IMG/VR virus record: IMGVR_UViG_2534681759_000012
Span: 1-43,160 of that record
Source: a virus
Taxonomy: Duplodnaviria > Heunggongvirae > Uroviricota > Caudoviricetes
DNA length: 43,160 nt
Reading direction: 5' to 3' (one strand)
Shown here: positions 1 through 43,160 of the stretch, one piece after another
How the letters are laid out: the number at the start of each line of letters is the position of its first letter
Position numbering within the stretch: position 1 is the first letter of the stretch
Made by a program: the position numbers and the translations under genes
Notes under the pieces: generated by a model
Seen by the model: the letters and a program-made list of their open reading frames with translations, nothing else
Told to the model about the DNA's origin: nothing
Databases searched by the model: none

Positions 1-10876: not shown

Positions 10877-12294
10877 TACTCAATCCTTATCTGAGCGCCA
10901 GACAGAGTGACAGGTGATTTCGTGATAACGCGCAATTTGAAGCCGACATTTTTCCTGATGCGCCCTACTCGCTTCCACAAAACGCGTTTGTCGTAAACGA
11001 ACGGTTCATTCTGTTCAATCATCTGCTCACGTCCGTAATTTATGCCGTCAGTGGTTGCAGAGAGGAACAGGCGGTCGGCGTACTGAGCTACGCCAGTGGA
11101 TGATTCCACCTCCAGATCGAAGCATCTGGCGTTATCCGCTTTGAACAGTGGAGTAAACAGCAGGTGTTCCTGTTGAAGCCCATACTGGCTGCTGATATCG
11201 AACTGCAATTTGCCAGTAACCGATTCCAGCTTATCGCCGCACGTTATCTGATTGCCTTCGTAAATGAAGTCGATAGCGCGGTACACATCGTCATACAGGC
11301 CTGTTTTCAATACACACCATTGCGGACCATTGGCGCTTGAAGATGCGTCGTATACGAGTACATGGCGCGGAAGGTGGATAATCAGCAACTCATGAGCATC
11401 AAATCGCAGCGATTCCATCACGCCATCAGCCAGTTCATCAGCAGTGTAGGAGCGGAGGATTTTCTCAATGCTCGCGCTGGCGATTGGTGACGCCTGACCG
11501 GAACCGATGATGTACACAGACGGCGCACCTGTTGCCGGATTGCTGATGAACGCATAAGAATCAGCAAACGGCGTTTTGCAGTAGGTTCCGGCAATACCTT
11601 TCTGCACCATCAGCGATGGCTGTGCGACATACAAAGCGGCACCAACGGTGGTTGCACCAGTCAGGGAGAAATATTCAATTGTCGATGAACCAAAGCAGAC
11701 GATGAAGTCTCGCCATGTACCTATGCCGATGATTCCGTCAGGCTGAGACTCGGCACGATATTGTGCACTGTATCGGTCAGGGTGCGATTCATCTTCAAGG
11801 TCAGTGATAAACCATGAATCAGTTCCGTCTTTTGACCACGCATAACGCCCACGTAAGCGCGTAATGTCACGGACCGAACCTAACTCATACTGTGTGAATC
11901 CGCTGTCCGCAGGCCAGTTTGAGACTGTTTTAACCGTGCCATCATAGCGATACTCGACCAGTTGACCATTAACGCCTACAGCCTGAGATGTCCGACCATG
12001 CGCCATTGATACGCGACCACTTCCGGCGACGTCACCGACTTCGCTTTCGCCTTTGTAGAGCTTCCCACCACACACGCGATAAACAGCACTCTGCGCCATG
12101 TTGTACTCGACACCGCGAGATACACCATTCACATCAGAACGTTTGGCAATGCCCGGGAATGAGCGAAGATAACCGCTGCTGTTGAGGATTTCTTTGGGTG
12201 TAGCCAACATATTCACTGGCAGATAGTCGATATAATCGGCGTTTCGAAAGTCTTTGCCGACACCTTTCATAAGCGGAAGTTGCTGAATCGGCAT
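10876..12294 (-). CDS. Tail accessory/hub protein, gp10-like
   Basis: 472 aa, same length as P22 gp10, between the gp4-like and gp26-like genes. Confidence 0.7.
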
Positions 12295-12795
12295 TTATTC
12301 GCTCCCGTTATCGCAAGGTTCCTTCCGGTGGAAGTAATTCCAACCGTTCCACTTCGCCAACTGATTACCACTACCAACAGGCATACGGTTTGGATAACCG
12401 GACTTACATTTAGCGGCTTTTGCCCTGTCCATTGCAGACAGTTTGACGAGTCGCTCTTTCCCGTATCTGGCAGTGGTTATAAGTTTTGCAGACGCTTCCA
12501 GCGCATAATCTGGAGCAATGCGGCAGGCAAGGTTGAAAATGACGGCATTGATAGTGTTATTTGATAAACCGTGCTCATCGCCCGGATCTGGAGCGACATC
12601 TGCATCAGCAAAAATGTAGCCAACGTTGATACCAGGTGACACATCACCGCCAAGCCATTCCGCCATCATCATTTCAAGGTCGTTGACGCCATCTTCCATG
12701 GACTGCGGTTCGACATCGGTTAACGTGGCATTTGATGCCACACCGAGCTTACGTAATGCCGCAAGAACTAAATCACCCTTCGTTGTCAGGTTCAT
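12295..12795 (-). CDS. Head completion / tail adaptor protein, gp4-like
   Basis: Internal start [33 protein letters not shown] matches the P22 gp4 N-terminus ([33 protein letters not shown]); the longer six-frame ORF (to 12858) is probably upstream read-through. Confidence 0.8.
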
Positions 12796-12997
12796 CTGCT
12801 GCCGCCTTAGGTTTTCGACCGGGCTTTTTACGCTGTTTTTCTTCTGGCTCTGCAACATCCATCAAAAGGTCATCAGGATGTGAAAACCAGCCAGCATCCA
12901 GATATTCCTGAAGCTCTTCGGCTTTCACGATTTCAAAGTCGTAGCCAACGCCTTTCCACTTCTTCATGTCGCCATGACGAAAGATCATGTGTGTCAT
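12773..12997 (-). CDS. Small hypothetical protein between coat and gp4 genes
   Basis: Six-frame ORF 12773..13045 overlaps the coat stop; a plausible internal start (MTHMIF...) gives ~74 aa with a Lys/Pro-rich acidic tail. No recognisable family. Confidence 0.3.
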
Positions 12998-13041
12998 GCT
13001 TGTCTCCAGATAAAAAAGGGAGCCGAAGCTCCCTCTGGTTA

Positions 13042-14337
13042 TCACGCAGTCTGGTTAGGCAGACCAACACCAATTGCCTCTGGTCGTACAGCACATGCTG
13101 AATACCACACAGCAATACGGCACTTACCAGACAGAGTGTTGATATCACCCTGCGTTGCGAAGATGCCGTTAACACCAATACCAGGAATGCTGAAGGAAGA
13201 AGTTTTCATGCCAGCAAACAGTTCATGAGTTACCGGGATCGGCTGAGACAGCAGACGGATTGAGTCATCAGCCCAGAACACGTTAGCGGTGGTTGTTGCC
13301 ACGTTCAGAACATTTACCGGAGTGGTATCAGCAAGAGAGGTGTTTACGTTAGCGTAAGCCTTCTCTTCTTTTGTCAGTGACGCGTCATCCAGTGCAATCG
13401 GCTTCGGCGTGATTTCGATGTGAGTACCATCGATCACACGGGTGATTGAGAAAGTAGCATCATCAGTCAGCACGTTCTTCGCCATCTGAGACAGGAATTT
13501 CACGCCAGTGAAGCTGATTTTGTCGCCGCGCTTAAACCCGGTGGTGGAGGATACGGTCACCGTTGCAACACGGTTGTCGACGTTCTCTTTGTTACCATCG
13601 GTATCAAGGGTGTATGCCTGCGGCTTAAACTTCTGCGCACCAGAAACAGTTACACCAGTCGCGGTTGACTTGGTAACTGCCGGAAGTTTCGGTGAGCGAA
13701 GAATTTCATCAAAGCCAGCAATCTGACGCTGAATAGTACCGTTGCGATACGCTTCTTCAGGAACGCGCCCGAAGATGTCACCATCTACCAGGTTGCGGCC
13801 TGCTTTGCGGTAATCGTCAGGGTTCAGGAAGTAACTGATGCCCATATCGCGGTTTAGCTCACGGGAGAACATCAGGCGCTCTGCATCAGACACAAAATCC
13901 CAGCCAGACAGGCCAGTAGATGGACCAATTGCGCGGGTATCGTGAACAACAAGCGAGCCCATTTCAGTTGCCTGTTTGGCAATCGCTGACTCAATGTTAT
14001 TCGCCAGTTTTTTGGCGGATGCCTGGATGCGGCGACGGTAAGAACGCTCATCACGCAGGTCATCTGCACGAAGCTCGAAGAAATCGTTATCCGGATCGCC
14101 CATGTTGCATTTCACGGAGAGTTCCAGAATCCCGGTTGCGTTGCCAGTTAAATCCCAGCCAGTCTGGGTTGGCGCTTCCTGCTCAACAGGCATCCACACG
14201 GTGTTGCTTGAACGCTGCATGGATTCTGCCGGAGGGGTGTATTTTGTCACTTTGGACGCCATTGGCGTCAGGTTCTGGACGGTTTCGATGATTTCATCCA
14301 GAGCATACGTGACCAGTTGACCTTCATTTAATGCCAT
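13042..14337 (-). CDS. Major coat protein (gp5-like)
   Basis: 431 aa (P22 coat is 430 aa), directly downstream of the scaffold gene; conserved P22 order. Confidence 0.85.
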
Positions 14338-15248
14338 TATCGAATTCCTTTATTCAGTTGCGCCTTAAGCTTGCGGTACGTCTCTACATCCCCTTTGTTT
14401 GCTGCCGCTTCCATCTGCTTTTCAATCGCAGAGATATTTGCAGCAACAGCGTGCCCCTGAATGGGTTCATCAGGTAACGGGGCTTCTGAAACAGGCTTGG
14501 CTCGAGGCTTGAGAGTTAAACGTTCTGACAGTCGAGTGAGTTCAATCAGCGCGGATTGCCCGTCCATCGCCAGCAACTGGCGTGTTTTCTCAGGATTAGC
14601 ACCAAGGTGATACATGAGAGCAGCGGATTTCTCCGGGAAGAGGCGCATGATGTCGGCACCGACTGCTGGCGGCACCAGTTGCATGAATGCATCCTCTTTC
14701 TCCTGATAGTCAGGGATATTGAGCTTTTCCGCTGCGTCGTAGTGCTTACGGGCTGCCTCGACGTATTGCGCTGATTGCTGGGTGAACTCCTGAGTTTTGC
14801 GACCCTGCTCGGCGACAGCCTGGCTTCGTGCGTCCATAGCCTTGATCTGCCATTCACTGTTTGCCTGCTGGAAGGCAGCCAGTGCGCGGCTCTGGTCATA
14901 GTCGTACTTAGCCAGTGCGTCTTCGGAAAGATAATCGTTAGGGTCTGGTTGTTTTGGTAACTCAGGGTTCACCCGCAGGTGCTCCGGCAACTCTCCCCGC
15001 TTAACCGCTTCCATCTGTTGCTCAAGCTCACGCTGGCGTTTGCGTTCGATGCGGCGACGGGCAAATTCAGCATTAGTTGCCGGGTCTTGTTTTGGTTTCT
15101 CATCGTCTTTCAGGACAATCTCGAAGCCTTCTTCCTGACCTGCGTTGTCGTTGGCATTATCGACAACTAAGCCATCAGCAGATGCCGCTGCATGATTGCC
15201 GGGCAGGGTTAATTCTTCAGAAGCCTGAATGTCGGTGGTTTGATCCAT
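14337..15248 (-). CDS. Scaffolding protein (gp8-like)
   Basis: 303 aa (P22 gp8 is 303 aa); acidic, helix-rich; between portal and coat. Confidence 0.8.
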
Positions 15249-15261
15249 GATTAACTCTCTC

Positions 15262-17427
15262 TTATTGAGGTGTCTCGGCTACTCCGCCGGAGGGGATTTG
15301 AACTTGACGCATAAGATTCGCGAAATCCATGCGTTGTGAATGAGTCTGGTCTGCATCTTTAAGAAGCAGCTCAGCGTTAGCACGAGCATCTTTGCTGCGC
15401 TGTTGCTGGAATTGACCTACGAGCTTGAGGTACTCACGCAGTTCTGCCTGCTTGTCGAGGTCCATATTGTTGAAGATTTCTGCAATCTTCGCGGCGTTGA
15501 GTTGGTTTTGTGCTTCAACCTTGGCAGCTTCAACCTGAATCTGCGCCTGTTGGTTCTCTGCCTTGAGCAATTCAGCCTGACCTTGCAGAAGGATACCCTG
15601 CGCCTGAATTTGCTCTGCTGATGGCTGCTGCGGCTGTTGTTGTGCCTGCTGCACCATCTCCATCTCTTCAGGTGTTTCTGGTTTCTTCAGCCCCATCATC
15701 ACCAGTTGCTTGTTCGCGTACTCTCGCATCATCTCGACGCCTTTACCGTCAAGCAGCGTGAAGTATTGCAGCATCAGCATCTGGAACTCTGGAGTACCTT
15801 GCGGAACCTTGGTGAGCAACTCCTGAATCTCTGCGCGGTTCTGTTCCTTCATACTCTGGAAGGATGGTCCGACGTCTGTATAGCACTCATAGCGACCGCG
15901 AATGTCGTTGAGTGTGACCACATTGCCGGACTGGTAATCGACAACTTGCGCATAGAGTTGAACGTCTTTCTCGCTTCCATCTTCGAGTGTCAGCGTTACA
16001 TGACGAGGAACGTCATAAATATCGTTGACCATTGAGGCATAAATCTCGCCATCACGTCGCATTGCGGTAGCCAGGTTATCCTGAAACACGTATGTCTCAA
16101 GGTCTGCCCGCATGTTCAGTTGATTGACGGTATCGAAAGCGACCTGAGAGTTTGCTGCCTGCGCATCCACGCCAAGACTAGCCACCTCTTTCACTGCGTT
16201 GGTGGCAGCCTCAAGCATATAAGCGTTGGATTGCGGCACTTCAGGGTTTTCCATGTAGGAGATTGGACCAATCGGCAGGTCGTTACCGTTTTCATCGGTC
16301 CTGTTCTGCAGATAGTACGGATAGTCATCATTTCCACCGTACATGTATTCGTAGCCTTCGATTTGCTCAGGGAAGAAGGTCGGTTTCTTCTTCGGTGAAC
16401 GAGCAACAATATCGGCGTTGAATGACATGATCATGTTACGAAGGCGTTGACCGTCTTTCGTCAGCCTTACCACTCCTTCGTAGCACTCCTTGTCACCAGC
16501 GAATGACCATTCGCCGTACACAGGAACGATTGGGATATGCTCTCCGGCTATCTTTTCTCGGTCTTTTAGTATCTGCGTGCAGGTGATGATCGACTTATAC
16601 ACACGCCGACGCTTGACCTTACGCTCTGCTACCTTAATGAATCCACGATTAGCCAGGTCGTCGATAACGTCTTTAATATCCTGCTGGTAATAGCTGACCG
16701 GCTCACCTGTCAGCGGGTCGCGGTAGATGAAGACTTTCTCCTTCTTCTCTTCTACCTCGTAATACTCAGCGACGTAGACGACATCATTCGATACCCACGG
16801 AAACAGCCATGTGTCGTTCGGATTCTGGAAAGATGGCAAGGAGTCCGGATCAATACCGTAATCCTCTGCGAACTCTTTCCAGCCATTGCGCGACAAGGCG
16901 TTAATCACCGTGCAGTGCTTAGCGTCGCTCTTATCCATCTGCTTGCTGTTTGCGTCCCATATGACGTGTGAGCAGGCTTCATGGATTGGCAGGCGTCGAA
17001 TTACCTGATTGTTGCTTGTTGGGTCGTTGTCTTCGTACTGTGTGACCAGACGCCATGCACCAACGCCGGACTCTATCTGCTCACGAACGCCAACGTTAAC
17101 GGCAATTTTTGCCGTGTTATGGCGCATATCAGTACGATACATCCCCATCAACACATCGGCAGCATCAGGATTAGCGCCGTCTTTTGGTCGAAAGAGAACG
17201 TCGATAGGATTCCGGCGCATCTCTGCGACCAGTTTCCTGACCACCGGGCGGACAACATCGAATTGTCCGCGATATTGCAGGGTGGTGTAGTTTGATAGCC
17301 AGTCATCCCATTGCGACACTCGGCTAAAATACAGGTCATTTGTCGCCTCGGTTCTGGCTTCATCGCTCGCCATCCAGTCTGCGTCAAACTTACACAGAAT
17401 GGAATTGAGTCTGTTTTCGTCGGCCAT
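15262..17427 (-). CDS. Portal protein (gp1-like)
   Basis: 721 aa (P22 portal is 725 aa) with Gln-rich C-terminal barrel region; immediately downstream of the large terminase. Confidence 0.85.
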
Positions 17428-18927
17428 TTAAGTTCTCCGTGCGATGGGCCTGATTGGGGCTGGTATCTTTTTCTCTTTTGGTTTTTTGATGTCGCGCATC
17501 ATTTTGGCGAAGCGGCGCATCATGTATGCATAGCGAACGGCTGAGAGAACGTCGTCGTTAAGCTTGACGATTTTCCCGTTTTCATCACGGTGATAGAGGC
17601 GGAACTCCTCAAAGAATGGCTCACAGGTGTTGAATACTTTGAAGCGACCATCGAGCATCATGTCGCGCAATTCAGTGATGCCAGGCTCCACAGCGTTACC
17701 GCCATCAGGCCATGTCGCATGCTCCTGCAACATCATAAAACCAGCGTCGGCATACTGCCCTTTGAGCTGCTCACCGCCGCCCTTCTCATGCTGGTTTCCG
17801 TCATGAGGCCATGCGGTTGGCACTTTATGCGCCCATGATTTAACAGCTCCCCACGCCTGAACGGCTGTCTTTTCTTTCGCCTTCCACACGCGTGAAACGT
17901 AGATTGTGTCTGCGTCCTTATCCCACCAAAGCTGAACCTGCGCCTGTGGGTGATCCCATCCGAAATCCATCCCGCCAATTACGTAGAAGTGATCAGGACA
18001 CTCGAACGGCTGACACTTAATAGTCTCTTCCGGTATCTGGAAGATTCGACCACTACCCATCGTAGGAATACCGCGAGCACGCGCCTCTCTCTCATGCTCG
18101 GGATAGGATGCGATGATTTGCTCTTTCTGCTCGTCGGTATAGTGCTCAGCGTCATAGATGGTCATGTTGACCACTTTCTGCGACTTGCTGGGATTCTTCA
18201 GGAACTTGGTAACAACGTCAGACATCCCCATCAGCGGGGTAAACGTCAGAATTGAGAATTGCCCGTATTTGTTGGTACGGGTAAGCCCTTCGCCATAAAT
18301 GCTGTATGGTGGCTCTTCGTCAAACCACACGCCGTGGATTGTGTCACCCTGCCAGCGAGCGCGGCCTTGCGAGTATGGTTTGAAGTAGCAGATTGAAATG
18401 CCATCCTCAACGCCATCGGCCGTGTGATGCTTAACCAGAAGATGATCAACAAGGTTCGGAAAGAAAGGAGACTTCTTCCAGCTAATGATGTCCTCTTTCG
18501 GTATTGAACCGTAGCCCGGCTCATCATTCTCTTCAATGCGACCGCACAGGATGCGTTGAGTCGTTTTGGTTACAGTCTCGTTTGTCTCGCCACCAATCCA
18601 AAAGACAACAGGCTCATAGAAACGCTTACCTTTCCACTCACCGCCATATTTACCATCAGCAGGATAGCCTTTTGTGCCCGGATAACGCCCGGTAAGGTGA
18701 AACGCGACTTCAGCAGCACCAGTAAATGACTTACCAAGCTGGTTACCAGCCATAAAACATCGCTCTGGATAGTCATGCCCGGCGTCGATGAACTCACGCT
18801 GTTTGCTGTATGGCGTAAATTCATATAGCAGGTGTGTGTTCCGGTAGTTCTCTTCTTCTTCGAGTAGCTCGAGCAACTCGATTTGCTCTTCGTCGCTCAG
18901 GTTATCAAGAATCGCGTCCAGTTCCAC
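17428..18927 (-). CDS. Terminase large subunit (gp2-like)
   Basis: 499 aa, identical in length to P22 gp2; ATPase/nuclease-type composition; follows the small terminase. Confidence 0.9.
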
Positions 18928-19399
18928 GGTTGAATAGCTCCTTGATACGAGAGCGTCGCTTATCGCGATCTCCCTTATCAGGTGTCACGTCTTCAACTTG
19001 CGACTGCTCTTTGAGGCCCAAATCACGGGCGATGATGTTAGCGTTGAGAAGGTCAGCGGCTGCGCCAGAGAATTTCTGGTCGTAGATGATGTCTTCCGCT
19101 CGTGATGTGACGTCAGAAAAACCTTCCATTGACCGGAAGGTTCCCCATGTTTGCCTGGTGATATCAAGGAAGGTACACAATCCTGAAATAGTCATGGCTC
19201 GCATCTTAGGGACATTAGCCTTAATTATTTCTCCCTGATATGAAAATACCTTACCCTCCCATAGCGGGTTATCATCAGCCCACTCGAAGTATTCACAACA
19301 AGCAGCCCACAGCGCCTCAGGCGATTCGAATTTAGGATTTCGCCCATGACTACTGCGGGCCTCCCAAAATCGGTTGCCCTTTGGTGCTGCCATATTCAT
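18905..19399 (-). CDS. Terminase small subunit (gp3-like)
   Basis: 164 aa; sequence ([37 protein letters not shown]...[24 protein letters not shown]) closely matches the P22 gp3 sequence I recall. Confidence 0.85.
19105..19126 (-). other. Candidate pac site inside the small terminase gene
   Basis: Minus-strand GAAGGTTTTTCTGACGTCACAT lies at the position of the P22 pac site (GAAGACTTATCTGAGGTCGTTA) within gene 3, about 14 of 22 identical. Confidence 0.3.
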
Positions 19400-19400
19400 C

Positions 19401-19592
19401 TCACTTAGTTGTCATTTCTGGTCGTTGGCTCTTCATGCTTTCAATCAATGACTGCTTCAGCAATTCGAGTGTGCCAATCGCCTCACATACACTGATTTCA
19501 CCATAATCATGGATGACGCTTTCCAGCCGCTCGTATAGCTCTTGAGTAATTGGGAATTTCTTCTCCTTACCCAAATTGATTACGCGGCTCAC
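19401..19592 (-). CDS. Hypothetical protein (63 aa) upstream of terminase
   Basis: Compact ORF tightly packed against the small terminase start; no family recognised. Confidence 0.45.
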
Positions 19593-19593
19593 A

Positions 19594-19836
19594 TCATGCT
19601 CTGGTAGTGAACAGGTCTAACGCTTCCTTCGATTTACGCACCGCTTCGATAGTGCGGGTCGTGATATCTGAATTAGCGCCACCTGACTGGAAGTGAATTT
19701 TGAATAGCTCAAGCTTCAGTTCGTCAGTGCCAATGAATTGAAATGCTTCTTCTGCGGCTGCGTTCTGGTTCATGACCAGCTTGTAAATCTCTAACTGGAA
19801 TTTCTGTTCTTCAGTCATGGGAATAATCTCTGCCAT
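19594..19836 (-). CDS. Hypothetical protein (80 aa) upstream of terminase
   Basis: Compact ORF abutting the 63-aa ORF (2-nt spacing); no family recognised. Confidence 0.45.
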   Translation of the reverse strand: MAEIIPMTEEQKFQLEIYKLVMNQNAAAEEAFQFIGTDELKLELFKIHFQSGGANSDITTRTIEAVRKSKEALDLFTTRA

Positions 19837-20139
19837 TGTTGGCTCCGTTTATCCGTTAAAAGGGATATCAGTTAAGTTATCCCGTGTAGGGTATAAGCCA
19901 TTGTCGAGACCACTCATTGAATGGCCTCTGCAATAACCGATGTCTTTCCATCAGTCCGCCACCACAAAGAATCTTTTTTGCCATAAGGCAGGAGGTTCAT
20001 CTTTCAGTGGCTGCCAGTGTTATTTCCCCACTTACTGGATTGGGTTGTATCGCTGTACTGCCGTTAATTAGTGACCAGAAATTAACTCCGGTTTCATTAT
20101 CAAGCCAACCCGTAGATAGGCTTTGTAATGCCTACATGG

Positions 20140-20382
20140 TTAAATGATTTGCCAGTCTTCAGCCATCAGGTCGCCAATGGATGGAACCCATGTAGCAAGG
20201 CGGTTCTGTGAGTTTTTCAATACAAGCGTGTCATTGAAAGTTGGCTCGCCAACATATTCGCCAAAGCCATAACCCAACGCAGACGCTAATTTTTCCCCTT
20301 TCACGAGATAAACAAACTGGTCTTTCCCATTCCATCCTGCCCGCTGCAAACTTTTGCCCTGTTTTAACGCTTCCATGGCAAG
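20140..20382 (-). pseudogene. C-terminal fragment of IS-disrupted DUF2829 (Tad2-like) gene
   Basis: Frame stays open into the IS left end; the native part encodes ...LAMEALKQGKSLQRAGWNGKDQFVYL...ATWVPSIGDLMAEDWQII, a GW...DLLAEDW pattern I associate with DUF2829. Confidence 0.6.
20378..20382. repeat. Target-site duplication (GCAAG), left copy
   Basis: 5-bp direct repeat GCAAG immediately flanks both ends of the 1954-bp element (also at 22337..22341). Confidence 0.8.
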
Positions 20383-22329
<1,947 letters not shown>

Positions 22330-22336
22330 ATTGACA

Positions 22337-22341
22337 GCAAG
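22337..22341. repeat. Target-site duplication (GCAAG), right copy
   Basis: Direct repeat of 20378..20382 immediately after the IS right end. Confidence 0.8.
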
Positions 22342-22578
22342 GCCGAAACTTAGTCCTGATACCGGACGATAAGCCTTTTCGAATACTTCTTTTGGACTCC
22401 AGCTAACGTAGCCATCAAAGCGATCGGTGTTAGGTTTTCCGCCATCCAGATATTCAACCAGATAGCCTTCGTCCTCGCCGTTTTCTCCGGCAGGAAGCTG
22501 CCAGCCACGAAAATCGTTATATGCCTGTCTCGTCATCGGAAAGGCGTTAATCAGTTTTACGCCAATATGCTGGGTCAT
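22337..22578 (-). pseudogene. N-terminal fragment of IS-disrupted DUF2829 (Tad2-like) gene
   Basis: ORF MTQHIGVKLINAFPMTRQAYNDF...PVSGLSFGLA runs into the IS right end (last four residues and the stop are IS-encoded); frame and the TSD dipeptide LA join seamlessly to the fragment at 20140..20382. Confidence 0.6.
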
Positions 22579-22799
22579 AAAATTACCTATGGAGTTGGGA
22601 ATAAAAAACCCCGCGAATGCGAGGCTAAATCCTGGTATTTGTAATGACTGGCTCTTATCTCAACGCAGCCCCTTACCGCGCGCCAGATGCTCAATATCAA
22701 GCATCAGCAATGAGATGTTTAATCTGGATTCACTCCAGAAGTGATCATCACCCTGTCTACAGAGCCAGATGTGAAGGATGATGAGTAAAATTATCGCTA

Positions 22800-23237
22800 T
22801 CATCGAAGGCATTGCGTCCTGATGTACTCCTGCAGGTAGTTAACCTGCGCGGTTATCCTGTCGATTCCACTTCGGAGACGGTAATAATTGAGTTCAGCAT
22901 CTGCTGTAAGTCTTGGGCTTTCTCCATCGCCCATGCTGCTGGCTCCGGTCGTTGACTTTGCACAGGTGGCGGCGACTTGCAGGCGCTTACGACCAGCAGA
23001 AACATCAGCACGGAGACTTTCGATAGTCGCGTTAGCATCAGCAAGCTCCTTTGTGTATCTGGCGTCGAGTTCTGCTACATCACGTTGACGCTTCTGCATG
23101 TCAGCGATGATGGATGTGGCTTTATCGCGCTGTTCTTTATAGGTAATGGCGTTATCACGGTAATGATTAACAGCCCATGACAGACAGACGATGATGCAGA
23201 TAACCAGAGCGGAGATAATCGCGGTGACTCTGCTCAT
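22800..23237 (-). CDS. Rz: Spanin, inner-membrane subunit Rz (lambda-like N-terminus, divergent C-terminus)
   Basis: 145 aa; the first ~35 aa match lambda Rz ([34 protein letters not shown]), then the sequence diverges; follows the endolysin. Confidence 0.85.
22853..23044 (-). CDS. Rz1: Spanin, outer-membrane lipoprotein subunit Rz1 (embedded in Rz)
   Basis: 63-aa ORF in the +1 frame inside Rz, with signal-peptide-like hydrophobic N-terminus, lipobox-like VSAC and a Pro-rich segment. Confidence 0.65.
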
Positions 23238-23710
23238 ACCTCAATCTCTCTGACCGTTCCGCCAGCCTCTTTGAATTTTGCAATCAGGCTGTCAGCCTTA
23301 TGCTCGAACTGACCATAACCAGCGCCCGGCAGTGAAGCCCAGATATTGCTGCAACGGTCAATTGCCTGACGAATATCACCACGATCAATCATCGGCAAAG
23401 CGCCACGCTCCTTAATCTGCTGCAATGCCACAGCGTCCTGGCTTTTCGGAGAGAAGTCTTTCAGGCCAAGCTGCTTACGGTAGGCATCCCACCAATGGGA
23501 AAGAAGCTGGTAACGTCCGGCTGCTGTTGATTTGAGTTTTGGGTTTAGCGTGACAAGTTTGCGAGGGTGATCGGAGTAATCAGTGAATAGCTCTCCGCCT
23601 ACAATGACGTCATAACCATGATTTCTGGTTTTCTGTCGTCCGTTATCAGTTCCCTCTGACCACGCCAGCATATCGAGGAACGCCTTACGTTGATTATTGA
23701 TTTCCACCAT
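23234..23710 (-). CDS. R: Endolysin R (lytic transglycosylase), lambda-type
   Basis: 158 aa; sequence ([70 protein letters not shown]...) matches lambda R as recalled. Confidence 0.95.
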
Positions 23711-24017
23711 CTTCTACTCCGGCTTTTTTAGCAGCGAAGCGTTTGATAAGCGAACCAATCGAGTCAGTACCGATGTAGCCGATGAACACGCTCGTTATAT
23801 AAGCGAGATTGCTACTTAGTCCGGCGAAGTCGAGAAGGTCACGAATGAACCAGGCGATAATGGCGCACATCGTTGCGTCGATTACTGTTTTTGTAAACGC
23901 ACCGCCATTATATCTGCCGCGAAGGTACGCCATTGCAAACGCAAGGATTGCCCCGATGCCTTGTTCCTTTGCCGCGAGAATGGCGGCTAACAGGTCATGT
24001 TTTTCTGGCATCTTCAT
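23694..24017 (-). CDS. S: Holin S (class I, dual-start), lambda-type
   Basis: 107 aa beginning [64 protein letters not shown], matching lambda S107/S105 as recalled. Confidence 0.95.
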
Positions 24018-24551
24018 GTCTTACCCCCAATAAGGGGATTTGCTCTATTTAATTAGGAATAAGGTCGATTACTGATAGAACAAATCCAGGCTACTGTGTT
24101 TAGTAATCAGATTTGTTCGTGACCGATATGCACGGGCAAAACGGCAGGAGGTTGTTAGCGCAGCCTCTTGCCACCCGCTTTCACGAAGGTCATGTGTAGA
24201 AGTCCGCAGCATAACTATCACTGATGAATTCAGGATAGCCAGTGGCTACGGCCCAGTTTGGGTTGTGGCGGTCGGTGCTGAACTCCGACTTAATGACGAT
24301 AGGCGTGTACCGACGCCTCGTTTTACTTCCTCCGCTTTCACGGCTTCACCCTAGACCAGCTTTACGAAATCCTCGTAAACCTAACCGCGGCAGATATGAC
24401 CGGCACGGTGTGCCATATCACGGACCGGCGGGTGTCTCGTTCACCTGATTAACGCATCAGCCTGCGTATTCACCACAACGATAAGAGCACTGCGCGGCAC
24501 CTTTCACCAATTCCGCGAGGTCTGCGGGTTCAATGCACTTACCTGTTGTGC

Positions 24552-24584
24552 AAACAAAAAAGCCCCGACGTTTATGCCGAGGCT
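24552..24584 (-). terminator. Rho-independent terminator (lambda tR'-like, end of a 6S-type late leader RNA)
   Basis: Minus-strand AGCCUCG-loop-CGGGGCU hairpin followed by UUUUUU; flanking sequence resembles the lambda tR' region as recalled. Confidence 0.6.
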
Positions 24585-24689
24585 CTTACCTAATCTAGCC
24601 AGTATGTCGACCCTAAATATTATCGGCAACCGGGGAAATCAGGATTTCAATTTCGCTGCTCAGTTCGCTTTTGCTCCGAGCATATACGA

Positions 24690-24718
24690 AAAATACCACT
24701 TTCATTTCTCGGAAGCAA
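24690..24718 (-). promoter_or_regulatory. Candidate late promoter pR'
   Basis: Minus-strand TTGCTT, 17-bp spacer, TATTTT just downstream of the Q stop and upstream of the tR'-like terminator; assignment by position and weak consensus only. Confidence 0.25.
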
Positions 24719-24741
24719 CGCATTTACAAAATTATTTCAGT

Positions 24742-25356
24742 TCAGGCCGCTATCAATGGAAATTCTTTCTCCAATTCTCGTTTCATTGCATAAAACATTT
24801 CTGACTCCAGCACTTTCTCACACCACACCACTCGCTTACGACAATATTGAATATCAGCACCTGTTATATAAGAAATCATCCTGGCTATATCTTGCGTGCA
24901 ATTGCGATTGCAATATCGCTTAATAGCTACATCGCGGACGGGGCTTTCACGGTGAAAAGTCTTGACCATCACACGTTCAACGAAAGCCGCATCATCTGAT
25001 TCTTTGGCGAGAGTGATGATGTGGCTAAACGATGATTGAGGAATGACCAGTTCGCGAGCTTTCTTGTATAGCACATCTCCGCGCAGCCCATCTTCTTCGT
25101 ACAGGCGCATGACGACAGACTCTATCTGCTTAGCCTTGTCATCGCTCCACTGACTGCGAATCATCAGACGACCGATAACGTTAATTGCACCACCTGGAGA
25201 GCAATCTCCGGCATTAACCTTGCCCCATACCTGTAACATGTAATGAACCCATGCTTTCTGGCTAGAGTTGATGGTTTTCTTCGGGTGTCTCCATACGCGG
25301 CGAAAGTGCGCGTCATTAATGAAGTTAACCATGCTGAATACTGGAGTTAACCGCAT
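24742..25356 (-). CDS. Q: Late-gene antiterminator Q (non-lambda type)
   Basis: Position immediately upstream of the pR'/tR' region and lysis cassette; Cys-rich C-terminal motifs (YCNRNC, YCRKRVVWC); start placed at MRLTPVF, overlapping the stop of the upstream 47-aa ORF by 1 nt. Confidence 0.6.
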   Translation of the reverse strand: MRLTPVFSMVNFINDAHFRRVWRHPKKTINSSQKAWVHYMLQVWGKVNAGDCSPGGAINVIGRLMIRSQWSDDKAKQIESVVMRLYEEDGLRGDVLYKKARELVIPQSSFSHIITLAKESDDAAFVERVMVKTFHRESPVRDVAIKRYCNRNCTQDIARMISYITGADIQYCRKRVVWCEKVLESEMFYAMKRELEKEFPLIAA

Positions 25357-25499
25357 CAGACCTCCCATCCTTTGCAATGACACCACACTTCAAACATTCG
25401 TTTCACAACCTCACGGCAGTAGAAACCGCCAGTATCGCGGGTCAGATCGTAGCGATTGCCATAACGCTGGCGCATATATCGTTCGAATGCTTTGTTCAT
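25356..25499 (-). CDS. Small nin-region protein, YlcG-like (47 aa)
   Basis: ORF MNKAFERYMRQRYGNRYDLTRDTGGFYCREVVKRMFEVWCHCKGWEV whose start overlaps the rusA stop; same rusA-ylcG-Q arrangement as in the DLP12 prophage as recalled. Below the ORF-track length cutoff. Confidence 0.55.
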   Translation of the reverse strand: MNKAFERYMRQRYGNRYDLTRDTGGFYCREVVKRMFEVWCHCKGWEV

Positions 25500-25858
25500 A
25501 CGCTCTCCAGTTCGGTGATTTTTATTCCAAGCCGTCCGCCTGGTACTTTCACACCACGAATTACGCGAATGTCATCGAATTGCTCGTCGTCTTCCGCAAA
25601 TCCGGCGTGGATAAGGGAGTCGAGTAAACCTTTCAGGATATTATCGAGGTCGCGACGGCGGGAGTCTGGAACGTCTGCGATGACTTTGATGCGGAGTCGT
25701 GATTTGGTGAAAATGTCTAACTTGAGTTGGCGGATGATTTGCTGAACGTCTTTTCGGTATTTCTGGCCTTTATCGCTGATGTAGTATTGGCTTCCCCGTC
25801 TTCGCCAGTAGGTGTTCACCGACGGCGGGTAAGGAAGCACAAACTGATATTCGTTCAT
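25496..25858 (-). CDS. rusA: Holliday junction resolvase RusA
   Basis: 120 aa with RusA hallmarks (LPYPPSVNTYW..., DVPDSRRRDLDN). Confidence 0.9.
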   Translation of the reverse strand: MNEYQFVLPYPPSVNTYWRRRGSQYYISDKGQKYRKDVQQIIRQLKLDIFTKSRLRIKVIADVPDSRRRDLDNILKGLLDSLIHAGFAEDDEQFDDIRVIRGVKVPGGRLGIKITELESV

Positions 25859-26145
25859 GGCTTAATCTTCCCCTCCTTCAGCAGGATCGCCTGCGTCCTG
25901 ATCACGCCTTCGAGGTGATAAAGTCTGGCGTCTTTGTTGTCGAGATTATGGGTGCGTCGGTCGATTTCATCGTGACACGCGCTACAAGCCCATGCGCCGA
26001 TCAGGTCGTCAGGCTTCATTCCCGTTCCGCAAATTCCAGCCATCCGGTAATGTGCCAGAACTGTAGTTTCAGGGTTGCCATTGCATACGCCGTAAATACG
26101 TACCTGACATTCTCTGCCGCGCGCTTCTTTGCGTAGGTTAGCCAT
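25855..26145 (-). CDS. Nin-region Cys/His-rich protein, YbcO-like (DUF1364-type putative nuclease)
   Basis: 96 aa (ARGRECQVRIYGVCNGNPETTVLAHYR...ACSACHDEIDRRTH); lies upstream of rusA as ybcO does in DLP12, as recalled. Confidence 0.7.
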   Translation of the reverse strand: MANLRKEARGRECQVRIYGVCNGNPETTVLAHYRMAGICGTGMKPDDLIGAWACSACHDEIDRRTHNLDNKDARLYHLEGVIRTQAILLKEGKIKP

Positions 26146-26867
26146 TAAGCAGCCTCCCCTGTTACTTTCAGCATTCCGTTATCGAGCAGCTTTCTGGTCA
26201 GCCACTGTTGACCACGACCGGTGATTTTTGTGGTGAACGATATCTGTATTCCGTGATTTGTGTTGACCGCTGTTTCTTTCACTGTGAAATAGCCGCGATC
26301 CATATATTCCTGCATTGGCACATTGCGCCGGGAACCTGAAGCAATAAGGATTTTGTGATCGCGCATCCACGCAAACAGTTTGTTTGGACCAATTCCAACA
26401 ACCTTTGCAAAGTTTCCAATCAAAATTCCGCTGGCTTCGCCAACTCGATCGGCAAACTCAACTTTAGGTGCGGCAATTGCGAGCTGGTTTTCCAGTTGCA
26501 TTTTCTGCTCAGCAAGATCAGCAGCAAGGCGCAACGCTTCTGGTAGCGTTTTGGGGATATTAACCGCAGTTTCTTCAAGCTCTCGCCAACGGTCAACAAG
26601 ACGAGCGGTGAATTCCGGCGACAACTGGGCAACAACAACAATACTATCTCGCTTACCTTGTTCGCCTTCGAAGACGTAATGCTCGTACTGAACATTGAAC
26701 CCTAAGTTATTGATTCTTTCGGAAACCTCAATTTGAGGAAGCCGGATAACACCATTTTTAGCCAGCGTTTCGATGGTACGTTTCACATTGTCATGACGCT
26801 TACCCACCAACTCAGCGATTTCAATGCTTGTCATTTTGATGGCATTGCCATTTATTAACTCATTCAT
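26145..26867 (-). CDS. Phage antirepressor / Rha-family regulator with KilA-C-like C-terminal domain
   Basis: 240 aa; N-terminal Rha-type DNA-binding region (MTSIEIAELVGKRHDNVKRTIETL); C-terminal half resembles antirepressor C-terminal domains. Confidence 0.6.
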   Translation of the reverse strand: MNELINGNAIKMTSIEIAELVGKRHDNVKRTIETLAKNGVIRLPQIEVSERINNLGFNVQYEHYVFEGEQGKRDSIVVVAQLSPEFTARLVDRWRELEETAVNIPKTLPEALRLAADLAEQKMQLENQLAIAAPKVEFADRVGEASGILIGNFAKVVGIGPNKLFAWMRDHKILIASGSRRNVPMQEYMDRGYFTVKETAVNTNHGIQISFTTKITGRGQQWLTRKLLDNGMLKVTGEAA

Positions 26868-27036
26868 CGTCTTCTTCCTCGTACATTGAGCTATTCGGAT
26901 CGCTCATCAGTTCTGCGCAGCAGTGCTCACACACGTGAACTTCCAGCACATACAGCTTCTGACCGCAGTTAGCGCACGTTAAAGCTCGCTCGACGCTTTC
27001 TTTCTGGTATTGAAGGGATTGGGATGGGCTAAGCAT
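26860..27036 (-). CDS. ninF: NinF-like small zinc-ribbon protein
   Basis: Internal start [58 protein letters not shown] matches lambda NinF as recalled; two CxxC pairs. Confidence 0.65.
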   Translation of the reverse strand: MLSPSQSLQYQKESVERALTCANCGQKLYVLEVHVCEHCCAELMSDPNSSMYEEEDDE

Positions 27037-27436
27037 GGCTTTCACCATTAAAAAGTCGCTTGTAAGCATCAATATCTCGTTTTGCTTCACCAAGCTTTCG
27101 TCTTAATTCCATGTTTTCTGATTCAAGCTTTTCCATGTCTTGTTGGTATCGATCGCTGTGTTCTTTCCATGCTTTTCGATACGCCTTCATGTATGTCGTT
27201 TCGGCCTTTCTCTTTGCCTGACGAACAGCGTGATGGTTTTCTACAAACCACTCAGGGTCGTTAAATGCTGCTCTGGCGCATGTATACCAATAATTTGTTG
27301 CCTCCCTGTTTAGCCAATAAATACTGATAAATGGCAACCGGATAGACACCATTTTTCGTTGAGACTCTTTCTCGCCGAACATGTGCCCTTTTTTGATGCT
27401 AAGGCCAAATCCAGGTTGAATTAAAAGCATTGTCAT
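27029..27436 (-). CDS. Hypothetical nin-region protein (~135 aa)
   Basis: ORF between ninE and ninF with ATGA-type overlap to the ninE stop; basic coiled-coil C-terminus; no family recognised. Confidence 0.45.
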
Positions 27437-27609
27437 TTCCTCGCACGATGTCTTAGCCACCGGATATCCCACAGGTGAGCCGTGTAGTTGAAGGTTTTTA
27501 CGTCAGATTCTTTTGGGATTGGCTTGCGTTTATTTCTGGAGCGTTTCGTTGGAAGGTATTTGCAGTTTTCGCAGATTATGTCGGTGATACTTCGTCGCTG
27601 TCGTCTCAT
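27433..27609 (-). CDS. ninE: NinE-like protein
   Basis: Internal start [58 protein letters not shown] matches lambda NinE as recalled; the longer six-frame ORF uses an upstream TTG. Confidence 0.7.
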
Positions 27610-28133
27610 GCCGCCCTCCTGACGCCCTGCCCGATCGCCATCAATGCCGCTTTGGATACGGTAGTAAACATCCGTCGAGGACTGATGAACGGTCGCCAAA
27701 TCAGCAGCATTGAGCCTTTGCTGTTTCCCTTCTTCTCCAGCCCCGTCGATGGTTCGATAAAATTAATCCGTCCATCAGTGATAATGCGAACTTCGTCAAC
27801 GCTCTCCAGAGCCTTGCTGAACCATCCGACTGACATATCCTCTGGCACAAGCATCACTACCGTCTGTCGCTGTTGTATGCACTGCTCAGCGGCTTTTTCT
27901 ACCCACGGCCTGATATTGCTGTACGGTGGGTTATTCCAGATTGCACCGTGGCTTACCCACTCAGAATTGAGCGCGTCGTCGGCCTCAGTTAACCAGTGAG
28001 CGCACAGAGCATTTTTGTCGCTCGCTGCCGAATCCAGCCAGAATCCAAACTCAATATCCAGTGCATCAAAAAGCCAAAGCGGCGTTTGCCAGCAGTCCTT
28101 GTCGTGTGCTGGCGTATTTGATTTGATAGTCAT
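27606..28133 (-). CDS. DNA N6-adenine methyltransferase (phage Dam-like)
   Basis: NPPY catalytic motif ([14 protein letters not shown]) and N-terminal [21 protein letters not shown] typical of phage Dam-like MTases; start placed at MTIKSNTP with ATGA overlap to the ninB stop. Confidence 0.75.
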
Positions 28134-28570
28134 GCAGCCCGATCTCCCCATCGCGCTTTCCATTCGAGAGCCAGTCGCGCTTCGTCTGACCACTTAACGC
28201 CACGCTCTGTACCGAATGCCTGTATAAGCTCTAATAGCTCCGCAAATTCGCTTACACGCATCCTGCTGGTTGACTGGCCTATTACCACAAAGCCATTCCC
28301 GGCAAGGTTAGGAACAACATCCTGCTGCTTTAATGCTGCGGTAAACACACACTTCCAGCTTTCTGCATCCAGCCAGCGACCATGCCATTCAACCTGACGA
28401 GAGACGTCACCAAGGCAAGCCCAAAGCTTTCGATTCTGGTCTAAGCTGCGGTTGCGTTCCTGAATGGTTACTACGATTGGTTTGGTTGGGTCTGGAAGAA
28501 TTTGCTGTACCGCGTGAATAGCGTTTTGCTGATGTGCTGGGGATCGAATTTCAAAGGTTAGTTTTTTCAT
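28130..28570 (-). CDS. ninB: Recombination protein NinB (Orf family)
   Basis: 146 aa; sequence (MKKLTFEIRSPAHQQNAIHAVQQILPDPTKPIVVTIQERNRSLDQNRKLWACLGDV...) matches lambda NinB as recalled. Confidence 0.9.
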   Translation of the reverse strand: MKKLTFEIRSPAHQQNAIHAVQQILPDPTKPIVVTIQERNRSLDQNRKLWACLGDVSRQVEWHGRWLDAESWKCVFTAALKQQDVVPNLAGNGFVVIGQSTSRMRVSEFAELLELIQAFGTERGVKWSDEARLALEWKARWGDRAA

Positions 28571-28763
28571 GACTTCCCTCTCTAACAGATTTCAGGTTAT
28601 TCCACTCCGTTACCGCACTGCGATAATTTGCGGCCGCCACAGCGGCGTGGTTAGCGCAGTAGATTTGGCACCCGTTCTCCATGTCGAATATTGTCGGTGA
28701 TTTTCCGCATTTACATTTTTTGGCACGCGGTGCGTCTGAACACATTCCGTTAACGGTGTCCAT
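28551..28763 (-). CDS. Hypothetical Cys-rich small protein
   Basis: 70-aa ORF between helicase and ninB (CKCGK...CQIYCANH); overlaps the ninB start by ~20 nt; uncertain. Confidence 0.35.
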   Translation of the reverse strand: MDTVNGMCSDAPRAKKCKCGKSPTIFDMENGCQIYCANHAAVAAANYRSAVTEWNNLKSVREGSHEKTNL

Positions 28764-28847
28764 CAGGATCCCCCTCGTTCTTAATCCAATAAAAAAGGGC
28801 TACTGTGTAAATAGCCCCTGTTATTAGCTCAGTGATGTAGATGGTCA

Positions 28848-31328
28848 TCAGAATCCTCCTTTCTTCTTGGACTGCGGCTCCTCGCGTTCACGGCGGCGCA
28901 TTTCAGCAGACTGTTGGTCTGTGTCATAAATAGCGCCATTTGCCTGAATGCAATACACCGTGCCGGTATTGCCATGACGATTGAGACGAAGGATTAGTTC
29001 GGTTTCACCAGGTGGAACACTGTCATCAAAAGCACCTTCACGATGGATCCCCACCCAATAATCGCAATCCTGTTCAATCTGCCCTGTATCTCGTGAGTCA
29101 CTTGGTAATGGGCGTTTATTGGTTCGGCTTTCCAGTGCGCGGTTAAGCTGCGTCAGAAGCACAACAACGCAATCAAGCTCTTTGGCAAGGTTCTTCAGTC
29201 CTTTGGTGATCATGCCGTAAGCAAGGTCGTTGCGATCGGCCTTCTCAGCGGTCATTAGTGTCAGGTAATCGACCAGAATCATGCCAACACATCCTTTTTC
29301 TCGCTTGATTCGACGGCTTTCGCTGACGATTTGAGCCAGAGATAATCCCGGCGTGTCGTCGATGTAAAGCATGTCGATTTCACTCAAGCGATTGGCTGTT
29401 TCGATCGCCCTGTTGAAGTCACCATCGTAATCACCCTGATAGCCGTCATCGGCGTCATTTGTCGCCGGAAGGTAAAAAATATTCGGGTTAACACCAGACT
29501 TCTGCCCTACCAGTTTTTCCAGTATCTGGTCACCGGGCATTTCAAGGCTGAACATCAGAGCGGGCTTTTTCTCATGCACTGCGCAGTTGATTGCCATCTG
29601 GCTGTATAGCGTGGTGTTGTGGGTTAGAATGTATCCGTCAGTTGCATACAAATGTCTCTCGTGGGATACCATGATGCAAATGCACTCTTCACGTCCAATA
29701 TACTCAACCGACGTGATAACAGGCGCACTTGTTTTGATGCGTTTTGCAGTGAATTTTTGCTTCAGGCGTGGAGATTTTATGTGTGATAGAACCTCATCAG
29801 GCAACCTGATTGCGCAAATATGGGCATCCATACCTTTGCGCATTTCTCCCTTATAACTGAATTTCGGCTCCTGTTTGGTTGTCATACGACACACGCCACC
29901 AAGAGAATGCACCAGCCGCTTTACACCATCTGACAGGAACTTGCTTGCCGAGCTAAAGCGCAGGGCATTATTTCCTTCAACCCAACCATCGGTTTCAAGT
30001 AATCCGCATAGAACATCAATACGAGTTTGCTTATCAGCAGAAAAAATAATATCCGGGATAATTTTAATCTCTGACATCCGGCCGTAGATACCAAGCCGTT
30101 GCATAACCCGCGTAAGAGATAATTTGCGGCTAAACTTGTGAGATAGGGAGTAATCGCAGCCAGAAACATTTCTGACTTCAATATCGTCACCCACTTCAGA
30201 TCTTACTCGCTCAATGATGTATGGTTCCGTCATGCTGATTCGTGGCGTACCTGCAAGATTTCCATCGCCAAGTAACGCACCTAACAGCCATGGGCTAATC
30301 CCTAAATCAACAGGCAATCCGAAGTCACCGCTAATACCAGGAACATGAATGCGGCTTTGATAGCGAACGCATTCCATCATGTCCCGTAGGCGGCAGGTGT
30401 CTACAACATCAACGCCACCGGTAATACGGTTACTATGAATTTCCCACAAATGATCATCCGCGCAATCAACGGTTCTTCCGTCAGAGAACGTAACTCGGTA
30501 AATATCTCGCTCCCCTTGAGGAAAAACTCCAGACACGAATGATGGTTGTCCATCCACTGATGCTAGGGAATCTCCAACACATACGTCACGAAATGTTGTC
30601 CATGAACCATCAGCAAGCAAAATGCGTGAATTAAGCGGTTGCGCTTTCCCCATCTTAGGGCGAGCGCCAATGACAAACAGAGAGCCTTTCACCAGACCTT
30701 TCGGTGACAGCATCCTGTCCAGCGATGGGATCCCTGTGCTCATTCCTCGTTGTTCGCCTGACGGGTCAAATCGCTTCTCAAGGTCGCTAACCCAGTCTTC
30801 CATGACCTCACCAAATGAACGAAGGCCGCGACGCGATCCGGTTTTTGCATGGTCTGTCAGTTGCGTGAAAATCGACTGAATAGCTTCGTACTTCTGTGTT
30901 GCAGTCATTCCGTTGCGGGAATAGAGCAATTCCGTCGCTTCAGTCATGCGGTTGATGGCGTAGCGTTCCATTGCGGTTTCACGAACCTGCATTGCATAGG
31001 CAACGATGTTTGCTGCGCTTGGCGTGTTCTTTGCGATCTCAGCGATATAAGCAAAACCGCCAACAGACGCCGTTAACGATTTACGCTCCAGTTCATCGAA
31101 AAGCGTCAGGCCATCTACTGGCTTTTGCTCCCGGTGCATTCTGGTTATTTCTTCGAAAAGGATTTTGTGTGGTCGGCTGTAAAATGAGTCAGGCTTCAGC
31201 ATCGCCAGAACTTTCTGGACGCGCTCACTGCAGTCATCATCCAGAAGCAATCCACCAATCACCGCCTGCTCTGCCTCGATGCTATGGGGCGGCGCATAAA
31301 AATTATCGGTCATCGTGTTCACCCTCAC
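28848..31328 (-). CDS. Replicative DNA helicase (DnaB family) interrupted in-frame by an intein
   Basis: 826 aa; DnaB N-terminal domain (PHSIEAEQAVIGGLLLDD...), Walker A split as GARPKMGK / TTLYS by a 343-aa insertion, then DnaB motifs (LVDYLTLM, LLTQLNRALESR). Confidence 0.85.
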   Translation of the reverse strand: MRVNTMTDNFYAPPHSIEAEQAVIGGLLLDDDCSERVQKVLAMLKPDSFYSRPHKILFEEITRMHREQKPVDGLTLFDELERKSLTASVGGFAYIAEIAKNTPSAANIVAYAMQVRETAMERYAINRMTEATELLYSRNGMTATQKYEAIQSIFTQLTDHAKTGSRRGLRSFGEVMEDWVSDLEKRFDPSGEQRGMSTGIPSLDRMLSPKGLVKGSLFVIGARPKMGKAQPLNSRILLADGSWTTFRDVCVGDSLASVDGQPSFVSGVFPQGERDIYRVTFSDGRTVDCADDHLWEIHSNRITGGVDVVDTCRLRDMMECVRYQSRIHVPGISGDFGLPVDLGISPWLLGALLGDGNLAGTPRISMTEPYIIERVRSEVGDDIEVRNVSGCDYSLSHKFSRKLSLTRVMQRLGIYGRMSEIKIIPDIIFSADKQTRIDVLCGLLETDGWVEGNNALRFSSASKFLSDGVKRLVHSLGGVCRMTTKQEPKFSYKGEMRKGMDAHICAIRLPDEVLSHIKSPRLKQKFTAKRIKTSAPVITSVEYIGREECICIMVSHERHLYATDGYILTHNTTLYSQMAINCAVHEKKPALMFSLEMPGDQILEKLVGQKSGVNPNIFYLPATNDADDGYQGDYDGDFNRAIETANRLSEIDMLYIDDTPGLSLAQIVSESRRIKREKGCVGMILVDYLTLMTAEKADRNDLAYGMITKGLKNLAKELDCVVVLLTQLNRALESRTNKRPLPSDSRDTGQIEQDCDYWVGIHREGAFDDSVPPGETELILRLNRHGNTGTVYCIQANGAIYDTDQQSAEMRRREREEPQSKKKGGF
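29616..30644 (-). other. Intein with LAGLIDADG homing-endonuclease motifs inside the helicase P-loop
   Basis: Residues 229..571 of the helicase: starts with Ala (AQPLNSRILLADGSW...), ends ...YILTHN followed by Thr; two LAGLIDADG-like motifs (LGALLGDGNL and LCGLLETDGWVEG); removing it restores GARPKMGKTT. Confidence 0.75.
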
Positions 31329-32193
31329 GAACTTTCAGGTAGGTATTATCGTTAAGCAGGAAATCAAATCCCTTTTTGTGCCAGACGGTTCCGCGCTGAT
31401 GGTTTGGGCGCTCTTCGAACATCCATCGGCAATTTTCGCCTACGTAGCTCAAATAATTTCTCCAGTCCTGCATCGTGAACCCATGCCCGTCAAGCTGGCG
31501 GGTTATCACTCCGGCTTTGCGCCAGAACGTTCGGATCTGGTTTTTACGCTTGTCATTCAGTGCGCGGATTTTTGGCGCTTCAGGAAGGATTTCGTGGTAA
31601 GCATCGACAACATCCTGACAGCTAACGGAAGGTTTTTTCTTGTCAGACTTTTTGTCTGCTGCGGTACTCTCTAATACGTCAGTATTAGAGATATTATTTA
31701 TATTATTGTTTATGGACAACCGTTGGACAACCGTTGGACAATCTCCGCTGAGAGCCGCGCCATTACTGGTGTTTGCGTTGGACAACCGTTGGACAACCGT
31801 TGGACAATTTTTTGCCTGAAAATCGTCATATTTAACGATTGTAAACAGGCTAAATTTCTTCCCCATCGAGCAAATATTAAGCATCCCTTTCGACTCAAAA
31901 GTCCGCAATAAGCTCCGAACTTTGTTGTCGGGGATGAATGTTTCTCTGACCAGCGACGGGCGTCCAGTTATCATCTGACCGCGATCAACAGTTATCGGCC
32001 CGATATCCGTATTGACGACAGTAGATTCGTGATTAGCCTTGAGGATTAAGTGAAGCCAAAGATGTACTGCCTGAGAGTCCTTATAGAGCCTGCTGTCCAT
32101 AAACTGGCGGTGTATAGAGACATACCCCATACTGGATGCCTCCTGATGTTGTACAGGGTTATGCCTGTAATCAGCTAACTTAACGACGCCCAT
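31303..32193 (-). CDS. Replication initiator protein (lambda O-like)
   Basis: Position upstream of and overlapping the helicase gene; contains the iteron cluster and AT-rich tract inside its coding sequence (as ori-lambda sits in gene O); the true start may be internal. Confidence 0.7.
   Translation of the reverse strand: MGVVKLADYRHNPVQHQEASSMGYVSIHRQFMDSRLYKDSQAVHLWLHLILKANHESTVVNTDIGPITVDRGQMITGRPSLVRETFIPDNKVRSLLRTFESKGMLNICSMGKKFSLFTIVKYDDFQAKNCPTVVQRLSNANTSNGAALSGDCPTVVQRLSINNNINNISNTDVLESTAADKKSDKKKPSVSCQDVVDAYHEILPEAPKIRALNDKRKNQIRTFWRKAGVITRQLDGHGFTMQDWRNYLSYVGENCRWMFEERPNHQRGTVWHKKGFDFLLNDNTYLKVREGEHDDR
31711..31806. repeat. Origin of replication iterons (two clusters of about three tandem 11-bp GGACAACCGTT units) with adjacent AT-rich tract
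   Basis: Direct tandem repeats at 31713..31740 and 31775..31806 separated by ~35 bp, flanked by an AT-rich stretch (31683..31710), all within the O-like gene. Confidence 0.75.
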
Positions 32194-32375
32194 GTTTCAC
32201 TCCTGCTTTGGCTAGTCTGTAAACACCAACAAGGCGCTCTGCGAACGCCCTGTTATTTGCTGCGGCTACCACTAATCCCTCAGGTGAATCAGGGTGTCGA
32301 ATCTCTTCTTTTTCCTGGTATTTCTTACGACGTTTTGTCATAATTACTCCTGTGGATTGATCCAGTCTTTCTACA

Positions 32376-32657
32376 TCAGGCCTCGAAGAATTCGCCGTTC
32401 TTCGGGGCTTTTTCTTTTGTCAGGTAATCGGCAATCCGCTTAGTCAATTCAGCCATTTCATCGTCTTCGATTCCGTATTCCAGAACAGCCAGCATCATGC
32501 TTACCTGCGAGAAGAAACCATTCTTCCATCGGCTTACCTGATATTCAGGAACCCCCATTGCTCGAGCGAATGCCTTCTGCCCCATCAGTGCCAGTTTGTT
32601 CAGCAAGGCTGACTCGATGCGAGCCGCTTTCTTGCTTTTAGTTGCAATAGTACCCAT
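32376..32657 (-). CDS. cII: Transcriptional activator CII-like
   Basis: 93 aa; homologous to lambda CII in the HTH region (ARIESALLNK...QVSRWK...SMMLAVLEYG); located between cro/nutR and the O-like gene. Confidence 0.8.
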   Translation of the reverse strand: MGTIATKSKKAARIESALLNKLALMGQKAFARAMGVPEYQVSRWKNGFFSQVSMMLAVLEYGIEDDEMAELTKRIADYLTKEKAPKNGEFFEA

Positions 32658-32733
32658 AGATAATTTCCTTAATGATTAGATAGAGTTGGCTTCGCAAAGA
32701 AACGCAAAACCATAGAGATTTGTTTCTGGTAAT

Positions 32734-32765
32734 GCCCTTTTTCAGGGCGGGGATGTGTAAGAGCG
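32734..32765 (-). promoter_or_regulatory. nutR site (boxA and boxB)
   Basis: Minus-strand boxA CGCTCTTACAC and boxB hairpin GCCCTGAAAAAGGGC, matching lambda nutR as recalled, just downstream of cro. Confidence 0.8.
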
Positions 32766-32773
32766 TTAATAAC

Positions 32774-33004
32774 TTAAGCGGCCATTAATTCAGGCCAGAT
32801 GCTTTCCCAATCAACCGGATGAAGGTCTTTGCGAGTCACTTCACCATTGCTGAACTTCTCAATCAGAACACAAAGTGCTGCGCCCAATTCATGATTACGG
32901 CTAAGTGCTTTCCTCAAATAGCCGATAGAAGTTCCGCACTTGGTGGCAAATTCTCTCTGCTCTTCCAGTGAAAGGGAGTTCAGATACAAGCGGAGTTCTT
33001 CCAT
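32774..33004 (-). CDS. cro: Cro-like repressor (HTH)
   Basis: 76-aa HTH protein transcribed divergently from cI across an operator region. Confidence 0.7.
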   Translation of the reverse strand: MEELRLYLNSLSLEEQREFATKCGTSIGYLRKALSRNHELGAALCVLIEKFSNGEVTRKDLHPVDWESIWPELMAA

Positions 33005-33038
33005 TTGCTATCTCCTTCCCGTTGTTGAATAAGATGAG

Positions 33039-33094
33039 TTTACCTGTAGGTAAAAAGCAAATCAATACCCATAGGTTATTTACCGGCAGGTAAT
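33039..33094. promoter_or_regulatory. Right operator region OR (at least two TTACC-N4-GGTAA sites) with divergent pRM/pR
   Basis: Inverted-repeat sites TTTACCTGTAGGTAAA (33039..33054) and ATTTACCGGCAGGTAAT (33078..33094) between the cro and cI starts. Confidence 0.65.
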
Positions 33095-33112
33095 CAAAGA
33101 TAGAATTAAATC

Positions 33113-33799
33113 ATGGATAAATACGAACAAAGACGACTAAGGCTGATAGAGATAAGAGACCGATTCTGTAATGGAAAGGCCTCAGAGTTGGCTCGTCGAA
33201 TAGAAAGGGAACCATCATACGTTTCCAGAATGCTGTATCCGGAAGGAAAAAGCGGAAAAAAACGCATTGCTGACGATATGATGGAACTAATTGAAAAATC
33301 TTTTAATCTCCCACGCGGATGGATGGACATGCTTGCAGATGGTAAAGCTGGAGCTACGGACCATCTTGAGTTTGCGGGTAACGTTCGTGCGGGTTTTGTT
33401 CCGGTAATTGGTGAAGCCGTTTTGGGAGTTGATGGCTCAGTGGATATGATTGAATTCAGATCCGGTTGGTTAAGCATCTACAGCGGCGATAAAGATGCTT
33501 ACGGTCTGAAGGTTAAGGGTGACAGCATGTGGCCAAGGATTCAGTCAGGAGAATATGTTGTTATTGAACCAAATACGCCAGTACATCCAGGTGATGAAGT
33601 CTTTGTAAGGACCAAAGACGGTCACAACATGATAAAGATCATGAACAAAACAAGAGACGGTGATTATCAGTTTAGTAGCATAAACAGTGATCACCGCCCA
33701 ATCACTCTTCCTGTTGAAGAAGTTGATAAAATGCATTTTGTTTCAGCTATTGTGAAACACACCAGGTACGTAGACCAGGACGATCTGCCAAAAGTTTGA
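33113..33799 (+). CDS. cI: Prophage repressor CI (HTH plus LexA-like S24 autopeptidase domain)
   Basis: 228 aa; N-terminal HTH (ASELARRIEREPSYVSRML); C-terminal S24-type motifs (KVKGDSMWPRIQSGEYVVIE, KIMNK); not lambda immunity. Confidence 0.85.
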   Translation: MDKYEQRRLRLIEIRDRFCNGKASELARRIEREPSYVSRMLYPEGKSGKKRIADDMMELIEKSFNLPRGWMDMLADGKAGATDHLEFAGNVRAGFVPVIGEAVLGVDGSVDMIEFRSGWLSIYSGDKDAYGLKVKGDSMWPRIQSGEYVVIEPNTPVHPGDEVFVRTKDGHNMIKIMNKTRDGDYQFSSINSDHRPITLPVEEVDKMHFVSAIVKHTRYVDQDDLPKV

Positions 33800-34110
33800 G
33801 GATAAAGCAGCAAATGTTTATACCCGGCATAGTAGTCGCTGTTGTAATCATCTGCTTCATATGGGCAAAGTTATCTCCTGTAAGCTCTAAGCATACAGCT
33901 GAACTCATGAGGAAGAAGAATCTTATACATGAGGCAGAATCGATAATTAAAAAGTTCAAAGGCATGTCATACGACGACATGTCATCAGAGCAGATTGCTA
34001 TGTATAAATGCGCCATTGAGCGCCTTGACTACTTAAACGGACTCAAACCCAAACACACCCCAGTAGAATCAAAATTGCCGCAATGGCCAAGCAATCCAAA
34101 TAGCTTCTGA
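33796..34110 (+). CDS. Small single-pass membrane protein co-transcribed with cI (in the lambda rexAB position)
   Basis: 104 aa with one N-terminal TM helix (FIPGIVVAVVIICFIWAKL); start overlaps the cI stop; followed by a strong terminator before OL/pL. Confidence 0.6.
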   Translation: MRIKQQMFIPGIVVAVVIICFIWAKLSPVSSKHTAELMRKKNLIHEAESIIKKFKGMSYDDMSSEQIAMYKCAIERLDYLNGLKPKHTPVESKLPQWPSNPNSF

Positions 34111-34121
34111 CATCTCCTTTC

Positions 34122-34143
34122 AGCCCGCAAAGCGGGCTTTTTT
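34122..34143 (+). terminator. Rho-independent terminator ending the cI operon (tImm-like)
   Basis: AGCCCGC-AAA-GCGGGCT hairpin followed by TTTTT, 12 bp after the 104-aa ORF stop. Confidence 0.8.
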
Positions 34144-34206
34144 ATATCAATCCAAAAAATTAATTACCTGAAAATTCAAGCAGGTAAACTCTCACATCAA
34201 TTTTAT

Positions 34207-34248
34207 TTACCTGCAGGTATAGACAGGGGTTTTACCTGTAGGTATATT
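34207..34248 (+). promoter_or_regulatory. Left operator OL sites overlapping candidate pL
   Basis: Operator repeats TTACCTGCAGGTAT (34207..34220) and TTACCTGTAGGTAT (34232..34245), same half-sites as OR; candidate -35 TAGACA (34220..34225) and -10 TATATT (34243..34248) directed toward N. Confidence 0.55.
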
Positions 34249-34288
34249 TTAAGCCATCAGCAGGACGCACTGACCACCATGAAGGTGA

Positions 34289-34319
34289 CGCTCTTAAAAA
34301 TTAAGCCCTGAAGAAGGGC
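34289..34319 (+). promoter_or_regulatory. nutL site (boxA and boxB)
   Basis: boxA CGCTCTTAA and boxB hairpin GCCCTGAAGAAGGGC, matching lambda nutL as recalled, between pL and N. Confidence 0.85.
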
Positions 34320-34587
34320 AGCATTCAAAGCAGAAGGCTTTGGGGTGTGGTGAAGCCAGCTAGTCACTGGCAAGTGCTTACCTACTGTTGAGCGGTGAAG
34401 CGCTCCCAACGCTAGCAATAGCGTGGACGAGATGGGGAGCCGCGGGCGATAAGGCCGCCATAACGCGCACGTTGTCGCATGGAAAAATCGCTGGGGTGCC
34501 GGTTATACCCCTCCGAATGAGACTCAACAAGCTGGAGCTAGACTACCAGCCACCACACCGCCAAAGCTAACTGACAGGAGAATCCAG

Positions 34588-34914
34588 ATGGATGCACAAA
34601 CACGCCGCCGCGAACGTCGCGCAGAGAAACAGGCTCAATGGAAAGCAGCAAATCCCCTGTTGGTTGGGGTAAGCGCAAAACCAGTTAACCGCCCTATTCT
34701 CTCGCTGAATCGCAAACCGAAATCACGAGTAGAAAGCGCACTGAATCCGATAGACCTTACGGTGCTGGCTGAATACCACGAACAGATTGAAAGCAACCTG
34801 CAACGTATTGAGCGCAAGAATCAGCGCACATGGTACAGCAAGCCACGCAGTGAAATGGGTGTGACTTGTGTTGGTCGCCAGAAAATGAAATTAGGCAGCA
34901 AACCACTTATTTGA
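34588..34914 (+). CDS. N: Antiterminator N (lambda-type)
   Basis: 108 aa beginning MDAQTRRRERRAEKQAQWKAANPLLVGVSAKPVNRPILSLNRKPKSRVESALNPIDLTVLAEYH, matching lambda N as recalled; C-terminus diverges slightly. Confidence 0.9.
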   Translation: MDAQTRRRERRAEKQAQWKAANPLLVGVSAKPVNRPILSLNRKPKSRVESALNPIDLTVLAEYHEQIESNLQRIERKNQRTWYSKPRSEMGVTCVGRQKMKLGSKPLI

Positions 34915-34992
34915 GGTGAGATATGGAAGAAGAATTTGAAGAGTTCGAAGAGCATCCGCAGGATGTGATGGAACAATACCAGGACTATCCTT

Positions 34993-35193
34993 ATGACTAC
35001 TACTATTGATAAAAATCAATGGTGTGGACAATTCAAGCGATGCAATGGATGCAAGCTGCAATCGGAATGCATGGTTAAGCCTGAAGAAATGTTTCCTGTA
35101 ATGGAAGATGGGAAATATGTCGATAAATGGGCAATACGAACGACGGCAATGATTGCCAGAGAACTTGGTAAACAGAACAACAAGGCTGCCTGA
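34993..35193 (+). CDS. Hypothetical Cys-rich small protein (66 aa)
   Basis: ORF downstream of N with CxxxxxxCxxC...C pattern; no family recognised. Confidence 0.4.
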   Translation: MTTTIDKNQWCGQFKRCNGCKLQSECMVKPEEMFPVMEDGKYVDKWAIRTTAMIARELGKQNNKAA

Positions 35194-35251
35194 TGGTGGC
35201 CTTTATTTTTGTCCGTAAATAATTTCATGCTTATTACAATCAAGGTGATAT

Positions 35252-35701
35252 ATGGAAGAACAAGCAAACAAGATTCTCGTAGAACTACTGCAAAAAGCCA
35301 GTAATGGAATAGACGCGGCTGTTTCATTTAGCCAGGCACAGATTCCTGATGTTGTTCATCAGTTGCTGCTATGGAATATGGTTGACAGTCTGATTAAAAC
35401 ATTAATGGCCATTCTAACAATCCCACTGGTTTTCTGGTTTATGAAGAAGCAGTGCCAAAGAGTTGAGACAGGTAAAATCGGTGATGAAGGATATTCATGG
35501 GAGAAAGGAAATCCCAAATACAGGCCGACAATGGTTTGGGATAGCAAAGGTGATATTAATCTTCTTATCATGCCATTGGTTGGAGTTTTGACTCTGTGGG
35601 GGATTTTTATTATTGGTGTAGTAACCAATATGACTTGGTTAAAAATTTGGCTGGCCCCAAAGCTTTACCTTATCGAATATGCAGCATCATTGGTTAAGTA
35701 A
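35252..35701 (+). CDS. Two-helix membrane protein in the early-left operon (possible superinfection-exclusion SieB-like position)
   Basis: 149 aa with two hydrophobic segments (LIKTLMAILTIPLVFWF and LLIMPLVGVLTLWGIFIIGVV); lies a few genes downstream of N, where lambda and P22 carry sieB; function by position only. Confidence 0.4.
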   Translation: MEEQANKILVELLQKASNGIDAAVSFSQAQIPDVVHQLLLWNMVDSLIKTLMAILTIPLVFWFMKKQCQRVETGKIGDEGYSWEKGNPKYRPTMVWDSKGDINLLIMPLVGVLTLWGIFIIGVVTNMTWLKIWLAPKLYLIEYAASLVK

Positions 35702-35760
35702 TTTCAGGCCGCATAGTCGGACTTTATTTTTGGCATAAACAACAGAATAAACACTGCACT

Positions 35761-35788
35761 GTGTATTCATTCCAACGAGTGAATACAC
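35761..35788. promoter_or_regulatory. 12-bp inverted repeat (GTGTATTCATTC-CAAC-GAGTGAATACAC), possible protein-binding site or hairpin
   Basis: Near-perfect palindrome (11 of 12) in a 240-bp non-coding gap of the early-left operon; no following T-run. Confidence 0.3.
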
Positions 35789-36192
35789 GGAGCAATGTCG
35801 CTCGTAACTAAACAGGAGCCGACTTGTTCTGATTATTGGAAATCTTCTTTGCCCTCCGATGTGGGGGCCTTTTTATATACATACCAATAACGCTTCACTC
35901 GAGGCGTTTTCGTTATGCAATCAAACAGAAGGAGCATCCTATGCAACAGTTCGCTATTGCAGGGGCGGCATCGGTTCGCCCTTTCAACCCGATTTTATCG
36001 GTACAGCATTCACGAAAAAATATTTTAACCGGAGCAGACTTTAAACAACCAAGAATGAAAAGTTTGCTCGAAAAGCTTTGGGATATTTTGAAACAACAAG
36101 GCCGTCCATGAGTTTTACGGATAACTGGTCAGACGAAGAATTCATTCGTCAGATGAACAAAATGCTCAATCAGCACAAAGAACAGGAGAAAG

Positions 36193-36504
36193 ATGATGAT
36201 TCTGACTCTGAATGATAAGCGTGAAATATCGCAAATAATCGCAAGTTTTACTGATGAAGATTACGAACGAATCAACAGTGAAGTTGATCGCCTCTGCAAA
36301 CGTTGCGACCCAATAAGCGAAATGCTTCGCTCATATAAACCAGATGAACACACTAAGGACGCTATCGACTGGCTGGAAGATGATGATTGTAACTATCAGG
36401 AAAAAGCCGCTGAATGGTTCTGGGATGCAATAACCGAAAGAGTTAAGGCTGAATATGCCTTCGCAATATTCAAACGCAGACATATTTTTGGAGAAGCAGC
36501 ATGA
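36193..36504 (+). CDS. Hypothetical protein (103 aa) upstream of recT
   Basis: ORF whose stop overlaps the recT start; acidic; no family recognised. Confidence 0.45.
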   Translation: MMILTLNDKREISQIIASFTDEDYERINSEVDRLCKRCDPISEMLRSYKPDEHTKDAIDWLEDDDCNYQEKAAEWFWDAITERVKAEYAFAIFKRRHIFGEAA

Positions 36505-37412
36505 GCAATATCGTTGAATTCGTTAAACAGCAGGAGCAGTTATTCTGCGGAGCATTGACTGAACAGACGGTGACATGGGCTAAGGAAAGCCAGTTTGCAA
36601 TTCAGTATTTCCAGAAAAATGATTACCTGGCTAAAACGGCACTGGCAAATCCAACCAGCGCACAGAACGCCATCATCAATGTTGCGGCGATCGGCATCAC
36701 CTTAAACCCGGCCAGCAAACTGGCTTATCTAGTTCCGCGCGACGGCATGGTTTGCCTTGATATCAGCTATATGGGATTGCTCCATATTGCAATGGAGTCT
36801 GGTGTTATCTCATGGGGTCAGGCAAAACTTGTTCATGCTAACGATACCTATGAGTCAAACGGGCTTGATAAAGCACCAACCCATAAATACAACGCCTTCG
36901 GTGATCGTGGTGATATCGTTGGCGTTTACTGCACAGTTAAGACGCCAGCAGGTGATTATCTAACGGAAGAGATGAGTCTGGCTGAAATTGAGGCTGTAAG
37001 GAAAACAAGCAAGGCAGCATTCAGCGATAAAGGACCATGGGTAAATCACTGGAATGAGATGGCGCGAAAGACGGTCGTAAAGCGTGCAAGCAAGTATTGG
37101 CCTAAGGCATCACGTCTTGATAGTGCTATTCACGTACTAAACGAAGAAGAAGGTGTGTGGACTGAACCAGTTATGCCGCACAAATCAGAGGAAGATATCC
37201 GCGAAGATGAACGGAAACGCCAGCAGGAAATAATGGATAAAGCACAACTTCTTTGCGATGAAATGGCTCAGGCAGAAAACATGGATGATTTGAAGCGATA
37301 TTTTGCAGAAGCATATCGCCTGACATCTGGAATGAAATTGCAGCAGAACGTACAAGCCATTTACATAGAATGCAAAGCGAAACTGGAGGTTGCCAGTGAG
37401 CAAACTGTATGA
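36501..37412 (+). CDS. recT: Single-strand annealing recombinase, RecT family
   Basis: 303 aa; C-terminal core GPWVNHWNEMARKTVVKRASKYWP parallels the E. coli RecT segment GPWVTHWEEMAKKTAIRRLFKYLP. Confidence 0.8.
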   Translation: MSNIVEFVKQQEQLFCGALTEQTVTWAKESQFAIQYFQKNDYLAKTALANPTSAQNAIINVAAIGITLNPASKLAYLVPRDGMVCLDISYMGLLHIAMESGVISWGQAKLVHANDTYESNGLDKAPTHKYNAFGDRGDIVGVYCTVKTPAGDYLTEEMSLAEIEAVRKTSKAAFSDKGPWVNHWNEMARKTVVKRASKYWPKASRLDSAIHVLNEEEGVWTEPVMPHKSEEDIREDERKRQQEIMDKAQLLCDEMAQAENMDDLKRYFAEAYRLTSGMKLQQNVQAIYIECKAKLEVASEQTV

Positions 37413-37878
37413 AATAGCCAATGAATACGCAAAGCTGATGGATTCAGATTTAGAACCAGAGATGATTGCTGACACAATAGAAGGCATGGAAGGAGAATTT
37501 ACCGATAAAATAGAGCAACTTCTCGCCATTATTAAAAATGAATCTGGTTATGCTGAACGCCTCAAGGAAGAGGCAAAGTCACTAAATGAGCGAGCCGCAG
37601 TAATTCAAAATAAGATTGACAGCATCAAATCATATATAGCGTCATCGCTTGAAATGGTTGGCAAGAAAAAGATTCGAGCAGGTATTCACCAGGTAACAAT
37701 CCGCAAACCGTCAGAAACTGTAGAAATCATCGACTCAAGCGCCCTTCCTCCTGAATACGTTGAGTTTGAAACGACAATTAAAGCCGACAAACTGGCAATC
37801 AAACACCAACTAAAAGCAGGAATAAATATCCCAGGCGCTCAACTCAAGGTTGGGAAACCTTCACTTCTTATCAAATAA
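37390..37878 (+). CDS. Siphovirus Gp157-like protein
   Basis: 162-aa helical protein directly downstream of and overlapping recT, the usual pairing for Gp157-family proteins; family assignment from composition and context. Confidence 0.45.
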   Translation: MPVSKLYEIANEYAKLMDSDLEPEMIADTIEGMEGEFTDKIEQLLAIIKNESGYAERLKEEAKSLNERAAVIQNKIDSIKSYIASSLEMVGKKKIRAGIHQVTIRKPSETVEIIDSSALPPEYVEFETTIKADKLAIKHQLKAGINIPGAQLKVGKPSLLIK

Positions 37879-37889
37879 CGGTATCGACT

Positions 37890-38204
37890 ATGAAAAAGAC
37901 TCCATGGGAGAAATGGGAAGTCGATTTCTTGCGCGAAGTAGCGGCGACAATGCCAGTTGAAGTTATCGCTGAAAAACTGGAAAGGACTGAAAAAGCAGTA
38001 ATGGCGAAAGCAACAAGGATTGGCGCTGACATTGTTAGCCGACTTCGTGGAAGACGCTGGACAAGAGCCGAAGTATCACTTTTCGGTAAGTTCTCCGCAG
38101 AAGAAATAGCAATTGCAACCTGCCGCTCAATTTATTCAGTAAGGGCTATGCGATACAAGCTAAAAAAACTCGATGAAGAAAGAGCAGGCATACGAATAAA
38201 TTAA
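37890..38204 (+). CDS. Hypothetical protein (104 aa)
   Basis: Compact ORF in the early-left operon; basic C-terminus; no family recognised. Confidence 0.45.
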
Positions 38205-38533
38205 CAAAGAGGAATTTACCATGAGAGGACTTGCATACAATCCCGGCATTCTTCCGGCAGAAATGATTATTCGCCAACGCGTAAAGCCAATGCCATCGAG
38301 AGAGGAATTGCTTAAGAGAAATTCTTCTCCGTCAGTAAATCAAAACAAATATCTGAATGCGATGTGGCGCAAAGGAGGCAACCAGTGAATAACCGTTTTT
38401 ACATGATGTGCTTGCGTGAAACTGTGGGTAATAACGCCTCATTCCATTGCCATAACGGCAATGAGCATGGCGAGATGGCTATGAAGCAGGGAAAACGCCT
38501 GTCGAAGTATATTGTGATGAGTGGGGTGGGTGA

Positions 38534-39295
38534 ATGATTTGCCTTCACAACGCAGACTGCTTTGACATCTTTCCGCAAATCGCCAGCAACTCCGTAGATC
38601 TTGTATGTGCCGATATTCCATATGGAACAACTCGGTGTCGCTGGGATTCTGTTCTCGACCTGCAGTTGATGTGGAAGCAGATTTACCGTATTTCCAAACC
38701 GAACGCTGCAATTGTTCTGTTTTCCGCTCAGCCTTTTACCAGCGTGCTGATCAACAGCAATCTTCGTGACTGGAAAACAGAATGGATTTGGGAAAAGCCA
38801 CACGCGACAGGATTTTTGAACGCAAAAAAACAACCTTTAAGAGCGCATGAAAATATTGAAGTTTTTTACAGAAAGCAACCGACATACAACCCACAGATGA
38901 CGTATGGGCACGCCAGAAAAACCTCAACAAGAGGTAGGCTGAATACTGATGTATATGGCGATGCGCTGAAAAAGGTCGTTTACGATTCAACAAGTCGCTA
39001 TCCGAGAGACGTGCAGAAATTCTCCAGCGACAAGCAAAAGCAGGCACTTCATTCAACACAAAAGCCACTGGCTCTGGTGAGATATCTGATTGAAACATAT
39101 AGCAATATTGGCGACACAGTGTTGGATTTCACTATGGGTAGCGGAACTACTGGCGTTGCGTGCCAACAATCAGGACGCCGATTTACAGGAATAGAAAAAG
39201 ATCCAGAAATTTTTCGTATCGCATTAGAGCGTATGGGAATTAAACAGGAGCATGCAGCATTGAATTTTGTGGAGACAACCAGTGAACAAGATTGA
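38534..39295 (+). CDS. DNA methyltransferase (beta-class N6-adenine/N4-cytosine type, orphan)
   Basis: 253 aa; motif IV variant DIPY (VCADIPYG) precedes motif I (FTMGSGTTG), the beta-class order; no adjacent restriction gene. Confidence 0.75.
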   Translation: MICLHNADCFDIFPQIASNSVDLVCADIPYGTTRCRWDSVLDLQLMWKQIYRISKPNAAIVLFSAQPFTSVLINSNLRDWKTEWIWEKPHATGFLNAKKQPLRAHENIEVFYRKQPTYNPQMTYGHARKTSTRGRLNTDVYGDALKKVVYDSTSRYPRDVQKFSSDKQKQALHSTQKPLALVRYLIETYSNIGDTVLDFTMGSGTTGVACQQSGRRFTGIEKDPEIFRIALERMGIKQEHAALNFVETTSEQD

Positions 39296-39698
39296 CTATC
39301 AGGCATTGCGTGAGGCAGCAGAGCAGGCAATGCATGACGACTGGGGATTTGACGCGGACCTTTTCCATGAGCTGGTAACACCATCGATTGTGCTGGCACT
39401 ACTGGATGAACGGGAAAGAAACCAGCAATACATCAAACGCCGCGACCAAGAGAACGAGGATATTGCGTTAACGGTAGGGAAGTTGCGCGTTGAGCTTGAG
39501 GCAGAAAAACAGCGGGCAAAGGATCTGTTTATGGAAAATGCTCGGCTTAAGTCAGGTATAGCCGGTCTGATACACCTCGGTATTCGATATGCAGATGTTG
39601 AGGTCATGAGAATTGCTGGAGATGCCCAGCTTTCTACCCCATGCACTGACAGCATCATAAACAGCATTGCAACAGGCATTCGCATCAAAGGAGAGTGA
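39267..39698 (+). CDS. Hypothetical coiled-coil protein (start uncertain)
   Basis: 143-aa ORF from a GTG, overlapping the MTase 3' end; charged heptad-like central region. Confidence 0.4.
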   Translation: MWRQPVNKIDYQALREAAEQAMHDDWGFDADLFHELVTPSIVLALLDERERNQQYIKRRDQENEDIALTVGKLRVELEAEKQRAKDLFMENARLKSGIAGLIHLGIRYADVEVMRIAGDAQLSTPCTDSIINSIATGIRIKGE

Positions 39699-39699
39699 T

Positions 39700-40185
39700 A
39701 TGAGCGCTATAACCAAAGAACGTATCAAATTATTCATTAAAAATCCGCTTGATAACGGACTTACTCGTGGCGAACAAATGGAACTGGCACGAATTGCACT
39801 GGCATCTCTGGAAGCAGAGCCGGTGGCGTGGAAGGTAACCTTCACGCAAATTGACCGTGAATATAACACGTTCACTGGCATGTATCCTGACAAAGCAGAA
39901 GTCGAACGGTGGGTGCGGATGCATAAAGCATGTAATTTTCGGGCAGATATAACACCGCTTTATACCGCCCAGCCAGTGCCGGTAACTCCGGATGGTTGGA
40001 TAAGCTGTAGTGAGCGAATGCCAGATAAGTTAATTCCGGTAATGGTCATGTATGAAGACGGTGAGATGTGGTCTGCAATGTGGAATGGCAATCGCTGGGA
40101 TGATGGCACCGAATATCCGGATCCGCACTCAGTTACGCACTGGCGTGAAATGCCAGCAGCGCCGAAACAGGAGGTGAAGTCGTGA
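39700..40185 (+). CDS. DUF551-like protein
   Basis: C-terminal motif ...SVTHWREMPAAPK resembles the DUF551 signature common in lambdoid early-left operons; start placed at MSAITKER. Confidence 0.5.
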   Translation: MSAITKERIKLFIKNPLDNGLTRGEQMELARIALASLEAEPVAWKVTFTQIDREYNTFTGMYPDKAEVERWVRMHKACNFRADITPLYTAQPVPVTPDGWISCSERMPDKLIPVMVMYEDGEMWSAMWNGNRWDDGTEYPDPHSVTHWREMPAAPKQEVKS

Positions 40186-40394
40186 GCAAGCACATCATCA
40201 AATATGACTATCGAGAGGGAGTTAAACTCCCTAAGCACGAGATTGAGACATGGTGCGGTCATCGGCCAGGGTCATTCGAATGGCTTTTTCAGGATGCTCA
40301 GCATGCGCTATTGAGCATTGAGCAGGGAACGCTGCTTGTTCCTTGCAAGAATTGTCTGGCAGCAATCATCAAAACGGCGCAGGAGGTGAAGTGA
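40182..40394 (+). CDS. Hypothetical protein (70 aa)
   Basis: ORF with start overlapping the upstream stop; two CxxC-like pairs (WCGH...PCKNC). Confidence 0.4.
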   Translation: MSKHIIKYDYREGVKLPKHEIETWCGHRPGSFEWLFQDAQHALLSIEQGTLLVPCKNCLAAIIKTAQEVK

Positions 40395-40672
40395 TGGACT
40401 CCTTCGCGAAATATACGATCATTGACTGGATAGCCTTCCTTCAGGTTTTGCTCATCTGGTTTTATATGGCTTACAGGAGTGGACAGTGGATTGTCAGTGT
40501 AGCCTGTAGCAAGGGATGGCGTTGGTGGAACCGAAAGAATAAAAAAGCGCTGGCCTTGGATTCGTTTTACGAAGCATTCAATCTTAACAGTCTTCAGCCT
40601 GGTTCTGTCGTTGTAGTCACCACTCAAAGCGGCATGACCATTCAGATTCATAAACCAAAAGAGGAAAAATGA
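40394..40672 (+). CDS. Hypothetical small membrane protein
   Basis: Start MDSFAKYT overlaps the upstream TGA (ATGA-type); one hydrophobic helix (IIDWIAFLQVLLIWFYMAY). Confidence 0.4.
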   Translation: MDSFAKYTIIDWIAFLQVLLIWFYMAYRSGQWIVSVACSKGWRWWNRKNKKALALDSFYEAFNLNSLQPGSVVVVTTQSGMTIQIHKPKEEK

Positions 40673-40817
40673 TGTGGCCTATATGTGTTAATTGCAGACG
40701 GATGTGCCTATCTGGATGGTGCCGAAAGTGCGACAAATGCACGAAGCAAAGACAATAACAATCCTCGCACTCGCGGGGATTTCTTTTATCTGAACTCGCT
40801 ACGGCGAGTTTTGTTTT

Positions 40818-41036
40818 ATGGAGATTATTATGATTTTAACAATTAAGCAAATTCACGAATTGGCAATTTTTGCAGGCATGTCATGCAACACACCTGAAGA
40901 AGCTCAGGTGGAAGCTAAAACAGAAATCACGATAGATTCTGGTGATATTCATGATGAAGTAGGATGTGTGATTTATTCAGGTCTACGTGCTCATATTACT
41001 GAATACCCTGAAGAGGGGTACATCGCATTGGAATAG
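40818..41036 (+). CDS. Hypothetical protein (72 aa)
   Basis: ORF preceded by a plausible RBS (GGAGA); acidic; no family recognised. Confidence 0.4.
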   Translation: MEIIMILTIKQIHELAIFAGMSCNTPEEAQVEAKTEITIDSGDIHDEVGCVIYSGLRAHITEYPEEGYIALE

Positions 41037-41182
41037 CTACCGGAGTAACCATGGAATCACGCCGCCTCACACTCGATGAGGCATTTTCATTTATCAAGAT
41101 ATCCAGACCAACCATCGCCGCATCAATGCGGTTTTTTATTGCCTGATTTGCAGGTTCGATTCCATATTCGGAGATAGCACTC

Positions 41183-41383
41183 ATGCAACACGAACTACAA
41201 CCTGATTCACTGGTTGATTTGAAATTCATCATGGCTGATACTGGCTTTGGTAAAACCTTCATCTATGACCGGATTAAGTCCGGCGACCTGCCAAAAGCCA
41301 AAGTTATCCACGGGCGAGCAAGATGGTTATATCGTGACCATTGTGAATTCAAAAATAAGCTCTTAAGCCGCGCTAATGGGTAA
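41183..41383 (+). CDS. xis: Excisionase / AlpA-family DNA-binding protein
   Basis: 66-aa ORF with AlpA/Xis-type HTH signature, last phage gene before the att core. Confidence 0.7.
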   Translation: MQHELQPDSLVDLKFIMADTGFGKTFIYDRIKSGDLPKAKVIHGRARWLYRDHCEFKNKLLSRANG

Positions 41384-41456
41384 AATAGCGGGTAAAATAT
41401 TTTTCACATCTAAAAAACACCATTCCAATCAATCCCCTGCCGCTTCAAGTAGATGT

Positions 41457-41471
41457 CTGCAGGGGACACCA
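41457..41471 (+). other. Prophage att core: 15-bp copy of the argW tRNA-Arg 3' end (attR)
   Basis: CTGCAGGGGACACCA matches the 3' acceptor-stem end of argW as recalled; no upstream T-arm, so a partial copy typical of the distal att site. Confidence 0.65.
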
Positions 41472-41863
41472 GATACCCTTCAAACGAAATCTACCTTCAC
41501 CCCGTAAAAGATGGGTTTGGCAGCACACTTGCCTTATATCTACTCATTTTTACTGCAACAGGTTGAAATCTCAGCACTGTCAGAAAGCGCTGATGACTAA
41601 ACAGCCCTGGGCCGGGCGATGTAACCATCACACAGAATCCTGATAGCGAAATATGGCGTGACTCGATACTTCACTCCGCAATGCATTCCTTGATGAATTC
41701 GCAGGACCGTGATACACGGGACAGGTCACTGAATGACGACAATGTCCTGGAAATCAGCGAACCGCGCATCTGAAGTACATTTGAGCGACTGTACCAGAAC
41801 ATGAATGAGGCGTTTGGATTAGGCGATTATTAGCAGGGCTAAGCATTTTACTATTATTATTTT

Positions 41864-41904
41864 CCGGTTGAGGGATATAGAGCTATCGACAACAACCGGA
41901 AAAA
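41864..41904. terminator. Candidate bidirectional terminator downstream of the permease gene
   Basis: Inverted repeat CCGGTTG...CAACCGG flanked by T-run and A-run just 3' of the minus-strand permease stop; the loop is long, so confidence is low. Confidence 0.3.
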
Positions 41905-41912
41905 GTTTACGT

Positions 41913-43160
41913 CTATATTGCTGAAGGTACAGGCGTTTCCATAACTATTTGCTCGCGTTTTTTACTCAAGAAGAAAATGCCAAATAGCAACATCAGGCAG
42001 ACAATACCCGAAATTGCGAAGAAAACTGTCTGGTAGCCTGCGTGGTCAAAGAGTATCCCAGTCGGCGTTGAAAGCAGCACAATCCCAAGCGAACTGGCAA
42101 TTTGAAAACCAATCAGAAAGATCGTCGACGACAGGCGCTTATCAAAGTTTGCCACGCTGTATTTGAAGACGGATATGACACAAAGTGGAACCTCAATGGC
42201 ATGTAACAACTTCACTAATGAAATAATCCAGGGGTTAACGAACAGCGCGCAGGAAAGGATACGCAACGCCATAATCACAACTCCGATAAGTAATGCATTT
42301 TTTGGCCCTACCCGATTCACAAAGAAAGGAATAATCGCCATGCACAGCGCTTCGAGTACCACCTGGAATGAGTTGAGATAACCATACAGGCGCGTTCCTA
42401 CATCGTGTGATTCGAATAAACCTGCATAAAAGACAGGAAAAAGTTGTTGATCAAAAATGTTATAGAAAGACCACGTCCCCACAATAAATATGACGAAAAC
42501 CCAGAAGTTTCGATCCTTGAAAACTGCGATAAAATCCTCTTTTTTTACCCCTCCCGCATCTGCCGCTACGCACTGGTGATCCTTATCTTTAAAACGCATG
42601 TTGATCATCATAAATACAGCGCCAAATAGCGAGACCAACCAGAAGTTGATATGGGGACTGATACTAAAAAATATGCCGGCAAAGAACGCGCCAATAGCAT
42701 AGCCAAAAGATCCCCAGGCGCGCGCTGTTCCATATTCGAAATGAAAATTTCGCGCCATTTTTTCGGTGAAGCTATCAAGCAAACCGCATCCCGCCAGATA
42801 CCCCAAGCCAAAAAATAGCGCCCCCAGAATTAGACCTACAGAAAAATTGCTTTGCAGTAACGGTTCATAAACGTAAATCATAAACGGTCCGGTCAAGACC
42901 AGGATGAAACTCATACACCAGATGAGCGGTTTCTTCAGACCGAGTTTATCCTGAACGATGCCGTAGAACATCATAAATAGAATGCTGGTAAACTGGTTGA
43001 CCGAATAAAGTGTACCTAATTCCGTCCCTGTCAACCCTAGATGTCCTTTCAGCCAAATAGCGTATAACGACCACCACAGCGACCAGGAAATAAAAAAGAG
43101 AAATGAGTAACTGGATGCAAAACGATAGTACGCATTTCTGAATGGAATATTCAGTGCCAT
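41913..43160 (-). CDS. cscB: Host LacY-family (oligosaccharide:H+ symporter) permease, CscB-like sucrose permease
   Basis: 415-aa 12-TM MFS protein with LacY-like N-terminus (SVNQFTSILFMMFYGIVQDKLGLKKPLIW versus LacY ...[22 protein letters not shown]); ordinary GC; outside the prophage; start codon at the window end. Confidence 0.8.
   Translation of the reverse strand: MALNIPFRNAYYRFASSYSFLFFISWSLWWSLYAIWLKGHLGLTGTELGTLYSVNQFTSILFMMFYGIVQDKLGLKKPLIWCMSFILVLTGPFMIYVYEPLLQSNFSVGLILGALFFGLGYLAGCGLLDSFTEKMARNFHFEYGTARAWGSFGYAIGAFFAGIFFSISPHINFWLVSLFGAVFMMINMRFKDKDHQCVAADAGGVKKEDFIAVFKDRNFWVFVIFIVGTWSFYNIFDQQLFPVFYAGLFESHDVGTRLYGYLNSFQVVLEALCMAIIPFFVNRVGPKNALLIGVVIMALRILSCALFVNPWIISLVKLLHAIEVPLCVISVFKYSVANFDKRLSSTIFLIGFQIASSLGIVLLSTPTGILFDHAGYQTVFFAISGIVCLMLLFGIFFLSKKREQIVMETPVPSAI

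Follow-up and report, generated by a model that had tools for sequence, protein, structure and literature searches.

We conclude that a 22-bp segment within gene 3 of the window (the window being the whole 43,160-bp stretch of DNA that was analyzed) is very probably the P22-type pac site of a P22-like prophage, an unremarkable feature that is well understood. By analogy with P22, the packaging specificity of the site in this integrated prophage is probably the same as that of P22, or broadly overlaps it, rather than altered. The features by which a P22-type pac may be recognized computationally were all found: the site has the expected position in gene 3, conforms to the consensus, occurs in a single copy, is accompanied by the cognate packaging machinery, and is under selection at the level of the DNA. 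The window represents an integrated prophage, with the integrase gene starting at position 1 and, near the right end, a torI/xis-like region followed by a host gene for an MFS sugar transporter. The coordinates of the relevant features are collected in Table 1.

Table 1. Positions in the window of the pac-like segment, the packaging genes, and associated features
Feature	Position	Strand	Remarks
Gene 1, portal protein	15262..17427	minus	Pfam P22_portal, E = 1e-161
Gene 2, large terminase (TerL; ATPase and nuclease)	17428..18927	minus	Pfam Terminase_6N and Terminase_6C; overlaps the end of gene 3
Gene 3, small terminase (TerS)	18905..19393	minus	162 aa; houses the pac-like site; Pfam GP3_package, E = 8.6e-31
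Predicted series-initiation cut zone	19055..19175	.	About 120 bp, centered on the site; predicted from P22 only
Recombinant (mosaic) patch of gene 3	19090..19278	minus	Gene 3 nt 116-304, codons 39-102
Possible 3' extension of the constrained element	about 19100-19105	minus	Rest of codon 97 plus codon 98
pac-like 22-bp segment	19105..19126	minus	GAAGGTTTTTCTGACGTCACAT; gene 3 nt 268-289, codons 90-97
17-nt recognition core	19109..19125	minus	AAGGTTTTTCTGACGTC; pac positions 2-18
IS21-family element	20383..22336	opposite to late operon	1954 bp; istA 20469-21491, istB 21488-22270; imperfect terminal inverted repeats

The P22 pac is reportedly a 22-bp sequence within gene 3, described by Wu et al. 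in 2002. The initial annotation had placed the segment at the equivalent position, and this assignment is borne out. The alignment with P22 gene 3 that it had proposed ran without gaps, the two segments coincided at the same nucleotides of both genes, and the window segment therefore lies at exactly the gene 3 location of the P22 pac annotated in GenBank (BK000583, misc_feature 4-25, GAAGATTTATCTGAAGTCGTTA). Over its full length, the small terminase is 82% identical to P22 gp3 (PDB 3P9A). One correction concerns the strand: gene 3 and the motif are both on the minus strand, and the segment as written in Table 1 is the reverse complement of the letters at its positions in the window. An 8-bp palindrome, TGACGTCA, is found on the minus strand at 19108-19115, inside the pac core, where the P22 counterpart reads TGAAGTCG; this palindrome may be a side effect of the Asp-Val-Thr codons.

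The degree of raw identity to the P22 pac depends on the reference that is chosen. The figure of about 14 of 22 bases given in the initial annotation applies only to the variant carried by ST64T and UAB_Phi20 (GAAGACTTATCTGAGGTCGTTA), with which 14 of the 22 bases are shared; for the BK000583 site, the correct figure is 15/22. The seven differences from the latter are A5G, A9T, and A15C in the core, together with positions 19 to 22, which lie outside it. A bare count of 15/22 is no better than chance: sites with at least 15 of 22 matches to the P22 pac occurred three times in the window, compared with 2.8 times in shuffled sequences, and the identity count was for this reason dropped as a criterion. 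Similarly, the 22-bp segment is 68% identical to P22, compared with 64% for the surrounding diverged patch, and the identity of the 17-nt core (14/17; 82%) is suggestive only (binomial p = 0.09). The segment is real, but the basis on which it was first put forward, the identity count, is weak.

The site is nonrandom when it is judged by the functional motif, unlike when it is judged by a bare identity count. Using the packaging start points of P22 on the Salmonella chromosome, Maier et al. (PMC11226127, 2024) derived a pac and pseudo-pac pattern, AA[GC][AG][TC][AT][AT][ATC][TC][TC]T[GT][ACG][ACG][ACG]TC. The core fits this pattern at 17 of 17 positions and is the sole match to it in the 43-kb window when both strands are scanned, with 0.14 matches expected per window. 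We also trained a weight matrix on the P22 pac and the nine host pac-like sites on which the wild-type P22 enzyme acts in vivo (PMC11260489, 2024). The ten known functional sites scored between 17.5 and 23.6 bits on this matrix, the highest value being that of the P22 pac itself, and the core scored 24.9 bits; the runner-up in the window reached 13.6 bits. By both measures, the pac-type site is present in a single copy in the window. Chance occurrence was rejected on the grounds that the core is the sole motif match in the window and that synonymous positions are frozen in the two sets of homologues considered below.

The bases at which the core departs from P22 are all ones that wild-type P22 terminase tolerates, since A5G, A9T, and A15C are each present in host sites that this enzyme uses. 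Only 2 of 17 positions differ between the core and the purF site (AAGGTTTATCTGGCGTC), and 3 of 17 differ from site 6. The purF and minE sites boost P22-mediated plasmid transduction approximately 10,000-fold, only 10-fold under the native pac (PMC11260489). By our reading of the underlined bases in Table 1 of PMC11260489, 11 of the 12 bases that Wu et al. marked as important are retained; the twelfth carries A5G, a change shared with four of the nine host sites known to be functional. Close relatives of the window allele (those of Salmonella phage Emek and of four further loci) vary only outside the core or at positions where the pattern tolerates variation. Because the core satisfies every requirement of the experimental P22 pac consensus, the site most likely shares the pac specificity of P22, or would have one that broadly overlaps it.

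These data allow the claim that headful packaging is initiated inside gene 3 with altered specificity to be divided. The first part is supported by the pac-type site in gene 3, the P22-type TerS, TerL, and portal, and the synonymous constraint; the second part is not upheld, given that the differences in the core are all tolerated by the P22 enzyme, that a site as close as purF is functional, and that positions 19 to 22 fall outside the core. Altered specificity nevertheless deserves consideration as the strongest of the alternatives, although we regard it as unlikely. It would hold that a diverged patch of TerS and the seven base differences have coevolved, so that the terminases of P22 and of the window are not interchangeable. 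Gene 3 is mosaic: the patch is 64.6% identical to P22 gene 3, the flanks on either side (nt 1-115 and nt 305-489) are virtually identical to it (approximately 100%), and the patch has the pac segment at its 3' end. The TerS protein differs from that of P22 at 29 amino acids, all of them within the patch (29 of 64 residues), and the patch that bears these substitutions is the one that bears the site. Moreover, all four of positions 19 to 22 of the 22-bp P22 site differ, and the patch behaves as an exchangeable module, the 3' half of which is found with the same type of site in phage Emek; it is compatible with a module that combines a recognition surface with the target of that surface. However, P22 terminase tolerates every core difference in vivo, and on the functional matrix the site scores higher than the pac of P22 itself. 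Specificity is unlikely to reside in positions 19 to 22, since these vary freely within the allele group (ACAT, ACAG, ACAA, ACCA, and ACTA), and the site and the patch are physically linked, so their co-occurrence is no evidence of coevolution.

The DNA obeys the rules of P22, with a full match to the pattern, while the resident TerS carries 29 substitutions relative to P22 gp3. A shift of specificity by way of these substitutions is possible, though nothing in the DNA calls for one; if the 29 residues read DNA, specificity could differ in a way that is invisible to a P22-derived pattern. To our knowledge, no in vitro assay has reproduced the specific binding of gp3 to pac. In the literature searched, no mapping of virion ends was found for IME10, E212, Sf101, or related phages, and in the E212 paper headful packaging is inferred from the phylogeny of TerL only. 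Of the IMG/VR contigs inspected that end near gene 3, none ends at the site; most of these contigs are derived from prophages, and their ends are hence uninformative.

Gene 3 of the window has 99.4 to 99.8% nucleotide identity to gene 3 of the E. coli phages IME10, E212, HZ41, Louie, Dewey, and Bas106, and the patch is common to these phages and EC.P3. Of 5,426 complete E. coli genomes, 146 have the patch; this prophage type is a common one. Three of the 152 places with a window-type patch in the E. coli genome collection are on plasmids, which may represent phage-plasmids or integrated copies. Two further small terminases were found in contigs of metagenome-assembled genomes, one 100% identical to that of the window on a contig binned as Cellvibrionaceae (L085, JAUVQU010000080.1) and one 71% identical to it on a contig binned as "Bacillota" (L107, JAEWTL010000052.1); both are probably misbinned contigs of enterobacterial phages.

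Selection on the site was assessed in two sets of homologues. Set 1 comprised 61 homologous loci from bacterial assemblies sampled at one genome per species, which gave 43 nonredundant, codon-aligned genes; set 2, which was independent of set 1, comprised 41 IMG/VR representatives at less than 90% nucleotide identity, with GC contents of 39 to 61%, that were recovered via two distant queries. In almost every gene of set 1, the best matrix match within the gene lay at the homologous position, and among 157 six-codon intervals, identical synonymous codons were most strongly in excess at codons 90 to 95, which correspond to the core. Codon 95, which encodes Val, Ile, or Leu, ended in C in all 43 genes of set 1, compared with 34% elsewhere in the same genes, and in 41/41 members of set 2. 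Where codon 90 encoded Glu, Gln, or Lys, it ended in A in 40/40 cases in set 1 (45% elsewhere in the same genes) and in 38/38 in set 2. Phe92 was encoded by TTT in 30 of 31 cases in set 1, compared with 31% elsewhere in the same genes, and in all 28 cases in set 2. The eight best intervals for synonymous excess in set 2 all fell inside codons 88 to 100. The near-frozen state of the synonymous positions at codons 90 to 95 indicates selection on the DNA itself. Distant homologues keep RAAGRTTT...RTC regardless of the local amino acids, as is expected of a cis-acting packaging signal. Within the window allele, 80 IMG/VR loci yielded 49 DNA variants with 41 variable sites, none of which fell in nt 253-290; taken alone, the invariance of the core across these 49 distinct variants is too weak to be significant (about p = 0.15).

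The constraint possibly reaches two codons beyond the classical 22-bp pac. Thr97 was encoded by ACG in 26 of 32 homologues and Arg98 by CGA in 24 of 37, each codon being used at approximately 19% elsewhere in these genes, and an excess of synonymous identity at codons 97 and 98 was also seen in set 2. The family consensus at these codons is ACG CGA; the window carries TCA CGA.

A second alternative, which we consider very unlikely, is that the resemblance to the P22 pac is a by-product of homologous coding sequence, with the real signal located elsewhere or with packaging starts that lack precision, like those of Sf6 and ES18. The amino acid motif E-G/D-F/L-S-D/E-V/I is conserved and dictates part of the DNA motif, the bare 15/22 count is at the level of chance, the segment is about as similar to P22 as is the patch around it, and initiation is imprecise in some P22-like phages such as Sf6. 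However, the synonymous positions are frozen beyond the needs of the protein in two independent sets, with the peak at codons 90 to 95, and no other site in the window comes near the motif. In addition, Sf6 and HK620, which initiate imprecisely, have unrelated TerS proteins, whereas both TerS and TerL of the window are of the P22 type. An Sf6-like diffuse pac was rejected because the TerS proteins of Sf6 and HK620 are unrelated to that of the window, and a cos site was rejected on the evidence that tells against the other alternatives (motif uniqueness, synonymous constraint, and P22-type TerS and TerL).

The packaging machinery that would act on a P22-type pac is present in full: TerS, TerL, portal, scaffold, and coat proteins of the P22 type are all encoded. 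The TerL protein and P22 gp2 share 93% identity and are virtually the same in their first 317 residues, a stretch that takes in the TerS-binding N terminus. In P22, the portal serves as the headful sensor. Based on the P22 paradigm, an oligomer of gp3 would recognize the core within its own gene, on concatemeric or still-integrated DNA, and gp2, recruited to the core by TerS, would cut within roughly 60 bp on either side. The DNA would then be pumped into the procapsid in the direction from gene 3 to gene 2 to the portal gene, that is, toward lower window coordinates, along a path predicted to run through genes 2, 1, 8, and 5 and then on to the tailspike and integrase genes. A sequence-independent headful cut would close the first chromosome and open the next. 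In P22, the cuts fall in a 120-bp region around pac and packaging proceeds 5' to 3' on the motif strand (PMC11226127; PMC11260489).

The closest known counterpart of the window site is the P22 pac, with which it shares the gene family, the location at codons 90 to 97, the strand relative to the gene, and a TerL partner that is 93% identical. Unlike the P22 site, it lies in a TerS patch that has diverged by 29 substitutions, and it carries seven base differences; its host is Escherichia rather than Salmonella, and it is known from sequence alone. The pac of ST64T and UAB_Phi20 occupies the same position and is likewise a naturally occurring variant of the P22 pac, and for UAB_Phi20 a submolar pac fragment has been shown; however, this variant is only 2 bases from P22 and resides in a P22-type TerS (REDLSEVVT), whereas the window allele is of the MEGFSDVTS type. 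The Salmonella pseudo-pac sites, such as purF, satisfy the same pattern as the window core (PMC11226127; PMC11260489). Unlike the window site, which has the cognate position within a terminase gene and shows synonymous constraint across the family, these are fortuitous host sequences that give rise to generalized transduction.

Sf6 and HK620 are also P22-like podoviruses, of Shigella and E. coli, respectively, that package by the headful mechanism, and the layout of the window prophage is similar to that of HK620, with int, attP, and torI arranged alike. In BLASTP comparisons of the window TerS with Sf6 gp1 and with HK620 gp3, no similarity was detectable (E = 3.7), and an identity of 12% is quoted in the literature. 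The alignment with Sf6 and HK620 that the initial annotation had also proposed is impossible, these small terminases being unrelated to that of the window. Unlike the window, Sf6 and HK620 have no alignable 22-bp site at the equivalent position, and the window TerS does not belong to the Sf6 gp1 family of small terminases that defines the Sf6/HK620 type.

Two other genes of the prophage were compared with HK620. A DnaB-like replicative helicase gene (28848-31328, minus strand) encodes 826 aa, with an N-terminal domain at residues 13 to 117 and a C-terminal domain at residues 572 to 792; between them lies an insert of approximately 450 residues (about 118 to 571) with a weak LAGLIDADG match (residues 439 to 485), which looks like an intein by its sequence. 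The helicase gene of HK620 is 1,437 nt in length. Between the integrase and the tailspike genes, an open reading frame of 441 aa (1567-2892, plus strand) has no Pfam match; at the corresponding place HK620 has an O-antigen polymerase-like gene, and by this analogy the product may be a surface-polysaccharide modification (lysogenic conversion) protein.

In the late operon, an IS21-family element stands between the lysis cassette and gene 3, approximately 1 kb upstream of the latter. The element interrupts a Tad2-like gene (Thoeris anti-defense 2; DUF2829), the 3' part of which is the open reading frame at 20140-20412 on the minus strand, and an insertion at this position was absent from all of the complete E. 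coli genomes searched. With the element included, the prophage is estimated at approximately 42 kb, nearer to the P22 headful of approximately 43.4 kb given in the literature. The element may be polar and lower the expression of the terminase genes, and the site is possibly inactive in this genome. The last alternative, to which we give almost no credence, is that the site is a relic, the insertion having made the prophage defective and the sequence being kept because the insertion is recent; the position and opposite orientation of the element, inside the Tad2-like gene, and its absence from other complete genomes would fit such a view, but every morphogenetic and packaging open reading frame examined is full length, the gene 3 allele is that of isolated plaque-forming phages, and the argument bears on the current activity of the site and not on its identity.

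The GP3_package family ranges from enterobacterial P22-like phages to prophages of Alphaproteobacteria and other phyla. It can be envisioned, as a tentative proposal that we regard as possible but somewhat doubtful, that members of this TerS family may hold the packaging signal at one fixed place within their own gene, as a bipartite element composed of RAAGRTTT, approximately 6 variable nucleotides, and RTC, together with the downstream ACG-CGA, and that this element is kept by synonymous selection. The variable center might then set classes of specificity; TCTGA is the center in both the window (IME10) allele and that of P22, so that E. coli and Salmonella phages of these two types could each use the sites of the other for packaging and transduction. 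That family-wide synonymous constraint marks the site is the one mildly new point of this study, and it offers a simple and purely computational means to locate pac sites in uncharacterized members of the GP3_package family.

In conclusion, the identification of a P22-type pac in this prophage leaves the current understanding of packaging unchanged and extends a textbook case. The site and its orientation fix the predicted start and direction of headful packaging in this prophage. Delayed excision has been reported for P22. If excision is delayed here as well, in situ (lateral) transduction would mobilize the host DNA that flanks the prophage beyond the integrase gene, to the left of the window. 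In addition, if the specificity of P22 is shared, the published P22 pseudo-pac pattern could be applied directly to E. coli strains that carry this type of prophage, to predict their hot spots of transduction.

Follow-up and report, generated by a model that had tools for sequence, protein, structure and literature searches.

The Dam proteins of phages T1 and HP1 (orf13) are the founders of the protein families PF05869 and TIGR01712. Both are reported to be specific for GATC, and neither has a separate recognition domain. T1 is a virulent phage, and the dam gene of HP1 comes after a MazG-like gene where the early operon ends. The alpha-class enzymes E. coli Dam, T4 Dam and DpnM are reported to have the same target; they are N6-adenine methyltransferases with a (D/N)PPY motif, and T4 Dam is an orphan phage enzyme. 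The closest described system is M.EcoVT2Dam (BAA94133), the dam product of the Stx phage VT2-Sakai, which is annotated as similar to 933W L0094, HP1 Orf13 and T1 M.T1. GATC is the known target of this enzyme of prophage VT2-Sa, according to the passage of PMC6602927 that cites Radlinska and Bujnicki (2001). The first 30 kb of the VT2-Sakai record contain only one annotated dam, situated between a NinB homologue and ninE with 4-nt overlaps. Phi24B, Min27 and Stx2-converting phage II carry the identical protein.

Here, we focus on a dam gene in a P22/Sf6-like lambdoid prophage of E. coli, contained in a stretch of 43,160 nucleotides that was analysed as a whole and is called the window below. 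The gene occupies 27606..28133 on the minus strand, and its product of 175 residues is identical to M.EcoVT2Dam at 175 of 175 positions. The feature is already known: the same protein was cloned and characterised in 2001 and is routinely named by the NCBI annotation pipeline. The phage background differs from that of VT2-Sakai, the carrier in the window being a podovirus-type prophage of the P22/Sf6 kind with KplE1/Sf6-type integration and not an Stx phage.

Two profile models place the protein in its family, both with scores above the curated cut-offs. Pfam PF05869 ("Dam") matches over profile positions 1-167 of 169 with 218.4 bits (cut-off 28.1), and the NCBIfam equivalog model TIGR01712 ("phage N-6-adenine-methyltransferase") over positions 1-165 of 165 with 265.9 bits (cut-off 97.05). 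The first-pass annotation had read an NPPY methyltransferase from the DNA, and this motif is found at residues 68-71 (codons AAC CCA CCG TAC, 27921..27932, minus strand) of an intact reading frame. In an alignment with six phage homologues of 30-48% identity (T1 Dam, HP1 Dam and proteins of Proteus, Aggregatibacter, Lactococcus and Gordonia phages), the residues D13, D34, N41, N68, P69 and P70 do not vary, nor do several further positions, and NPPY is also invariant in 44 enterobacterial homologues. D13 and D34, the N-terminal aspartates of the DxWxTP and LDxAA motifs, are kept as well. The alignment was inspected for loss of catalytic motifs and all of them are intact. Taken from sequence, it is well supported that the gene encodes an AdoMet-dependent DNA N6-adenine methyltransferase of the phage HP1/T1/VT2 "Dam" family. 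The AlphaFold model (44 homologues; mean pLDDT 83, pTM 0.83) consists of one alpha/beta domain, in which residues 1-4 and 45-52 are modelled with low confidence. The protein is thus predicted to be a small single-domain methyltransferase of the class I fold that lacks a separate recognition domain, and its length falls within the range of about 140-240 residues typical of the family.

The enzyme had been described as "Dam-like", which fits its reported target, GATC, and does not fit its descent. PF05869 is the sole Pfam hit of the protein at E<=0.01, and PF02086, the family of E. coli Dam, T4 Dam and DpnM, does not match it. A phmmer search against all PDB chains, which include these three enzymes, returned an unrelated chain as the best hit (E 0.24). 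The alpha-class architecture, in which an AdoMet motif, an inserted target-recognition domain and DPPY are combined, is not seen in the protein. With T4 Dam, the enzyme shares its status as an orphan of phage origin. T1 Dam and HP1 Dam are 32-34% identical to the window protein, have D13, D34, N41 and N-P-P-Y in common with it and resemble it in the missing recognition domain, although T1 Dam has an N-terminal extension of 44 residues and an internal insertion in comparison and the genes of both phages lie in contexts unlike that in the window. Among known structures, the predicted fold is matched best by gamma-class enzymes of the M.TaqI type (also M.BseCI, MmeI, CamA, type I HsdM and PCIF1). 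These share an NPPY-type catalytic motif with the window enzyme but exceed it in length by a factor of 1.4 to 4 and contain recognition domains, which are missing from it. Hence, the label "Dam-like" should not be taken to imply homology to E. coli Dam.

At the nucleotide level, the gene differs from its VT2-Sakai counterpart at nine positions, and all nine differences are synonymous (9 synonymous to 0 non-synonymous). The NinB proteins flanking dam in the window prophage and in VT2-Sakai are highly divergent. Because the differences within dam are silent while the adjacent NinB alleles differ strongly, dam is evidently a conserved mosaic module under purifying selection. On the strength of its identity to M.EcoVT2Dam, of the secondary citation for that enzyme and of the precedent within the family, the window enzyme is predicted to methylate the adenine of GATC.

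The gene is tightly packed between its neighbors. Upstream lies ninB (28130..28570, minus strand; PF05772, 184 bits), which encodes an Orf-family recombination mediator. The methyltransferase ATG (28133..28131) overlaps the ninB TGA (28132..28130) in an ATGA at 28130..28133 on the minus strand, and a GGAG is located 10 nt 5' of the methyltransferase ATG. The translational coupling to ninB proposed in the first-pass annotation is in keeping with this junction. Downstream, the methyltransferase TGA (27608..27606) overlaps the ATG of ninE (27609..27607) in a second ATGA at 27606..27609 on the same strand, with an AGGAGG 5 nt 5' of the ninE start. The product of ninE (27433..27609, minus strand) matches the NCBIfam NinE family NF007245 with an E-value of 5.8e-09, a score below the curated cut-off, and its identity is supported by the same gene order annotated in VT2-Sakai and in E. 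coli genomes. This 3' junction, which had been left out of the earlier description, has the same ATGA form as the 5' junction. Judged by this layout, ninB, dam and ninE form a tightly overlapping run in which translation of dam would be coupled at both ends. Moreover, the methyltransferase reading frame is not a chance ORF because at least 1000 contigs encode exactly this protein.

The prophage around this run has virion genes of the P22 type (coat, scaffold, gp7, injectosome translocase, tail needle and the head-binding domain of the tailspike), immunity and early genes (S24-peptidase repressor, CII and N) and a replication gene for a DnaB-type helicase. The integrase gene is found at 1..1152, and a torI-type excisionase gene at 41183..41383 adjoins the host gene cscB, a layout that we take to be the KplE1/Sf6-type arrangement. 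An integrase at the apparently wrong end might point to a chimeric window. This was rejected, since a torI-type excisionase lies at the opposite end and 8.6 kb on the right are identical to a public E. coli contig: window positions 34534..43160 correspond base for base, over 8627 bases, to AQFA01000039.1 (E. coli GCA_000355255.2, locus L009). An insertion of the IS21 family lies in the late operon, and the prophage may no longer be able to complete a lytic cycle. No Rfam family reached its gathering score in a scan of the whole window, and ARAGORN detected no tRNA or tmRNA there.

Within this arrangement, dam lies on the rightward early strand, downstream of cII, of the replication genes and of a terminator-like hairpin with a T run at 28795..28819 (minus strand). 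This site falls where lambda has tR2, with the helicase gene on one side and the nin region on the other; it is a consensus match only, of a kind no more frequent in the window than in shuffled sequence, and its presumed function follows from its position. A consensus scan of 24500..29000 found five promoter-like sites against 5.1 expected, and thus none above chance before dam. The placement in a delayed-early operon agrees with the strand and with the nin region in which the gene is found, and by the standard lambdoid scheme, including N-dependent antitermination, dam would be a delayed-early gene. Its message would be part of the rightward early transcript once antitermination has taken place, so that the enzyme is expected to be made after induction or infection and not in the repressed lysogen. 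Data on Phi24B point in the same direction. The Phi24B dam (clone CM2) is listed as 100% identical to that of VT2-Sakai, its transcript changes significantly on norfloxacin induction, and it is among four of the five tested CMAT genes whose pattern of expression was connected with the lytic cycle.

Taken together, dam very probably encodes a GATC methylase identical to M.EcoVT2Dam that is expressed at the lytic stage and whose role would be to top up GATC methylation on replicating phage DNA. Endogenous host Dam is reported in the retron-Sen2 literature to be limiting for DNA of higher copy number. The phage enzyme might supplement the rate-limiting host Dam on fast-replicating phage genomes, and the genomes that are packaged would then be fully methylated at GATC. 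Full methylation would protect the progeny DNA from GATC endonucleases that are blocked by methylation (DpnII/MboI type), and the enzyme might also shield GATC sites that are otherwise unmethylated from cleavage by MutH. On paper, the activity is redundant in a dam+ host. As far as we found, the literature contains no measured fitness benefit of a dam gene to a lambdoid phage in Dam-proficient hosts. Because host Dam writes the same GATC mark, the methylome of a dam+ lysogen cannot reveal the phage enzyme, and the authors of PMC6602927 met with the same masking by host Dam.

The base composition of the prophage bears on this role. GATC occurs 83 times in the prophage proper, where trinucleotide frequencies predict 188 sites (observed/expected 0.44), while the ratio is 0.84 in the inserted IS21-family element and 0.83 in the host flank. 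The first 30 kb of VT2-Sakai have a ratio of 0.55 and phage T1 one of 0.78. GATC avoidance in enterobacteriophages has been attributed in part to cutting by MutH in the sources named in a passage of PMC5014478 (Deschavanne and Radman, 1991; McClelland, 1984), and the twofold depletion in the prophage is consistent with this published selection against GATC. GATC is depleted despite the resident methylase. Either the pressure is not relieved by the enzyme, or modules circulate among phages with and without dam.

A second solitary methyltransferase had been proposed at 38534..39295 (plus strand) in the early-left operon, and it is confirmed as an intact beta-class N6/N4 enzyme of 253 residues. 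It matches PF01555 with 103.1 bits against a cut-off of 26.7 (positions 1-220 of 221), and its motif order is that of the beta class, with DIPY at residues 27-30, a central region and MGSGTT at residues 201-206. The DIPY of motif IV is encoded by GAT ATT CCA TAT at 38612..38623 (plus strand). A small upstream ORF (50 residues in locus L009, ending at 38537) overlaps the start of the gene in an ATGA at 38534..38537 on the same strand. Sequence matches in the PDB are M.MboIIA and DpnA, with which DIPY aligns to DPPY and FTMGSGTTG to the AdoMet-binding motif. Among seven phage homologues (an alignment that comprises proteins of Klebsiella, Xanthomonas, Flavobacterium, Synechococcus, Enterococcus and Brucella phages of 38-47% identity), D27, P29, Y30, G31 and M201-GSG are invariant. 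The isoleucine in DIPY might suggest a dead active site; this was rejected, since members of the subfamily have L, I or P at the second position, whereas D, P, Y and G do not vary.

The second enzyme has no close characterised relative that we could find. NCBIfam models of the CcrM and YhdJ type reach only its C-terminal AdoMet-binding region and stay far below their cut-offs. M.EcoGI and M.EcoGII from prophages of E. coli O104:H4 resemble it in the beta-class order, the location in a prophage and the missing nuclease partner. M.EcoGII is longer, however (349 against 253 residues), and the second enzyme belongs to a different subfamily, in which its nearest phage relatives are 38-49% identical to it. 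Of 5426 complete E. coli genomes, 18 carry its gene, 12 of them on plasmids (the two listed are of 97 kb). The exact sequence is present on seven contigs and a near-identical one in a single phage record, that of the 99.6-kb phage JL22. The second methyltransferase is thus much rarer than dam, and the same slot is filled by other small genes in related prophages.

As an independent orphan, the second enzyme presumably protects a motif different from GATC. The same leftward operon also carries ral (restriction alleviation; 34993..35193, plus strand), recognized by PF11058 on the identical gene in locus L009. In sum, the prophage appears to hold three counter-restriction functions related to methylation: dam, the second methylase and Ral. 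A broader reading, which we regard as unlikely, is that dam, the rare beta-class methylase with a possibly new specificity and Ral make up a layered kit of methylation-based counter-defence, in which the value of dam would lie in protection from MutH or GATC-sensing attack and not from classical restriction. If this were true, a twofold depletion of GATC that persists alongside a resident methylase would be a sign of ongoing conflict.

The first-pass annotation had left a choice between anti-restriction and epigenetic roles for these orphan enzymes. An anti-restriction role of dam is retained as probable, and an epigenetic one is unlikely considering the repressor-controlled operon and the expression of Phi24B dam linked to the lytic cycle. 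An epigenetic regulator would be expressed from the prophage and would alter the expression of host or prophage genes or stabilise lysogeny. In favor of this, the Dam protein was detected with a lysogen-specific antiserum in cultures of Phi24B lysogens, and the authors of that study speculated that the enzyme might supplement host Dam, which is needed for stable lysogeny of 933W. The same study, however, ties dam expression to the lytic cycle, i.e., to the subpopulation that is induced spontaneously. Moreover, in the window the gene follows the replication genes of the rightward operon, in a region where promoter-like sites are no more numerous than expected, and the host already methylates GATC, which leaves little room for extra methylation as a signal. 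We therefore consider a regulatory function in the lysogen quite unlikely.

A further alternative places the main value of dam in a network of defense and counter-defense, where the enzyme would evade functions that sense GATC or hemimethylation or, as a liability, would trigger abortive infection. Over-expressed Dam, including that of phage P1, triggers the retron-Sen2 toxin/antitoxin by methylating a GATC site in the msDNA, and phage Dcm likewise triggers retron Ec86. The presence of Ral and a second methylase in the same prophage also suggests an investment in methylation-based counter-defense. The Dam proteins tested with retrons were, however, of the EcoDam and P1 types, and we found no link between PF05869 enzymes and retrons. 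Such a role would add to the supplementation of host Dam on replicating DNA rather than replace it, and as the main value of the gene it is very unlikely.

It is more improbable still that dam is a decaying or inactive passenger that is kept only by hitch-hiking with the nin mosaic and has lost its methylating activity. This possibility gains something from the redundancy with host Dam, from the IS in the late operon and from the persisting avoidance of GATC. It is at odds with a reading frame of full length in which all family-invariant residues are present, with the exclusively synonymous substitutions relative to VT2-Sakai dam and with the wide occurrence of both protein (at least 1000 contigs) and gene (1566 of 5426 complete E. 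coli genomes). In addition, the identical protein is reported to be active in the part of the literature on M.EcoVT2Dam cited above.

Finally, dam might be one half of a restriction-modification system. Downstream of dam follow ninE, two unassigned ORFs of 147 and 77 residues, the latter cysteine-rich, an antirepressor (KilAC and Rha), YbcO (25855..26145, minus strand) and RusA (25496..25858, minus strand). Beyond RusA, an ORF of 214 residues in the position of the late antiterminator has no Pfam hit. The second methyltransferase is surrounded by RecT, Gp157, DUF2737, the 50-residue ORF, Ead/Ea22, DUF551 and DUF4752, and the rest of the window consists of virion, lysis, IS and host genes. The first-pass annotation had stated that neither enzyme has a restriction partner, and this stands: a cognate endonuclease was looked for, and no restriction endonuclease adjoins either methyltransferase or was detected among the approximately 50 window ORFs scanned. 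The scan took in most window ORFs of at least 90 residues; the matches were to ordinary phage, IS and host genes, and the remaining ORFs were not nuclease-like. PADLOC matched the two methyltransferases only, dam with its "orphan methyltransferase" models and the second enzyme with type II methyltransferase models, and found no defense-system match for YbcO, the 147-residue ORF, a membrane ORF of 441 residues and five other unassigned ORFs. The prophage DLP12 of E. coli K-12 has ybcO and rusA and is not known to carry this methylase. A cognate endonuclease in the form of YbcO, RusA or another prophage gene is barely credible: YbcO is named a "putative nuclease" in Pfam, RusA is an endonuclease and both genes lie on the same strand 1.5-2.5 kb downstream of dam, but RusA is a Holliday-junction resolvase, the scanned ORFs and PADLOC offer no partner, and neither gene can be the partner of dam because VT2-Sakai carries the identical dam with neither of them annotated in its nin region.

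The preferred reading, a lytic-stage GATC methylase, concerns a gene that is widespread. Of 50,697 phage records, 424 contain its DNA; homologues of its protein occur in 2134 phage records, and the 90%-identity cluster to which the protein belongs has 2325 members. HK97, HK544, Sf101, mEp506 and many Stx phages also carry the gene. Thus, the finding of dam in the window is correct and ordinary. In the complete E. coli genomes (about 29% of which have it), the gene is annotated as "phage N-6-adenine-methyltransferase" and is present in up to five copies each.

The prophage proper, taken as positions 1..41500 of the window minus the insertion sequence at 20413..22320, contains 83 GATC sites against 188 expected from trinucleotide frequencies, an observed/expected ratio (O/E) of 0.44 and thus an approximately twofold under-representation. 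Among the 16 palindromic tetramers, counted over the whole window, CTAG alone is more depleted. The avoidance persists despite the phage-encoded GATC methylase, a PF05869 'Dam'-family protein. No GATC depletion was found in the insertion sequence (O/E 0.84) or in the host flank (O/E 0.83), and the former, an IS21-family element, has a normal density of 5.2 GATC per kb, unlike the phage DNA around it. This element carries the genes for IstA (20469..21491), an rve-domain transposase, and the ATPase IstB (21488..22270; 373 bits), both on the plus strand. It lies within the late operon but on the opposite strand, where it separates the lysis gene Rz from the gene for the small terminase, and it may render the prophage defective.

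The distant Aggregatibacter phage S1249 encodes a PF05869 methylase with 30% identity, at 183..683 of the S1249 locus compared and immediately 5' of ninB, which runs from 690 onwards. The methylase-NinB adjacency thus recurs, albeit in reversed order: the methylase precedes ninB in S1249, whereas it follows ninB in the window. A further counter-restriction gene, ral (restriction alleviation; PF11058, 66 aa), lies on the plus strand at 34993..35193, directly 3' of N in the leftward operon; Ral is the prophage's third methylation-related anti-restriction function. Of 5426 complete E. coli genomes, just 18 carry the second methylase gene (38534..39295, plus strand), which encodes a beta-class enzyme. 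Twelve copies are plasmid-borne (the two plasmids listed are 97 kb), and the 99.6-kb phage JL22 also has the gene. Its presence on plasmids and in JL22 indicates that the gene is exchanged between lambdoid prophages and elements of plasmid size. The protein exists in 242-aa and 253-aa variants, which are distinguished by the ea22 junction.

The integrase gene (1..1152, plus strand) and a torI-type excisionase gene (41183..41383, plus strand) occupy opposite ends of the prophage, the arrangement of the KplE1/Sf6/HK620-type recombination module. On its right the prophage is flanked by the host gene cscB (41913..43160, minus strand), for a sucrose transporter, and positions 34534..43160 are identical to contig AQFA01000039.1 of E. 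coli assembly GCA_000355255.2.

Between the integrase and tailspike genes, a site that holds genes for O-antigen conversion in related phages, a polytopic membrane protein of 441 aa (1567..2892, plus strand) matches neither Pfam nor PADLOC. A family match is likewise absent for two minus-strand ORFs, one of 214 aa (24742..25386) located where late antiterminator Q would be encoded and one of 147 aa (27029..27472) between ninE and a 77-aa cysteine-rich ORF. The annotated GTG start of the latter overlaps ninE, and hence the true start is probably internal. In the 826-aa replicative DnaB-type helicase (28848..31328, minus strand), the DnaB_C match falls in two separate stretches and residues 439-485 weakly match LAGLIDADG_3, which together suggest that the helicase is interrupted by an intein bearing a homing-endonuclease domain.

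Follow-up and report, generated by a model that had tools for sequence, protein, structure and literature searches.

The window, by which we mean the whole 43,160-nt stretch of DNA analysed, belongs to a P22/lambdoid-type prophage of E. coli, in agreement with the prophage context given in an earlier sequence-only reading; no tRNA was found in it. Between 28848 and 31328 its minus strand carries an uninterrupted open frame, while translation of the plus strand over the same interval meets many stops. The maximal ORF starts with GTG at 31328 and comprises 826 aa. The true start, however, is likely the ATG at 31313, which has GAGGGTG upstream; PGAP and the annotation of Sf6 gene 44 place the start there as well. 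The precursor that begins there (821 aa, computed mass 91.7 kDa) is present in exactly this form in GenBank as 'helicase DnaB [Escherichia coli]'. The coordinates of the sequence-only reading thus stand, but the gene lies on the minus strand and probably starts at the ATG; likewise, its figure of about 483 aa for the spliced helicase is right when counted from the GTG, whereas the ATG gives 478 aa (53.5 kDa).

In a profile search the precursor scores 558.6 bits with TIGR03600 (phage_DnaB; cutoff 498.65), and PF00772 and PF03796, the N- and C-terminal domains of DnaB, are both well over their cutoffs. By these profiles the host gene is a DnaB-family phage replicative helicase, as had been proposed. 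The DnaB profiles match the precursor in two stretches that break at 229/572, and residues 229-571 of the 826-aa frame make up an insert (Table 1). The neighbouring gene for an O-like replication initiator shares 11 nt with the start of the helicase gene and contains, at 31702-31819, ori-like iterons in the form of six 11-nt-phased repeats of TGGACAACCGT; the annotation of Sf6 places a putative origin at the equivalent position.

Table 1. Features of the helicase-intein locus, in window coordinates
Feature	Position	Strand	Remarks
O-like replication initiator gene	31303..32193	-	phrog_345 'replication initiation O-like', 3e-85
Helicase-intein precursor ORF, 821 aa	28848..31313	-	Maximal ORF to GTG 31328; TIGR03600 match
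N-extein, 223 aa: DnaB N-terminal domain, linker, start of ATPase domain	30645..31313	-	PF00772 at residues 13-117
Walker A part GARPKMGK, end of N-extein	30645-30668	-	
Intein, 343 aa, 1029 bp: LAGLIDADG homing-endonuclease domain set within a HINT splicing domain	29616..30644	-	Codon-precise insertion
Block A (AQPLNSRILLADG), with Ala1 as non-nucleophilic first residue	30606..30644	-	
Block B (DGRTVDCADDHLWE)	30441..30482	-	His65 (B:10) 30450-30452; Trp67 (B:12) 30444-30446
First LAGLIDADG motif WLLGALLGDGN, residues 119-129	30258..30290	-	Putative catalytic Asp127 at 30264-30266
Block D Lys194 (30063-30065) and second LAGLIDADG motif (DVLCGLLETDGW, residues 210-221)	29982..30065	-	Motif 29982-30017
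Putative catalytic Asp219 of second LAGLIDADG motif (LLETD219G)	29988-29990	-	
Block F (ECICIMVSHERHLYAT), with Cys323 (F:4) at 29676-29678 as predicted initiating nucleophile	29640..29687	-	C323 invariant in alignment A1
Block G GYILTHN: Thr341 (G:5), His342 (G:6), Asn343 (G:7)	29616..29636	-	T341, H342, N343 invariant in alignment A1
P-loop Thr+1, codon ACC, first residue of C-extein	29613-29615	-	
C-extein, 255 aa + stop: remaining DnaB ATPase domain	28848..29615	-	PF03796 at residues 572-792

The junctions of the precursor read GARPKMGK / AQPLNS...GYILTHN / TTLYS. Re-translation and alignment with the intein-less gene 44 of Sf6 confirm that a 343-aa insert splits the Walker A motif in the way described earlier, and fix the insertion point: relative to Sf6 gene 44, with which the N-extein region is collinear over 684 nt, the insert measures exactly 1029 bp and is in frame, codon-precise and free of boundary ambiguity. 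It lies between the Lys and the Thr of the P-loop GxxxxGK/T, which is site b of DnaB (PMC4760082, PMC6195587). Helicases that are about 99% identical and lack the insert occur in some 357 genomes of E. coli and in 87 of phages, and include Sf6 gene 44, HK620 P and VT2-Sakai P. The sequence-only reading had named two findings that would speak against an intein, namely a non-splicing domain shared with intein-free homologues and the loss of the terminal HN or the +1 nucleophile on re-translation. The former is ruled out by the 99% identical homologues, which are entirely without the insert, and as to the latter, HN and Thr+1 are both present. An in-frame insertion in a conserved host motif that is absent from collinear homologues is, at the level of sequence, the mark of an intein.

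The internal anatomy of the insert agrees with this. Blocks A, B, F and G were all located, the C-terminal junction is HN/T, and matches to known inteins identify a HINT fold; the Ala at position 1, the Thr at position -3 (G:5) and the HN end before Thr noted previously are all there, as are the two LAGLIDADG motifs. In an alignment of 11 full-length inteins from DnaB, PhoH-like, UvrD-like and other hosts (A1), H65, L66 and W67 of block B are invariant and so are K194, P197, G214, L215, D219 and G220 of the central domain, while the first residue among the relatives of the intein is Ala, or Ser in PhoH-like hosts. Residues 191-256 align to residues 298-365 of PI-SceI. The features expected of a LAGLIDADG endonuclease, that is two motifs with an acidic residue apiece, a Lys in block D and the alpha-beta-beta-alpha-beta-beta-alpha fold, were all found, and the residues concerned are invariant or nearly so in A1. 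Detection by Pfam is weak, as PF14528 matches at 22.5 bits, exactly its cutoff, and PF05203 stays below. An AF2 model of the intein (pLDDT 87.2, pTM 0.88) retrieved PI-SceI by Foldseek with E=3.5e-17 and TMq of 0.74-0.76 and class-3 DnaB inteins with TMt of 0.77-0.85 (Msm DnaBi1 0.85, MchDnaB-1 0.80), and its fold also matches PI-PfuI and I-DmoI; a sequence search of the PDB matched 6BS8, 6RIX and 6RIZ. Taken together, sequence and predicted structure identify the insert as a full-length intein that combines a HINT domain with an apparently intact two-motif LAGLIDADG endonuclease.

The intein had been placed in 'class 2 or 3'. It carries the full signature of class 3, the rarer type, consisting of Ala1, His65, Trp67, Cys323, Thr341-His342-Asn343 and Thr+1, and position 1 is Ala in the window intein and in all 16 type-1 alleles, that is, alleles of the helicase type found in the window. 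The WCT triplet that characterises class 3 (Trp B:12, Cys F:4 and Thr G:5; PMC5222942, PMC3196547) is complete. In an alignment His65, Trp67, Cys323 and the THN end fall on His65, Trp67, Cys118 and Thr137-His138-Asn139 of Msm DnaBi1, whose structure is available (PMC6195587) and for which the class-3 pathway is proven, with Cys118 as the experimentally established nucleophile (PMC5222942). Because Trp B:12, Cys F:4 and Thr G:5 are present and invariant in the family, and because Cys323 aligns with the proven Cys118, the signature assigns the intein to class 3 rather than to class 2, although mutation of Cys F:4 is the one means of separating the two (PMC5222942). Block B (CADDHLW) conforms to class 3 too, in which the TxxH threonine of class 1 is absent and His B:10 is kept (PMC6195587). 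B:7 is, however, Ala62 here instead of the Asp of the DxxH motif in block B of Msm DnaBi1 (PMC6195587), and details of N-junction activation may therefore differ.

The closest sequence matches of the intein among solved structures are class-3 DnaB inteins and gp41-1, a placement by best match and not by a tree with the reference class-3 set. As the class-3 prototype we take the DnaB intein of mycobacteriophage Bethlehem, and class-3 inteins reportedly form a monophyletic clade, as described by Tori and Perler in 2011. In the part of the Bethlehem genome where we presumed the prototype to lie (AY500153, 25,000-52,250) there was neither a tblastn match to the intein nor an [ST]HN[STC] motif, and although gp52 in this region does contain an intein, the only one seen, that one has Cys1 and is unrelated. 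Class-3 membership is therefore based on Msm DnaBi1.

How the intein is distributed was surveyed in 5,426 genomes, 18 of which contain it, and in 50,697 isolated phage genomes, in which a low-stringency DNA search in near and distant modes did not detect it even though 87 of them carry the intein-less helicase. An intein+ prophage may accordingly not yield viable phage, and this absence is a point against the interpretation favoured below. Relatives of the intein in phage genomes are protein-level homologues of 47% identity or less, and when the species-representative genomes of GTDB were scanned for closely related inteins, 19 pattern matches came up, none of which was confirmed. The intein is thus a strain-level accessory, and the prophages that harbour it are mosaic, with differing immunity and nin regions. 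Among the 16 type-1 alleles it has 12 segregating sites in 1029 nt as compared to 104 in 1452 nt of the exteins (Fisher p=6e-14), and its nucleotide diversity (0.0025) is about 6-fold lower than that of the exteins (0.015 and 0.019). The deficit also holds at synonymous sites, and extein SNPs are common to intein+ and intein- alleles. The same intein, with 99.5% nt identity, resides in a second (type-2) helicase whose exteins are just 69% identical at the nucleotide level; all four type-2 copies have one and the same sequence, in which five nucleotides deviate from the window intein, none of them in a key-residue codon. Identity between the two types collapses within 8-12 nt of each intein junction. 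Empty sites read GGCGCTCGCCCTAAGATGGGGAAA/ACGACGCTATACAGCCAGATGG (also written ...AAGATGGGGAAA/ACGACGCTATAC...) in type 1 and ...AAGATGGGTAAA/ACCACGCTGTAT... in type 2. Every intein+ allele has GGGAAA/intein/ACC, whereas the empty sites have GGGAAA/ACG (type 1) and GGTAAA/ACC (type 2); the joined exteins of occupied alleles, GGGAAA/ACC, hence differ from both. The +1 codon ACC is fixed in intein+ alleles as opposed to ACG in four sequenced type-1 empty-site alleles, and a type-1 empty site of the exact ACC form was found in none of the 5,426 genomes. These reciprocal footprints fit short co-conversion tracts and support the view that the intein moves between phage helicase genes, with cleavage by the endonuclease as the probable cause.

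Is the helicase gene still functional, or has the insertion turned it into a dead pseudogene, as annotated by RefSeq/PGAP? In all eight intein+ RefSeq records inspected the gene appears as two 'incomplete' fragments with nothing annotated in between, all 18 intein copies have 'none' annotated underneath, and decayed copies do exist, namely a 303-aa form with a frameshift and a fusion produced by a deletion. However, the 2466-nt frame is unbroken in 20 of 20 alleles (16 type-1, 4 type-2), the insert is codon-precise and free of internal stops, and each of the 16 type-1 alleles has the ten key residues in full. Comparison with the variant L022, which is 87% identical, gives omega values of 0.062 overall, 0.076 in the endonuclease domain and 0.03-0.05 in the splicing parts, which place the intein under strong purifying selection. 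In addition, the pipelines of GenBank submitters call the 821-aa protein, which is a member of a 449-sequence cluster. We attribute the split annotation to the weak Pfam detection mentioned above and regard a pseudogene as ruled out for practical purposes. We also think it very unlikely that the intein splices by a route other than that of class 3, be it a class-2-like attack of Thr+1 on the N-junction, with which Ala1 by itself would be compatible, or one that uses Cys321, the other cysteine in the CIC motif of block F. Invariance and alignment with Cys118 single out Cys323, not Cys321, and KlbA inteins use a Cys+1 nucleophile whereas the +1 residue here is Thr. Moreover, KlbA genes are the only known hosts of class 2 inteins (PMC3196547), while the host here is a DnaB-type helicase with the full WCT triplet in its intein, which does not agree with class 2. 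Tori and Perler pointed out that inteins with a class-3 signature may potentially splice either way until Cys F:4 is mutated, yet all such inteins that have been tested proved to be class 3 (PMC5222942).

A further explanation would be that the intein splices but that its endonuclease is inactive, its distribution reflecting homologous recombination or module exchange among lambdoid prophages together with a recent sweep. Lambdoid prophages are highly mosaic, the intein is rare, the SNPs common to type-1 alleles in the exteins could come from general recombination, and a recent sweep combined with ordinary recombination could in principle produce the low intein diversity as well. Nevertheless, we consider this unlikely. 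The intein has been transferred between helicase genes of only 69% identity, and since identity ends 8-12 nt from the junctions, ordinary recombination would find no homologous stretch to act on. Purifying selection acts on the endonuclease domain, and every copy still has D127, K194 and D219. The footprints at the junctions, too, are those of short co-conversion tracts.

We therefore favour, with considerable confidence, the interpretation of the insert as a mobile class-3 intein at P-loop site b of a prophage DnaB-type helicase, which is real and probably active. Since its P-loop is split, the 821-aa precursor would be unable to bind or hydrolyse ATP. Splicing would be initiated by Cys323, which, placed with the help of His65 and Trp67, would attack the Lys-Ala1 bond, the N-extein being taken over by the thiol and then moved onto the hydroxyl of Thr+1. 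Cyclisation of Asn343, assisted by His342, would free the intein, and an O-to-N shift would rebuild GARPKMGKT to give the active 478-aa helicase and a free intein of 38 kDa (38.2 kDa computed for 343 aa). Replication of the prophage would then depend on protein splicing. The free intein, as a homing endonuclease, would cut the P-loop-coding sequence of intein-less helicase alleles in co-resident or co-infecting phages, and in the repair from the intein+ copy the intein would be inserted along with no more than a few nucleotides of flanking sequence.

What is new here is the evidence of mobility. Class-3 P-loop DnaB inteins are already well studied, and a homologous intein of an E. coli Stx phage was reported in 2012 (PMC3430580). 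For Sf6/HK620/HK022-type DnaB-like helicases no description of an intein was found in the literature within our scope, which did not extend to many subscription papers. The locus provides a probably active class-3 intein with a predicted intact endonuclease in temperate phages of E. coli, Salmonella and Shigella, in which crosses, induction of lysogens and mutagenesis are routine. Work on class-3 inteins has mostly relied on reporter constructs or on mycobacteria, whose DnaB-1 inteins have lost the endonuclease. The natural series of occupied and empty alleles in two helicase types, together with the 87%-identical variant and the 47%-identical Stx-phage homologue, traces the probable homing with unusual clarity, the co-conversion tracts spanning only a few nucleotides. 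In view of the pseudogene labels of eight genes in RefSeq and the missing annotation under 18 copies, surveys that rely on this annotation will count too few inteins and too many 'defective' prophage replication modules.

If splicing were rate-limiting or conditional, the intein would constitute a post-translational checkpoint on prophage replication. It is conceivable, though doubtful, that it also acts as a conditional switch, Cys323 rendering maturation of the helicase sensitive to redox state or metals, with the adjacent Cys321 or the family-conserved Cys61 as possible partners. The analogy is with mycobacterial DnaBi1 at the same P-loop site, the catalytic Cys of which is reversibly blocked by oxidation, zinc and chlorine stress. 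Prophage induction is often set off by oxidative or SOS stress. Phage replication after induction would in this case be gated by the redox state of the cell, and E. coli would offer a genetically tractable system in which active homing and conditional class-3 splicing come together in their native setting.

Among known systems, the mycobacterial DnaB-1 inteins, that is Msm DnaBi1 (Msm DnaB-1) and those of M. chimaera and M. leprae (PDB 6BS8, 6RIX), share with the prophage intein the DnaB host family, site b, a P-loop Ser or Thr as the +1 residue and the same signature in near-same numbering (Ala1, His65, Trp67, Cys F:4, Thr-His-Asn), with E=1e-6 in sequence and TMt of up to 0.85 in structure (PMC5222942, PMC6195587). 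They are, however, mini-inteins of about 139-145 aa without endonuclease which reside in the essential chromosomal dnaB and have Ser+1 and a DxxH block B, whereas the prophage intein has 343 aa, an intact LAGLIDADG domain, a prophage helicase as host, Thr+1 and Ala at B:7. It also lacks the Cys48 of the redox trap of Msm and has Ile48 and Cys61 instead. The best PDB sequence match of the splicing domain is 6RIZ (E=1.5e-8), an engineered class-3-like variant of the cyanophage-like gp41-1 (PDB 6QAZ), which shares a DxHLW-like block B, an ICI-xV block F and the ILTHN end (PMC7664689). Yet gp41-1 itself, a natural split/mini intein, belongs to class 1 and has Cys1, and the Trp and Cys of 6RIZ are man-made (C1A/F65W/D107C), and we have therefore discounted this variant as independent support for the WCT triplet. 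In whole-chain structure the best match is PI-SceI (the yeast VMA1 intein), which together with PI-PfuI and TliVMA displays the same two-domain architecture and the same residues in blocks C, D and E, namely the Asp of both LAGLIDADG motifs and the Lys of block D. These inteins differ in being class 1 with Cys1, in their other hosts and targets and in a sequence identity of only about 15%, and PI-SceI is about 110 aa larger by matched chain lengths.

The closest described homologue is the P-protein intein of the Stx2 phages vB_EcoP_24B (phi24B), Min27 and Stx2a, with 46.6% identity over all 343 residues (E=6e-87). It was reported in the P (primase-helicase) protein of the E. coli Stx phage by Smith et al. 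in 2012, without classification or mobility analysis (PMC3430580). Its host protein is a TOPRIM primase fused to a gp4d-type helicase as opposed to the DnaB-type helicase here, and inteins of the phi24B type are common in isolated Stx phages, whereas the prophage intein is found in none of the 50,697 phage records. Nevertheless, the phi24B intein likewise interrupts the P-loop of a replication protein in an E. coli lambdoid phage, and it has the same architecture and the same class-3 signature (GHGK/ACPL..DHLW..ECLCIMV..THN/T) as the intein described here.

On the minus strand a single uninterrupted frame of 826 aa runs from GTG 31328, while the plus strand of the same interval has stops throughout on translation. 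The sequence-only reading had thus delimited the gene correctly but has to be amended as to strand, and probably also as to start codon, because the Sf6 orthologue and PGAP both carry the annotated start at the equivalent of ATG 31313, which has GAGGGTG just ahead of it. Counted from this probable start, the spliced helicase would comprise 478 aa and not the 483 aa counted from GTG 31328. The corresponding 821-aa precursor has an identical GenBank entry, "helicase DnaB [Escherichia coli]", whose cluster of 449 members also has entries from Salmonella Alachua and Shigella boydii. The frame scores 558.6 bits with TIGR03600 (phage replicative helicase, DnaB family), above the cutoff of 498.65, and DnaB profiles match it in two stretches with a break at residues 229 and 572. 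Re-translation agrees with this two-part match in placing a 343-aa insert in the DnaB-type Walker A motif, with the junctions ...VIGARPKMGK/AQPLNS...GYILTHN/TTLYSQ..., and confirms the terminal HN and the Thr at +1.

Features of the window around the interrupted helicase gene and at its two ends
Feature	Position	Strand	Remark
P22-like virion genes (gp10, needle, ejection proteins)	5780-12300		left part of the window
Cys-rich ORF (CKCG...C...YCANH)	28551-28763	minus	70 aa, between helicase and ninB
Helicase-intein frame	28848-31328	minus	DnaB family
Insert	29616-30644	minus	343 aa
O-like initiator gene	31303-32193	minus	phrog_345
Ori-like iterons inside O-like gene	31702-31819	minus	direct repeats
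Chromosomal flank	41128-43160		right end of the window

That the insert is no regular domain of this helicase is evident from near-identical homologues which lack it. A megablast search of 5,426 complete E. coli genomes returned 16 full-length gene copies and about 357-375 further genomes in which only the two outer gene parts match, at approximately 99% identity. Similarly, 87 phage records match the outer parts and none the middle, among them Sf6 gene 44, HK620 P, HK629, HK75 and VT2-Sakai P. In alignment with Sf6 gene 44 the window contains exactly 1029 additional bases, located between GGG AAA and AC(G/C) ACG, and the ends of the insert have zero bases in common with the flanks. Both grounds on which the sequence-only reading was to be abandoned, a domain shared with intein-free homologues and a missing HN or +1 nucleophile, thus fall away.

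The insert had been read as a non-canonical Ala1 intein of class 2 or 3, and at the level of signature residues this resolves to class 3. Inteins of class 3 do not need a nucleophile at position 1, have the WCT triplet (Trp at B:12, Cys at F:4, Thr at G:5) and usually lack the TxxH threonine of block B (PMC5222942, PMC3196547, PMC6195587). Block annotation located all the features of the class in the window intein: Ala1, CADDH65LW67 with Ala at B:7, ECIC323IMV and T341HN/T. In a HMMER alignment to the M. smegmatis intein Msm DnaBi1, His65 and Trp67 fall on His65 and Trp67, Cys323 on Cys118, and Thr341-His342-Asn343 on Thr137-His138-Asn139. The distinction from class 2 is provable only with a Cys F:4 mutant (PMC5222942); class 2 inteins are, however, known solely from KlbA genes (PMC3196547), and the full class-3 signature in a DnaB-type helicase therefore argues for class 3. 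Among solved structures, the insert has its best sequence match in a gp41-1 intein that was engineered (6RIZ, E=1.5e-8), followed by class-3 DnaB inteins from M. smegmatis (6BS8, 1.3e-6) and M. chimaera (6RIX); its central part matches PI-SceI. An AlphaFold2 model built from an alignment of 11 complete inteins (pLDDT 87.2, pTM 0.88) found PI-SceI as the top whole-chain Foldseek match in the PDB (E=3.5e-17, TMq 0.74-0.76), and its splicing domain matched Msm DnaBi1 (TMt 0.85) and MchDnaB-1 (TMt 0.77-0.80). Invariant columns of the 11-intein alignment include H65, L66, W67, C323, T341, H342 and N343; of the predicted endonuclease residues K194, D219 and G220 are invariant and D127 is nearly so. 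An intein-only query of 5.8 billion proteins gave 28 matches, and xHLW, the block F Cys and THN/T are kept in every match covering those regions. The residues just before the intein are the P-loop Gly-Lys in DnaB-type and UvrD-like hosts and an RGR motif in PhoH-like hosts.

Is the intein still mobile? We compared 16 alleles of the window's helicase type (type 1), one from the window, six from RefSeq genomes and nine from IMG/VR contigs. They represent 15 extein haplotypes, yet the intein has only 12 segregating sites in 1029 nt as opposed to 48 in 684 nt and 56 in 768 nt of the exteins (nucleotide diversity 0.0025 versus 0.015 and 0.019; Fisher p=6e-14). Stronger constraint on the intein could in principle produce such a deficit, but the deficit is equally strong at synonymous sites (0.017 versus 0.11 and 0.21 in a seven-allele set), which speaks for a younger common ancestor of the intein instead. 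Extein SNPs are freely common to intein-containing and intein-less alleles, and only the +1 codon separates the two groups consistently, being ACC wherever the intein is present and ACG in the four sequenced empty alleles; no exact match to an ACC-form empty site was found among the 5,426 E. coli genomes. The same intein, differing from the window copy at 5 of 1029 nt, also resides in a second DnaB-like helicase (type 2), whose exteins share only 69% identity in DNA and 61-69% in protein with those of type 1; its four copies (two IMG/VR contigs, E. coli ET791 and ET846) are identical to one another. Identity between the two types extends only 12 nt beyond the intein on the upstream side and 8 nt on the downstream side. 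Type-2 sites read GGT AAA/ACC when empty and GGG AAA/intein/ACC when occupied, so that all occupied sites of both types have GGGAAA...ACC and differ from type-1 empties on the C-side and from type-2 empties on the N-side. Ordinary homologous recombination could not easily have left this footprint across genes that are 31% divergent. The reciprocal pattern is rather the one expected from double-strand-break repair in which only very short tracts are co-converted, and it suggests that the most recent jump went from type 1 to type 2. We take these sequence comparisons as evidence for homing between two divergent helicase genes that would still be ongoing.

An 87%-identical intein variant occupies a third helicase background (IMGVR_UViG_3300022758_000093, 3001-4029; junctions GGT AAA/intein/ACC), with exteins about 68-70% identical in nucleotides to those of the window, and represents an older lineage at the same insertion site. 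E. coli ET846 (NZ_CP100895.1) carries two intein copies, in two places with four half-site matches, and may thus have an occupied helicase gene in each of two co-resident prophages, as a candidate case of within-cell homing. Its sister isolate from the same source, ET896, has an empty type-2 site at a nearly identical chromosomal coordinate.

All 16 type-1 alleles have uninterrupted frames and keep A1, H65, W67, D127, K194, D219, C323, T341, H342 and N343. Relative to the 87%-identical variant, dN/dS is 0.062 overall (dS 1.17); the endonuclease domain gives 0.076 and the two splicing segments give 0.03-0.05. Integrity, selection and mobility are thus three lines of evidence that point to a living intein. 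Decayed copies do occur among database proteins. One of 303 aa (12 member sequences) belongs to the same helicase-intein allele, ends after intein residue ~75 (...HSNRIT, then VALML) and is probably a frameshifted copy in decay. Another, an NCBI protein of 565 aa, is a chimeric ORF in which an in-frame fusion joins the N-extein plus the opening ~107 residues of the intein (to GISGDFG) to a P22 gp10-like "packaged DNA stabilization" sequence, implying a large prophage deletion with one breakpoint within the intein.

Of the 5,426 complete E. coli genomes searched, 18 (0.33%) carry the intein DNA, in each case with at least 99.5% identity. No close copy was found in GTDB species-representative genomes, nor was the intein found in isolated phage genomes by DNA searches that included low stringency. 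None of the 18 genomes has an annotated feature beneath the intein, and each of the eight inspected RefSeq records shows the helicase as two "incomplete" pseudogene fragments. This mis-annotation is systematic, likely because Pfam barely detects the intein (PF14528 at 22.5 bits, exactly at cutoff; PF05203 at 19.2, below its cutoff of 32.1).

In DnaB the P-loop is known as "site b", and in Msm DnaBi1 the +1 position is taken by the Mg2+-coordinating P-loop Ser (PMC4760082, PMC6195587); in the window intein the Thr of the P-loop GKT takes this place. Since Lys and Thr are 343 residues apart before splicing, the precursor should lack ATPase activity, by analogy to a P-loop intein in RadA that PMC6195587 cites. 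The O-like initiator gene (3e-85) overlaps the helicase gene with its stop; CII lies upstream, and NinB and a DNA methyltransferase downstream. As the intein lies inside the single replication module of the prophage, replication from the prophage origin should depend on splicing. The iterons are 11-nt-phased TGGACAACCGT in two clusters of approximately three repeats each, 66 nt apart; they encode the repeated peptide CPTVVQRLS and are the counterpart of iterons in Sf6 gene 43 that are annotated there as a putative lambda-like origin. The Cys-rich ORF matches phrog_6308 (4e-54), a family with no assigned function. A gene for a free-standing HNH endonuclease directly follows the helicase in E. 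coli CP53 (L004, 2386-2997) and AMSCJX03 (L010, 5563-6174). It is found in intein-less and intein-containing prophages alike, and in a further record (L011) IS100 stands in its place; the helicase 3' junction seems particularly prone to mobile insertions.

The host prophages are mosaic, with four different repressor proteins and differing nin regions among the sampled records. The window has its integration site and a 3.7-kb replication module in common with NZ_CP043334, and few other stretches match at high identity. Chromosomal flank at the window's right end matches the sugar-transporter/torI side of that site in NZ_CP043334 at 99% identity, whereas the virion genes are only 91-96% identical, and the window prophage is thus a different mosaic.

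Taken together, the original observation and its interpretation are correct overall once strand and start are corrected, with class 3 indicated by the signature. New here are the class assignment, the homing evidence across two divergent helicases, the link to the P intein of Stx phages and the RefSeq mis-annotation. The surprise to a specialist is modest, but the system is unusually tractable. We found no prior description of this intein in the searchable literature, whose coverage is incomplete. Mycobacteriophage Bethlehem gp52, a "phosphoesterase", contains an apparent class-1 intein (L031, 12578-14296; ...EGNHD/CSWTN...HLTGN/SRARDY) that looks unrelated. The well-characterised mycobacterial class-3 inteins at DnaB site b reside in chromosomal dnaB and are mini-inteins without endonuclease, and Msm DnaBi1 differs from the window intein in detail in block B. 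A phrog_510 match (1e-48) and tblastn of phage genomes led to the closest described relative, the intein in the P primase-helicase of the Stx2 phage phi24B, Min27 and many Stx2a phages, which is 46.6% identical over its full length (E=6e-87) and was reported in 2012 merely as "an intein" of unknown function (PMC3430580). Its junctions, GHGK/ACPL...DHLW...ECLCIMV...ATHN/TEV, place it in the P-loop too and carry the class-3 signature. The two elements belong to one intein family and both reside in E. coli temperate phages, but in different host proteins, a DnaB-type helicase here and the P primase-helicase in phi24B.

Follow-up and report, generated by a model that had tools for sequence, protein, structure and literature searches.

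A mEp043-type cI/cro/operator cassette within a lambda-type N/nut circuit in a P22/Sf6-like phage

The 43,160-nt stretch of viral DNA analysed here (the window) carries a control region with the lambdoid switch layout: cI (+ strand) and cro (− strand) diverge from a 108-bp region, a multi-site OR lies over pR and pRM, and OL lies over pL. The span singled out by the initial annotation, 32734–34319, runs between the outer ends of nutR boxB (32734–32748, − strand) and nutL boxB (34305–34319). The features in and around this span are listed in Table 1.

Table 1 Features of the immunity region (positions in the window)
Feature	Position	Strand	Sequence and evidence
cII, 93 aa	32376–32657	−	Pfam Phage_CII, E = 2e-30
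Putative cII-binding site, TTGC-N6-TTGC (pRE −35 region), towards cI	32632–32645	+	TTGCTTTTAGTTGC; so annotated in mEp043
nutR	32734–32765	−	boxA CGCTCTTA (32758–65), boxB GCCCTGAAAAAGGGC (32734–48)
cro, 76 aa, HTH protein	32774–33004	−	Identical to mEp043 Cro
Putative pR	33037–33065	−	−35 TTGATT (33065–60), 17-nt spacer, −10 TAAACT (33042–37); by eye
OR1	33040–33053		TTACCTGTAGGTAA; exact palindrome; position kept in 8 prophages
OR2 (weak, 2 mismatches)	33065–33078		ATACCCATAGGTTA; revealed by relatives
Putative pRM	33079–33106	+	−35 TTTACC, 16-nt spacer, −10 TAGAAT; promoter scan 9/12
OR3	33080–33093		TTACCGGCAGGTAA; exact palindrome; overlaps pRM −35 hexamer
cI repressor, 228 aa	33113–33799	+	Identical to mEp043 cI; Peptidase_S24
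Predicted membrane protein, 98 aa, cI operon, lambda rexAB position	33814–34110	+	ORF list
Intrinsic terminator of cI operon	34122–34145	+	Stem of 7 pairs (6 GC), then T run
Split TTACC-N14-GGTAA	34164–34187		Candidate distal OL site or host-factor site
OL2	34207–34220		TTACCTGCAGGTAT; motif search
pL	34220–34248	+	−35 TAGACA, 17-nt spacer, −10 TATATT; promoter scan 10/12; annotated in mEp043
OL1	34232–34245		TTACCTGTAGGTAT; motif search; overlaps pL −10 hexamer
nutL	34289–34319	+	boxA CGCTCTTA (34289–96), boxB GCCCTGAAGAAGGGC (34305–19); 100% identical to lambda
N-leader long hairpin	34336–34567	+	Closing stem as in lambda; interior replaced, about 105 nt longer
N antiterminator, 108 aa	34588–34914	+	Pfam N36, E = 1.5e-26

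The cI product is a two-domain repressor, with an HTH N-terminal domain joined by a disordered linker to a LexA/S24-type self-cleaving C-terminal domain. The latter was recognized by Pfam (PF00717, Peptidase_S24; E = 1.4e-17) and matched UmuD and LexA in a sequence-profile search of the PDB; the best fold matches of the AlphaFold2 model (pLDDT 77.8) were the lambda cI C-terminal domain, LexA and 186 CI (2hnf, 3bdn, LexA). The Ser138/Lys175 dyad is aligned and invariant, and cleavage is predicted at Leu104-Gly105. For the N-terminal domain, Pfam recovered no HTH and the PDB profile search returned insignificant matches only (E about 0.3). The AlphaFold2 model places helices at residues 23–29 and 34–40 (helix-turn-helix 23–40) with a pLDDT of about 90, and helix 3 reads SYVSRML (residues 34–40).

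Cro was assigned to PHROG 35, transcriptional repressor (E = 7.5e-16), and showed no similarity to the Cro proteins of lambda, 434, P22 and HK022. The cI/cro pair had been proposed to be distinct, and tblastn against the same four phages gave no match better than E = 0.17. The cII product is 49% identical to both lambda cII and P22 C1. The 98-aa ORF, for which an alternative TTG start lies at 33796, belongs to PHROG 10450, a family with no assigned function; it is annotated as hypothetical in mEp043 and gave no match in PADLOC or Pfam.

Putative pR agrees with the consensus at 8/12 positions, under the threshold of the promoter scanner. The −10 hexamer of pRM ends 6 nt ahead of the cI ATG (33113), and transcription from pRM is predicted to start at that ATG, producing a leaderless cI mRNA. 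Identity with lambda puts the pL transcript start at 34256; the matching sequence starts at 34252 and takes in about the first 95 nt of the transcript (34252–34345). The initial annotation had described the antitermination module as looking lambda-identical, which is accurate for nutL with the pL leader and for boxA and boxB of nutR, but too strong for the remainder: 2 bases of the nutR spacer are changed, the N-leader hairpin has a different interior, and N is 90.7% identical to lambda N. The match to lambda N is complete over residues 1–64, with the arginine-rich boxB-binding motif, and the divergence lies in the C-terminal 44 residues. In sequence, N and its leader are lambda-like, not lambda-identical. 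The leader folds at −110.4 kcal/mol (z = −3.55). A novel RNA was considered for this longer leader and rejected, since it keeps the lambda closing stem and is common to mEp043; it was read instead as a variant form of the N-leader hairpin already known. Rfam gave nothing credible, either at gathering thresholds across the full window or at E up to 1 within 32200–35000.

Candidate operators were defined by the motif TTACCNNNNGGTAA, which, with at most one mismatch, occurs four times in the 43-kb window (33040–53, 33080–93, 34207–20 and 34232–45); all four sites fall within the two control regions, OR and OL/pL, and none lies elsewhere. Shuffled sequences contained a mean of 0.58 sites and 0/100 shuffles reached four, and an unbiased repeat search returned the same four sites as its top family. 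Together with a weaker fifth site (33065–78), these bear out the earlier count of four or more inverted repeats across OR and OL, and OR has three sites, not two. The operator core is a 14-bp T-TACC-N4-GGTA-A, present three times in OR and twice more over pL. The GGTAT "mismatches" of the OL sites arise because these sites overlap pL hexamers: the final T of OL2 is base 1 of the pL −35 hexamer (TAGACA), and 8 relatives keep the string GGTATAGACA unchanged. Position 1 of OR2 likewise opens the pR −35 hexamer. Measured from the inferred pR start, near 33030, the OR1 centre sits at about −16.5. Relative to the start of pRM, OR1 is centred at −66.5 (lambda, −66) and OR2 at −41.5 (lambda, −42); relative to that of pL, OL1 is centred at −17.5 (lambda, −17) and OL2 at −42.5 (lambda, −41).

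We compared this arrangement with ten relatives from Enterobacter, Cronobacter, Pantoea, Ewingella, Hafnia, Yersinia and Rahnella (cI 54–85% identical). The operator footprint was built from 40 sites in 8 prophages within the same identity range (54–85%); a contig scan returned 13 loci, half of which have a swapped cI N-terminal domain and served as negative controls, not as operator examples. Across the 40 sites, positions 2–5 (TACC) and 10–12 (GGT) are invariant, with variation at the 4 central bp and in the flanks. Site positions and half-sites stay invariant across genera while the neighbouring DNA diverges, and the 8 prophages all space their sites by 25, 15 and 25 bp: OR2 lies at OR1 + 25 bp with the identical two deviations in 8/8 relatives, OR2 and OR3 are 15 bp apart centre to centre in all, and OL1 and OL2 are 25 bp apart in all. 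The Yersinia and Rahnella loci have TACT/AGTA half-sites in place of TACC/GGTA, and there helix 3 reads SVISRML instead of SYVSRML in cI and VEYLRKA instead of IGYLRKA in Cro. This helix-3/half-site covariation represents one lineage event. At loci that share the cI C-terminal domain and have another N-terminal domain, the operators are unrelated. The relatives confirm the predicted operators by phylogenetic footprint and one covarying change, and the footprint and covariation indirectly support binding of cI and Cro to these sites.

The whole block from cII to N (32332–34940) is 98.8% identical in DNA to coliphage mEp043, which reportedly comes from the 1999 collection of Kameyama et al. By tblastn, cI is identical over 228/228 aa and Cro over 76/76 aa, and N and cII are 99% and 98% identical, respectively. 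OR1, OR2, OR3 and OL1 are exactly the mEp043 sequences, and OL2 differs at two central bases only (34213–14); the differences, at 33058, 34213–14 and 34226–30, fall in central or spacer positions and leave every operator half-site unchanged. The earlier proposal of a hybrid stands: a heteroimmune cI/cro/operator cassette is flanked by lambda-type N/nut, and cI, Cro and the operators, which would have matched lambda's in an ordinary imm lambda region, do not. The TTACC-N4-GGTAA motif was absent from the immunity regions of lambda, 434, P22, HK022, a 933W-type phage (phi24B) and mEp506, in keeping with the operators having been called distinct. Judged by sequence, the region is a known mEp043-type lambda-style lysis/lysogeny switch, a natural "imm-swap" hybrid and no new system. 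Very probably it is the region that governs immunity in a temperate, P22/Sf6-like coliphage or prophage, with mEp043 specificity set within a lambda-type N/nut early-transcription circuit.

Phage mEp043 (JQ182734/NC_019706/PV340537) has been typed as its own immunity group, apart from lambda and HK022 (PMC3442831; PMC9836094). Given its mEp043-identical cI, Cro and operator half-sites, superinfection immunity of the window phage should equal that of mEp043 and differ from that of lambda, 434, P22, HK022 and 933W. The mEp043-type block is present in 52/5426 complete E. coli genomes. Carriers of the cI/cro/operator unit include the siphovirus mEp043, the P22-like podovirus of the window and a lambda-red-type prophage (E. 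coli MB19), and in other genera the unit adjoins different N types.

A mildly unusual detail is the conserved TTACC-N14-GGTAA element, a split site upstream of OL2. The window, mEp043 and the Enterobacter, Cronobacter, metagenome, Pantoea and Hafnia loci have the same two half-sites and vary in the inner 14 bp. In Yersinia and Rahnella, whose operators are TTACT-type, the left half is TTACT, and a full OL3 lies 23 bp upstream of OL2; the right half departs from GGTAA in Ewingella and a MAG locus. The inner ATTCAA, following an A-rich tract, resembles the IHF core WATCAA, such as occurs upstream of lambda pL. The element was also inspected by eye as a promoter, and neither strand offered an acceptable hexamer pair.

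In a lysogen, cI dimers at OR1 and OL1/OL2 would block pR and pL, cI at the weak OR2 (centre −41.5) would activate pRM, whose leaderless mRNA would encode both cI and the 98-aa ORF, and cI at OR3, the perfect site over the pRM −35 hexamer, would bring about auto-repression. RecA-stimulated cleavage of cI at the predicted Leu104-Gly105 would lead to prophage induction, after which Cro would bind the same sites and shut pRM. N, through its lambda-type arginine-rich motif, would act on transcripts from pL and pR at the lambda-type nutL and nutR. With OR2 and OR3 only 15 bp apart, simultaneous occupancy may fail, and with it a lambda-like logic of activation from OR2 and repression from OR3. Lambda-style cooperativity and looping are likewise not assured, since the closest studied repressor, that of 933W, binds non-cooperatively in a phage without OL3 (PMC5977221).

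A somewhat unlikely alternative is that OR3 and OR2 are mutually exclusive, that, as in 933W and BAA2326, pRM is kept mostly in the auto-repressed state by the strong OR3, and that the split element is a distal cI site in OL–OR looping. It draws on the perfect OR3 and weakest OR2 in all relatives, the full OL3 of Yersinia and Rahnella, the conserved half-sites of the split element with a left half that covaries with operator type, and the precedent of strong OR3 occupancy in 933W (PMC5977221); but it is purely a deduction from sequence, the IHF-like interior offers the split element another role, and its right half fails in Ewingella and the MAG locus. We regard it as unlikely that the cI/Cro family, which is widespread in enterobacteria, runs a switch wired unlike lambda's, with a perfect OR3 abutting a weak OR2 at 15 bp and split OL half-sites one helical turn further apart. 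If cI does bind the split element, this would mean an unusual tolerance of half-site spacing, or a looping architecture undescribed for lambdoid repressors.

A 933W-type (Shiga-toxin-phage) immunity region, with 933W operators and immunity, is suggested by the GenBank note for mEp043 ("similar to repressor protein CI of 933W"), by 49% identity of cI to the repressors of 933W, phi24B and mEp506 over residues 11–221, by a shared Leu-Gly where cleavage is predicted, and by a near-identical stretch around the catalytic residues. The N-terminal DNA-binding domains nevertheless align unconvincingly, Cro has no match in 933W-type phages, and the phi24B record annotates CGTACTTTCAGTACG-like operators at a locus without TTACC-N4-GGTAA; this reading is already refuted at the sequence level and is highly improbable. 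Scarcely credible, too, is the view that the palindromes are chance repeats or another factor's sites and that the true cI/Cro operators lie elsewhere: the operators were assigned from sequence and Pfam sees no HTH in cI, but the sites are enriched and confined to two promoter regions, persist amid diverged DNA, change together with the cI and Cro recognition helices, vanish when the cI N-terminal domain is swapped, and accompany a confidently modelled helix-turn-helix.

The preferred assignment to the mEp043 immunity group predicts which phages a prophage would exclude, and otherwise carries little weight beyond annotation; the locus is a textbook case of modular immunity-cassette exchange. 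A literature search found no mapped mEp043 operators, and no binding, footprinting or transcription data for a mEp043-type cassette turned up in the searchable literature. The present map (consensus, three OR sites, promoter overlaps and predicted Leu-Gly cleavage site) appears to be the first explicit comparative operator map for this cassette in that literature, and could help its use as an orthogonal repressor/operator pair.

Among known systems, lambda has the same order, cII-nutR-cro-OR-cI-(accessory)-OL/pL-nutL-N, and the window invites comparison with the classic lambda imm434 and imm21 hybrids. Shared with lambda are the tripartite OR, the distances of OR1/OR2 and OL1/OL2 from pRM, pR and pL, the predicted leaderless cI mRNA, the cII site at pRE, nutL, boxA and boxB of nutR, and N residues 1–64; the homology junction lies exactly at the pL transcript start. 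Unlike lambda, the window encodes cI and Cro without detectable similarity to lambda's, has 14-bp TTACC-N4-GGTAA operators in place of the 17-bp TATCACCGC type, spaces OR2 and OR3 by 15 bp rather than 23, lacks a canonical OL3, carries the 98-aa ORF in place of rexAB, and has diverged in the C-terminal third of N and the N-leader interior.

The closest experimentally studied repressor is cI of 933W/phi24B, reportedly a subject of the Koudelka laboratory. Its S24 C-terminal domain, where most of the 49% identity lies, is homologous, and its Leu-Gly aligns to lambda Ala111-Gly112; on this alignment 933W cI would be cleaved at its Leu-Gly, for which the open papers yielded no confirmation. It differs in N-terminal domain, operators and OR spacing, with an unrelated Cro and no operator motif shared with the window. 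Phage 933W has two clear OL operators (PMC5977221). mEp043 has the same cII-cro-cI-orf98-OL/pL-nutL-N block order and the same variant N leader, with a few substitutions in the OL2 centre and the OL1–OL2 spacer. Homology stops at 32332 and 34940, outside which the window, unlike mEp043, is a P22/Sf6-like podovirus mosaic (IME10, Dewey, vB_EcoP-683R2) with different replication genes, including an intein-bearing DnaB.

The immunity region of the window joins a lambda-type antitermination module to a repressor pair and operators unlike those of lambda. It runs in the reverse orientation of the lambda map, and the outer edges of its two boxB hairpins coincide exactly with the interval (32734-34319) proposed as a hybrid immunity region in the initial annotation. 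In tblastn searches against lambda, 434, P22 and HK022, cI and Cro gave no match (best E=0.17), and sites of the TTACC-N4-GGTAA type were absent from the immunity regions of lambda, 434, HK022, P22, phi24B (933W-type) and mEp506. The proposed distinctness of both the repressor pair and the operators therefore held, with neither cI nor operators matching lambda. The cII protein is 49% identical to lambda cII. The antitermination module had been described as looking lambda-identical. This is correct for nutL, which lies in a stretch of the pL transcript matched exactly by lambda between 34252 and about 34345, for boxA and boxB of nutR, and for residues 1-64 of N; it fails for two bases in the nutR spacer and for the C-terminal 44 residues of N, to which all differences are confined (90.7% overall identity). 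Because cI and Cro lack a match and N and nut are lambda-like, the original picture is right once "identical" is weakened to "lambda-type": the observation of a hybrid region is confirmed and its interpretation supported. Separately, a 14-pair terminator-like hairpin (32378-32410, +) lies antisense to the 3' end of cII, the same position as the lambda oop RNA terminator.

Features and predicted promoters of the immunity region
Feature	Position or sequence	Strand	Remark
cII	32376-32657	-	
nutR	boxB 32734-32748; boxA 32758-32765	-	
cro	32774-33004	-	
cro-cI control region			108 bp
cI	33113-33799	+	
98-aa ORF (predicted membrane protein)	33814-34110	+	
Intrinsic terminator	34122-34145		
OL/pL region			between intrinsic terminator and nutL
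nutL	boxA 34289-34296; boxB 34305-34319		
Long leader hairpin	34336-34567	+	between nutL and N
N	34588-34914	+	
pL	TAGACA-17-TATATT		promoter scan, 10/12
pRM	TTTACC-16-TAGAAT		promoter scan
pR	TTGATT-17-TAAACT		placed by eye

The motif TTACCNNNNGGTAA, allowing at most one mismatch, occurred four times in the window (starts 33040, 33080, 34207 and 34232), every time within the two control regions. Shuffled sequences contained 0.58 such sites on average and reached four in 0/100 shuffles, and an unbiased repeat search returned the same four sites as its top family.

To compare operators, prophage loci encoding cI relatives at 54-85% identity were fetched from Enterobacter, Cronobacter, a metagenome, Pantoea, Ewingella, a gammaproteobacterial MAG, Hafnia, Yersinia and Rahnella. 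Eight loci with the cI helix SYVSRML share a constant architecture: OR1, OR2 25 bp further on and OR3 after another 15 bp; OL2, with OL1 at +25 bp. Their 40 sites all have TACC at positions 2-5 and GGT at positions 10-12, with free variation in the central four bases and the flanks. This comparison revealed OR2 (33065-33078, ATACC-N4-GGTTA), which the initial list lacked and whose two "defects" are kept in every relative. We attribute such departures from the palindrome to promoter overlap: the pR -35 hexamer starts with position 1 of OR2, the pL -35 hexamer TAGACA with the T that closes OL2 (the string GGTATAGACA does not vary), and the pL -10 hexamer with TAT of OL1. In Yersinia and Rahnella, helix 3 reads SVISRML in cI and VEYLRKA, not IGYLRKA, in Cro, and the half-sites are TACT/AGTA at unchanged positions. 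As helix 3 and half-sites change together, here as one event, cI and Cro are the putative readers, and the sequence comparison points to their recognition of the TTACC-N4-GGTAA sites. Loci from Citrobacter, Erwinia, Photorhabdus and Y. artesiana share the C-terminal domain, and have a different N-terminal domain and unrelated palindromes; like the Yersinia and Rahnella loci, they serve as a control in favour of the operator assignment. Just past OL1, the first pL transcript bases (CCATCAGCAGGACGC) are kept across genera in the relatives' prophage loci L010-L016 and L018, also where the N/nut types further on differ, consistent with a recombination junction maintained at the immunity boundary.

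A split element, TTACC-N14-GGTAA (34164-34187), lies 43 bp upstream of OL2. Its half-sites are invariant in six loci, with varying inner bases. In Yersinia and Rahnella its left half is TTACT, and a full OL3-like site is found 23 bp from OL2. Judged by sequence, the element may be a distal OL site whose halves are set one helical turn further apart, or a degenerate OL3. Alternatively, it may be an IHF-type site, given its ATTCAA core after an A-tract; such a site lies upstream of lambda pL. The relatives in which the split inverted repeat is kept represent four genera and one metagenome, five sources besides the window.

The immunity region is already known, being a near-identical copy of a sequenced and phenotypically typed region. 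Window 32332-34940 and coliphage mEp043 share 98.8% DNA identity, with protein identities of 100% for cI and Cro, 99% for N and 98% for cII; the few control-region differences spare all half-sites and affect only central or spacer bases. mEp043, from the collection of Kameyama et al. 1999, has been employed as a phage whose immunity group differs from those of lambda, HK022 and others (PMC3442831; PMC9836094). Of 5426 complete E. coli genomes, 52 carry the whole region at >=99% identity, and 743 contigs are on record for the 90%-identity cluster of cI, whose representative and the window protein differ at a single residue. The remainder of the window is a P22/Sf6-like mosaic, and E. coli MB19 carries the same cassette inside a lambda-red-type prophage with the short lambda N leader; occurrence in different phage backgrounds is ordinary modular exchange. 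Just 3' of N lies a Ral antirestriction gene (34993-35193, +; Pfam Ral E=1.6e-48), a lambda-like layout, whereas mEp043 has other genes there.

The N-leader hairpin keeps the lambda closing stem (GGCUUUGGGGUGUG... / ...CACACCGCCAAAGC), a structure processed by RNase III in lambda, but encloses a different interior, about 105 nt longer than that of lambda (fold -110 kcal/mol, z = -3.55). The same variant occurs in mEp043; in mEp506 this closing stem surrounds yet another sequence, and the MB19 leader is about 96 nt shorter. The 98-aa protein (alternative TTG start 33796) has a hydrophobic N-terminal helix, is a member of PHROG 10450 (unknown function) and had no Pfam or PADLOC match. Its gene, unannotated by PGAP in MB19, shares the orientation of cI, is followed by the terminator and occupies the place of lambda rexAB or 434 hex. 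It is a candidate for an exclusion or conversion gene expressed in the lysogen.

Two observations concern the replication genes. An 826-aa DnaB-like replicative helicase (28848-31328, -) probably carries an intein, since a LAGLIDADG-type insert divides its DnaB_C domain into two stretches; the MB19 homologue has 478 aa. About six 11-bp iterons (TGGACAACCGT; 31702-31819), forming two groups of three separated by 66 bp, lie within an O-like gene (31303-32193, -; no Pfam match for its product) and probably form the replication origin.

The cI protein contains a Peptidase_S24 domain. Its AlphaFold2 model (pLDDT 77.8; linker 75-93 disordered) best matched, in the PDB, the lambda cI C-terminal domain with cleavage region (2hnf), LexA, 186 CI and full-length lambda cI. 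In alignment, the catalytic dyad corresponds to Ser138 and Lys175, and lambda Ala111-Gly112 to Leu104-Gly105 (33422-33427), the predicted self-cleavage site. Among eight aligned relatives residue 104 is L or M and Gly105 is invariant; Leu-Gly in place of the usual Ala-Gly is shared with 933W-type cI. The closest studied repressor, that of 933W (49% identity), binds non-cooperatively in a phage without OL3 (PMC5977221), so lambda-style cooperativity is not to be assumed for this switch. The predicted geometry is close to that of lambda. The cI ATG follows the pRM -10 hexamer after 6 nt, and the cI mRNA is therefore predicted to be leaderless, as in lambda. Relative to the pRM start, OR1 and OR2 are centred at -66.5 and -41.5 (lambda, -66 and -42), and relative to the pL start, OL1 and OL2 at -17.5 and -42.5 (lambda, -17 and -41). 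Unlike its lambda counterpart, OR3 is a perfect site that overlaps the pRM -35 hexamer and lies just 15 bp from OR2.

Follow-up and report, generated by a model that had tools for sequence, protein, structure and literature searches.

Two phage systems that act at the membrane of a lysogen are encoded in distinct parts of the prophage. Lambda Rex comprises two genes located 3' of the repressor gene cI, namely rexA, which encodes a cytoplasmic protein, and rexB, which encodes a membrane protein with four transmembrane (TM) segments. Rex and BstA of phage BTP1 are examples of abortive-infection genes that lie beside the repressor. SieA of phage P22, in turn, is a proven protein of the inner membrane and keeps P22-like phages from injecting their DNA, and mutations that escape it are found in the C-terminal regions of gp16 and gp20, as set out in a 2024 study (PMC10883804). 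In that study, Leavitt et al. (2024) distinguish SieA types A to C, which are 162-200 aa in length and have three TM segments (type A) or four (types B and C), and describe a conserved C-terminal motif, FxRYPxEAxxFNK, that is predicted to be cytoplasmic (PMC10883804). Only 22 of 66 P22-like phages were found to carry sieA, and the accessible text of the study describes no replacements for it (PMC10883804). A third point of reference is HK97 gp15, a YebO-like moron product, which blocks genome entry in a manner that depends on the tail and ejection apparatus of the incoming phage (Cumby et al. 2012, as summarised in PMC3594210).

Here, we describe a small gene directly behind cI in a stretch of 43,160 nt of viral DNA (the window, i.e. 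positions 1 to 43,160 of IMG/VR record IMGVR_UViG_2534681759_000012). A sequence-only reading of this DNA had proposed a membrane protein in the position that rexA/rexB hold in lambda, as a candidate for exclusion or abortive infection. In the literature searched, which covered mEp043 and alternatives to sieA, no work on this gene or on any member of its family was found.

Results and discussion

The genes of the window recognised by Pfam include those for the P22 coat, portal, gp10, gp7 and gp20 proteins, a head-binding tailspike, and a protein with an SLT domain in the gp16 slot. This gene set is P22-like, not lambda-like. The gene of the gp16-slot ejection protein (5153-7546) and the tailspike gene (2949-4988) are separated by a gap of 164 bp (4989-5152). 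Because this gap is so short, the window prophage has neither an immI region (mnt/arc/ant) nor a sieA slot.

At 32.7-35.0 kb the window contains a classical lambdoid immunity region, which is of the mEp043 type. The cro gene (32774-33004, minus strand) is transcribed divergently from PR. Between cro and cI, the OR region of 108 bp holds three TACC-N4-GGTA-type palindromes, read from the sequence, at 33042-33053, 33067-33078 and 33081-33092, and the operator motif recurs at OL. A PRM-like promoter, TTTACC-16-TAGAAT (33079-33106, plus strand), was located by promoter scan and sequence inspection; as its -10 element ends 6 nt 5' of the cI ATG, a leaderless cI mRNA is suggested, as in lambda. The repressor gene itself (33113-33799, plus strand) encodes 228 aa of the S24 autopeptidase type (Peptidase_S24, E 1.4e-17), and the protein is 100% identical to the cI protein of mEp043.

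Mechanical ORF calling places a frame of 104 aa with a TTG start (33796-34110, plus strand) directly 3' of cI, and the sequence-only reading had likewise described a 104 aa protein overlapping the cI stop codon. The homologues point to a shorter product. The N-terminus of all 20+ homologues reads M/V-[FYW]-I-[PS] and aligns with the ATG at 33814, which is also the RefSeq start in both genomes in which the gene is annotated. Since the homologue N-termini and the RefSeq annotation agree, the start is assigned to the ATG at 33814-33816, and the TTG at 33796 is rejected. The gene, hereafter the target gene, thus spans 33814-34110 (plus strand; stop codon 34108-34110; RefSeq CDS WP_000470488.1) and encodes 98 aa, the initiating ATG included. 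It begins 14 nt 3' of the cI stop without overlapping it; the element that does overlap this stop codon is the Shine-Dalgarno sequence of the target gene, GAGGA (33798-33802, plus strand), 11 nt 5' of the ATG. Among 10 sampled alleles the start codon alternates between ATG and GTG. An antisense ORF (33747-34016, minus strand) was rejected as coding, since it is the plus-strand frame that conservation tracks.

The target gene is followed by an intrinsic terminator, AGCCCGC-AAA-GCGGGCT plus T6 (34122-34144, plus strand), which is predicted from its fold to close the operon formed by cI and the target gene. Its stem of 7 bp, six of them G-C pairs, occupies 34122-34138 and leads into the T run. 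A folding energy of -19.6 kcal/mol (z = -4.4) for the 96 nt terminator region, and the lack of any variation in the element among 10 alleles, bear out the earlier description of a strong terminator. Fold analysis revealed a second hairpin, TTACCTG-N10-CAGGTAA (34164-34187, plus strand), which may have an operator role as well; at loci L008 and L009, an equivalent 10-bp hairpin plus T run is the sole terminator-like element 3' of the gene. Further downstream, sequence and promoter scan identified the OL operators TACCTGCAGGTA and TACCTGTAGGTA, which overlap PL (34207-34248, plus strand). TACCTGNAGGTA palindromes lie at 34209-34220 and 34232-34243, a motif also present between cro and cI, and a PL promoter-like site, TAGACA-17-TATATT, at 34220-34248. 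The first gene of the PL operon is that of the antiterminator N (34588-34914, plus strand; N36 domain PF11438, E 1.5e-26), so that OL and pL are indeed found downstream of the target gene, as had been read from the sequence.

The promoter scan gave no promoter-like site between cI and the target gene. An internal promoter is likewise unsupported, the sole plus-strand site inside cI being weak (9/12 matches), and the counts of promoter-like sites equal the shuffle expectation. The GC content of the target gene (0.40-0.42) does not deviate from that of its neighbours (0.41-0.45 in cI), and the window contains no Rfam match. Similarity to other N-type prophages resumes at ~34242-34252, the edge of the immunity module; as it restarts only there, the target gene belongs to this module. 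Judged from these sequence signals, the PRM-cI operon has the target gene as its second cistron and ends with it, at the terminator ahead of OL/PL. This is the rexA/rexB position, and in this respect the earlier assignment holds. From its place as second cistron, production of the target protein together with the repressor would be expected in every lysogen.

RefSeq PGAP leaves the target gene unannotated in 50 of the 52 E. coli genomes that carry it. This omission, and the weak TTG start codon first proposed, would be in line with a spurious ORF in a non-coding spacer between cI and the terminator. Against this stands the conservation of the frame, which extends down to 30% identity and across two genomic contexts: homologues at 30-43% identity agree in start and length and share 11-13 invariant residues, the invariant positions in the alignments being S24, H27, K34, I38, E40, A41, M56, Q60, C66, A67, L71, W91 and P92. 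Comparison with L007 and L008, the two nearest relatives, yielded a pN of 0.37-0.42 and a pS of 0.71-0.86. All ten E. coli/mEp043 alleles are intact, with neither stop codons nor frameshifts and a pN/pS of 0.35; 8 synonymous and 11 conservative non-synonymous sites segregate among these near-identical sequences, and the invariant family positions are unchanged in each of them. Considering that pN is far below pS and that the ORF matches PHROG 10450 over its full length (ORF residues 7-104 of 104 to profile positions 1-98 of 98, E 4.6e-54), we give a spurious ORF practically no weight. The alignments instead indicate that the target gene is real and under purifying selection.

The single-pass membrane protein suggested by the sequence-only reading is corroborated by the hydrophobicity profile. 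Residues 2-20 (FIPGIVVAVVIICFIWAKL; codons 33817-33873, plus strand) have a mean Kyte-Doolittle value of 2.53, compared to 0.05 for the next best window. Each of 13 family members, which are 97-114 aa in length, likewise has one hydrophobic segment, the second-best window reaching a Kyte-Doolittle value of <= 0.37 in 13/13. In the window protein, there is no charge before the predicted TM segment and four K/R follow within the next 15 residues; the same pattern of an uncharged N flank and 1-6 K/R in the 15 residues after the segment is seen in 13/13 members. Because of this uncharged N flank and the K/R-rich C flank, the positive-inside rule predicts an N-out/C-in topology with ~78 residues in the cytoplasm. 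The AF2 model, which was computed from a 14-sequence alignment (pLDDT 77.5), consists of the TM segment and a hairpin, with a helix at residues 4-47 (TM plus cytoplasmic extension), a turn, a second helix at 58-76, and an extended tail that contains W91-P92. When projected on the predicted secondary structure, the conserved residues I38/A41 and C66/A67/L71/L74, which are small or hydrophobic, fall on heptad-spaced stripes, consistent with packing of the hairpin. Taken together, hydrophobicity, the positive-inside rule and the AF2 helix point to a location in the inner membrane.

With Pfam, NCBIfam and PADLOC, nothing above noise was returned for the window protein or for diverged members, and none of the 5027 PADLOC models matched the target protein. 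A profile search against PDB sequences gave designed helical filaments only (E >= 0.1), and Foldseek found no match to the AF2 model in the PDB or BFVD at E <= 0.001. The fold search is uninformative, since a helical hairpin is too generic. PHROG 10450 is the sole match; no function is annotated for it, so that belonging to it provides nothing more than a label. The absence of a recognisable family, remarked upon in the sequence-only reading, thus extends to the profile and structure searches.

Only 11 matches came from an exhaustive HMMER search covering 1.84 billion representatives, full-length relatives at 33-43% identity among them, and a profile search of 5.8 billion clusters gave 22 clusters, with E. 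coli, E. fergusonii and Salmonella as the named sources. Going by these searches, the family is small and confined to Enterobacteriaceae, where it occupies two genomic positions. In the first, the cI-linked position, it is found at five distinct loci and in 52 of 5426 complete E. coli genomes, always on the chromosome. In these 52 genomes cI, the target gene and OL form one block, and every carrier of the gene has this cI; the other matches to a cI-gene-OL query, among the matches listed, cover the nutL/N end only. Searching 185,579 species representatives with the cI-linked sub-alignment added one further genome only, that of an Escherichia sp. The ORF region is 98.4% identical to that of phage mEp043 and 100% identical to that of E. 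coli MB19. P0006, P0007 and the L009 protein, the closest of the diverged relatives (42-43% identity), are also encoded behind cI, their genes starting 3-17 nt after it, and the adjoining cI and cro are 84-85% and 89-92% identical to those of the window. Three other prophages with a cI-linked gene are all P22-like, and they differ in chromosomal site and in early genes.

The second position is the P22 sieA slot. A separate clade, 33-37% identical to the window protein, is found at 28 loci of P22-like prophages. In 28/28 the gene is convergent with ejection-protein gene 16, where P22 has sieA, and at most of these loci it is located downstream of an Mnt-type repressor gene, with arc and ant beyond. 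No SieA homologue was detected at any of the 28 loci. Locus L005 and P22 have in common a 723-bp stretch, at 98% identity, that runs from mnt/orf59a to the start of sieA. The shared stretch includes a terminator, the annotated PsieA promoter, the TAAGGAGG Shine-Dalgarno sequence and the GTG start of sieA, and the identity stops one base past the sieA start codon. The whole 120-nt upstream region (PsieA, Shine-Dalgarno, GTG) is kept at 95-99% identity at 6 of the 28 loci, while eight further loci keep the last 29-37 nt upstream; the sieA translation-initiation region is common to 14/28. As far as the alignments go, these relatives exactly replace the sieA coding sequence behind PsieA or mnt. 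One allele type of this clade occurs in 62 of 5426 E. coli genomes. The divergent member L003 resides in a rearranged prophage remnant adjoining hcp-tlde1. In other P22-like prophages the sieA slot is occupied by genes for unrelated small envelope proteins, with genes for ClpP-like and Panacea-domain proteins nearby. Since both slots are general cargo positions, position alone does not fix function, and this is the main weakness of the case for exclusion; moreover, it should be noted that function may differ between the two clades given their low mutual identity. On the combined genomic contexts, the family thus appears to be an accessory gene of P22-like phages, carried in one of two lysogen-active operons.

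Comparison with SieA reveals several common traits. Both are small prophage-encoded inner-membrane proteins (predicted in the case of the target) of P22-like phages of Enterobacteriaceae, and the parts conserved in either protein are predicted to be cytoplasmic. The relatives of the target use the sieA locus, its promoter region, Shine-Dalgarno sequence and start codon, and share the convergent orientation to gene 16. Conversely, the target family has a single predicted TM segment and 97-114 aa whereas P22-type SieA has three TM segments and 162-164 aa, and the motif FxRYPxEAxxFNK is absent from the family alignments, which have a C-terminal invariant of their own in W91-P92. The window copy also differs in location: its place is behind cI, outside immI and outside the interval from gene 16 to gene 9. 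Profile comparison by hhalign did not detect homology, with a probability of 0.8% for the family profile against P22 SieA and 0.2% against a nine-member SieA profile. Similarly, PF26849 has no match in the window protein or in 14 members, whereas SieA homologues do carry it.

The shared slot also bears on a possible role in the lytic cycle, in which the protein would shield the induced cell from re-injection by progeny or time lysis at the membrane. P22 sieA is up-regulated on induction, according to the SieA study (PMC10883804), and, like many lysis regulators, the target protein is small and predicted to be membrane-anchored. However, the window gene is located behind cI, and the terminator seals it off from PL. 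As PRM is shut down at induction, the window gene would be switched off just then, and it is not near the lysis genes either. We consider a lytic function very improbable.

The position behind cI calls for a comparison with Rex. An abortive-infection effector would respond to a cytoplasmic cue of infection by depolarising or permeabilising the membrane, so that the lysogen dies before progeny are formed, in Rex-like fashion with one small protein. The likeness consists in the location 3' of cI in the rexA/rexB position, the probable co-transcription from PRM/PRE, the terminator before OL/PL, and a membrane component; in other prophages, too, abortive-infection genes adjoin the repressor. The predicted anchor with its cytoplasm-facing domain could possibly act as a sensor. 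Still, the resemblance to Rex does not reach beyond position. Rex comprises two genes with a four-TM RexB, whereas the target is a single one-TM gene without a RexA-like sensor and without Pfam or PADLOC similarity, and it has no similarity to RexA or RexB. A single TM segment that lacks amphipathic pore-forming features makes a weak channel candidate. Moreover, the relatives of the target replace sieA, which is an entry blocker and not an abortive-infection gene, and genes in the sieA slot are tolerated constitutively in lysogens. An abortive-infection effector is therefore regarded as unlikely. Of the two functions offered by the sequence-only reading, exclusion at the stage of DNA entry is favoured by the swap in the sieA slot, and abortive infection less so. 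The broader notion of lysogen-expressed anti-phage cargo is plausible, and the replacement of sieA seen in the alignments strengthens it well beyond what position offers.

The rate of divergence within the cI-linked module was considered separately. The target gene has a dN of 0.5-0.6 compared to 0.07-0.10 for cI and cro of the same syntenic module, i.e. it diverges ~5x faster. Fast divergence is usual for proteins in phage-phage conflict. Between the same loci, cII is as divergent as the target gene, and for this reason allele replacement and rapid in-place evolution are inseparable. The higher dN of the target gene could reflect relaxed constraint or recombinational allele replacement rather than an arms race.

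These data are also relevant for a lysogenic-conversion or maintenance accessory with no direct anti-phage role. Such a protein might serve as an adaptor on FtsH, a transporter or the divisome, or sequester an antirepressor, and would tune lysogen stability, induction and host fitness. The target gene is probably co-transcribed with cI, its relatives are found downstream of Mnt, and both are repressors of lysogeny maintenance. The predicted cytoplasmic domain is rich in conserved charged residues (listed as H27, K34, E40, Q60, R70, K78 and H81), and there is precedent in small phage proteins that act on host membrane proteins, as lambda CIII does on FtsH and DicB on ManYZ. On the other hand, P22-like prophages of Enterobacteriaceae are the only carriers of the family, which swaps specifically with sieA, not with regulatory genes. 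It evolves faster than the adjoining regulators, which is unexpected for the partner of a conserved host protein, and most P22-like phages do without the gene, which is therefore not needed for lysogeny. An accessory of this kind deserves some consideration, and we find it rather doubtful.

A counterpart with regard to mechanism is HK97 gp15, which is also a very small prophage inner-membrane protein and represents the class of mechanism proposed for the target on the basis of prediction. No homology of the target family to gp15/YebO was detected (hhalign probability 0.3%). HK97 gp15 differs in its length of 62 aa and in its gene, a stand-alone moron that has a promoter and a terminator to itself within the tail operon of a siphovirus. 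The window target gene, by comparison with morons, has a terminator and neither a promoter of its own nor a deviation in GC content, which makes it an operon member; its sieA-slot relatives do have a separate promoter region.

Overall, the target is very probably a lysogen-expressed membrane protein, and an anti-phage function is the somewhat favoured assignment. By analogy of locus, we propose that it does the work of P22 SieA without being homologous to it. Among the readings considered, an exclusion protein is the most likely one because relatives exactly replace sieA in other P22-like prophages. As envisaged here, the target gene would also be expressed from PRE while lysogeny is established. 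The N-terminal helix would anchor the protein in the inner membrane, with the helical-hairpin domain of ~78 residues facing the cytoplasm, and the protein would keep incoming phages, most likely those of the P22-like group with its own phage included, from finishing genome delivery. A possible target is the conduit formed by the ejection proteins gp7, gp20 and gp16, or an inner-membrane host factor that this conduit needs. Exclusion of incoming P22-like phages at the inner membrane is put forward tentatively, at a little under an even chance. An argument against exclusion is that the soluble domain is predicted to lie in the cytoplasm and the gp20/gp16 conduit lies in the periplasm and within the membrane; the conserved motif of SieA, however, has a predicted cytoplasmic location as well.

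A more far-reaching version of the exclusion reading, which we entertain as a possibility without leaning towards it, is that the family constitutes an unrecognised exclusion cassette interchangeable with SieA, which has moved between PRM-cI and mnt/PsieA operons and acts from the cytoplasmic face of the inner membrane to stop delivery, in a way that differs from that of three-TM SieA. Such a cassette could cap or mis-assemble the gp16 channel, or titrate a host factor, e.g. YajC.

Conclusions

On the exclusion hypothesis, the target protein resembles, without homology, the known small prophage inner-membrane exclusion proteins, and the hypothesis does not amount to a surprising new principle. 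A conserved prophage gene that RefSeq mostly misses is present in about 2% of complete E. coli genomes (52 + 62 of 5426). The family illustrates the exchange of cassettes with a junction that falls precisely on a ribosome-binding site and start codon common to both. If the exclusion reading is true, the target protein would offer a second probe, of simple structure, for the passage of podovirus ejection proteins across the inner membrane. It would also provide an independent genetic handle on the inner-membrane conduit and on the action of SieA, the question on which the 2024 SieA study closes (PMC10883804).

Prophage organization

A complete P22-like prophage spans positions 1–43160 of the window, with the integrase gene (1–1152, + strand) at one end and a host lacY-type permease gene (41913–43160, − strand) at the far end; the genes for the tailspike, ejection proteins, coat and portal lie between them on the − strand. 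Its virion is of the P22 type, its N/nut early region is of the lambda type, and its immunity region is that of mEp043. The gene-16 position, that of an ejection protein, is occupied by a gene (5153–7546, − strand) for a 797-aa product with an N-terminal SLT lytic-transglycosylase domain (E 2e-25). This domain is absent from P22 gp16. A protein of the SLT-bearing type is also encoded by the JNE131328 prophage.

An IS21-type element (20469–22270, + strand), composed of istA (rve integrase core and HTH) and istB, separates the terminase genes from the late and lysis region. A strong PADLOC match of istB to “DrmD” was rejected as an indication of DISARM and is attributed to a look-alike IstB ATPase. 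The replicative DnaB-type helicase is encoded at 28848–31328 (− strand) and comprises 826 aa, including approximately 450 residues between the N- and C-terminal DnaB domains. This insert, within which a weak LAGLIDADG match is located, is probably an intein.

A 441-aa ORF between integrase and tailspike (1567–2892, + strand), without a match in Pfam or PADLOC, is a candidate for a further cargo gene at the prophage end. In the PL operon, ral (34993–35193) is immediately followed by an ORF of 149 aa (35252–35701, + strand) whose product contains several hydrophobic segments. It matched no family, and its location corresponds roughly to the sieB position of P22 and lambda.

Annotation and variation of the cI-linked gene

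The 98-aa cI-linked gene is annotated by PGAP in just two of the 52 RefSeq E. coli chromosomes that bear it (a representative copy is located at 583497–583793 of NZ_CP073981.1). The omission of this conserved gene is a systematic annotation gap. Comparison of ten alleles of the region showed that five of the six non-synonymous polymorphisms in cI fall within residues 75–82 (33335–33358), i.e. the linker joining the DNA-binding and S24 domains; outside this segment, only synonymous changes and V228F were observed. The most divergent long family member, P0008 (114 aa, locus L003, 4001–4345), resides in a rearranged P22-like remnant, where its gene directly adjoins a T6SS hcp–tlde1 effector pair and arylsulfotransferase genes.

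Contents of the sieA slot and cassette exchange

Some P22-like prophages bearing the cI-linked gene have retained the immI region, and their sieA slot is filled by other small envelope-type proteins (L045, 5176–5544; L046, 14612–15082). Among the occupants are a 122-aa protein whose N-terminus resembles a signal sequence and a lipoprotein-like gene that contains an internal stop. ClpP-like and Panacea-domain genes are also present downstream of mnt in PA45B. The sieA slot is a hypervariable cargo position. In an alignment of a sieA-slot relative (L005, 4097–4220) with P22 (L006, 3951–3828), the junction at which sieA and the new family have recombined coincides exactly with the common Shine–Dalgarno sequence and GTG start codon, as in 13 other loci. 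The position of the junction suggests that the translation-initiation region serves as a conserved linker through which cassettes are exchanged.

Follow-up and report, generated by a model that had tools for sequence, protein, structure and literature searches.

The early-left operon of this P22-like E. coli prophage contains four tightly packed genes: orf103, recT, the gene for a Sipho_Gp157-family protein (Gp157) and orf104. Together these constitute the homologous-recombination (Rec) module of a temperate phage that is P22-like and N-antiterminated. The module is of an already described type, in which an annealing protein is combined with end-protection or anti-RecBCD functions and no phage nuclease is encoded, and the cassette itself is catalogued. 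Sequence comparisons suggest that Gp157 replaced the exonuclease as the matched partner of RecT. The explanation favored here is a nuclease-free module in which Gp157 would be the RecT partner, orf103 would inhibit RecBCD, and resection would be left to the host; taken as a whole, it is assigned a probability of about 0.5.

Layout of the module and its setting

The window is the whole stretch of DNA analyzed, 43,160 nucleotides in length, and the features of interest are collected in Table 1. The earlier note placed RecT beside a Gp157-like protein and a 103-aa neighbor of unknown family. Both descriptions stand: the open reading frames are as described, RecT and its downstream neighbor match PF03837 and PF05565, and the 103-aa product has no Pfam match and falls into a PHROG labeled 'unknown'.

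Table 1. Features of the Rec module and the adjoining ORF, in window coordinates
Feature	Position	Strand	Basis or remark
orf103	36193..36504	+	102/103 aa; phrog_3486 'unknown'
RecT	36501..37412	+	PF03837, E 3.7e-32; phrog_148, 5.9e-92
RecT N-terminal ssDNA-annealing domain (about aa 1-220)	36501..37160	+	PF03837
RecT C-terminal domain, G-type (about aa 221-303)	37161..37412	+	Alignment, CTD HMM
Sipho_Gp157 protein, 160 aa	37396..37878	+	PF05565, phrog_253; listed ORF begins at TTG 37390
orf104, 104-aa HTH-like	37890..38204	+	phrog_11492 / phrog_323
DUF2737 small ORF	38221..38388	+	PF10930, 3.3e-30

The start region of orf103 contains GGAG followed by ATGATG. The second ATG (36196) is the start in homologues and likely the start here. 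The orf103 stop codon and the recT start codon overlap in the sequence ATGA. At the other end of recT, the arrangement GGAGG-N6-GTG positions the most likely Gp157 start codon at 37396; this yields a protein of 160 aa, as in typical Gp157 homologues, and a 17-nt overlap with the 3' end of recT. Of 80 viral loci, 76 have the DUF2737 ORF co-linear with the module; this ORF is probably outside the recombination machinery.

A promoter and terminator scan of the four-gene block identified sites no commoner than in shuffled sequence. The only other recombination functions in the window are NinB (28130-28570) and RusA (25496-25858), both on the minus strand. The late region of the prophage contains an IS21 element, and no integrase adjoins xis.

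The C-terminal domain of RecT and the gene downstream

The assignment of RecT to its family is clear. PF03837 aligns with aa 31-217 at 111.9 bits (cut-off 24), TIGR00616 scores 82.4 bits (cut-off 52.65; 4.1e-23), and the solved RecT 7UB2 is matched weakly over aa 34-208 (E 0.0044). The N-terminal domain is 59-78% identical to that of the Exo-partnered RecTs of phi80, Stx2a phages, and Vibrio phage 1.198.B. In phi80, VT2phi_272, Aeromonas phage 56, and Vibrio phage 1.198.B, recT is followed by an overlapping exo; in HK639, Vibrio phage 1.247.A, two further loci (L089 and L090), and the window, it is followed by an overlapping gp157. The enteric Gp157 group is largely one clade.

Within this RecT subfamily, the downstream neighbor is either a lambda-Exo-like gene or gp157. 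The class of the RecT C-terminal domain (CTD), as assigned by HMM, varies with the identity of this downstream gene. Among 80 species-level loci, the pairs in which the downstream gene was readable comprised 37 Exo/E-type and 13 Gp157/G-type combinations, with no mixed pair (Fisher 2.8e-12); manual checks raised the Gp157/G-type count to 15. Full-length tblastn also returned Bacteroides and Bordetella RecTs with ExoVIII. At 29-32% identity these are other RecT subfamilies, and they were rejected as counterexamples and left out of the tail-partner rule. N-terminal-domain identity falls as low as 51% within the Gp157 group and reaches 84% between Gp157- and Exo-partnered RecTs, so the match between partner and CTD does not follow N-terminal-domain relatedness.

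The two CTD classes were then compared with lambda Bet by hhalign. The E-type CTD aligns with the Bet CTD at a probability of 99.6% (E 5e-24); the corresponding values are 0.4% for G-type against Bet and 4% for E-type against G-type. The E-type CTD HMM detects lambda Bet at 1.1e-27 and the window RecT at 0.036, which places the latter outside the Exo-binding class. The CTD of Red-beta is the part that binds Exo, and its structure has been solved (PMC6393309). By profile comparison, the G-type CTD is unrelated to it, and the covariation points to a role for the G-type CTD as a partner-docking domain. Alternatively, CTD and downstream gene could covary because they are physically linked as neighbors on the DNA, and not because the proteins touch.

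Predicted roles of Gp157, orf103, and orf104

Gp157 is a member of the Sipho_Gp157 family, matching PF05565 at 131.9 bits (cut-off 28.6; E 2.8e-38) across profile positions 1-162. This family contains 12,292 representative clusters and is consistently located within recombination modules. The match to phrog_253 (3.5e-54) carries the label 'Mu Gam-like end protection'. In the AF2 model (pLDDT 81), a helix at residues 23-89 precedes beta strands that form a small C-terminal beta domain; structure searches showed nothing beyond this combination of long coiled coil and small beta domain and gave no relative of solved structure.

Similarity to Mu Gam itself is remote. The full-length hhalign comparison gave a probability of 37% (E 3.6e-4) over 101 colinear columns. 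For the C-terminal domain, the probability was 64% (P 6.6e-5), with a score of 26 as compared to 7-14 in 30 column-shuffled controls. The Mu Gam profile PF07352 is weakly matched by 37 of 128 Gp157 family members (best 5.3e-6); the window Gp157 has no match to it at E <= 0.1 and is therefore not a member of the Mu Gam family by sequence profile. A shallow Gp157 alignment reached a probability of just 1% against Mu Gam and improved only upon inclusion of the 128 distant representatives, and the Mu Gam profile is itself shallow, as its homologue search gave only relatives above 72% identity. These values suggest, weakly, that Gp157 is related to Mu Gam via the C-terminal beta domain and not via the coiled coil. 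The families differ, with PF05565 and phrog_253 for Gp157 and PF07352 and phrog_491 for Mu Gam. In Mu, the upstream neighbor of gam is gp9, encoding an HTH protein like orf104, and RecT is absent; here orf104 adjoins gp157. Mu Gam is a Ku-like double-strand-end binder.

The slot immediately upstream of recT is occupied across species by lambda Gam, GamL, or the orf103 family, interchangeably. In loci with Exo the counts are four, seven, and four, respectively, and in loci with Gp157 they are four, five, and three. In phage Dewey, lambda Gam replaces orf103 with a mosaic joint at the recT start, and an orf103-RecT-YqaJ module also exists. The orf103 product belongs to a narrow family (phrog_3486, 3.7e-59; 27 clusters). 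It resembles GamL in size, helicity, and charge (pI 4.65, against 4.6-4.7 for GamL), and its AF2 model is all-alpha at low confidence (pLDDT 60). Pfam, NCBIfam, and a PDB sequence search gave no match. Profile comparison with lambda Gam (PF06064) and phi80 GamL gave hhalign probabilities below 1%, and hhalign or BLAST comparison with P22 Arf, Abc1, and Abc2 detected no similarity. Judged only by its position, orf103 is probably a functional stand-in for lambda Gam or GamL that neutralizes RecBCD. No Chi site occurs in the 43 kb of the window, which is compatible with an anti-RecBCD function encoded by the phage but is no test of it, as shuffled sequences are expected to contain only about one.

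The orf104 product is a basic protein (pI 10) with two HTH/Myb-like repeats and matches phrog_11492 (4.6e-23) and phrog_323 (2.8e-20). The latter also takes in P22 Abc1 and Mu gp9, with orf104 and Abc1 matching overlapping regions of the profile. In BLASTP, orf104 matches Mu gp9 at E 5e-5 and has no match to P22 Abc1 or Abc2; the Gally record annotates it as 'Anti-RecBCD protein 1'. It appears to be an Abc1 / Mu gp9-like protein, with the connection to Abc1 running through the shared PHROG and Mu gp9.

The earlier note raised nuclease-inhibitor roles for the small flanking ORFs and proposed profile searches of 36193..36504, 37390..37878, and 37890..38204 for nuclease or Gam/Abc-like folds. These searches identified no nuclease. 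Gam/Abc-like matches were obtained for the second and third intervals (phrog_253 and phrog_323) and not for orf103. The inhibitor proposal is partly supported, for Gp157 to the extent of its Mu-Gam-type label for anti-RecBCD or end protection, and for orf103 to the extent of its place in the Gam/GamL slot, against which stands the lack of similarity to either protein.

Taken in aggregate, these data are compatible with the following mechanism. RecT would anneal single-stranded DNA, as expected from its clear homology. Gp157 may be a dedicated RecT partner that takes the place of lambda-type Exo, because it is translationally coupled to RecT, lies in the Exo slot, and is paired with a RecT tail that is not of the Red-beta type. 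As a non-nuclease and distant Mu Gam-like protein, Gp157 would probably bind double-strand ends, shield them, and bring RecT to them, while orf103 would probably neutralize RecBCD in the manner of lambda Gam or GamL. The orf104 product would be a putative accessory DNA-binding protein. Speculatively, 5'-3' resection could be performed by host enzymes, e.g., RecJ/RecQ, or bypassed through annealing at replication-fork single-stranded DNA. A more specific version treats Gp157 as a Mu Gam/Ku-like end-binder that docks on a dedicated RecT CTD and substitutes for the exonuclease, with orf103 as an unrecognized family of RecBCD inhibitors. This is a tentative proposal; if true, it would amount to a recombination pathway of the 'end-capper + annealer' kind, with resection borrowed from the host. 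One argument against end protection is that a Ku-like end cap would hinder resection.

Gp157 might instead be merely a RecBCD inhibitor of the Mu Gam type with no link to RecT, in which case orf103 would be an unrelated accessory and RecT would act alone on host single-stranded DNA. Consistent with this possibility, the survey of Zheng et al. 2025 classes phage HK140 as SAP-4 + MuGam, the PHROG label and remote similarity both point to Mu Gam, and in Firmicutes phages Gp157 alternates in position with Mu Gam beside erf or sak4. However, 12 of 14 Gp157 loci also have Gam, GamL, or orf103 directly upstream of recT, so on this reading most modules would encode two RecBCD inhibitors; this indicates that Gp157 is not simply an inhibitor of RecBCD. 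The change of the RecT tail in step with Gp157 or Exo and the position of Gp157 in the Exo slot with overlapping reading frames also argue against this proposal, which is considered possible but rather unlikely.

A different function altogether for Gp157 is improbable. It could assist RecT in another way, as a mediator, a loader resembling SSB, or a scaffold built on the coiled coil, or it could have no connection with DNA ends and serve in exclusion or 'resistance'. The structure searches would allow this, 'resistance protein' is among the database names for Gp157, and the Red-beta CTD binds host SSB as well (PMC6393309), so that tails can serve several partners. In contrast, the colinear similarity to Mu Gam in the beta domain is clearly above that of the shuffled controls, and the family is found consistently within recombination modules.

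The favored reading, in which Gp157 partners RecT in a module free of nuclease, involves the absence of an exonuclease gene. Scans of the ten early-left ORFs, and of further larger ORFs across the 43-kb window, gave no member of the Exo, YqaJ, RecE, or PD-(D/E)XK families; the large ORFs of the P22-like virion gene block were covered in part. The neighboring 5'-3' exonuclease by which a two-component recombinase is defined (YqaJ/lambda Exo, RecE/DUF3799, or PD-(D/E)XK) is absent from the scanned ORFs. Consistent with the earlier note, which recognized no exonuclease partner, no neighboring ORF has an exonuclease signature or fold in Pfam, PHROGs, or the structure searches with Gp157.

This absence could reflect decay, with an ancestral RecT-Exo pair having lost its exonuclease and the remaining genes persisting as relics in a defective prophage. 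The IS21 element and the missing integrase beside xis are in line with decay, as is the tolerance of Gally to deletion of the module. The cassette is nevertheless common to the plaque-forming or inducible phages mEpX1, HK140, Kapi1, and Gally; its overlapping frames remain intact across relatives, from those at 98% identity to the Vibrio versions at about 50%; RecT gained a different tail instead of retaining a useless Exo-binding one; and recT is induced in Gally. Decay was rejected as very unlikely on the basis of the functional phages, the intact frames, and the replaced tail.

Least probable of all is that orf103, Gp157, or orf104 is a cryptic exonuclease with an unrecognized fold: Foldseek searches against viral models (BFVD) matched Gp157 weakly and partially to larger phage proteins of the PD-(D/E)XK, YqaJ, or RecB-like kind (E 9e-3 for the match at rank 13, E > 0.3 for those at ranks 35 and 43-46), but this reading was rejected because the flanking ORFs match no nuclease family in Pfam, PHROGs, or NCBIfam, Gp157 matches no PDB nuclease, its 128 relatives conserve no Asp, Glu, or His (the near-invariant residues being L, Y, K, Y, P, K, G, and G), and orf103 and orf104 are a small acidic helical protein and a basic HTH protein.

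Relatives of the cassette and comparison with known modules

The five-gene segment orf103-recT-gp157-orf104-DUF2737 is about 98% identical at the nucleotide level to Gally, mEpX1, HK140, and Kapi1, with the HK140 match at 98.1% over 100% of the 2.6-kb query. It is found in 264 complete E. coli genomes, and a scan of viral contigs for Gp157 returned 80 near-identical E. coli loci, such that the cassette is invariant. The Gally authors named the block recT-gam-abc1; when it is deleted, virions are still made and lysogeny is still formed, indicating that the phage can do without the module in a wild-type host. According to Zheng et al. 2025, a nuclease is absent from 84 of 246 lambdoid Rec modules, P22 and HK620 are the classic nuclease-free examples, and HK140 is classed as 'SAP-4 + MuGam, no nuclease', with no SSB. 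In the window, an annealing protein is present, and nuclease and SSB are absent from the contiguous early-left cluster, as in the 'anti-RecBCD + SAP, no nuclease, no SSB' class. Given these frequencies and the 98% identity to HK140, the arrangement is neither unusual nor novel.

The cassette, a common one in E. coli prophages, is thus ordinary, and modules without an exonuclease have already been surveyed. Its interest lies in its parts. The role of Gp157 matters, as its family is very large, with more than 12,000 sequence clusters. The way in which nuclease-free RecT systems are supplied with single-stranded DNA bears on recombineering tools, among which RecT-alone systems perform poorly with cassettes of double-stranded DNA. 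RecBCD inhibitors and end-binding proteins are triggers for defense systems, e.g., retrons and Gabija, so that a new family of either kind would be useful to work on defense and counter-defense.

There is no substantive difference between this module and those of HK140, mEpX1, Gally, and Kapi1. Gene order and overlaps are alike; the surrounding prophage is a different mosaic, with P22-like virion genes, an intein-containing DnaB, and the IS21 insertion.

The P22 module (arf-erf-abc1-abc2) is more distant. Like the module described here, it lacks a phage exonuclease, has a small acidic ORF directly upstream of the annealing protein and an Abc1-type HTH protein downstream (in one PHROG with orf104), and occupies the equivalent place in the early-left operon. 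Unlike it, P22 uses Erf rather than RecT and has no counterpart of Gp157; orf103 has no similarity to Arf. In recA hosts, erf mutants of P22 fail. Abc2, a RecC-binding hijacker of RecBCD, is absent here.

The lambda Red, phi80, and Stx-phage modules (gam/gamL - bet/recT - exo) share the three-slot layout, with Gam, GamL, or orf103 in the first slot. The window RecT differs from the annealing proteins of these modules in having no Red-beta-type Exo-binding C-terminal domain, and the third slot, which holds the YqaJ/lambda Exo nuclease in those phages, is here occupied by Gp157.

The Rec module in its prophage setting

The window is an E. coli prophage of lambdoid, P22-like (Lederbergvirus-type) character, next to which lies cscB, the sucrose permease gene of the host. 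After N, the plus-strand early-left operon encodes ral, a membrane ORF, orf103, RecT, Gp157, orf104, DUF2737, a Dam-like methylase, Ead/Ea22, DUF551 and an xis-like ORF. RecT matches PF03837 (E 3.7e-32) and Gp157 matches PF05565 (E 2.8e-38). The orf103 protein, encoded immediately upstream of recT, belongs to no Pfam or NCBIfam family; its sole assignment is phrog_3486, the label of which carries no function. Downstream of gp157, orf104 encodes a basic protein with two HTH/Myb-like repeats. No exonuclease family was detected among the early-left ORFs, nor among those scanned elsewhere in the window, a set that represents the virion block by only some of its individual ORFs. The pairing of RecT with a Gp157-like protein and without an exonuclease, as noticed in an earlier note, is real, and the three ORFs named there are present with the signatures described.

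The orf103 stop and recT start codons overlap (ATGA). The Gp157 start is most plausibly the GTG at 37396, which follows GGAGG, lies 17 nt within recT and gives a length of 160 aa, as in homologues. The genes of the module are thus packed for translational coupling. Within the four-gene block, a promoter/terminator scan returned a site count not above that of shuffled sequence.

Features of the prophage and of comparison loci
Feature	Position	Strand	Description
Left end	1-1152		sole tyrosine integrase of the window, adjoining tailspike and low-GC 441-aa phrog_14022 ORF
IS21-family element	20469-22270	plus	istA (rve domain) and istB; between lysis genes and small-terminase gene of minus-strand late operon
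Dam (PF05869)	27606-28193	minus	nin region
DnaB-type replicative helicase	28848-31328	minus	826 aa
c2-type repressor	33113-33799	plus	start of early-left operon
N	34588-34914	plus	early-left operon
Strong terminator-like hairpin	35851-35868	plus	upstream of Rec module, inside cIII-region ORF
orf103	36193-36504	plus	upstream of recT
gp157-orf104	37396-38204	plus	phrog_323 adjacency site
orf104	37890-38204	plus	downstream of gp157
N6_N4_Mtase	38534-39295	plus	early-left
Right end	41183-41913		xis-like ORF, then ~500 bp without ORF, then host cscB
Virion genes		minus	small and large terminase, portal, scaffold, coat, needle, ejection proteins, tailspike
Replication and nin genes		minus	O-like initiator, DnaB, NinB, Dam, RusA, Q
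Phage Mu (L005)	5482-6325		phrog_323 adjacency site
P22 (L004)	6631-7255		phrog_323 adjacency site
Salmonella phage SEN22 (L088)	3314-5326		orf103-ExoVIII-189 aa-orf104

Several features lie outside the module. The Walker-A/DnaB_C region of the helicase is split by a ~340-aa insert with a LAGLIDADG motif (GARPKMGK/AQPL...THN/TTLY), which looks like an intein. The IS21 insertion in the late operon may leave the prophage defective in late expression. The integrase and the xis-like ORF lie at opposite ends of the prophage, an arrangement that suggests rearrangement or a composite element; the window contains no tRNA gene. The two DNA adenine methyltransferase genes are unrelated to each other. 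At the site of the hairpin, mEpX1 has an annotated rho-independent terminator, and the hairpin is presumably read through via N antitermination.

RecT tails and their downstream partners

A tblastn search of a phage collection with RecT gave two kinds of match: full length, or restricted to residues 1-220, with the latter including closer RecT relatives than the former. The loci and their alignment account for this, as RecT relatives carry either of two C-terminal tails that are unrelated to each other. In phi80, Stx2a phage VT2phi_272, Aeromonas phage 56 and Vibrio phage 1.198.B, recT overlaps a lambda-Exo or PD-(D/E)XK gene directly downstream; in HK639 and Vibrio phage 1.247.A, the gene after recT encodes Gp157 (HMM E 1.9e-58 and 3.3e-55). 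Gp157 stands in the position that Exo holds elsewhere. The Exo-partnered (E-type) tail is a homologue of the C-terminal domain of lambda Red-beta (hhalign 99.6%, E 5e-24), which is the domain crystallised in complex with lambda Exo (PMC6393309). The Gp157-partnered (G-type) tail is unrelated to that domain.

Among 80 loci of this RecT subfamily, one genome per species, a downstream Gp157 accompanies a G-type tail in 13 (15 once L101 and L110 are added by manual check) and a downstream Exo accompanies an E-type tail in 37, with no mixed locus of either kind (Fisher's exact test 2.8e-12, a value to be read with the shared ancestry of loci in mind). Identity across the N-terminal domain falls to 51% among Gp157-partnered RecTs and rises to 84% between Gp157-partnered and Exo-partnered ones; by this measure, the tail/partner split does not track N-terminal-domain relatedness. 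On the simplest interpretation, tail and partner would be swapped as one unit since a mutual fit is required; alternatively, the correspondence may reflect linkage of adjacent DNA.

Gp157 and the slot upstream of recT

We place a probability of roughly 0.5 on a composite mechanism. Here, Gp157 would have no enzymatic activity, bind ends in the manner of Mu Gam, and dock onto the G-type RecT tail as a replacement for Exo; RecBCD would be neutralised by orf103; resection would be performed by the host, or bypassed at replication forks; and orf104 would be an Abc1-like accessory.

The AF2 model of Gp157 (pLDDT 81, pTM 0.45) has a helix of 65 residues that leads into a small beta domain. Structure searches with this model returned no solved or viral relative except other Gp157 proteins and coiled coils, with no Ku and no convincing nuclease. 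Separately, weak partial BFVD matches to the model include several 280-400-aa phage PD-(D/E)XK, YqaJ or RecB-like exonucleases (best E 9e-3, a TIN4 protein); an accessory domain of the Gp157 type might be part of some phage exonucleases. Sequence profiles told more than structure: a family profile built from 128 distant representatives aligns colinearly with Mu Gam over 101 columns (E 3.6e-4). It is the C-terminal beta domain that carries the signal (Prob 64%, P 6.6e-5, score 26 versus 7-14 in 30 column-shuffled controls), with no contribution from the coiled coil, and 37 of the 128 relatives have weak PF07352 matches (best 5.3e-6). Gp157 is thus a likely but unproven distant relative of Mu Gam.

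Across species, the ORF immediately upstream of recT encodes Gam (4 loci with Exo, 4 with Gp157), GamL (7 and 5) or an orf103-family protein (4 and 3), in free combination with either downstream partner. Phage Dewey has lambda Gam in place of orf103, with the homology break at the recT start codon, and one metagenomic phage has the arrangement orf103-RecT-YqaJ. The orf103 protein, ~100 aa long, has an acidic pI of 4.65 and is predicted to be helical. It resembles GamL (93 aa, pI 4.7) in these properties, but comparisons with Gam, GamL, Arf, Abc1 and Abc2 detected no similarity. The earlier suspicion that the flanking ORFs may be nuclease inhibitors was right as to type, with Gp157 in the 'MuGam' class and orf103 in the Gam slot; the roles of the two proteins we infer.

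The simpler published reading, to which we give a lower probability than to the composite mechanism, makes Gp157 just the RecBCD inhibitor of the module. Gp157 is unlikely to be no more than that, because 12 of 14 Gp157 loci already have Gam, GamL or an orf103-family protein in the upstream slot. An enzymatic nuclease role for Gp157 is very unlikely, as the nearly invariant positions across the 128 representatives are only L, Y, K, Y, P, K, G and G; no acidic residue and no histidine is conserved.

Comparison with known modules

The arrangement is not unusual: it is a catalogued module type, found in well-known phages. The 2.6-kb block shares 98% identity with phages Gally (LF82 prophage), mEpX1, HK140 and Kapi1, and 264 complete E. 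coli genomes match it over at least 80% of its length; among 80 related viral contigs, 77 keep the orf103-RecT-Gp157-orf104 order. In a survey of 325 lambdoid phages (Zheng, Casjens, Davidson, Amundsen and Smith, Genome Res 2025; PMC12315714), a nuclease is absent from 84 of 246 Rec modules, with P22 and HK620 as classic cases, and HK140 is SAP type 4, 'with no phage-encoded nuclease' and with the anti-RecBCD protein 'MuGam'. The Gally authors named the block recT-gam-abc1, and its deletion left virion production and lysogenisation intact (PMC9928086). Interest is limited to the putative roles of Gp157 and orf103 and to the RecT tail-partner correspondence found here. The window has zero Chi sites, compatible with phages carrying an anti-RecBCD function, but this is no test, because shuffles expect only ~1.

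The orf104 protein, P22 Abc1 and Mu gp9 all match phrog_323; pairwise, orf104 matches Mu gp9 (E 5e-5), with no match to Abc1. Mu gp9 is encoded directly upstream of Mu gam. These HTH proteins and their 64-158-aa relatives recurrently adjoin genes for end protection or for action against RecBCD (Mu gam, P22 abc2, gp157), which hints at a conserved partnership. In the accepted model for P22, RecBCD is hijacked by Abc2, so that resection is supplied and Erf is loaded (PMC9836394). In SEN22, ExoVIII and a 189-aa phrog_11517 protein replace RecT and Gp157 between the retained flanks orf103 and orf104. Zheng et al. assign this phage neither an annealing protein nor an anti-RecBCD function, and zero Chi sites (PMC12315714); orf103 could be its missing RecBCD inhibitor.

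Follow-up and report, generated by a model that had tools for sequence, protein, structure and literature searches.

Between the DNA methyltransferase gene and xis of a P22-like prophage integrated at argW, six small genes form an array of independently exchangeable cassettes, all on one strand and all with products conserved at the protein level. The cassettes are joined by linkers that recur: one is a '…(P/A)Q(Q)EVK-stop / AGGAGG / start' junction, the other lies between genes and contains hairpins. Shuffled blocks of this kind, made up of small early genes that are non-essential, are ordinary in P22/lambda-like prophages just before the excision gene. Taken together with the expression and roles proposed below, the region is best explained, and in our view probably so, as the accessory, non-essential part at the distal end of the pL (early-left) operon, equivalent to the P22 'ea' and lambda 'exo-xis' regions. 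The window is the whole stretch of DNA that was analysed (43,160 nt).

Results

Prophage setting and gene order

The Peptidase_S24 repressor, the lambda-N (N36) antiterminator, RecT and Gp157 are encoded upstream of the cluster on the same strand, and TorI and attR are found downstream (at about 41.4 kb in the window, with the attR core at about 41457-41471). The initial annotation had placed the cluster where lambdoid phages keep accessory genes, and this location holds: as in exo-xis/ea regions, a cluster of small genes on the pL strand separates the recombination module from xis, and an N-type antiterminator is encoded upstream. The excision gene is torI, which is the end point of the operon. 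The prophage also carries an IS21 insertion.

1-1152: integrase, at the opposite prophage end from TorI
34588-34914, + strand: N36 domain protein (lambda-N-type antiterminator)
36501-37412, + strand: RecT
37390-37878, + strand: Gp157
39282-39698, + strand: ORF1, Ead/Ea22-like, 138 aa (PF13935; phrog_368 and phrog_250; GGAG 7 nt before GTG 39282)
39700-40185, + strand: ORF2, two-part DUF551 protein, 161 aa (PF04448; phrog_60)
40168-40180, + strand: linker copy 1, 'CAGGAGGTGAAGT', '…QEVK' tail of ORF2 and Shine-Dalgarno (SD) sequence for ORF3; exact 13-mer repeat
40182-40394, + strand: ORF3, phrog_4090, 70 aa
40380-40392, + strand: linker copy 2, 'CAGGAGGTGAAGT', '…QEVK' tail of ORF3 and SD for ORF4
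40394-40672, + strand: ORF4, DUF4752, 92 aa, basic (pI 9.6) (PF15944)
40669-40758, + strand: ORF5, 'MWPIC' mini-protein, 29 aa (ATG 40669) or 28 aa (ATG 40672) (diverged homologues, pN/pS)
40760-40821, + strand: tandem pair of hairpins resembling intrinsic terminators, each with a U-rich tract on its 3' side (terminator scan, RNA fold)
40830-41036, + strand: ORF6, 68-aa acidic protein (pI 4.4) (full HMMER, alignment, AF2)
41051-41146, + strand: ypdJ-like remnant (K-12 comparison, terminator scan)
41183-41383, + strand: TorI, KplE1/CPS-53-type excisionase (= 'xis') (torI annotation in E. coli matches, K-12 comparison)

All six ORFs of the initial annotation are present on the + strand between the methyltransferase gene and xis. 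Their order and place also stand, whereas two starts had to be moved, changing the proposed sizes of 143, ~160, 70, ~92 and 72 aa plus a ~29-aa ORF to 138, 161, 70, 92 and 68 aa plus 28/29 aa. The longest ORF1 frame begins at TTG 39267, but the start is most likely GTG 39282 (GGAG 7 nt upstream), giving 138 and not 143 aa. For ORF6 it is most likely ATG 40830 (GGAG 6 nt upstream), giving 68 and not 72 aa, and an ORF6 homologue is annotated with 68 aa in RefSeq. On public contigs where the genes are arranged in this way, the called genes likewise have 138, 161, 70, 92 and 68 aa.

Translational coupling had been claimed throughout. We found it at the first five junctions, from the methyltransferase to ORF5, which consist of a 14-nt overlap (MTase/ORF1), a 1-nt gap (ORF1/ORF2) and GTGA, TGATG and ATGA overlaps (ORF2/ORF3, ORF3/ORF4 and ORF4/ORF5, respectively). 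ORF6, in contrast, is set off by a 71-nt spacer on its 5' side, containing the two terminator-like hairpins, and by a 146-nt spacer on its 3' side. A search of the + strand within the cluster for promoter-like sites found none.

None of the six is a chance ORF, since the five larger ones fall in conserved families and the 29-aa ORF bears the mark of purifying selection. By profile matches, three belong to known families annotated without function (Ead/Ea22, DUF551 and DUF4752), and ORF3 to a PHROG family only. The six gave no match in NCBIfam, and PDB sequence and profile searches with ORF1, ORF2, ORF3, ORF6 and the mini-protein returned nothing significant. None (0/6) matches a well-characterised housekeeping phage function.

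Beyond ORF6, the ORF at 41051-41146 was ruled out as an additional accessory gene: comparison with K-12 identifies it as a ypdJ-type remnant, a 31-codon piece of an AlpA/Xis-type HTH gene, with two further terminator-like hairpins (41064-41092 and 41117-41142, terminator scan). From 41064 to 41471 the DNA is 94% identical to ypdJ-torI-pawZ of K-12 CPS-53. An 88-aa ORF on the minus strand (40996-41262) overlaps this part of the window and is without supporting evidence.

Linkers and hairpins between the cassettes

ORF3 is bracketed by the two copies of the 13-nt linker, and the QEVK tail that this linker encodes recurs in related loci at the end of nearly all genes preceding DUF4752; those genes encode proteins of 70 to 411 aa. 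Sharing of this coding linker accounts for the insertion of single genes into the operon with translational coupling intact. The tandem hairpins begin 1 nt past the ORF5 stop codon and form a conserved intergenic linker ending in the SD of the next gene. This segment has an RNA folding energy of -26.8 kcal/mol (z = -4.6), and related loci keep the hairpins with G-U and compensatory variants; an Rfam search gave only sub-threshold chance matches. Parts of the hairpin segment occur in 2459/5426 E. coli genomes. When the 2.5-kb region was used as query, at least 80% of it in one place was found in 0 complete E. coli genomes, and parts of it in 4520 of the 5426.

ORF1 and ORF2

ORF1 matches the Ead/Ea22-like profile PF13935 over positions 2-139 of 139 (E 1.1e-25; 91.2 bits, cutoff 27). 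It has a conserved N-terminal 'NKIDYQALREAAE' segment, a charged centre and a short C-terminal part, and no match in the PDB by sequence search. According to the family literature, the central charged region of Ead/Ea22 proteins is a coiled coil. Ea22 of lambda and Stx phages is tetrameric and pro-lysogenic, and affects the lysis-lysogeny bias (PMC10834534, PMC7093339).

The DUF551-like protein of the initial annotation is ORF2, of which residues 100-157 match PF04448 over profile positions 1-68 of 68 (E 1.4e-17; 64.7 bits, cutoff 22). The DUF551 domain (residues ~100-157) is preceded by a variable N-terminal module, 'MSAITKER…ELARIALASLEAEPV', and followed by the linker tail 'PKQEVKS'. Identities of the two modules are discordant among relatives (e.g. 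N 37%/C 98% and N 72%/C 39%). ORF2 is thus itself an intragenic mosaic, in which the N- and C-terminal modules reassort independently. In K-12 CPS-53, oversupply of yfdQ and yfdR plus yfdS (DUF551) or yfdT inhibits replication initiation, and yfdS mutants are sensitive to H2O2 (PMC4776307). ORF2 is linked to YfdS by the shared Pfam domain only, and to YfdT by a 10-residue motif and the linker tail; a BLASTP search with ORF2 found neither at E<0.01.

ORF3 and ORF4

Invariant or near-invariant residues of ORF3 are W24-C25-G26, D38-A39-Q40-H41-A42 and P54-C55-x2-C58. The putative metal ligands are invariant across 20 homologues, and we consider it probable from this conservation that ORF3 carries a Cys3His metal site. 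ORF3 is a rare cassette in complete E. coli genomes (36/5426), with homologues also in strictly virulent phages.

ORF4 matches DUF4752 (PF15944) with an E value of 3.3e-36 (123.6 bits, cutoff 27) and is 97-100% identical over 80 IMG/VR loci; our literature search on DUF4752 found nothing. A single N-terminal hydrophobic helix (residues ~8-26; hydropathy maximum of 1.78 at residue 8) is followed by a Lys/Arg-rich stretch, and ORF4 is therefore probably anchored in the inner membrane, with its C-terminal domain in the cytoplasm.

The MWPIC mini-protein

The ORF5 family shares the motif M-W-P-I-C-x2-C-G/R-R-x-C-x3-W-C-x2-C-D-K, with a zinc-ribbon-like cysteine spacing (C-x2-C-x8-C-x2-C) and a fifth conserved Cys. 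C5-x2-C8-x8-C17-x2-C20 is invariant in 22 distinct peptides. The mini-ORF was found in 85 IMG/VR contigs, as 29 unique DNA variants. Computed on codons left unforced by the search pattern, its pN/pS ratio is 0.26 in the ORF5 frame, whereas the two alternative frames give 1.73 and 1.04; this indicates purifying selection. There are many synonymous codon changes, and the Cys, Trp and Asp residues are invariant across phages without shared flanking DNA. Diverged homologues occur in unrelated enterobacterial phages, temperate and virulent; carriers include temperate P22/lambda-like phages, virulent siphoviruses of ~47 kb and one 154-kb myovirus. In the phage JEP4 copy three cysteines are lost. Of 23 pattern matches in bacterial genomes, 22 were rejected as chance, the WC-x2-CDK half being absent.

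The mini-protein is thus conserved and common to temperate and virulent phages, yet almost never annotated, because gene callers skip the mini-ORF or, in Bas106, take the wrong frame. PGAP leaves it unannotated, and essentially the only annotation is HK106_030 (phage HK106); an exact look-up of the peptide found only the 29-aa lambdoid form on record, as HK106_030 and one metagenome entry labelled 'DUF1244'. Two alternative readings, the Bas106 annotation of a 33-aa frame and the overlapping ORF mEp213_028, were rejected (pN/pS at least 1 there), and the grouping of the peptide with unrelated 480-aa TolC-like proteins in a database cluster is a clustering artefact. Our literature search on the MWPIC peptide found nothing. 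The best match of its profile in the PDB was the RPC2 ribbon 'VCDKCGLMGYSGWCTTC', which is non-significant (E 0.9).

We tentatively propose, as a minority possibility, that the MWPIC ORFs form a new family, mobile among enterobacterial phages, whose 24-29-aa products are zinc-binding microproteins; it would always be carried as a translationally coupled tail gene on any preceding gene and would act on a conserved host machine. One candidate target is the transcription apparatus, since the mini-ORF often lies directly after TraR/DksA-type RNA-polymerase binders and directly before terminators. It is also found downstream of unrelated cytoplasmic proteins.

ORF6

ORF6 belongs to a small family with a near-invariant 'EYPEEG' motif, which homologues at 35-84% identity retain. 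The family numbers 4 clusters in a word-indexed search and 48 representative clusters by full HMMER; ORF6 has no Pfam match and is present in 5/5426 complete E. coli genomes. Its AF2 model (pLDDT 95.6) matches no fold in the PDB or BFVD. The slot is constant: ORF6 is always the last gene before xis/int, beside at least four different xis/int modules. It is possible that the EYPEEG family represents a new fold associated with the excision module.

Discussion

Proposed expression and roles

As part of the pL operon, the block would be transcribed right after infection or induction, and N-mediated antitermination would be required to pass the predicted tandem terminators after ORF5. If these hairpins are passed only with N, ORF6 and torI are predicted to be made only in the N-modified mode. 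The products would be neither enzymes nor structural proteins, but small stoichiometric binders tuning host physiology and the lysis-lysogeny or induction decision. ORF1 would be an oligomeric coiled-coil protein of the Ea22 type and shift the balance toward lysogeny. In ORF2 the conserved DUF551 domain may serve as a common docking module and the variable N-terminal part may confer specificity. ORF3 and ORF5 would be mini metal-binding (Zn) proteins, ORF4 would be inner-membrane-anchored, and the acidic ORF6 would act with excision or just before it. ORF3 and ORF5 cannot act on the lysis-lysogeny decision alone, as both have homologues in strictly virulent phages.

Alternative explanations

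The initial annotation had described a region for host-takeover and anti-defence genes. Its status as an accessory region is borne out, whereas the functional attribution only generalises about such regions, and its anti-defence part is without support. On an anti-defence reading, at least one cassette would act as an inhibitor of host immunity (restriction, abortive infection, CBASS-type systems etc.), and an arms race with defence systems would account for ORF2 being polymorphic and for ORF3 and ORF6 being rare. The block is early-expressed, non-essential and highly mosaic, adjoins an orphan DNA methyltransferase and, in related prophages, lies beside Abc2 anti-RecBCD and Lar. ORF2 combines a constant domain with an N-terminal or middle part that is hypervariable, ORF6 shares its small size and acidity with many protein inhibitors, and ORF3 and ORF5 are common to virulent phages, as expected of counter-defence rather than lysogeny genes. 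However, the cluster has no similarity to annotated anti-defence PHROG or Pfam families, its PHROG matches all being of 'unknown function', and ORF1-ORF6 match none of the defence-protein models in PADLOC-DB, where TorI (mad1 HTH) and the methyltransferase do. In the related phage Bas106, a carrier of the DUF551/DUF4752/mini-ORF block, AntiDefenseFinder flags only abc2, which lies outside the cluster (PMC11990801 S2 table). Comparison of the models of ORF3 and ORF6 with solved inhibitor folds gave no match, and a distal operon position is late for first-line counter-defence. Finally, experimental data on relatives concern only the developmental decision and host replication (Ea22: PMC7093339, PMC10834534; YfdS/YfdT, also with stress phenotypes: PMC4776307). 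An anti-defence role is possible but unsupported, and we consider it unlikely.

A benefit to the lysogen, with the membrane-anchored DUF4752 protein (and the mini-protein) as a moron-like superinfection-exclusion or host-fitness factor, would fit the transmembrane-like helix and basic juxtamembrane stretch of ORF4, its extreme conservation over the 80 loci and the terminators downstream, as often seen for morons. Nevertheless, ORF4 has no promoter-like site upstream and is translationally coupled to the preceding pL genes, so that no expression is expected in the repressed prophage; PADLOC gives no match, and the occurrence of the mini-protein after cytoplasmic proteins also speaks against this role, which we regard as very unlikely. 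It is highly improbable that any of the small ORFs, the 29-aa ORF and ORF6 in particular, is annotation noise or a relic without function in a decaying prophage. The IS21 insertion and the ypdJ-like remnant would fit such decay, and the degenerate JEP4 copy and the silence of PGAP could be read likewise, but the mini-ORF has a low pN/pS in its own frame only, with invariant Cys/Trp/Asp amid many synonymous changes, ORF6 relatives keep EYPEEG and a confident family fold, and the putative metal ligands of ORF3 do not vary among its homologues.

As a whole the cluster changes little: it adds one more example of the poorly understood exo-xis/ea region and confirms that cassettes are freely recombined there. 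In practical terms it offers a compact, clearly bounded set of candidates to screen for function: the mini-protein; ORF3, putatively metal-binding, with the same broad temperate and virulent distribution; and ORF6, rare and acidic, in its constant slot before xis/int.

Comparison with known systems

The closest counterparts are the exo-xis region of lambda and Stx phages (orf60a, orf63, orf61, orf73, ea22, ea8.5) and the P22 'ea' region (eaA-eaI, ead), which occupy the same place on the pL transcript, from the recombination genes to xis, and likewise consist of short, non-essential, early and mosaic genes including an Ead/Ea22-family member. The Ea22 family alone is shared with lambda: orf60a, orf63, orf61, orf73 (TraR) and ea8.5 are absent here by Pfam and PHROG matches. 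The Ea22-like protein is short (138 aa), with a C-terminal part unlike that of lambda Ea22. DUF551, which some Ea22 variants carry (in Stx phages, variant 2 has it as its C-terminal domain; PMC10834534), stands here on a separate protein. In addition, the excision module here is of the KplE1 type (TorI), and the integrase gene lies at the opposite end of the prophage.

The right end of K-12 CPS-53/KplE1 (yfdR-yfdS-yfdT-ypdJ-torI) shares the integration site, the torI/attR DNA (94% from 41064) and the ypdJ remnant. YfdS is a DUF551 protein like ORF2, and YfdT has the same 'QQEVK' linker tail and an 'IALxSLExEP' motif like that of ORF2. However, the CPS-53 accessory genes have no BLAST-level homology to those described here, and K-12 lacks ORF1, ORF3, DUF4752, the mini-ORF and ORF6.

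ORF5 resembles minimal zinc-ribbon/zinc-knuckle proteins (e.g. RNA polymerase second-largest subunits, C-x2-C-x8-C-x2-C) in its two CxxC knuckles, 8 residues apart, with adjacent Gly/Trp; the E value of 0.9 with the RPC2 ribbon reflects a shared motif, not homology. In contrast to those ribbons, members of the ORF5 family are free-standing peptides, 24-29 aa long, in which a fifth Cys and the MWPI start are invariant.

Boundary sequences have reportedly been described at gene junctions in the mosaic lambdoid genomes of HK97, HK022 and HK620. The linkers found here are similarly short, conserved and located at junctions flanking exchangeable cassettes. They differ in being partly coding, as a shared C-terminal tail that also supplies the SD and the overlapping start, and in that the duplicated copies bracket one inserted gene, ORF3.

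Gene layout of the small-ORF cluster

Six small ORFs, all on the + strand, occupy the interval between the DNA methyltransferase gene and the gene labelled xis, where the initial annotation had rightly placed a small-ORF cluster:

39282-39698, +, ORF1, 138 aa; GTG start preceded at 7 nt by GGAG (longest ORF: from TTG 39267)
39700-40185, +, ORF2, 161 aa
40182-40394, +, ORF3, 70 aa
40394-40672, +, ORF4, 92 aa
40669-40758, +, ORF5 (mini-ORF), 29 aa, or 28 aa if the second ATG is used
40830-41036, +, ORF6, 68 aa; ATG start with GGAG 6 nt upstream (a 72-aa reading begins at 40818)

Public contigs sharing this gene order (L184) have gene calls of 138, 161, 70, 92 and 68 aa, and the ORF6 homologue has 68 aa in RefSeq annotation. 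The starts proposed for the 143- and 72-aa proteins were revised, giving 138 and 68 aa; the sizes of 70 and ~92 aa stood, and ~160 aa is precisely 161. The methyltransferase gene overlaps ORF1 by 14 nt, a 1-nt gap separates ORF1 from ORF2, and the following junctions are GTGA (ORF2/ORF3), TGATG (ORF3/ORF4) and ATGA (ORF4/ORF5) overlaps. Translational coupling, previously claimed for the whole cluster, thus applies from the methyltransferase to ORF5 but not to ORF6, which has spacers of 71 nt upstream and 146 nt downstream. The directly adjoining upstream gene (38534-39295, +) encodes an orphan N6/N4 DNA methyltransferase; no other gene nearby has an obvious possible role against restriction.

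Prophage context

The whole window is a single P22-like prophage. A tyrosine integrase gene (1-1152) is followed by a P22-type tailspike gene, and the early-left genes, all on the + strand, encode a Peptidase_S24 repressor, a lambda-N-type antiterminator (N36 domain), RecT and Gp157. The 'xis' gene is torI, encoding the KplE1/CPS-53 excisionase. Positions 41064-41471 show 94% DNA identity to the K-12 ypdJ-torI-pawZ (attR) segment, and cscB lies downstream, as expected at argW of csc+ strains. No promoter-like site was found on the + strand within the cluster. Taken together with the upstream pL genes and TorI/attR, this places the cluster at the distal end of the pL operon.

Several other features of the prophage were recorded. 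A ypdJ-like remnant (41051-41146, +), a 31-codon fragment of an AlpA/Xis-type HTH gene, lies just 5' of torI, and the attR core, a pawZ-like argW fragment, is found at ~41457-41471, before cscB. An IS21-family element (20469-22270, +) sits among - strand genes between the head and lysis-like genes and encodes a 340-aa IstA-like transposase (rve + HTH) and a 260-aa IstB ATPase (PF01695, E 8e-112); given this insertion, the prophage may be defective. The DnaB-type replicative helicase (28848-31328, -, 826 aa) has its N domain at residues 13-117 and its C domain at 572-792, and the ~450 residues without assignment between them could represent an intein or some other insertion. The slot between integrase and tailspike is a classic moron position. 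It holds a 441-aa ORF (1567-2892, +), located in low-GC DNA (0.34), with no match in Pfam: could this be an O-antigen modification or defence gene?

A conserved Cys-rich mini-ORF

The most informative item of the cluster is ORF5, the ~29-aa Cys-rich ORF originally noticed near 40668, which belongs to a conserved family. Homologues with 60-72% identity (tblastn) were found in phages that have no flanking DNA in common with this prophage; the carriers are Deseoctovirus C1, Skatevirus KFS-SE2, Swiduovirus CF-SP1, ST1UNAM and the 154-kb Citrobacter phage Tr1, in all of which the mini-ORF lacks annotation. A degenerate DNA pattern matched 85 IMG/VR contigs, whose mini-ORFs comprise 29 unique variants at the DNA level and encode ~30 distinct peptides, 24-29 aa long. 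Their consensus is MWPIC-x2-CGR-x-C-x3-WC-x2-CDK, with M1, W2, P3, I4, C5, C8, R10, C12, W16, C17, C20 and D21 invariant. Over codons 13-22, left free by the search pattern, pN/pS was 0.26 in frame versus 1.73 and 1.04 in the two alternative frames. As a control, the same pattern was run against bacteria at one genome per species and gave 23 matches; the WC-x2-CDK half was present in only one (Kluyvera), and the other 22, lacking it, were discarded as chance. The 'hypothetical protein' ORFs that published annotations show in overlapping frames of Bas106 (L005 2202-2303, 33 aa) and mEp213 (L006 3020-3259, 79 aa) were rejected because selection favours the MWPIC frame only.

The mini-ORF start always overlaps or abuts the previous stop (ATGA, GTGATG or TGATATG), and the preceding gene may encode a DUF4752, DUF551-type or TraR/DksA-type zinc-finger protein, a 200-aa virulent-siphovirus protein or a membrane protein. 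On its downstream side, this prophage, the virulent siphoviruses and several prophages have a terminator-like hairpin; after a TraR-type gene, another gene comes next instead. Many phage contigs (L105, L121, L141, L169, L163, L162, L103, L098) have the mini-ORF behind a ~72-aa TraR/DksA-type C4 zinc-finger gene with a GTGATG overlap. In most of them the next gene begins 'MDYSKLSDFEINK', and in one a frameshift fuses the mini-ORF with this gene into a 156-aa product.

The C-x2-C-x8-C-x2-C spacing of the mini-protein is that of a minimal zinc ribbon; its best PDB profile match, the RPC2 ribbon, was not significant (E 0.9). HK106_030 is the sole record of the peptide, PGAP omits it, and no literature on it was found. 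Its grouping with TolC-like outer-membrane proteins of 473-480 aa in a 90%-identity collection is a short-sequence clustering artefact between unrelated proteins. In phage JEP4 (L092 1501-1590) three Cys codons are changed (to R, R and F) with the ORF still open; this copy may be decaying or reflect a sequencing problem.

Shared linkers and mosaic construction

A terminator scan detected two hairpins in tandem, both with a U-rich tract on their 3' side, at 40760-40821 (+), 1 nt after the ORF5 stop. Their fold energy is -26.8 kcal/mol (z = -4.6), and the stems are maintained in related loci via G-U and compensatory changes. The same scan found two further hairpins inside the ypdJ-like remnant before torI. 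We predict that the hairpins are tL-type terminators, read through by N-modified polymerase only. The segment, which has the SD of the following gene at its end, is a second shared linker, parts of which occur in 2459 of 5426 genomes.

The other linker is the 13-mer CAGGAGGTGAAGT, present in exactly two copies, at the ORF2/ORF3 and ORF3/ORF4 junctions, where it supplies the '…QEVK' tail codons of the upstream protein and the SD for the next gene. In the retrieved loci, proteins encoded upstream of DUF4752 vary from 70 to 411 aa and have many N-termini, and almost always end in '(P/A)PQ(Q)EVK'; K-12 YfdT has the same ending. From the two copies and the shared tails, ORF3 looks like a single cassette placed between two linker copies. 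ORF2 itself is, judging from its relatives, mosaic: C-terminal 65 aa are 97-98% identical where N-terminal parts reach 35-37%, and the reverse was also seen. Of 5426 complete E. coli genomes, 4520 contain parts of the 2.5-kb region, and none has at least 80% of it in one place.

Products of the other ORFs

ORF1 belongs to the Ead/Ea22 family over its full length (PF13935, E 1e-25) and ORF4 to DUF4752 (PF15944, E 3e-36); the DUF551-like protein claimed earlier is ORF2, through its C-terminus (PF04448, E 1.4e-17). In ORF4, a Lys/Arg-rich stretch comes after a single hydrophobic helix at the N-terminus, so the protein is probably membrane-anchored. No literature on DUF4752 was found. At DUF4752 loci (L007-L086) the next gene is the mini-ORF (~50 loci) or an ASCH-domain gene, whose GTG start overlaps a 91-aa DUF4752 variant; in a few, a deletion has left 11 codons of the ASCH gene, fused to the hairpin linker described above.

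For ORF3, phrog_4090 was the sole match in family searches. W24-C25-G26, D38-A39-Q40-H41-A42 and P54-C55-x2-C58 are conserved in twenty homologues and point to a putative Cys3His metal site. The predicted structure is good (pLDDT 87.5) and matched no solved fold. Virulent Jersey/Kaguna-type siphoviruses, Klebsiella and Vibrio phages and jumbo phages carry homologues, and ORF3 is present in 36 of 5426 complete E. coli genomes.

ORF6 (5 of 5426 genomes) is acidic (pI 4.4) and has no Pfam family. A word-indexed search returned only 4 clusters of relatives, and exhaustive HMMER 48 representative clusters; an EYPEEG motif is near-invariant in the alignment. The model is very confident (pLDDT 95.6), and searches of PDB and BFVD with it returned no significant match. 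Wherever it was found, ORF6 (or a 72-aa relative) fills the last slot before the excision/integration module, be it TorI at argW, Exc + integrase at torS, HTH_17 + integrase, or an integrase next to proBA. This fixed slot before xis/int is the only functional hint for ORF6.

All six ORFs were without match in PADLOC and NCBIfam; PDB sequence/profile searches with ORF1, ORF2, ORF3, ORF6 and the mini-protein gave nothing significant, and Rfam chance-level matches only.

Possible functions and relation to known systems

On the pL strand, the cluster forms an array of small, conserved proteins that is built from cassettes and translationally coupled, and this conservation rules out that the ORFs are junk. 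Because of data on relatives (Ea22, YfdS/YfdT), we propose that expression would be early and N-dependent, and that the products may be small binding proteins that tune host physiology and the developmental choice of the phage. The Ea22 proteins of lambda and Stx phages form tetramers and promote lysogeny, and DUF551 is part of one Stx variant (PMC10834534, PMC7093339). In K-12 CPS-53, oversupply of yfdQ and yfdR with either yfdS (DUF551) or yfdT inhibits replication initiation, and yfdS mutants are peroxide sensitive (PMC4776307).

A purely lysogeny-related role is disfavoured, since virulent phages carry ORF3 and ORF5 too, and DUF4752 is unlikely to be a lysogen-benefit or exclusion factor because no promoter-like site precedes it. 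The host-takeover and anti-defence character first suggested for the region is possible in its anti-defence part, yet improbable: it has no positive evidence and no family match, and in Bas106, which shares the DUF551/DUF4752/mini-ORF block, AntiDefenseFinder lists only abc2.

The cluster is the counterpart of the lambda exo-xis region and the P22 ea region. The other cassette genes of lambda exo-xis are absent; the likeness lies in position and in the Ea22 gene, and three of the proteins are in named Pfam families (Ead/Ea22, DUF551, DUF4752). What is new is the mini-ORF, a conserved, mobile, essentially unannotated microprotein family, together with the ORF6 (EYPEEG) family, described here along with its fixed slot, and the coding linker on both sides of ORF3. 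Overall, the region is ordinary, with a single by-product of modest interest.

Follow-up and report, generated by a model that had tools for sequence, protein, structure and literature searches.

Right prophage end and attR

The window analyzed here is a stretch of 43,160 nucleotides from a tailed-phage record (Caudoviricetes; IMG/VR record IMGVR_UViG_2534681759_000012). At its right end torI, the last phage gene, is followed by a 73-bp P arm with two putative arm-type repeats. [quoted passage not shown] The integrase gene intS lies at the opposite end. The following features were found, with all coordinates referring to the window.

1-1152 (+): intS, integrase of 383 aa; left prophage end, the window opens at its ATG
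1567-2892 (+): Wzy-like 'O-antigen polymerase' gene, 441-aa membrane protein; presumed serotype-conversion moron beside int
2949-4988 (-): P22-type tailspike gene; Pfam Head_binding (E=1.4e-64) and a pectate-lyase-like domain
20383-22336: complete IS100 (IS21 family), 1954 bp; istA 20469-21491, istB 21488-22270
41117-41138 (+): intrinsic-terminator-like hairpin with T run, directly upstream of the torI leader (terminator scan)
41148-41163 (+): second argW piece, TTGCAGGTTCGATTCC (argW nt 46-61, T-arm), 16 of 16 nt identical (exact-match scan)
41183-41383 (+): torI, excisionase (recombination directionality factor, RDF) of 66 aa; last phage gene
41378-41386 and 41390-41398 (+): two direct GGGTAAAAT repeats, the first overlapping the torI stop codon
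41433-41440 (+): TCCCCTGC, inverted copy of GCAGGGGA of the core (41459-41466), 18 nt away
41457-41471 (+): attR core, 15-bp copy of the argW 3′ end; strand-exchange site and right prophage limit
41472-43160: bacterial DNA (B′ arm, then cscB at 41913-43160 on the - strand), contiguous with argW in unoccupied genomes

The names intS and torI are those used by RefSeq in relatives. IntS carries the Pfam domains Arm-DNA-bind_3, Phage_int_M and Phage_integrase, which identifies it as a tyrosine integrase with an N-terminal arm-binding domain, and it is identical to IntS of E. coli K-12 at 379 of 385 aligned positions (98%). The torI product is identical in 66 of 66 residues to the 'Tor inhibition protein' of PDB entry 1Z4H; HkaC of HK620 and P18 of Sf6 have likewise been reported to be identical to TorI, the RDF of KplE1 (PMC3509656). 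In the preliminary description the last phage gene before the 15-bp argW copy had been called an AlpA-type xis. The position of the gene and the core at 41457-41471 were confirmed, but the family assignment was not: TorI reached 12.7 bits against Pfam Phage_AlpA (PF05930; cut-off 21, E=0.12) and 16.9 bits against HTH_17 (cut-off 27). TorI is a winged-helix RDF in function but, judged by these profiles, not a member of the AlpA family by sequence.

A hairpin equivalent to that at 41117-41138 is also present upstream of torI in HK620, Sf6 and other genera. A sigma-70 scan of the region upstream of torI revealed no promoter, only terminator-like hairpins. Four such hairpins on the + strand lie within the 420 bp before torI (40760-41138), compared to 1.0 expected for the whole scanned region. 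This run suggests that, barring antitermination, transcription of the early-left operon does not reach torI. Enterobacterial-type TorI modules with the same leader and 85-92% amino-acid identity were also found in two metagenome-assembled (MAG) contigs labelled Actinomycetes and Parachlamydiaceae (L012 and L029); these labels probably reflect mis-binning or contamination.

The attR core CTGCAGGGGACACCA corresponds to nt 61-75 of the E. coli tRNA-Arg(CCU) gene argW. It occurs as a single exact copy at 41457-41471 on the + strand and is the sole match in the window even with two mismatches allowed. ARAGORN detected no tRNA gene in the window, and an Rfam E-value search of positions 40900-41700 recovered no RNA family, tRNA-like or otherwise, apart from a single chance miRNA match (E=8.6). 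Exact matches to argW of at least 15 nt were obtained in 2 of 300 Markov shuffles of the window and matches of at least 16 nt in none of the 300. The 15-mer by itself is therefore moderately unlikely (about 0.01), and its location is decisive. We joined yfdC-argW from a relative in silico to window positions 41472-41800, and this attB was contiguous with 100% identity in unoccupied E. coli genomes, with a query coverage of at least 80% in 1470 genomes. Since the DNA from 41472 rightward follows argW in empty sites, the right boundary of the prophage lies exactly at 41471. The gene at 41913-43160 on the - strand in the adjoining bacterial DNA is annotated as oligosaccharide MFS transporter or cscB.

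The argW 3′-end core, which reads CTGCAGGGGACACCA(T) in the KplE1/HK620/Sf6-type module, was thus present as the 15-nt CTGCAGGGGACACCA at the junction of phage and chromosome downstream of the RDF gene. The identity comprises 15 bp here, 16 bp in K-12 (KplE1) and 17 bp in Kapi1; it stops at 15 bp here because bacterial DNA of the csc type rather than the dsdC type follows the core and begins with a G. Among the homologous loci examined, 18, which represent more than ten genera, have the core at a distance of 65-74 nt from xis. At the attR sites of four TorI homologues (L009, L012, L020 and L028), the identity to the argW 3′ end stops early, at the junctions TGCAGGGGACA/ATC, ...ACA/TAT, TGCAGGGGG/CAA and TGCAGGGGA/ATG. 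Should these be genuine junctions, e.g., at secondary sites, strand exchange would fall within the leftmost 9-11 nt of the core.

The two GGGTAAAAT repeats of the P arm are probably arm-type sites of IntS. The motif has four matches in the window compared to 0.62 expected, two of them within 41378-41398, and in attP of HK620 copies of it in both orientations surround the promoter and start codon of intS. These copies agree with the TAAA-containing arm-type sites described by Panis et al. (2010), who reported IntS sites with a conserved TAAA in the P′ arm (PMC2951348). From its inverted relationship to GCAGGGGA, TCCCCTGC is possibly a core-type integrase site. In the homologous locus of Rouxiella both arms are altered together, CCCCTACA occurring with TGTAGGGG, and this paired change suggests that the arms either function together as core-type sites of the integrase or form a structure. 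The attR substrate of published in vitro excision assays comprises 135 bp, starting at a primer in the last 20 nt region of torI (PMC3509656), and corresponds to window positions 41357 to ~41490. A small ORF annotated across attP in HK620 (hkaB) and Sf6 (gene 17) corresponds to 41376-41510 and begins within the torI stop region. As it crosses the core into bacterial DNA in the prophage, integration gives it a different 3′ end; it is unlikely to be a genuine gene.

Left end, circular gene order and phage type

Because the window starts at the int ATG, the intS promoter, the P′ arm and attL lie outside of it, and the presence of argW and the core next to int in exactly this genome is judged from near-identical relatives. 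Contig L033 matches window positions 1-6892 with 99.9% identity (6 mismatches, 1 gap) and contains an intact tRNA-Arg(CCT) gene, whose last 15 nt equal the core and which ends 161 bp upstream of the int ATG. In four further contigs (L001, L031, L032 and L034) tRNA-Arg(CCT) likewise ends 161 bp before int, and in all five the attL region upstream of int contains GTTCG, GTCCG and GATCG motifs as well as TTGACA. The best matches among 5,426 complete E. coli genomes are 98% identical, and four prophages with 98% identity possess argW, the core and the P′ arm upstream of int in the same manner as L033. The complete order argW-intS-O-antigen polymerase-tailspike ... torI-cscB is seen in the one from E. 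coli O114:H49 strain 90-9280. The intact argW with a matching core that had been predicted upstream of int was hence found in L033 and in the 98%-identical relatives at a distance of 161 bp, and the core matches argW rather than a different tRNA, being equal to the last 15 nt of tRNA-Arg(CCT) in these relatives.

An attP was then assembled in silico from window positions 41101-41471, the 161-bp P′ arm of a relative and window positions 1-300. It was contiguous at 96.6-97.6% identity in 15 records of packaged phages, among them IME10, HZ41, Sf6, HF4s, N7, Louie, HK620, CurroJimenez, Dewey and HK633, and the attP core is annotated at the matching position in the HK620 and Sf6 records. In the free phage attP is thus located between the RDF gene and int. 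The annotated order in Sf6 is gene 18 (TorI homologue), attP core, gene 16 (int), gene 15 (oac) and gene 14 (tailspike), which agrees with the circular order xis-attP-int-conversion gene-tailspike proposed in the preliminary description. Its placement of int at the opposite end beside a conversion gene was borne out by intS and the Wzy-like gene, both on the + strand, and its comparison to the K-12 remnant CPS-53 rather than to P22 proved appropriate: the order in K-12 is argW-intS-gtr...torI-pawZ, where pawZ is the annotated equivalent copy of the core, whereas that of P22 is xis-int-attP-gtrABC-tailspike. A lambda/P22-type cassette was not found, as the neighbour of int is the Wzy-like gene and the sole RDF gene is located 40 kb away at the other end.

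Two other explanations of the right end were considered. The 15-mer might be a chance match and the real prophage limit lie elsewhere, for which the two window shuffles with an equally long exact argW match could be cited. This is extremely improbable, as the DNA from 41472 onward follows argW uninterrupted in unoccupied genomes, the DNA to the left runs on into int in free phages, and the distance of the core to xis is kept in 18 homologous loci of more than ten genera; a chance origin of the core was ruled out by the contiguity of both the unoccupied-site attB and the free-phage attP. Alternatively, the window might contain tandem or composite elements, with the torI-attR end derived from an older remnant and not from the phage that supplied int. 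The argW locus is a hot spot, and the recombination module behaves as a mosaic unit whose edge lies near 41127: the majority of phage matches to the in-silico attP begin at query position 28, where Sf6 has an annotated 'boundary sequence'. We nevertheless consider such an origin highly unlikely, because there is no internal copy of the core even at two mismatches, the gene order from int to torI is that of one P22-like genome, and packaged phages show a contiguous torI-attP-int arrangement. With a second core absent from the window, the tandem or composite prophage was rejected.

The body of the prophage is P22-like (Lederbergvirus). It contains a set of head, portal, ejection-protein and tailspike genes, in agreement with the annotation of a 98%-identical relative, and 71% of window positions 3000-25000 align to phage IME10 with 95.9% identity. 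Against TIGR04370, the profile for oligosaccharide repeat unit polymerase, the Wzy-like protein scored 33.2 bits and missed the cut-off of 40. Homologues bear the name O-antigen polymerase, and the family is small (21 clusters at E≤1e-5). The gene has a GC content of 33% compared to 47% for the window, and gave no match in a tblastn search of 50,697 phage records; of 5,426 complete E. coli genomes, only 4 combine it with the int and tailspike found here. It lies between int and the tailspike gene and, as a presumed serotype-conversion cargo, is unusual for a P22-like phage. The IS100 copy is bounded by terminal inverted repeats of 28 nt, with a target duplication of 5 bp (GCAAG), and disrupts a DUF2829-family gene located between the lysis and packaging modules. 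In the 98%-identical relative L002 the element recurs with 99.95% identity, inserted elsewhere and in reverse orientation. The insertion leaves the recombination module untouched but shows some decay of the prophage.

Taken together, a complete prophage of the HK620/Sf6/IME10 type (P22-like, Lederbergvirus) with a KplE1-type recombination module has very probably inserted at the 3′ end of argW, and positions 41183-41471 form its torI-attR end. This is the best explanation for the identical TorI, the 98% identity of IntS, the single core at the boundary, argW in the attL of relatives, the contiguous attP and the P22-like structural genes.

A copy of the argW T-arm in the torI leader

The preliminary description had missed a second piece of argW. 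The 16-mer TTGCAGGTTCGATTCC lies 20 nt upstream of the torI ATG, just past the terminator-like hairpin, and exact argW matches of this length or more were absent from all 300 shuffles. In E. coli it is collinear with the core on the same strand, lies 293 bp from it and abuts it in tRNA coordinates, so that torI and the P arm (293 bp) are located between adjoining parts of the last 30 nt of argW. The copy lies outside the published 135-bp in vitro attR (PMC3509656). A full-text literature search for the sequence of the 16-mer found no paper.

We compared the loci of TorI homologues from 24 species. The element GGTTCGATT(C/T)C was present in Escherichia, Enterobacter, Citrobacter, Serratia, two Pantoea, two Edwardsiella and two MAG contigs, and in 11 of the 12 loci with the element its distance from the ATG is 29-31 nt, Serratia having 36 nt. 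An alignment of nine loci from several enterobacterial genera shows no change in GGTTCGATT, whereas the flanks and the first torI codons vary. The element is missing from the remaining homologous loci (~40%) and from Klebsiella phage Chronis. About 11 nt downstream a second, TorI-like pentamer follows, which reads ATTCG in E. coli, GTTCG in Enterobacter and P. stewartii and GTCCG in Edwardsiella. The exact abutment with the core is specific to E. coli, because the T-arm match extends to CCTG in Serratia and Pantoea. As their copy overlaps the core by 3 nt, the idea of an exact insertion of the xis cassette into a 30-nt tRNA segment was weakened. RNAalifold applied to nine torI leaders predicted only a 4-bp UUCC/GGAG helix (-0.86 kcal/mol) with no compensatory changes, and a conserved RNA structure or T-arm hairpin was dropped, being supported by neither RNAalifold nor Rfam.

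Three readings of the element can be put forward. The one we regard as most likely, though it is a possibility rather than an expectation, is that the T-arm copy serves as a DNA operator in the torI leader bound by TorI and/or the core-binding domain of IntS, which would tie expression of the RDF to the recombination proteins. It would account for the invariance of GGTTCGATT in nine loci in which even the first torI codons have changed, for the nearly fixed spacing to the ATG, for the second pentamer in several versions of the leader and for a location outside the minimal in vitro attR. The element also matches the published motifs of TorI sites (GTTCG, GATCG and GTCCG), and PtorI was called uncharacterised in 2010 (PMC2951348). 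Its absence from ~40% of the homologous loci and from phage Chronis, a conserved block longer than the TorI pentamer and the lack of a predicted sigma-70 promoter at the element speak against an operator. Alternatively, the copy might be a functionless scar of a longer, ancestral argW-derived attP or of a duplicated B-type half-site, and could then record the event by which xis and the P arm were separated from int by the crossover site. The collinear arrangement of nt 46-61 and nt 61-75 in E. coli and the rarity of a 16-nt exact match fit a relic, but the overlap with the core in Serratia and Pantoea restricts the abutment to E. coli, and invariance across genera despite diverged flanks points to selection rather than to a neutral scar, so that we consider this origin unlikely.

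A third reading follows the annotations of HK620 and Sf6, by which the region might be pI, the 'integration' promoter activated by cII. The HK620 record has a promoter and a cII-binding site overlapping the start of the element, pI of Sf6 was assigned by homology, and TTGCCTGATTTGC resembles TTGC-N-TTGC. The canonical spacing of the lambda cII site is N6, however, whereas the spacing read from the sequence is N5, and the second TTGC is lost in the Citrobacter and MAG homologues while GGTTCGATT is retained. A transcript from pI would moreover co-express the RDF with int, counter to integration, the pI annotation is older than the identification of HkaC as RDF, and the promoter scan was empty at the element. 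We therefore regard a pI function as quite unlikely. Returning to the operator, a tentative proposal is that the T-arm copy mimics an attB-side binding site, through which TorI and/or IntS may control production of the excision factor.

Relation to known modules and proposed excision mechanism

The split layout of int and xis has already been described for HK620, Sf6, Kapi1 and K-12 KplE1 (CPS-53), and the present case is a new instance. Pick et al. (2022) reported that attP lies between int and xis in Kapi1, Sf6, HK620 and KplE1, so that the two genes come to lie at opposite prophage ends (PMC8787464). As this layout is published (Panis et al., 2010, PMC2951348; Panis et al., 2012, PMC3509656; Pick et al., 2022), its novelty is low. 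The likeness to KplE1 extends to an identical TorI, the 98% identity of IntS, the core and the arm-type repeats; in both, int lies beside argW and no gene separates torI from the argW 3′-end copy (pawZ in K-12). In contrast, KplE1 is a 10-kb remnant with gtrABS beside int, whereas the window contains a full-length P22-like genome with the Wzy-like gene instead.

HK620, Sf6, IME10, HZ41 and Kapi1 are Lederbergvirus-like and integrate into argW. The torI-attP-int junction is ~97% identical in IME10, HZ41, Sf6 and HK620, and the order RDF-attP-int-conversion gene-tailspike is that of Sf6; the conversion gene is oac in Sf6, unknown in Kapi1 and Wzy-like here. From all five phages the prophage differs by its tailspike and by the IS100 insertion. 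With lambda and P22 the module shares a tyrosine integrase, arm-type and core-type sites, a small winged-helix RDF and IHF dependence, and with P22 also a tRNA target. The order in P22, however, places both genes at one prophage end, where they are co-transcribed from pL, whereas here attP separates int and xis, and attL contains the int promoter (PMC2951348). Panis et al. (2010) discussed the satellite phage P4 (int, vis) and P2/186 (int, cox) as the closest parallels in regulation (PMC2951348). In these phages transcription of integrase and RDF is likewise uncoupled and the integrase negatively autoregulated, but the proteins, targets and gene order differ.

The KplE1 module has been studied experimentally with respect to excision in vivo and in vitro, the binding sites of TorI and IntS and the 135-bp attR (PMC2951348, PMC3509656), and TorI-dependent excision by IntS is known from experiments on KplE1 and HK620 substrates (PMC2951348, PMC3509656). 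In KplE1, TorI binds five sites in the P′ arm containing GTTCG, GATCG or GTCCG, the IntS promoter is located inside attL and repressed by IntS and TorI, and excision requires IntS, TorI and IHF (PMC2951348). By analogy, a promoter within attL would drive steady, low-level synthesis of IntS in the present prophage, held down by IntS itself. Production of TorI would trigger excision through its binding to sites in the P′ arm of attL, and IntS, TorI and IHF would recombine attL with attR inside the 15-bp identity. The resulting circle would have the order torI-attP-intS-wzy-like gene-tailspike, with attP between torI and intS. Integration would be the reverse reaction and restore the intact tRNA.

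Since int and the RDF gene are not co-transcribed, excision is governed mainly by the supply of the RDF (PMC2951348). The separation of int and xis in the published module thus places the int promoter inside attL and leaves excision mainly to RDF expression. The present analysis fixes the right boundary of the prophage (41471) and its identity and, by analogy to KplE1, indicates the likely excision mechanism. The T-arm copy could also mark how xis came to lie across attP from int. If it does mimic an attB-side site, it would represent a control point of excision in this phage family that was uncharacterised as of 2010, and the conserved T-arm-like element in the torI leader could be the missing regulator site for RDF expression.
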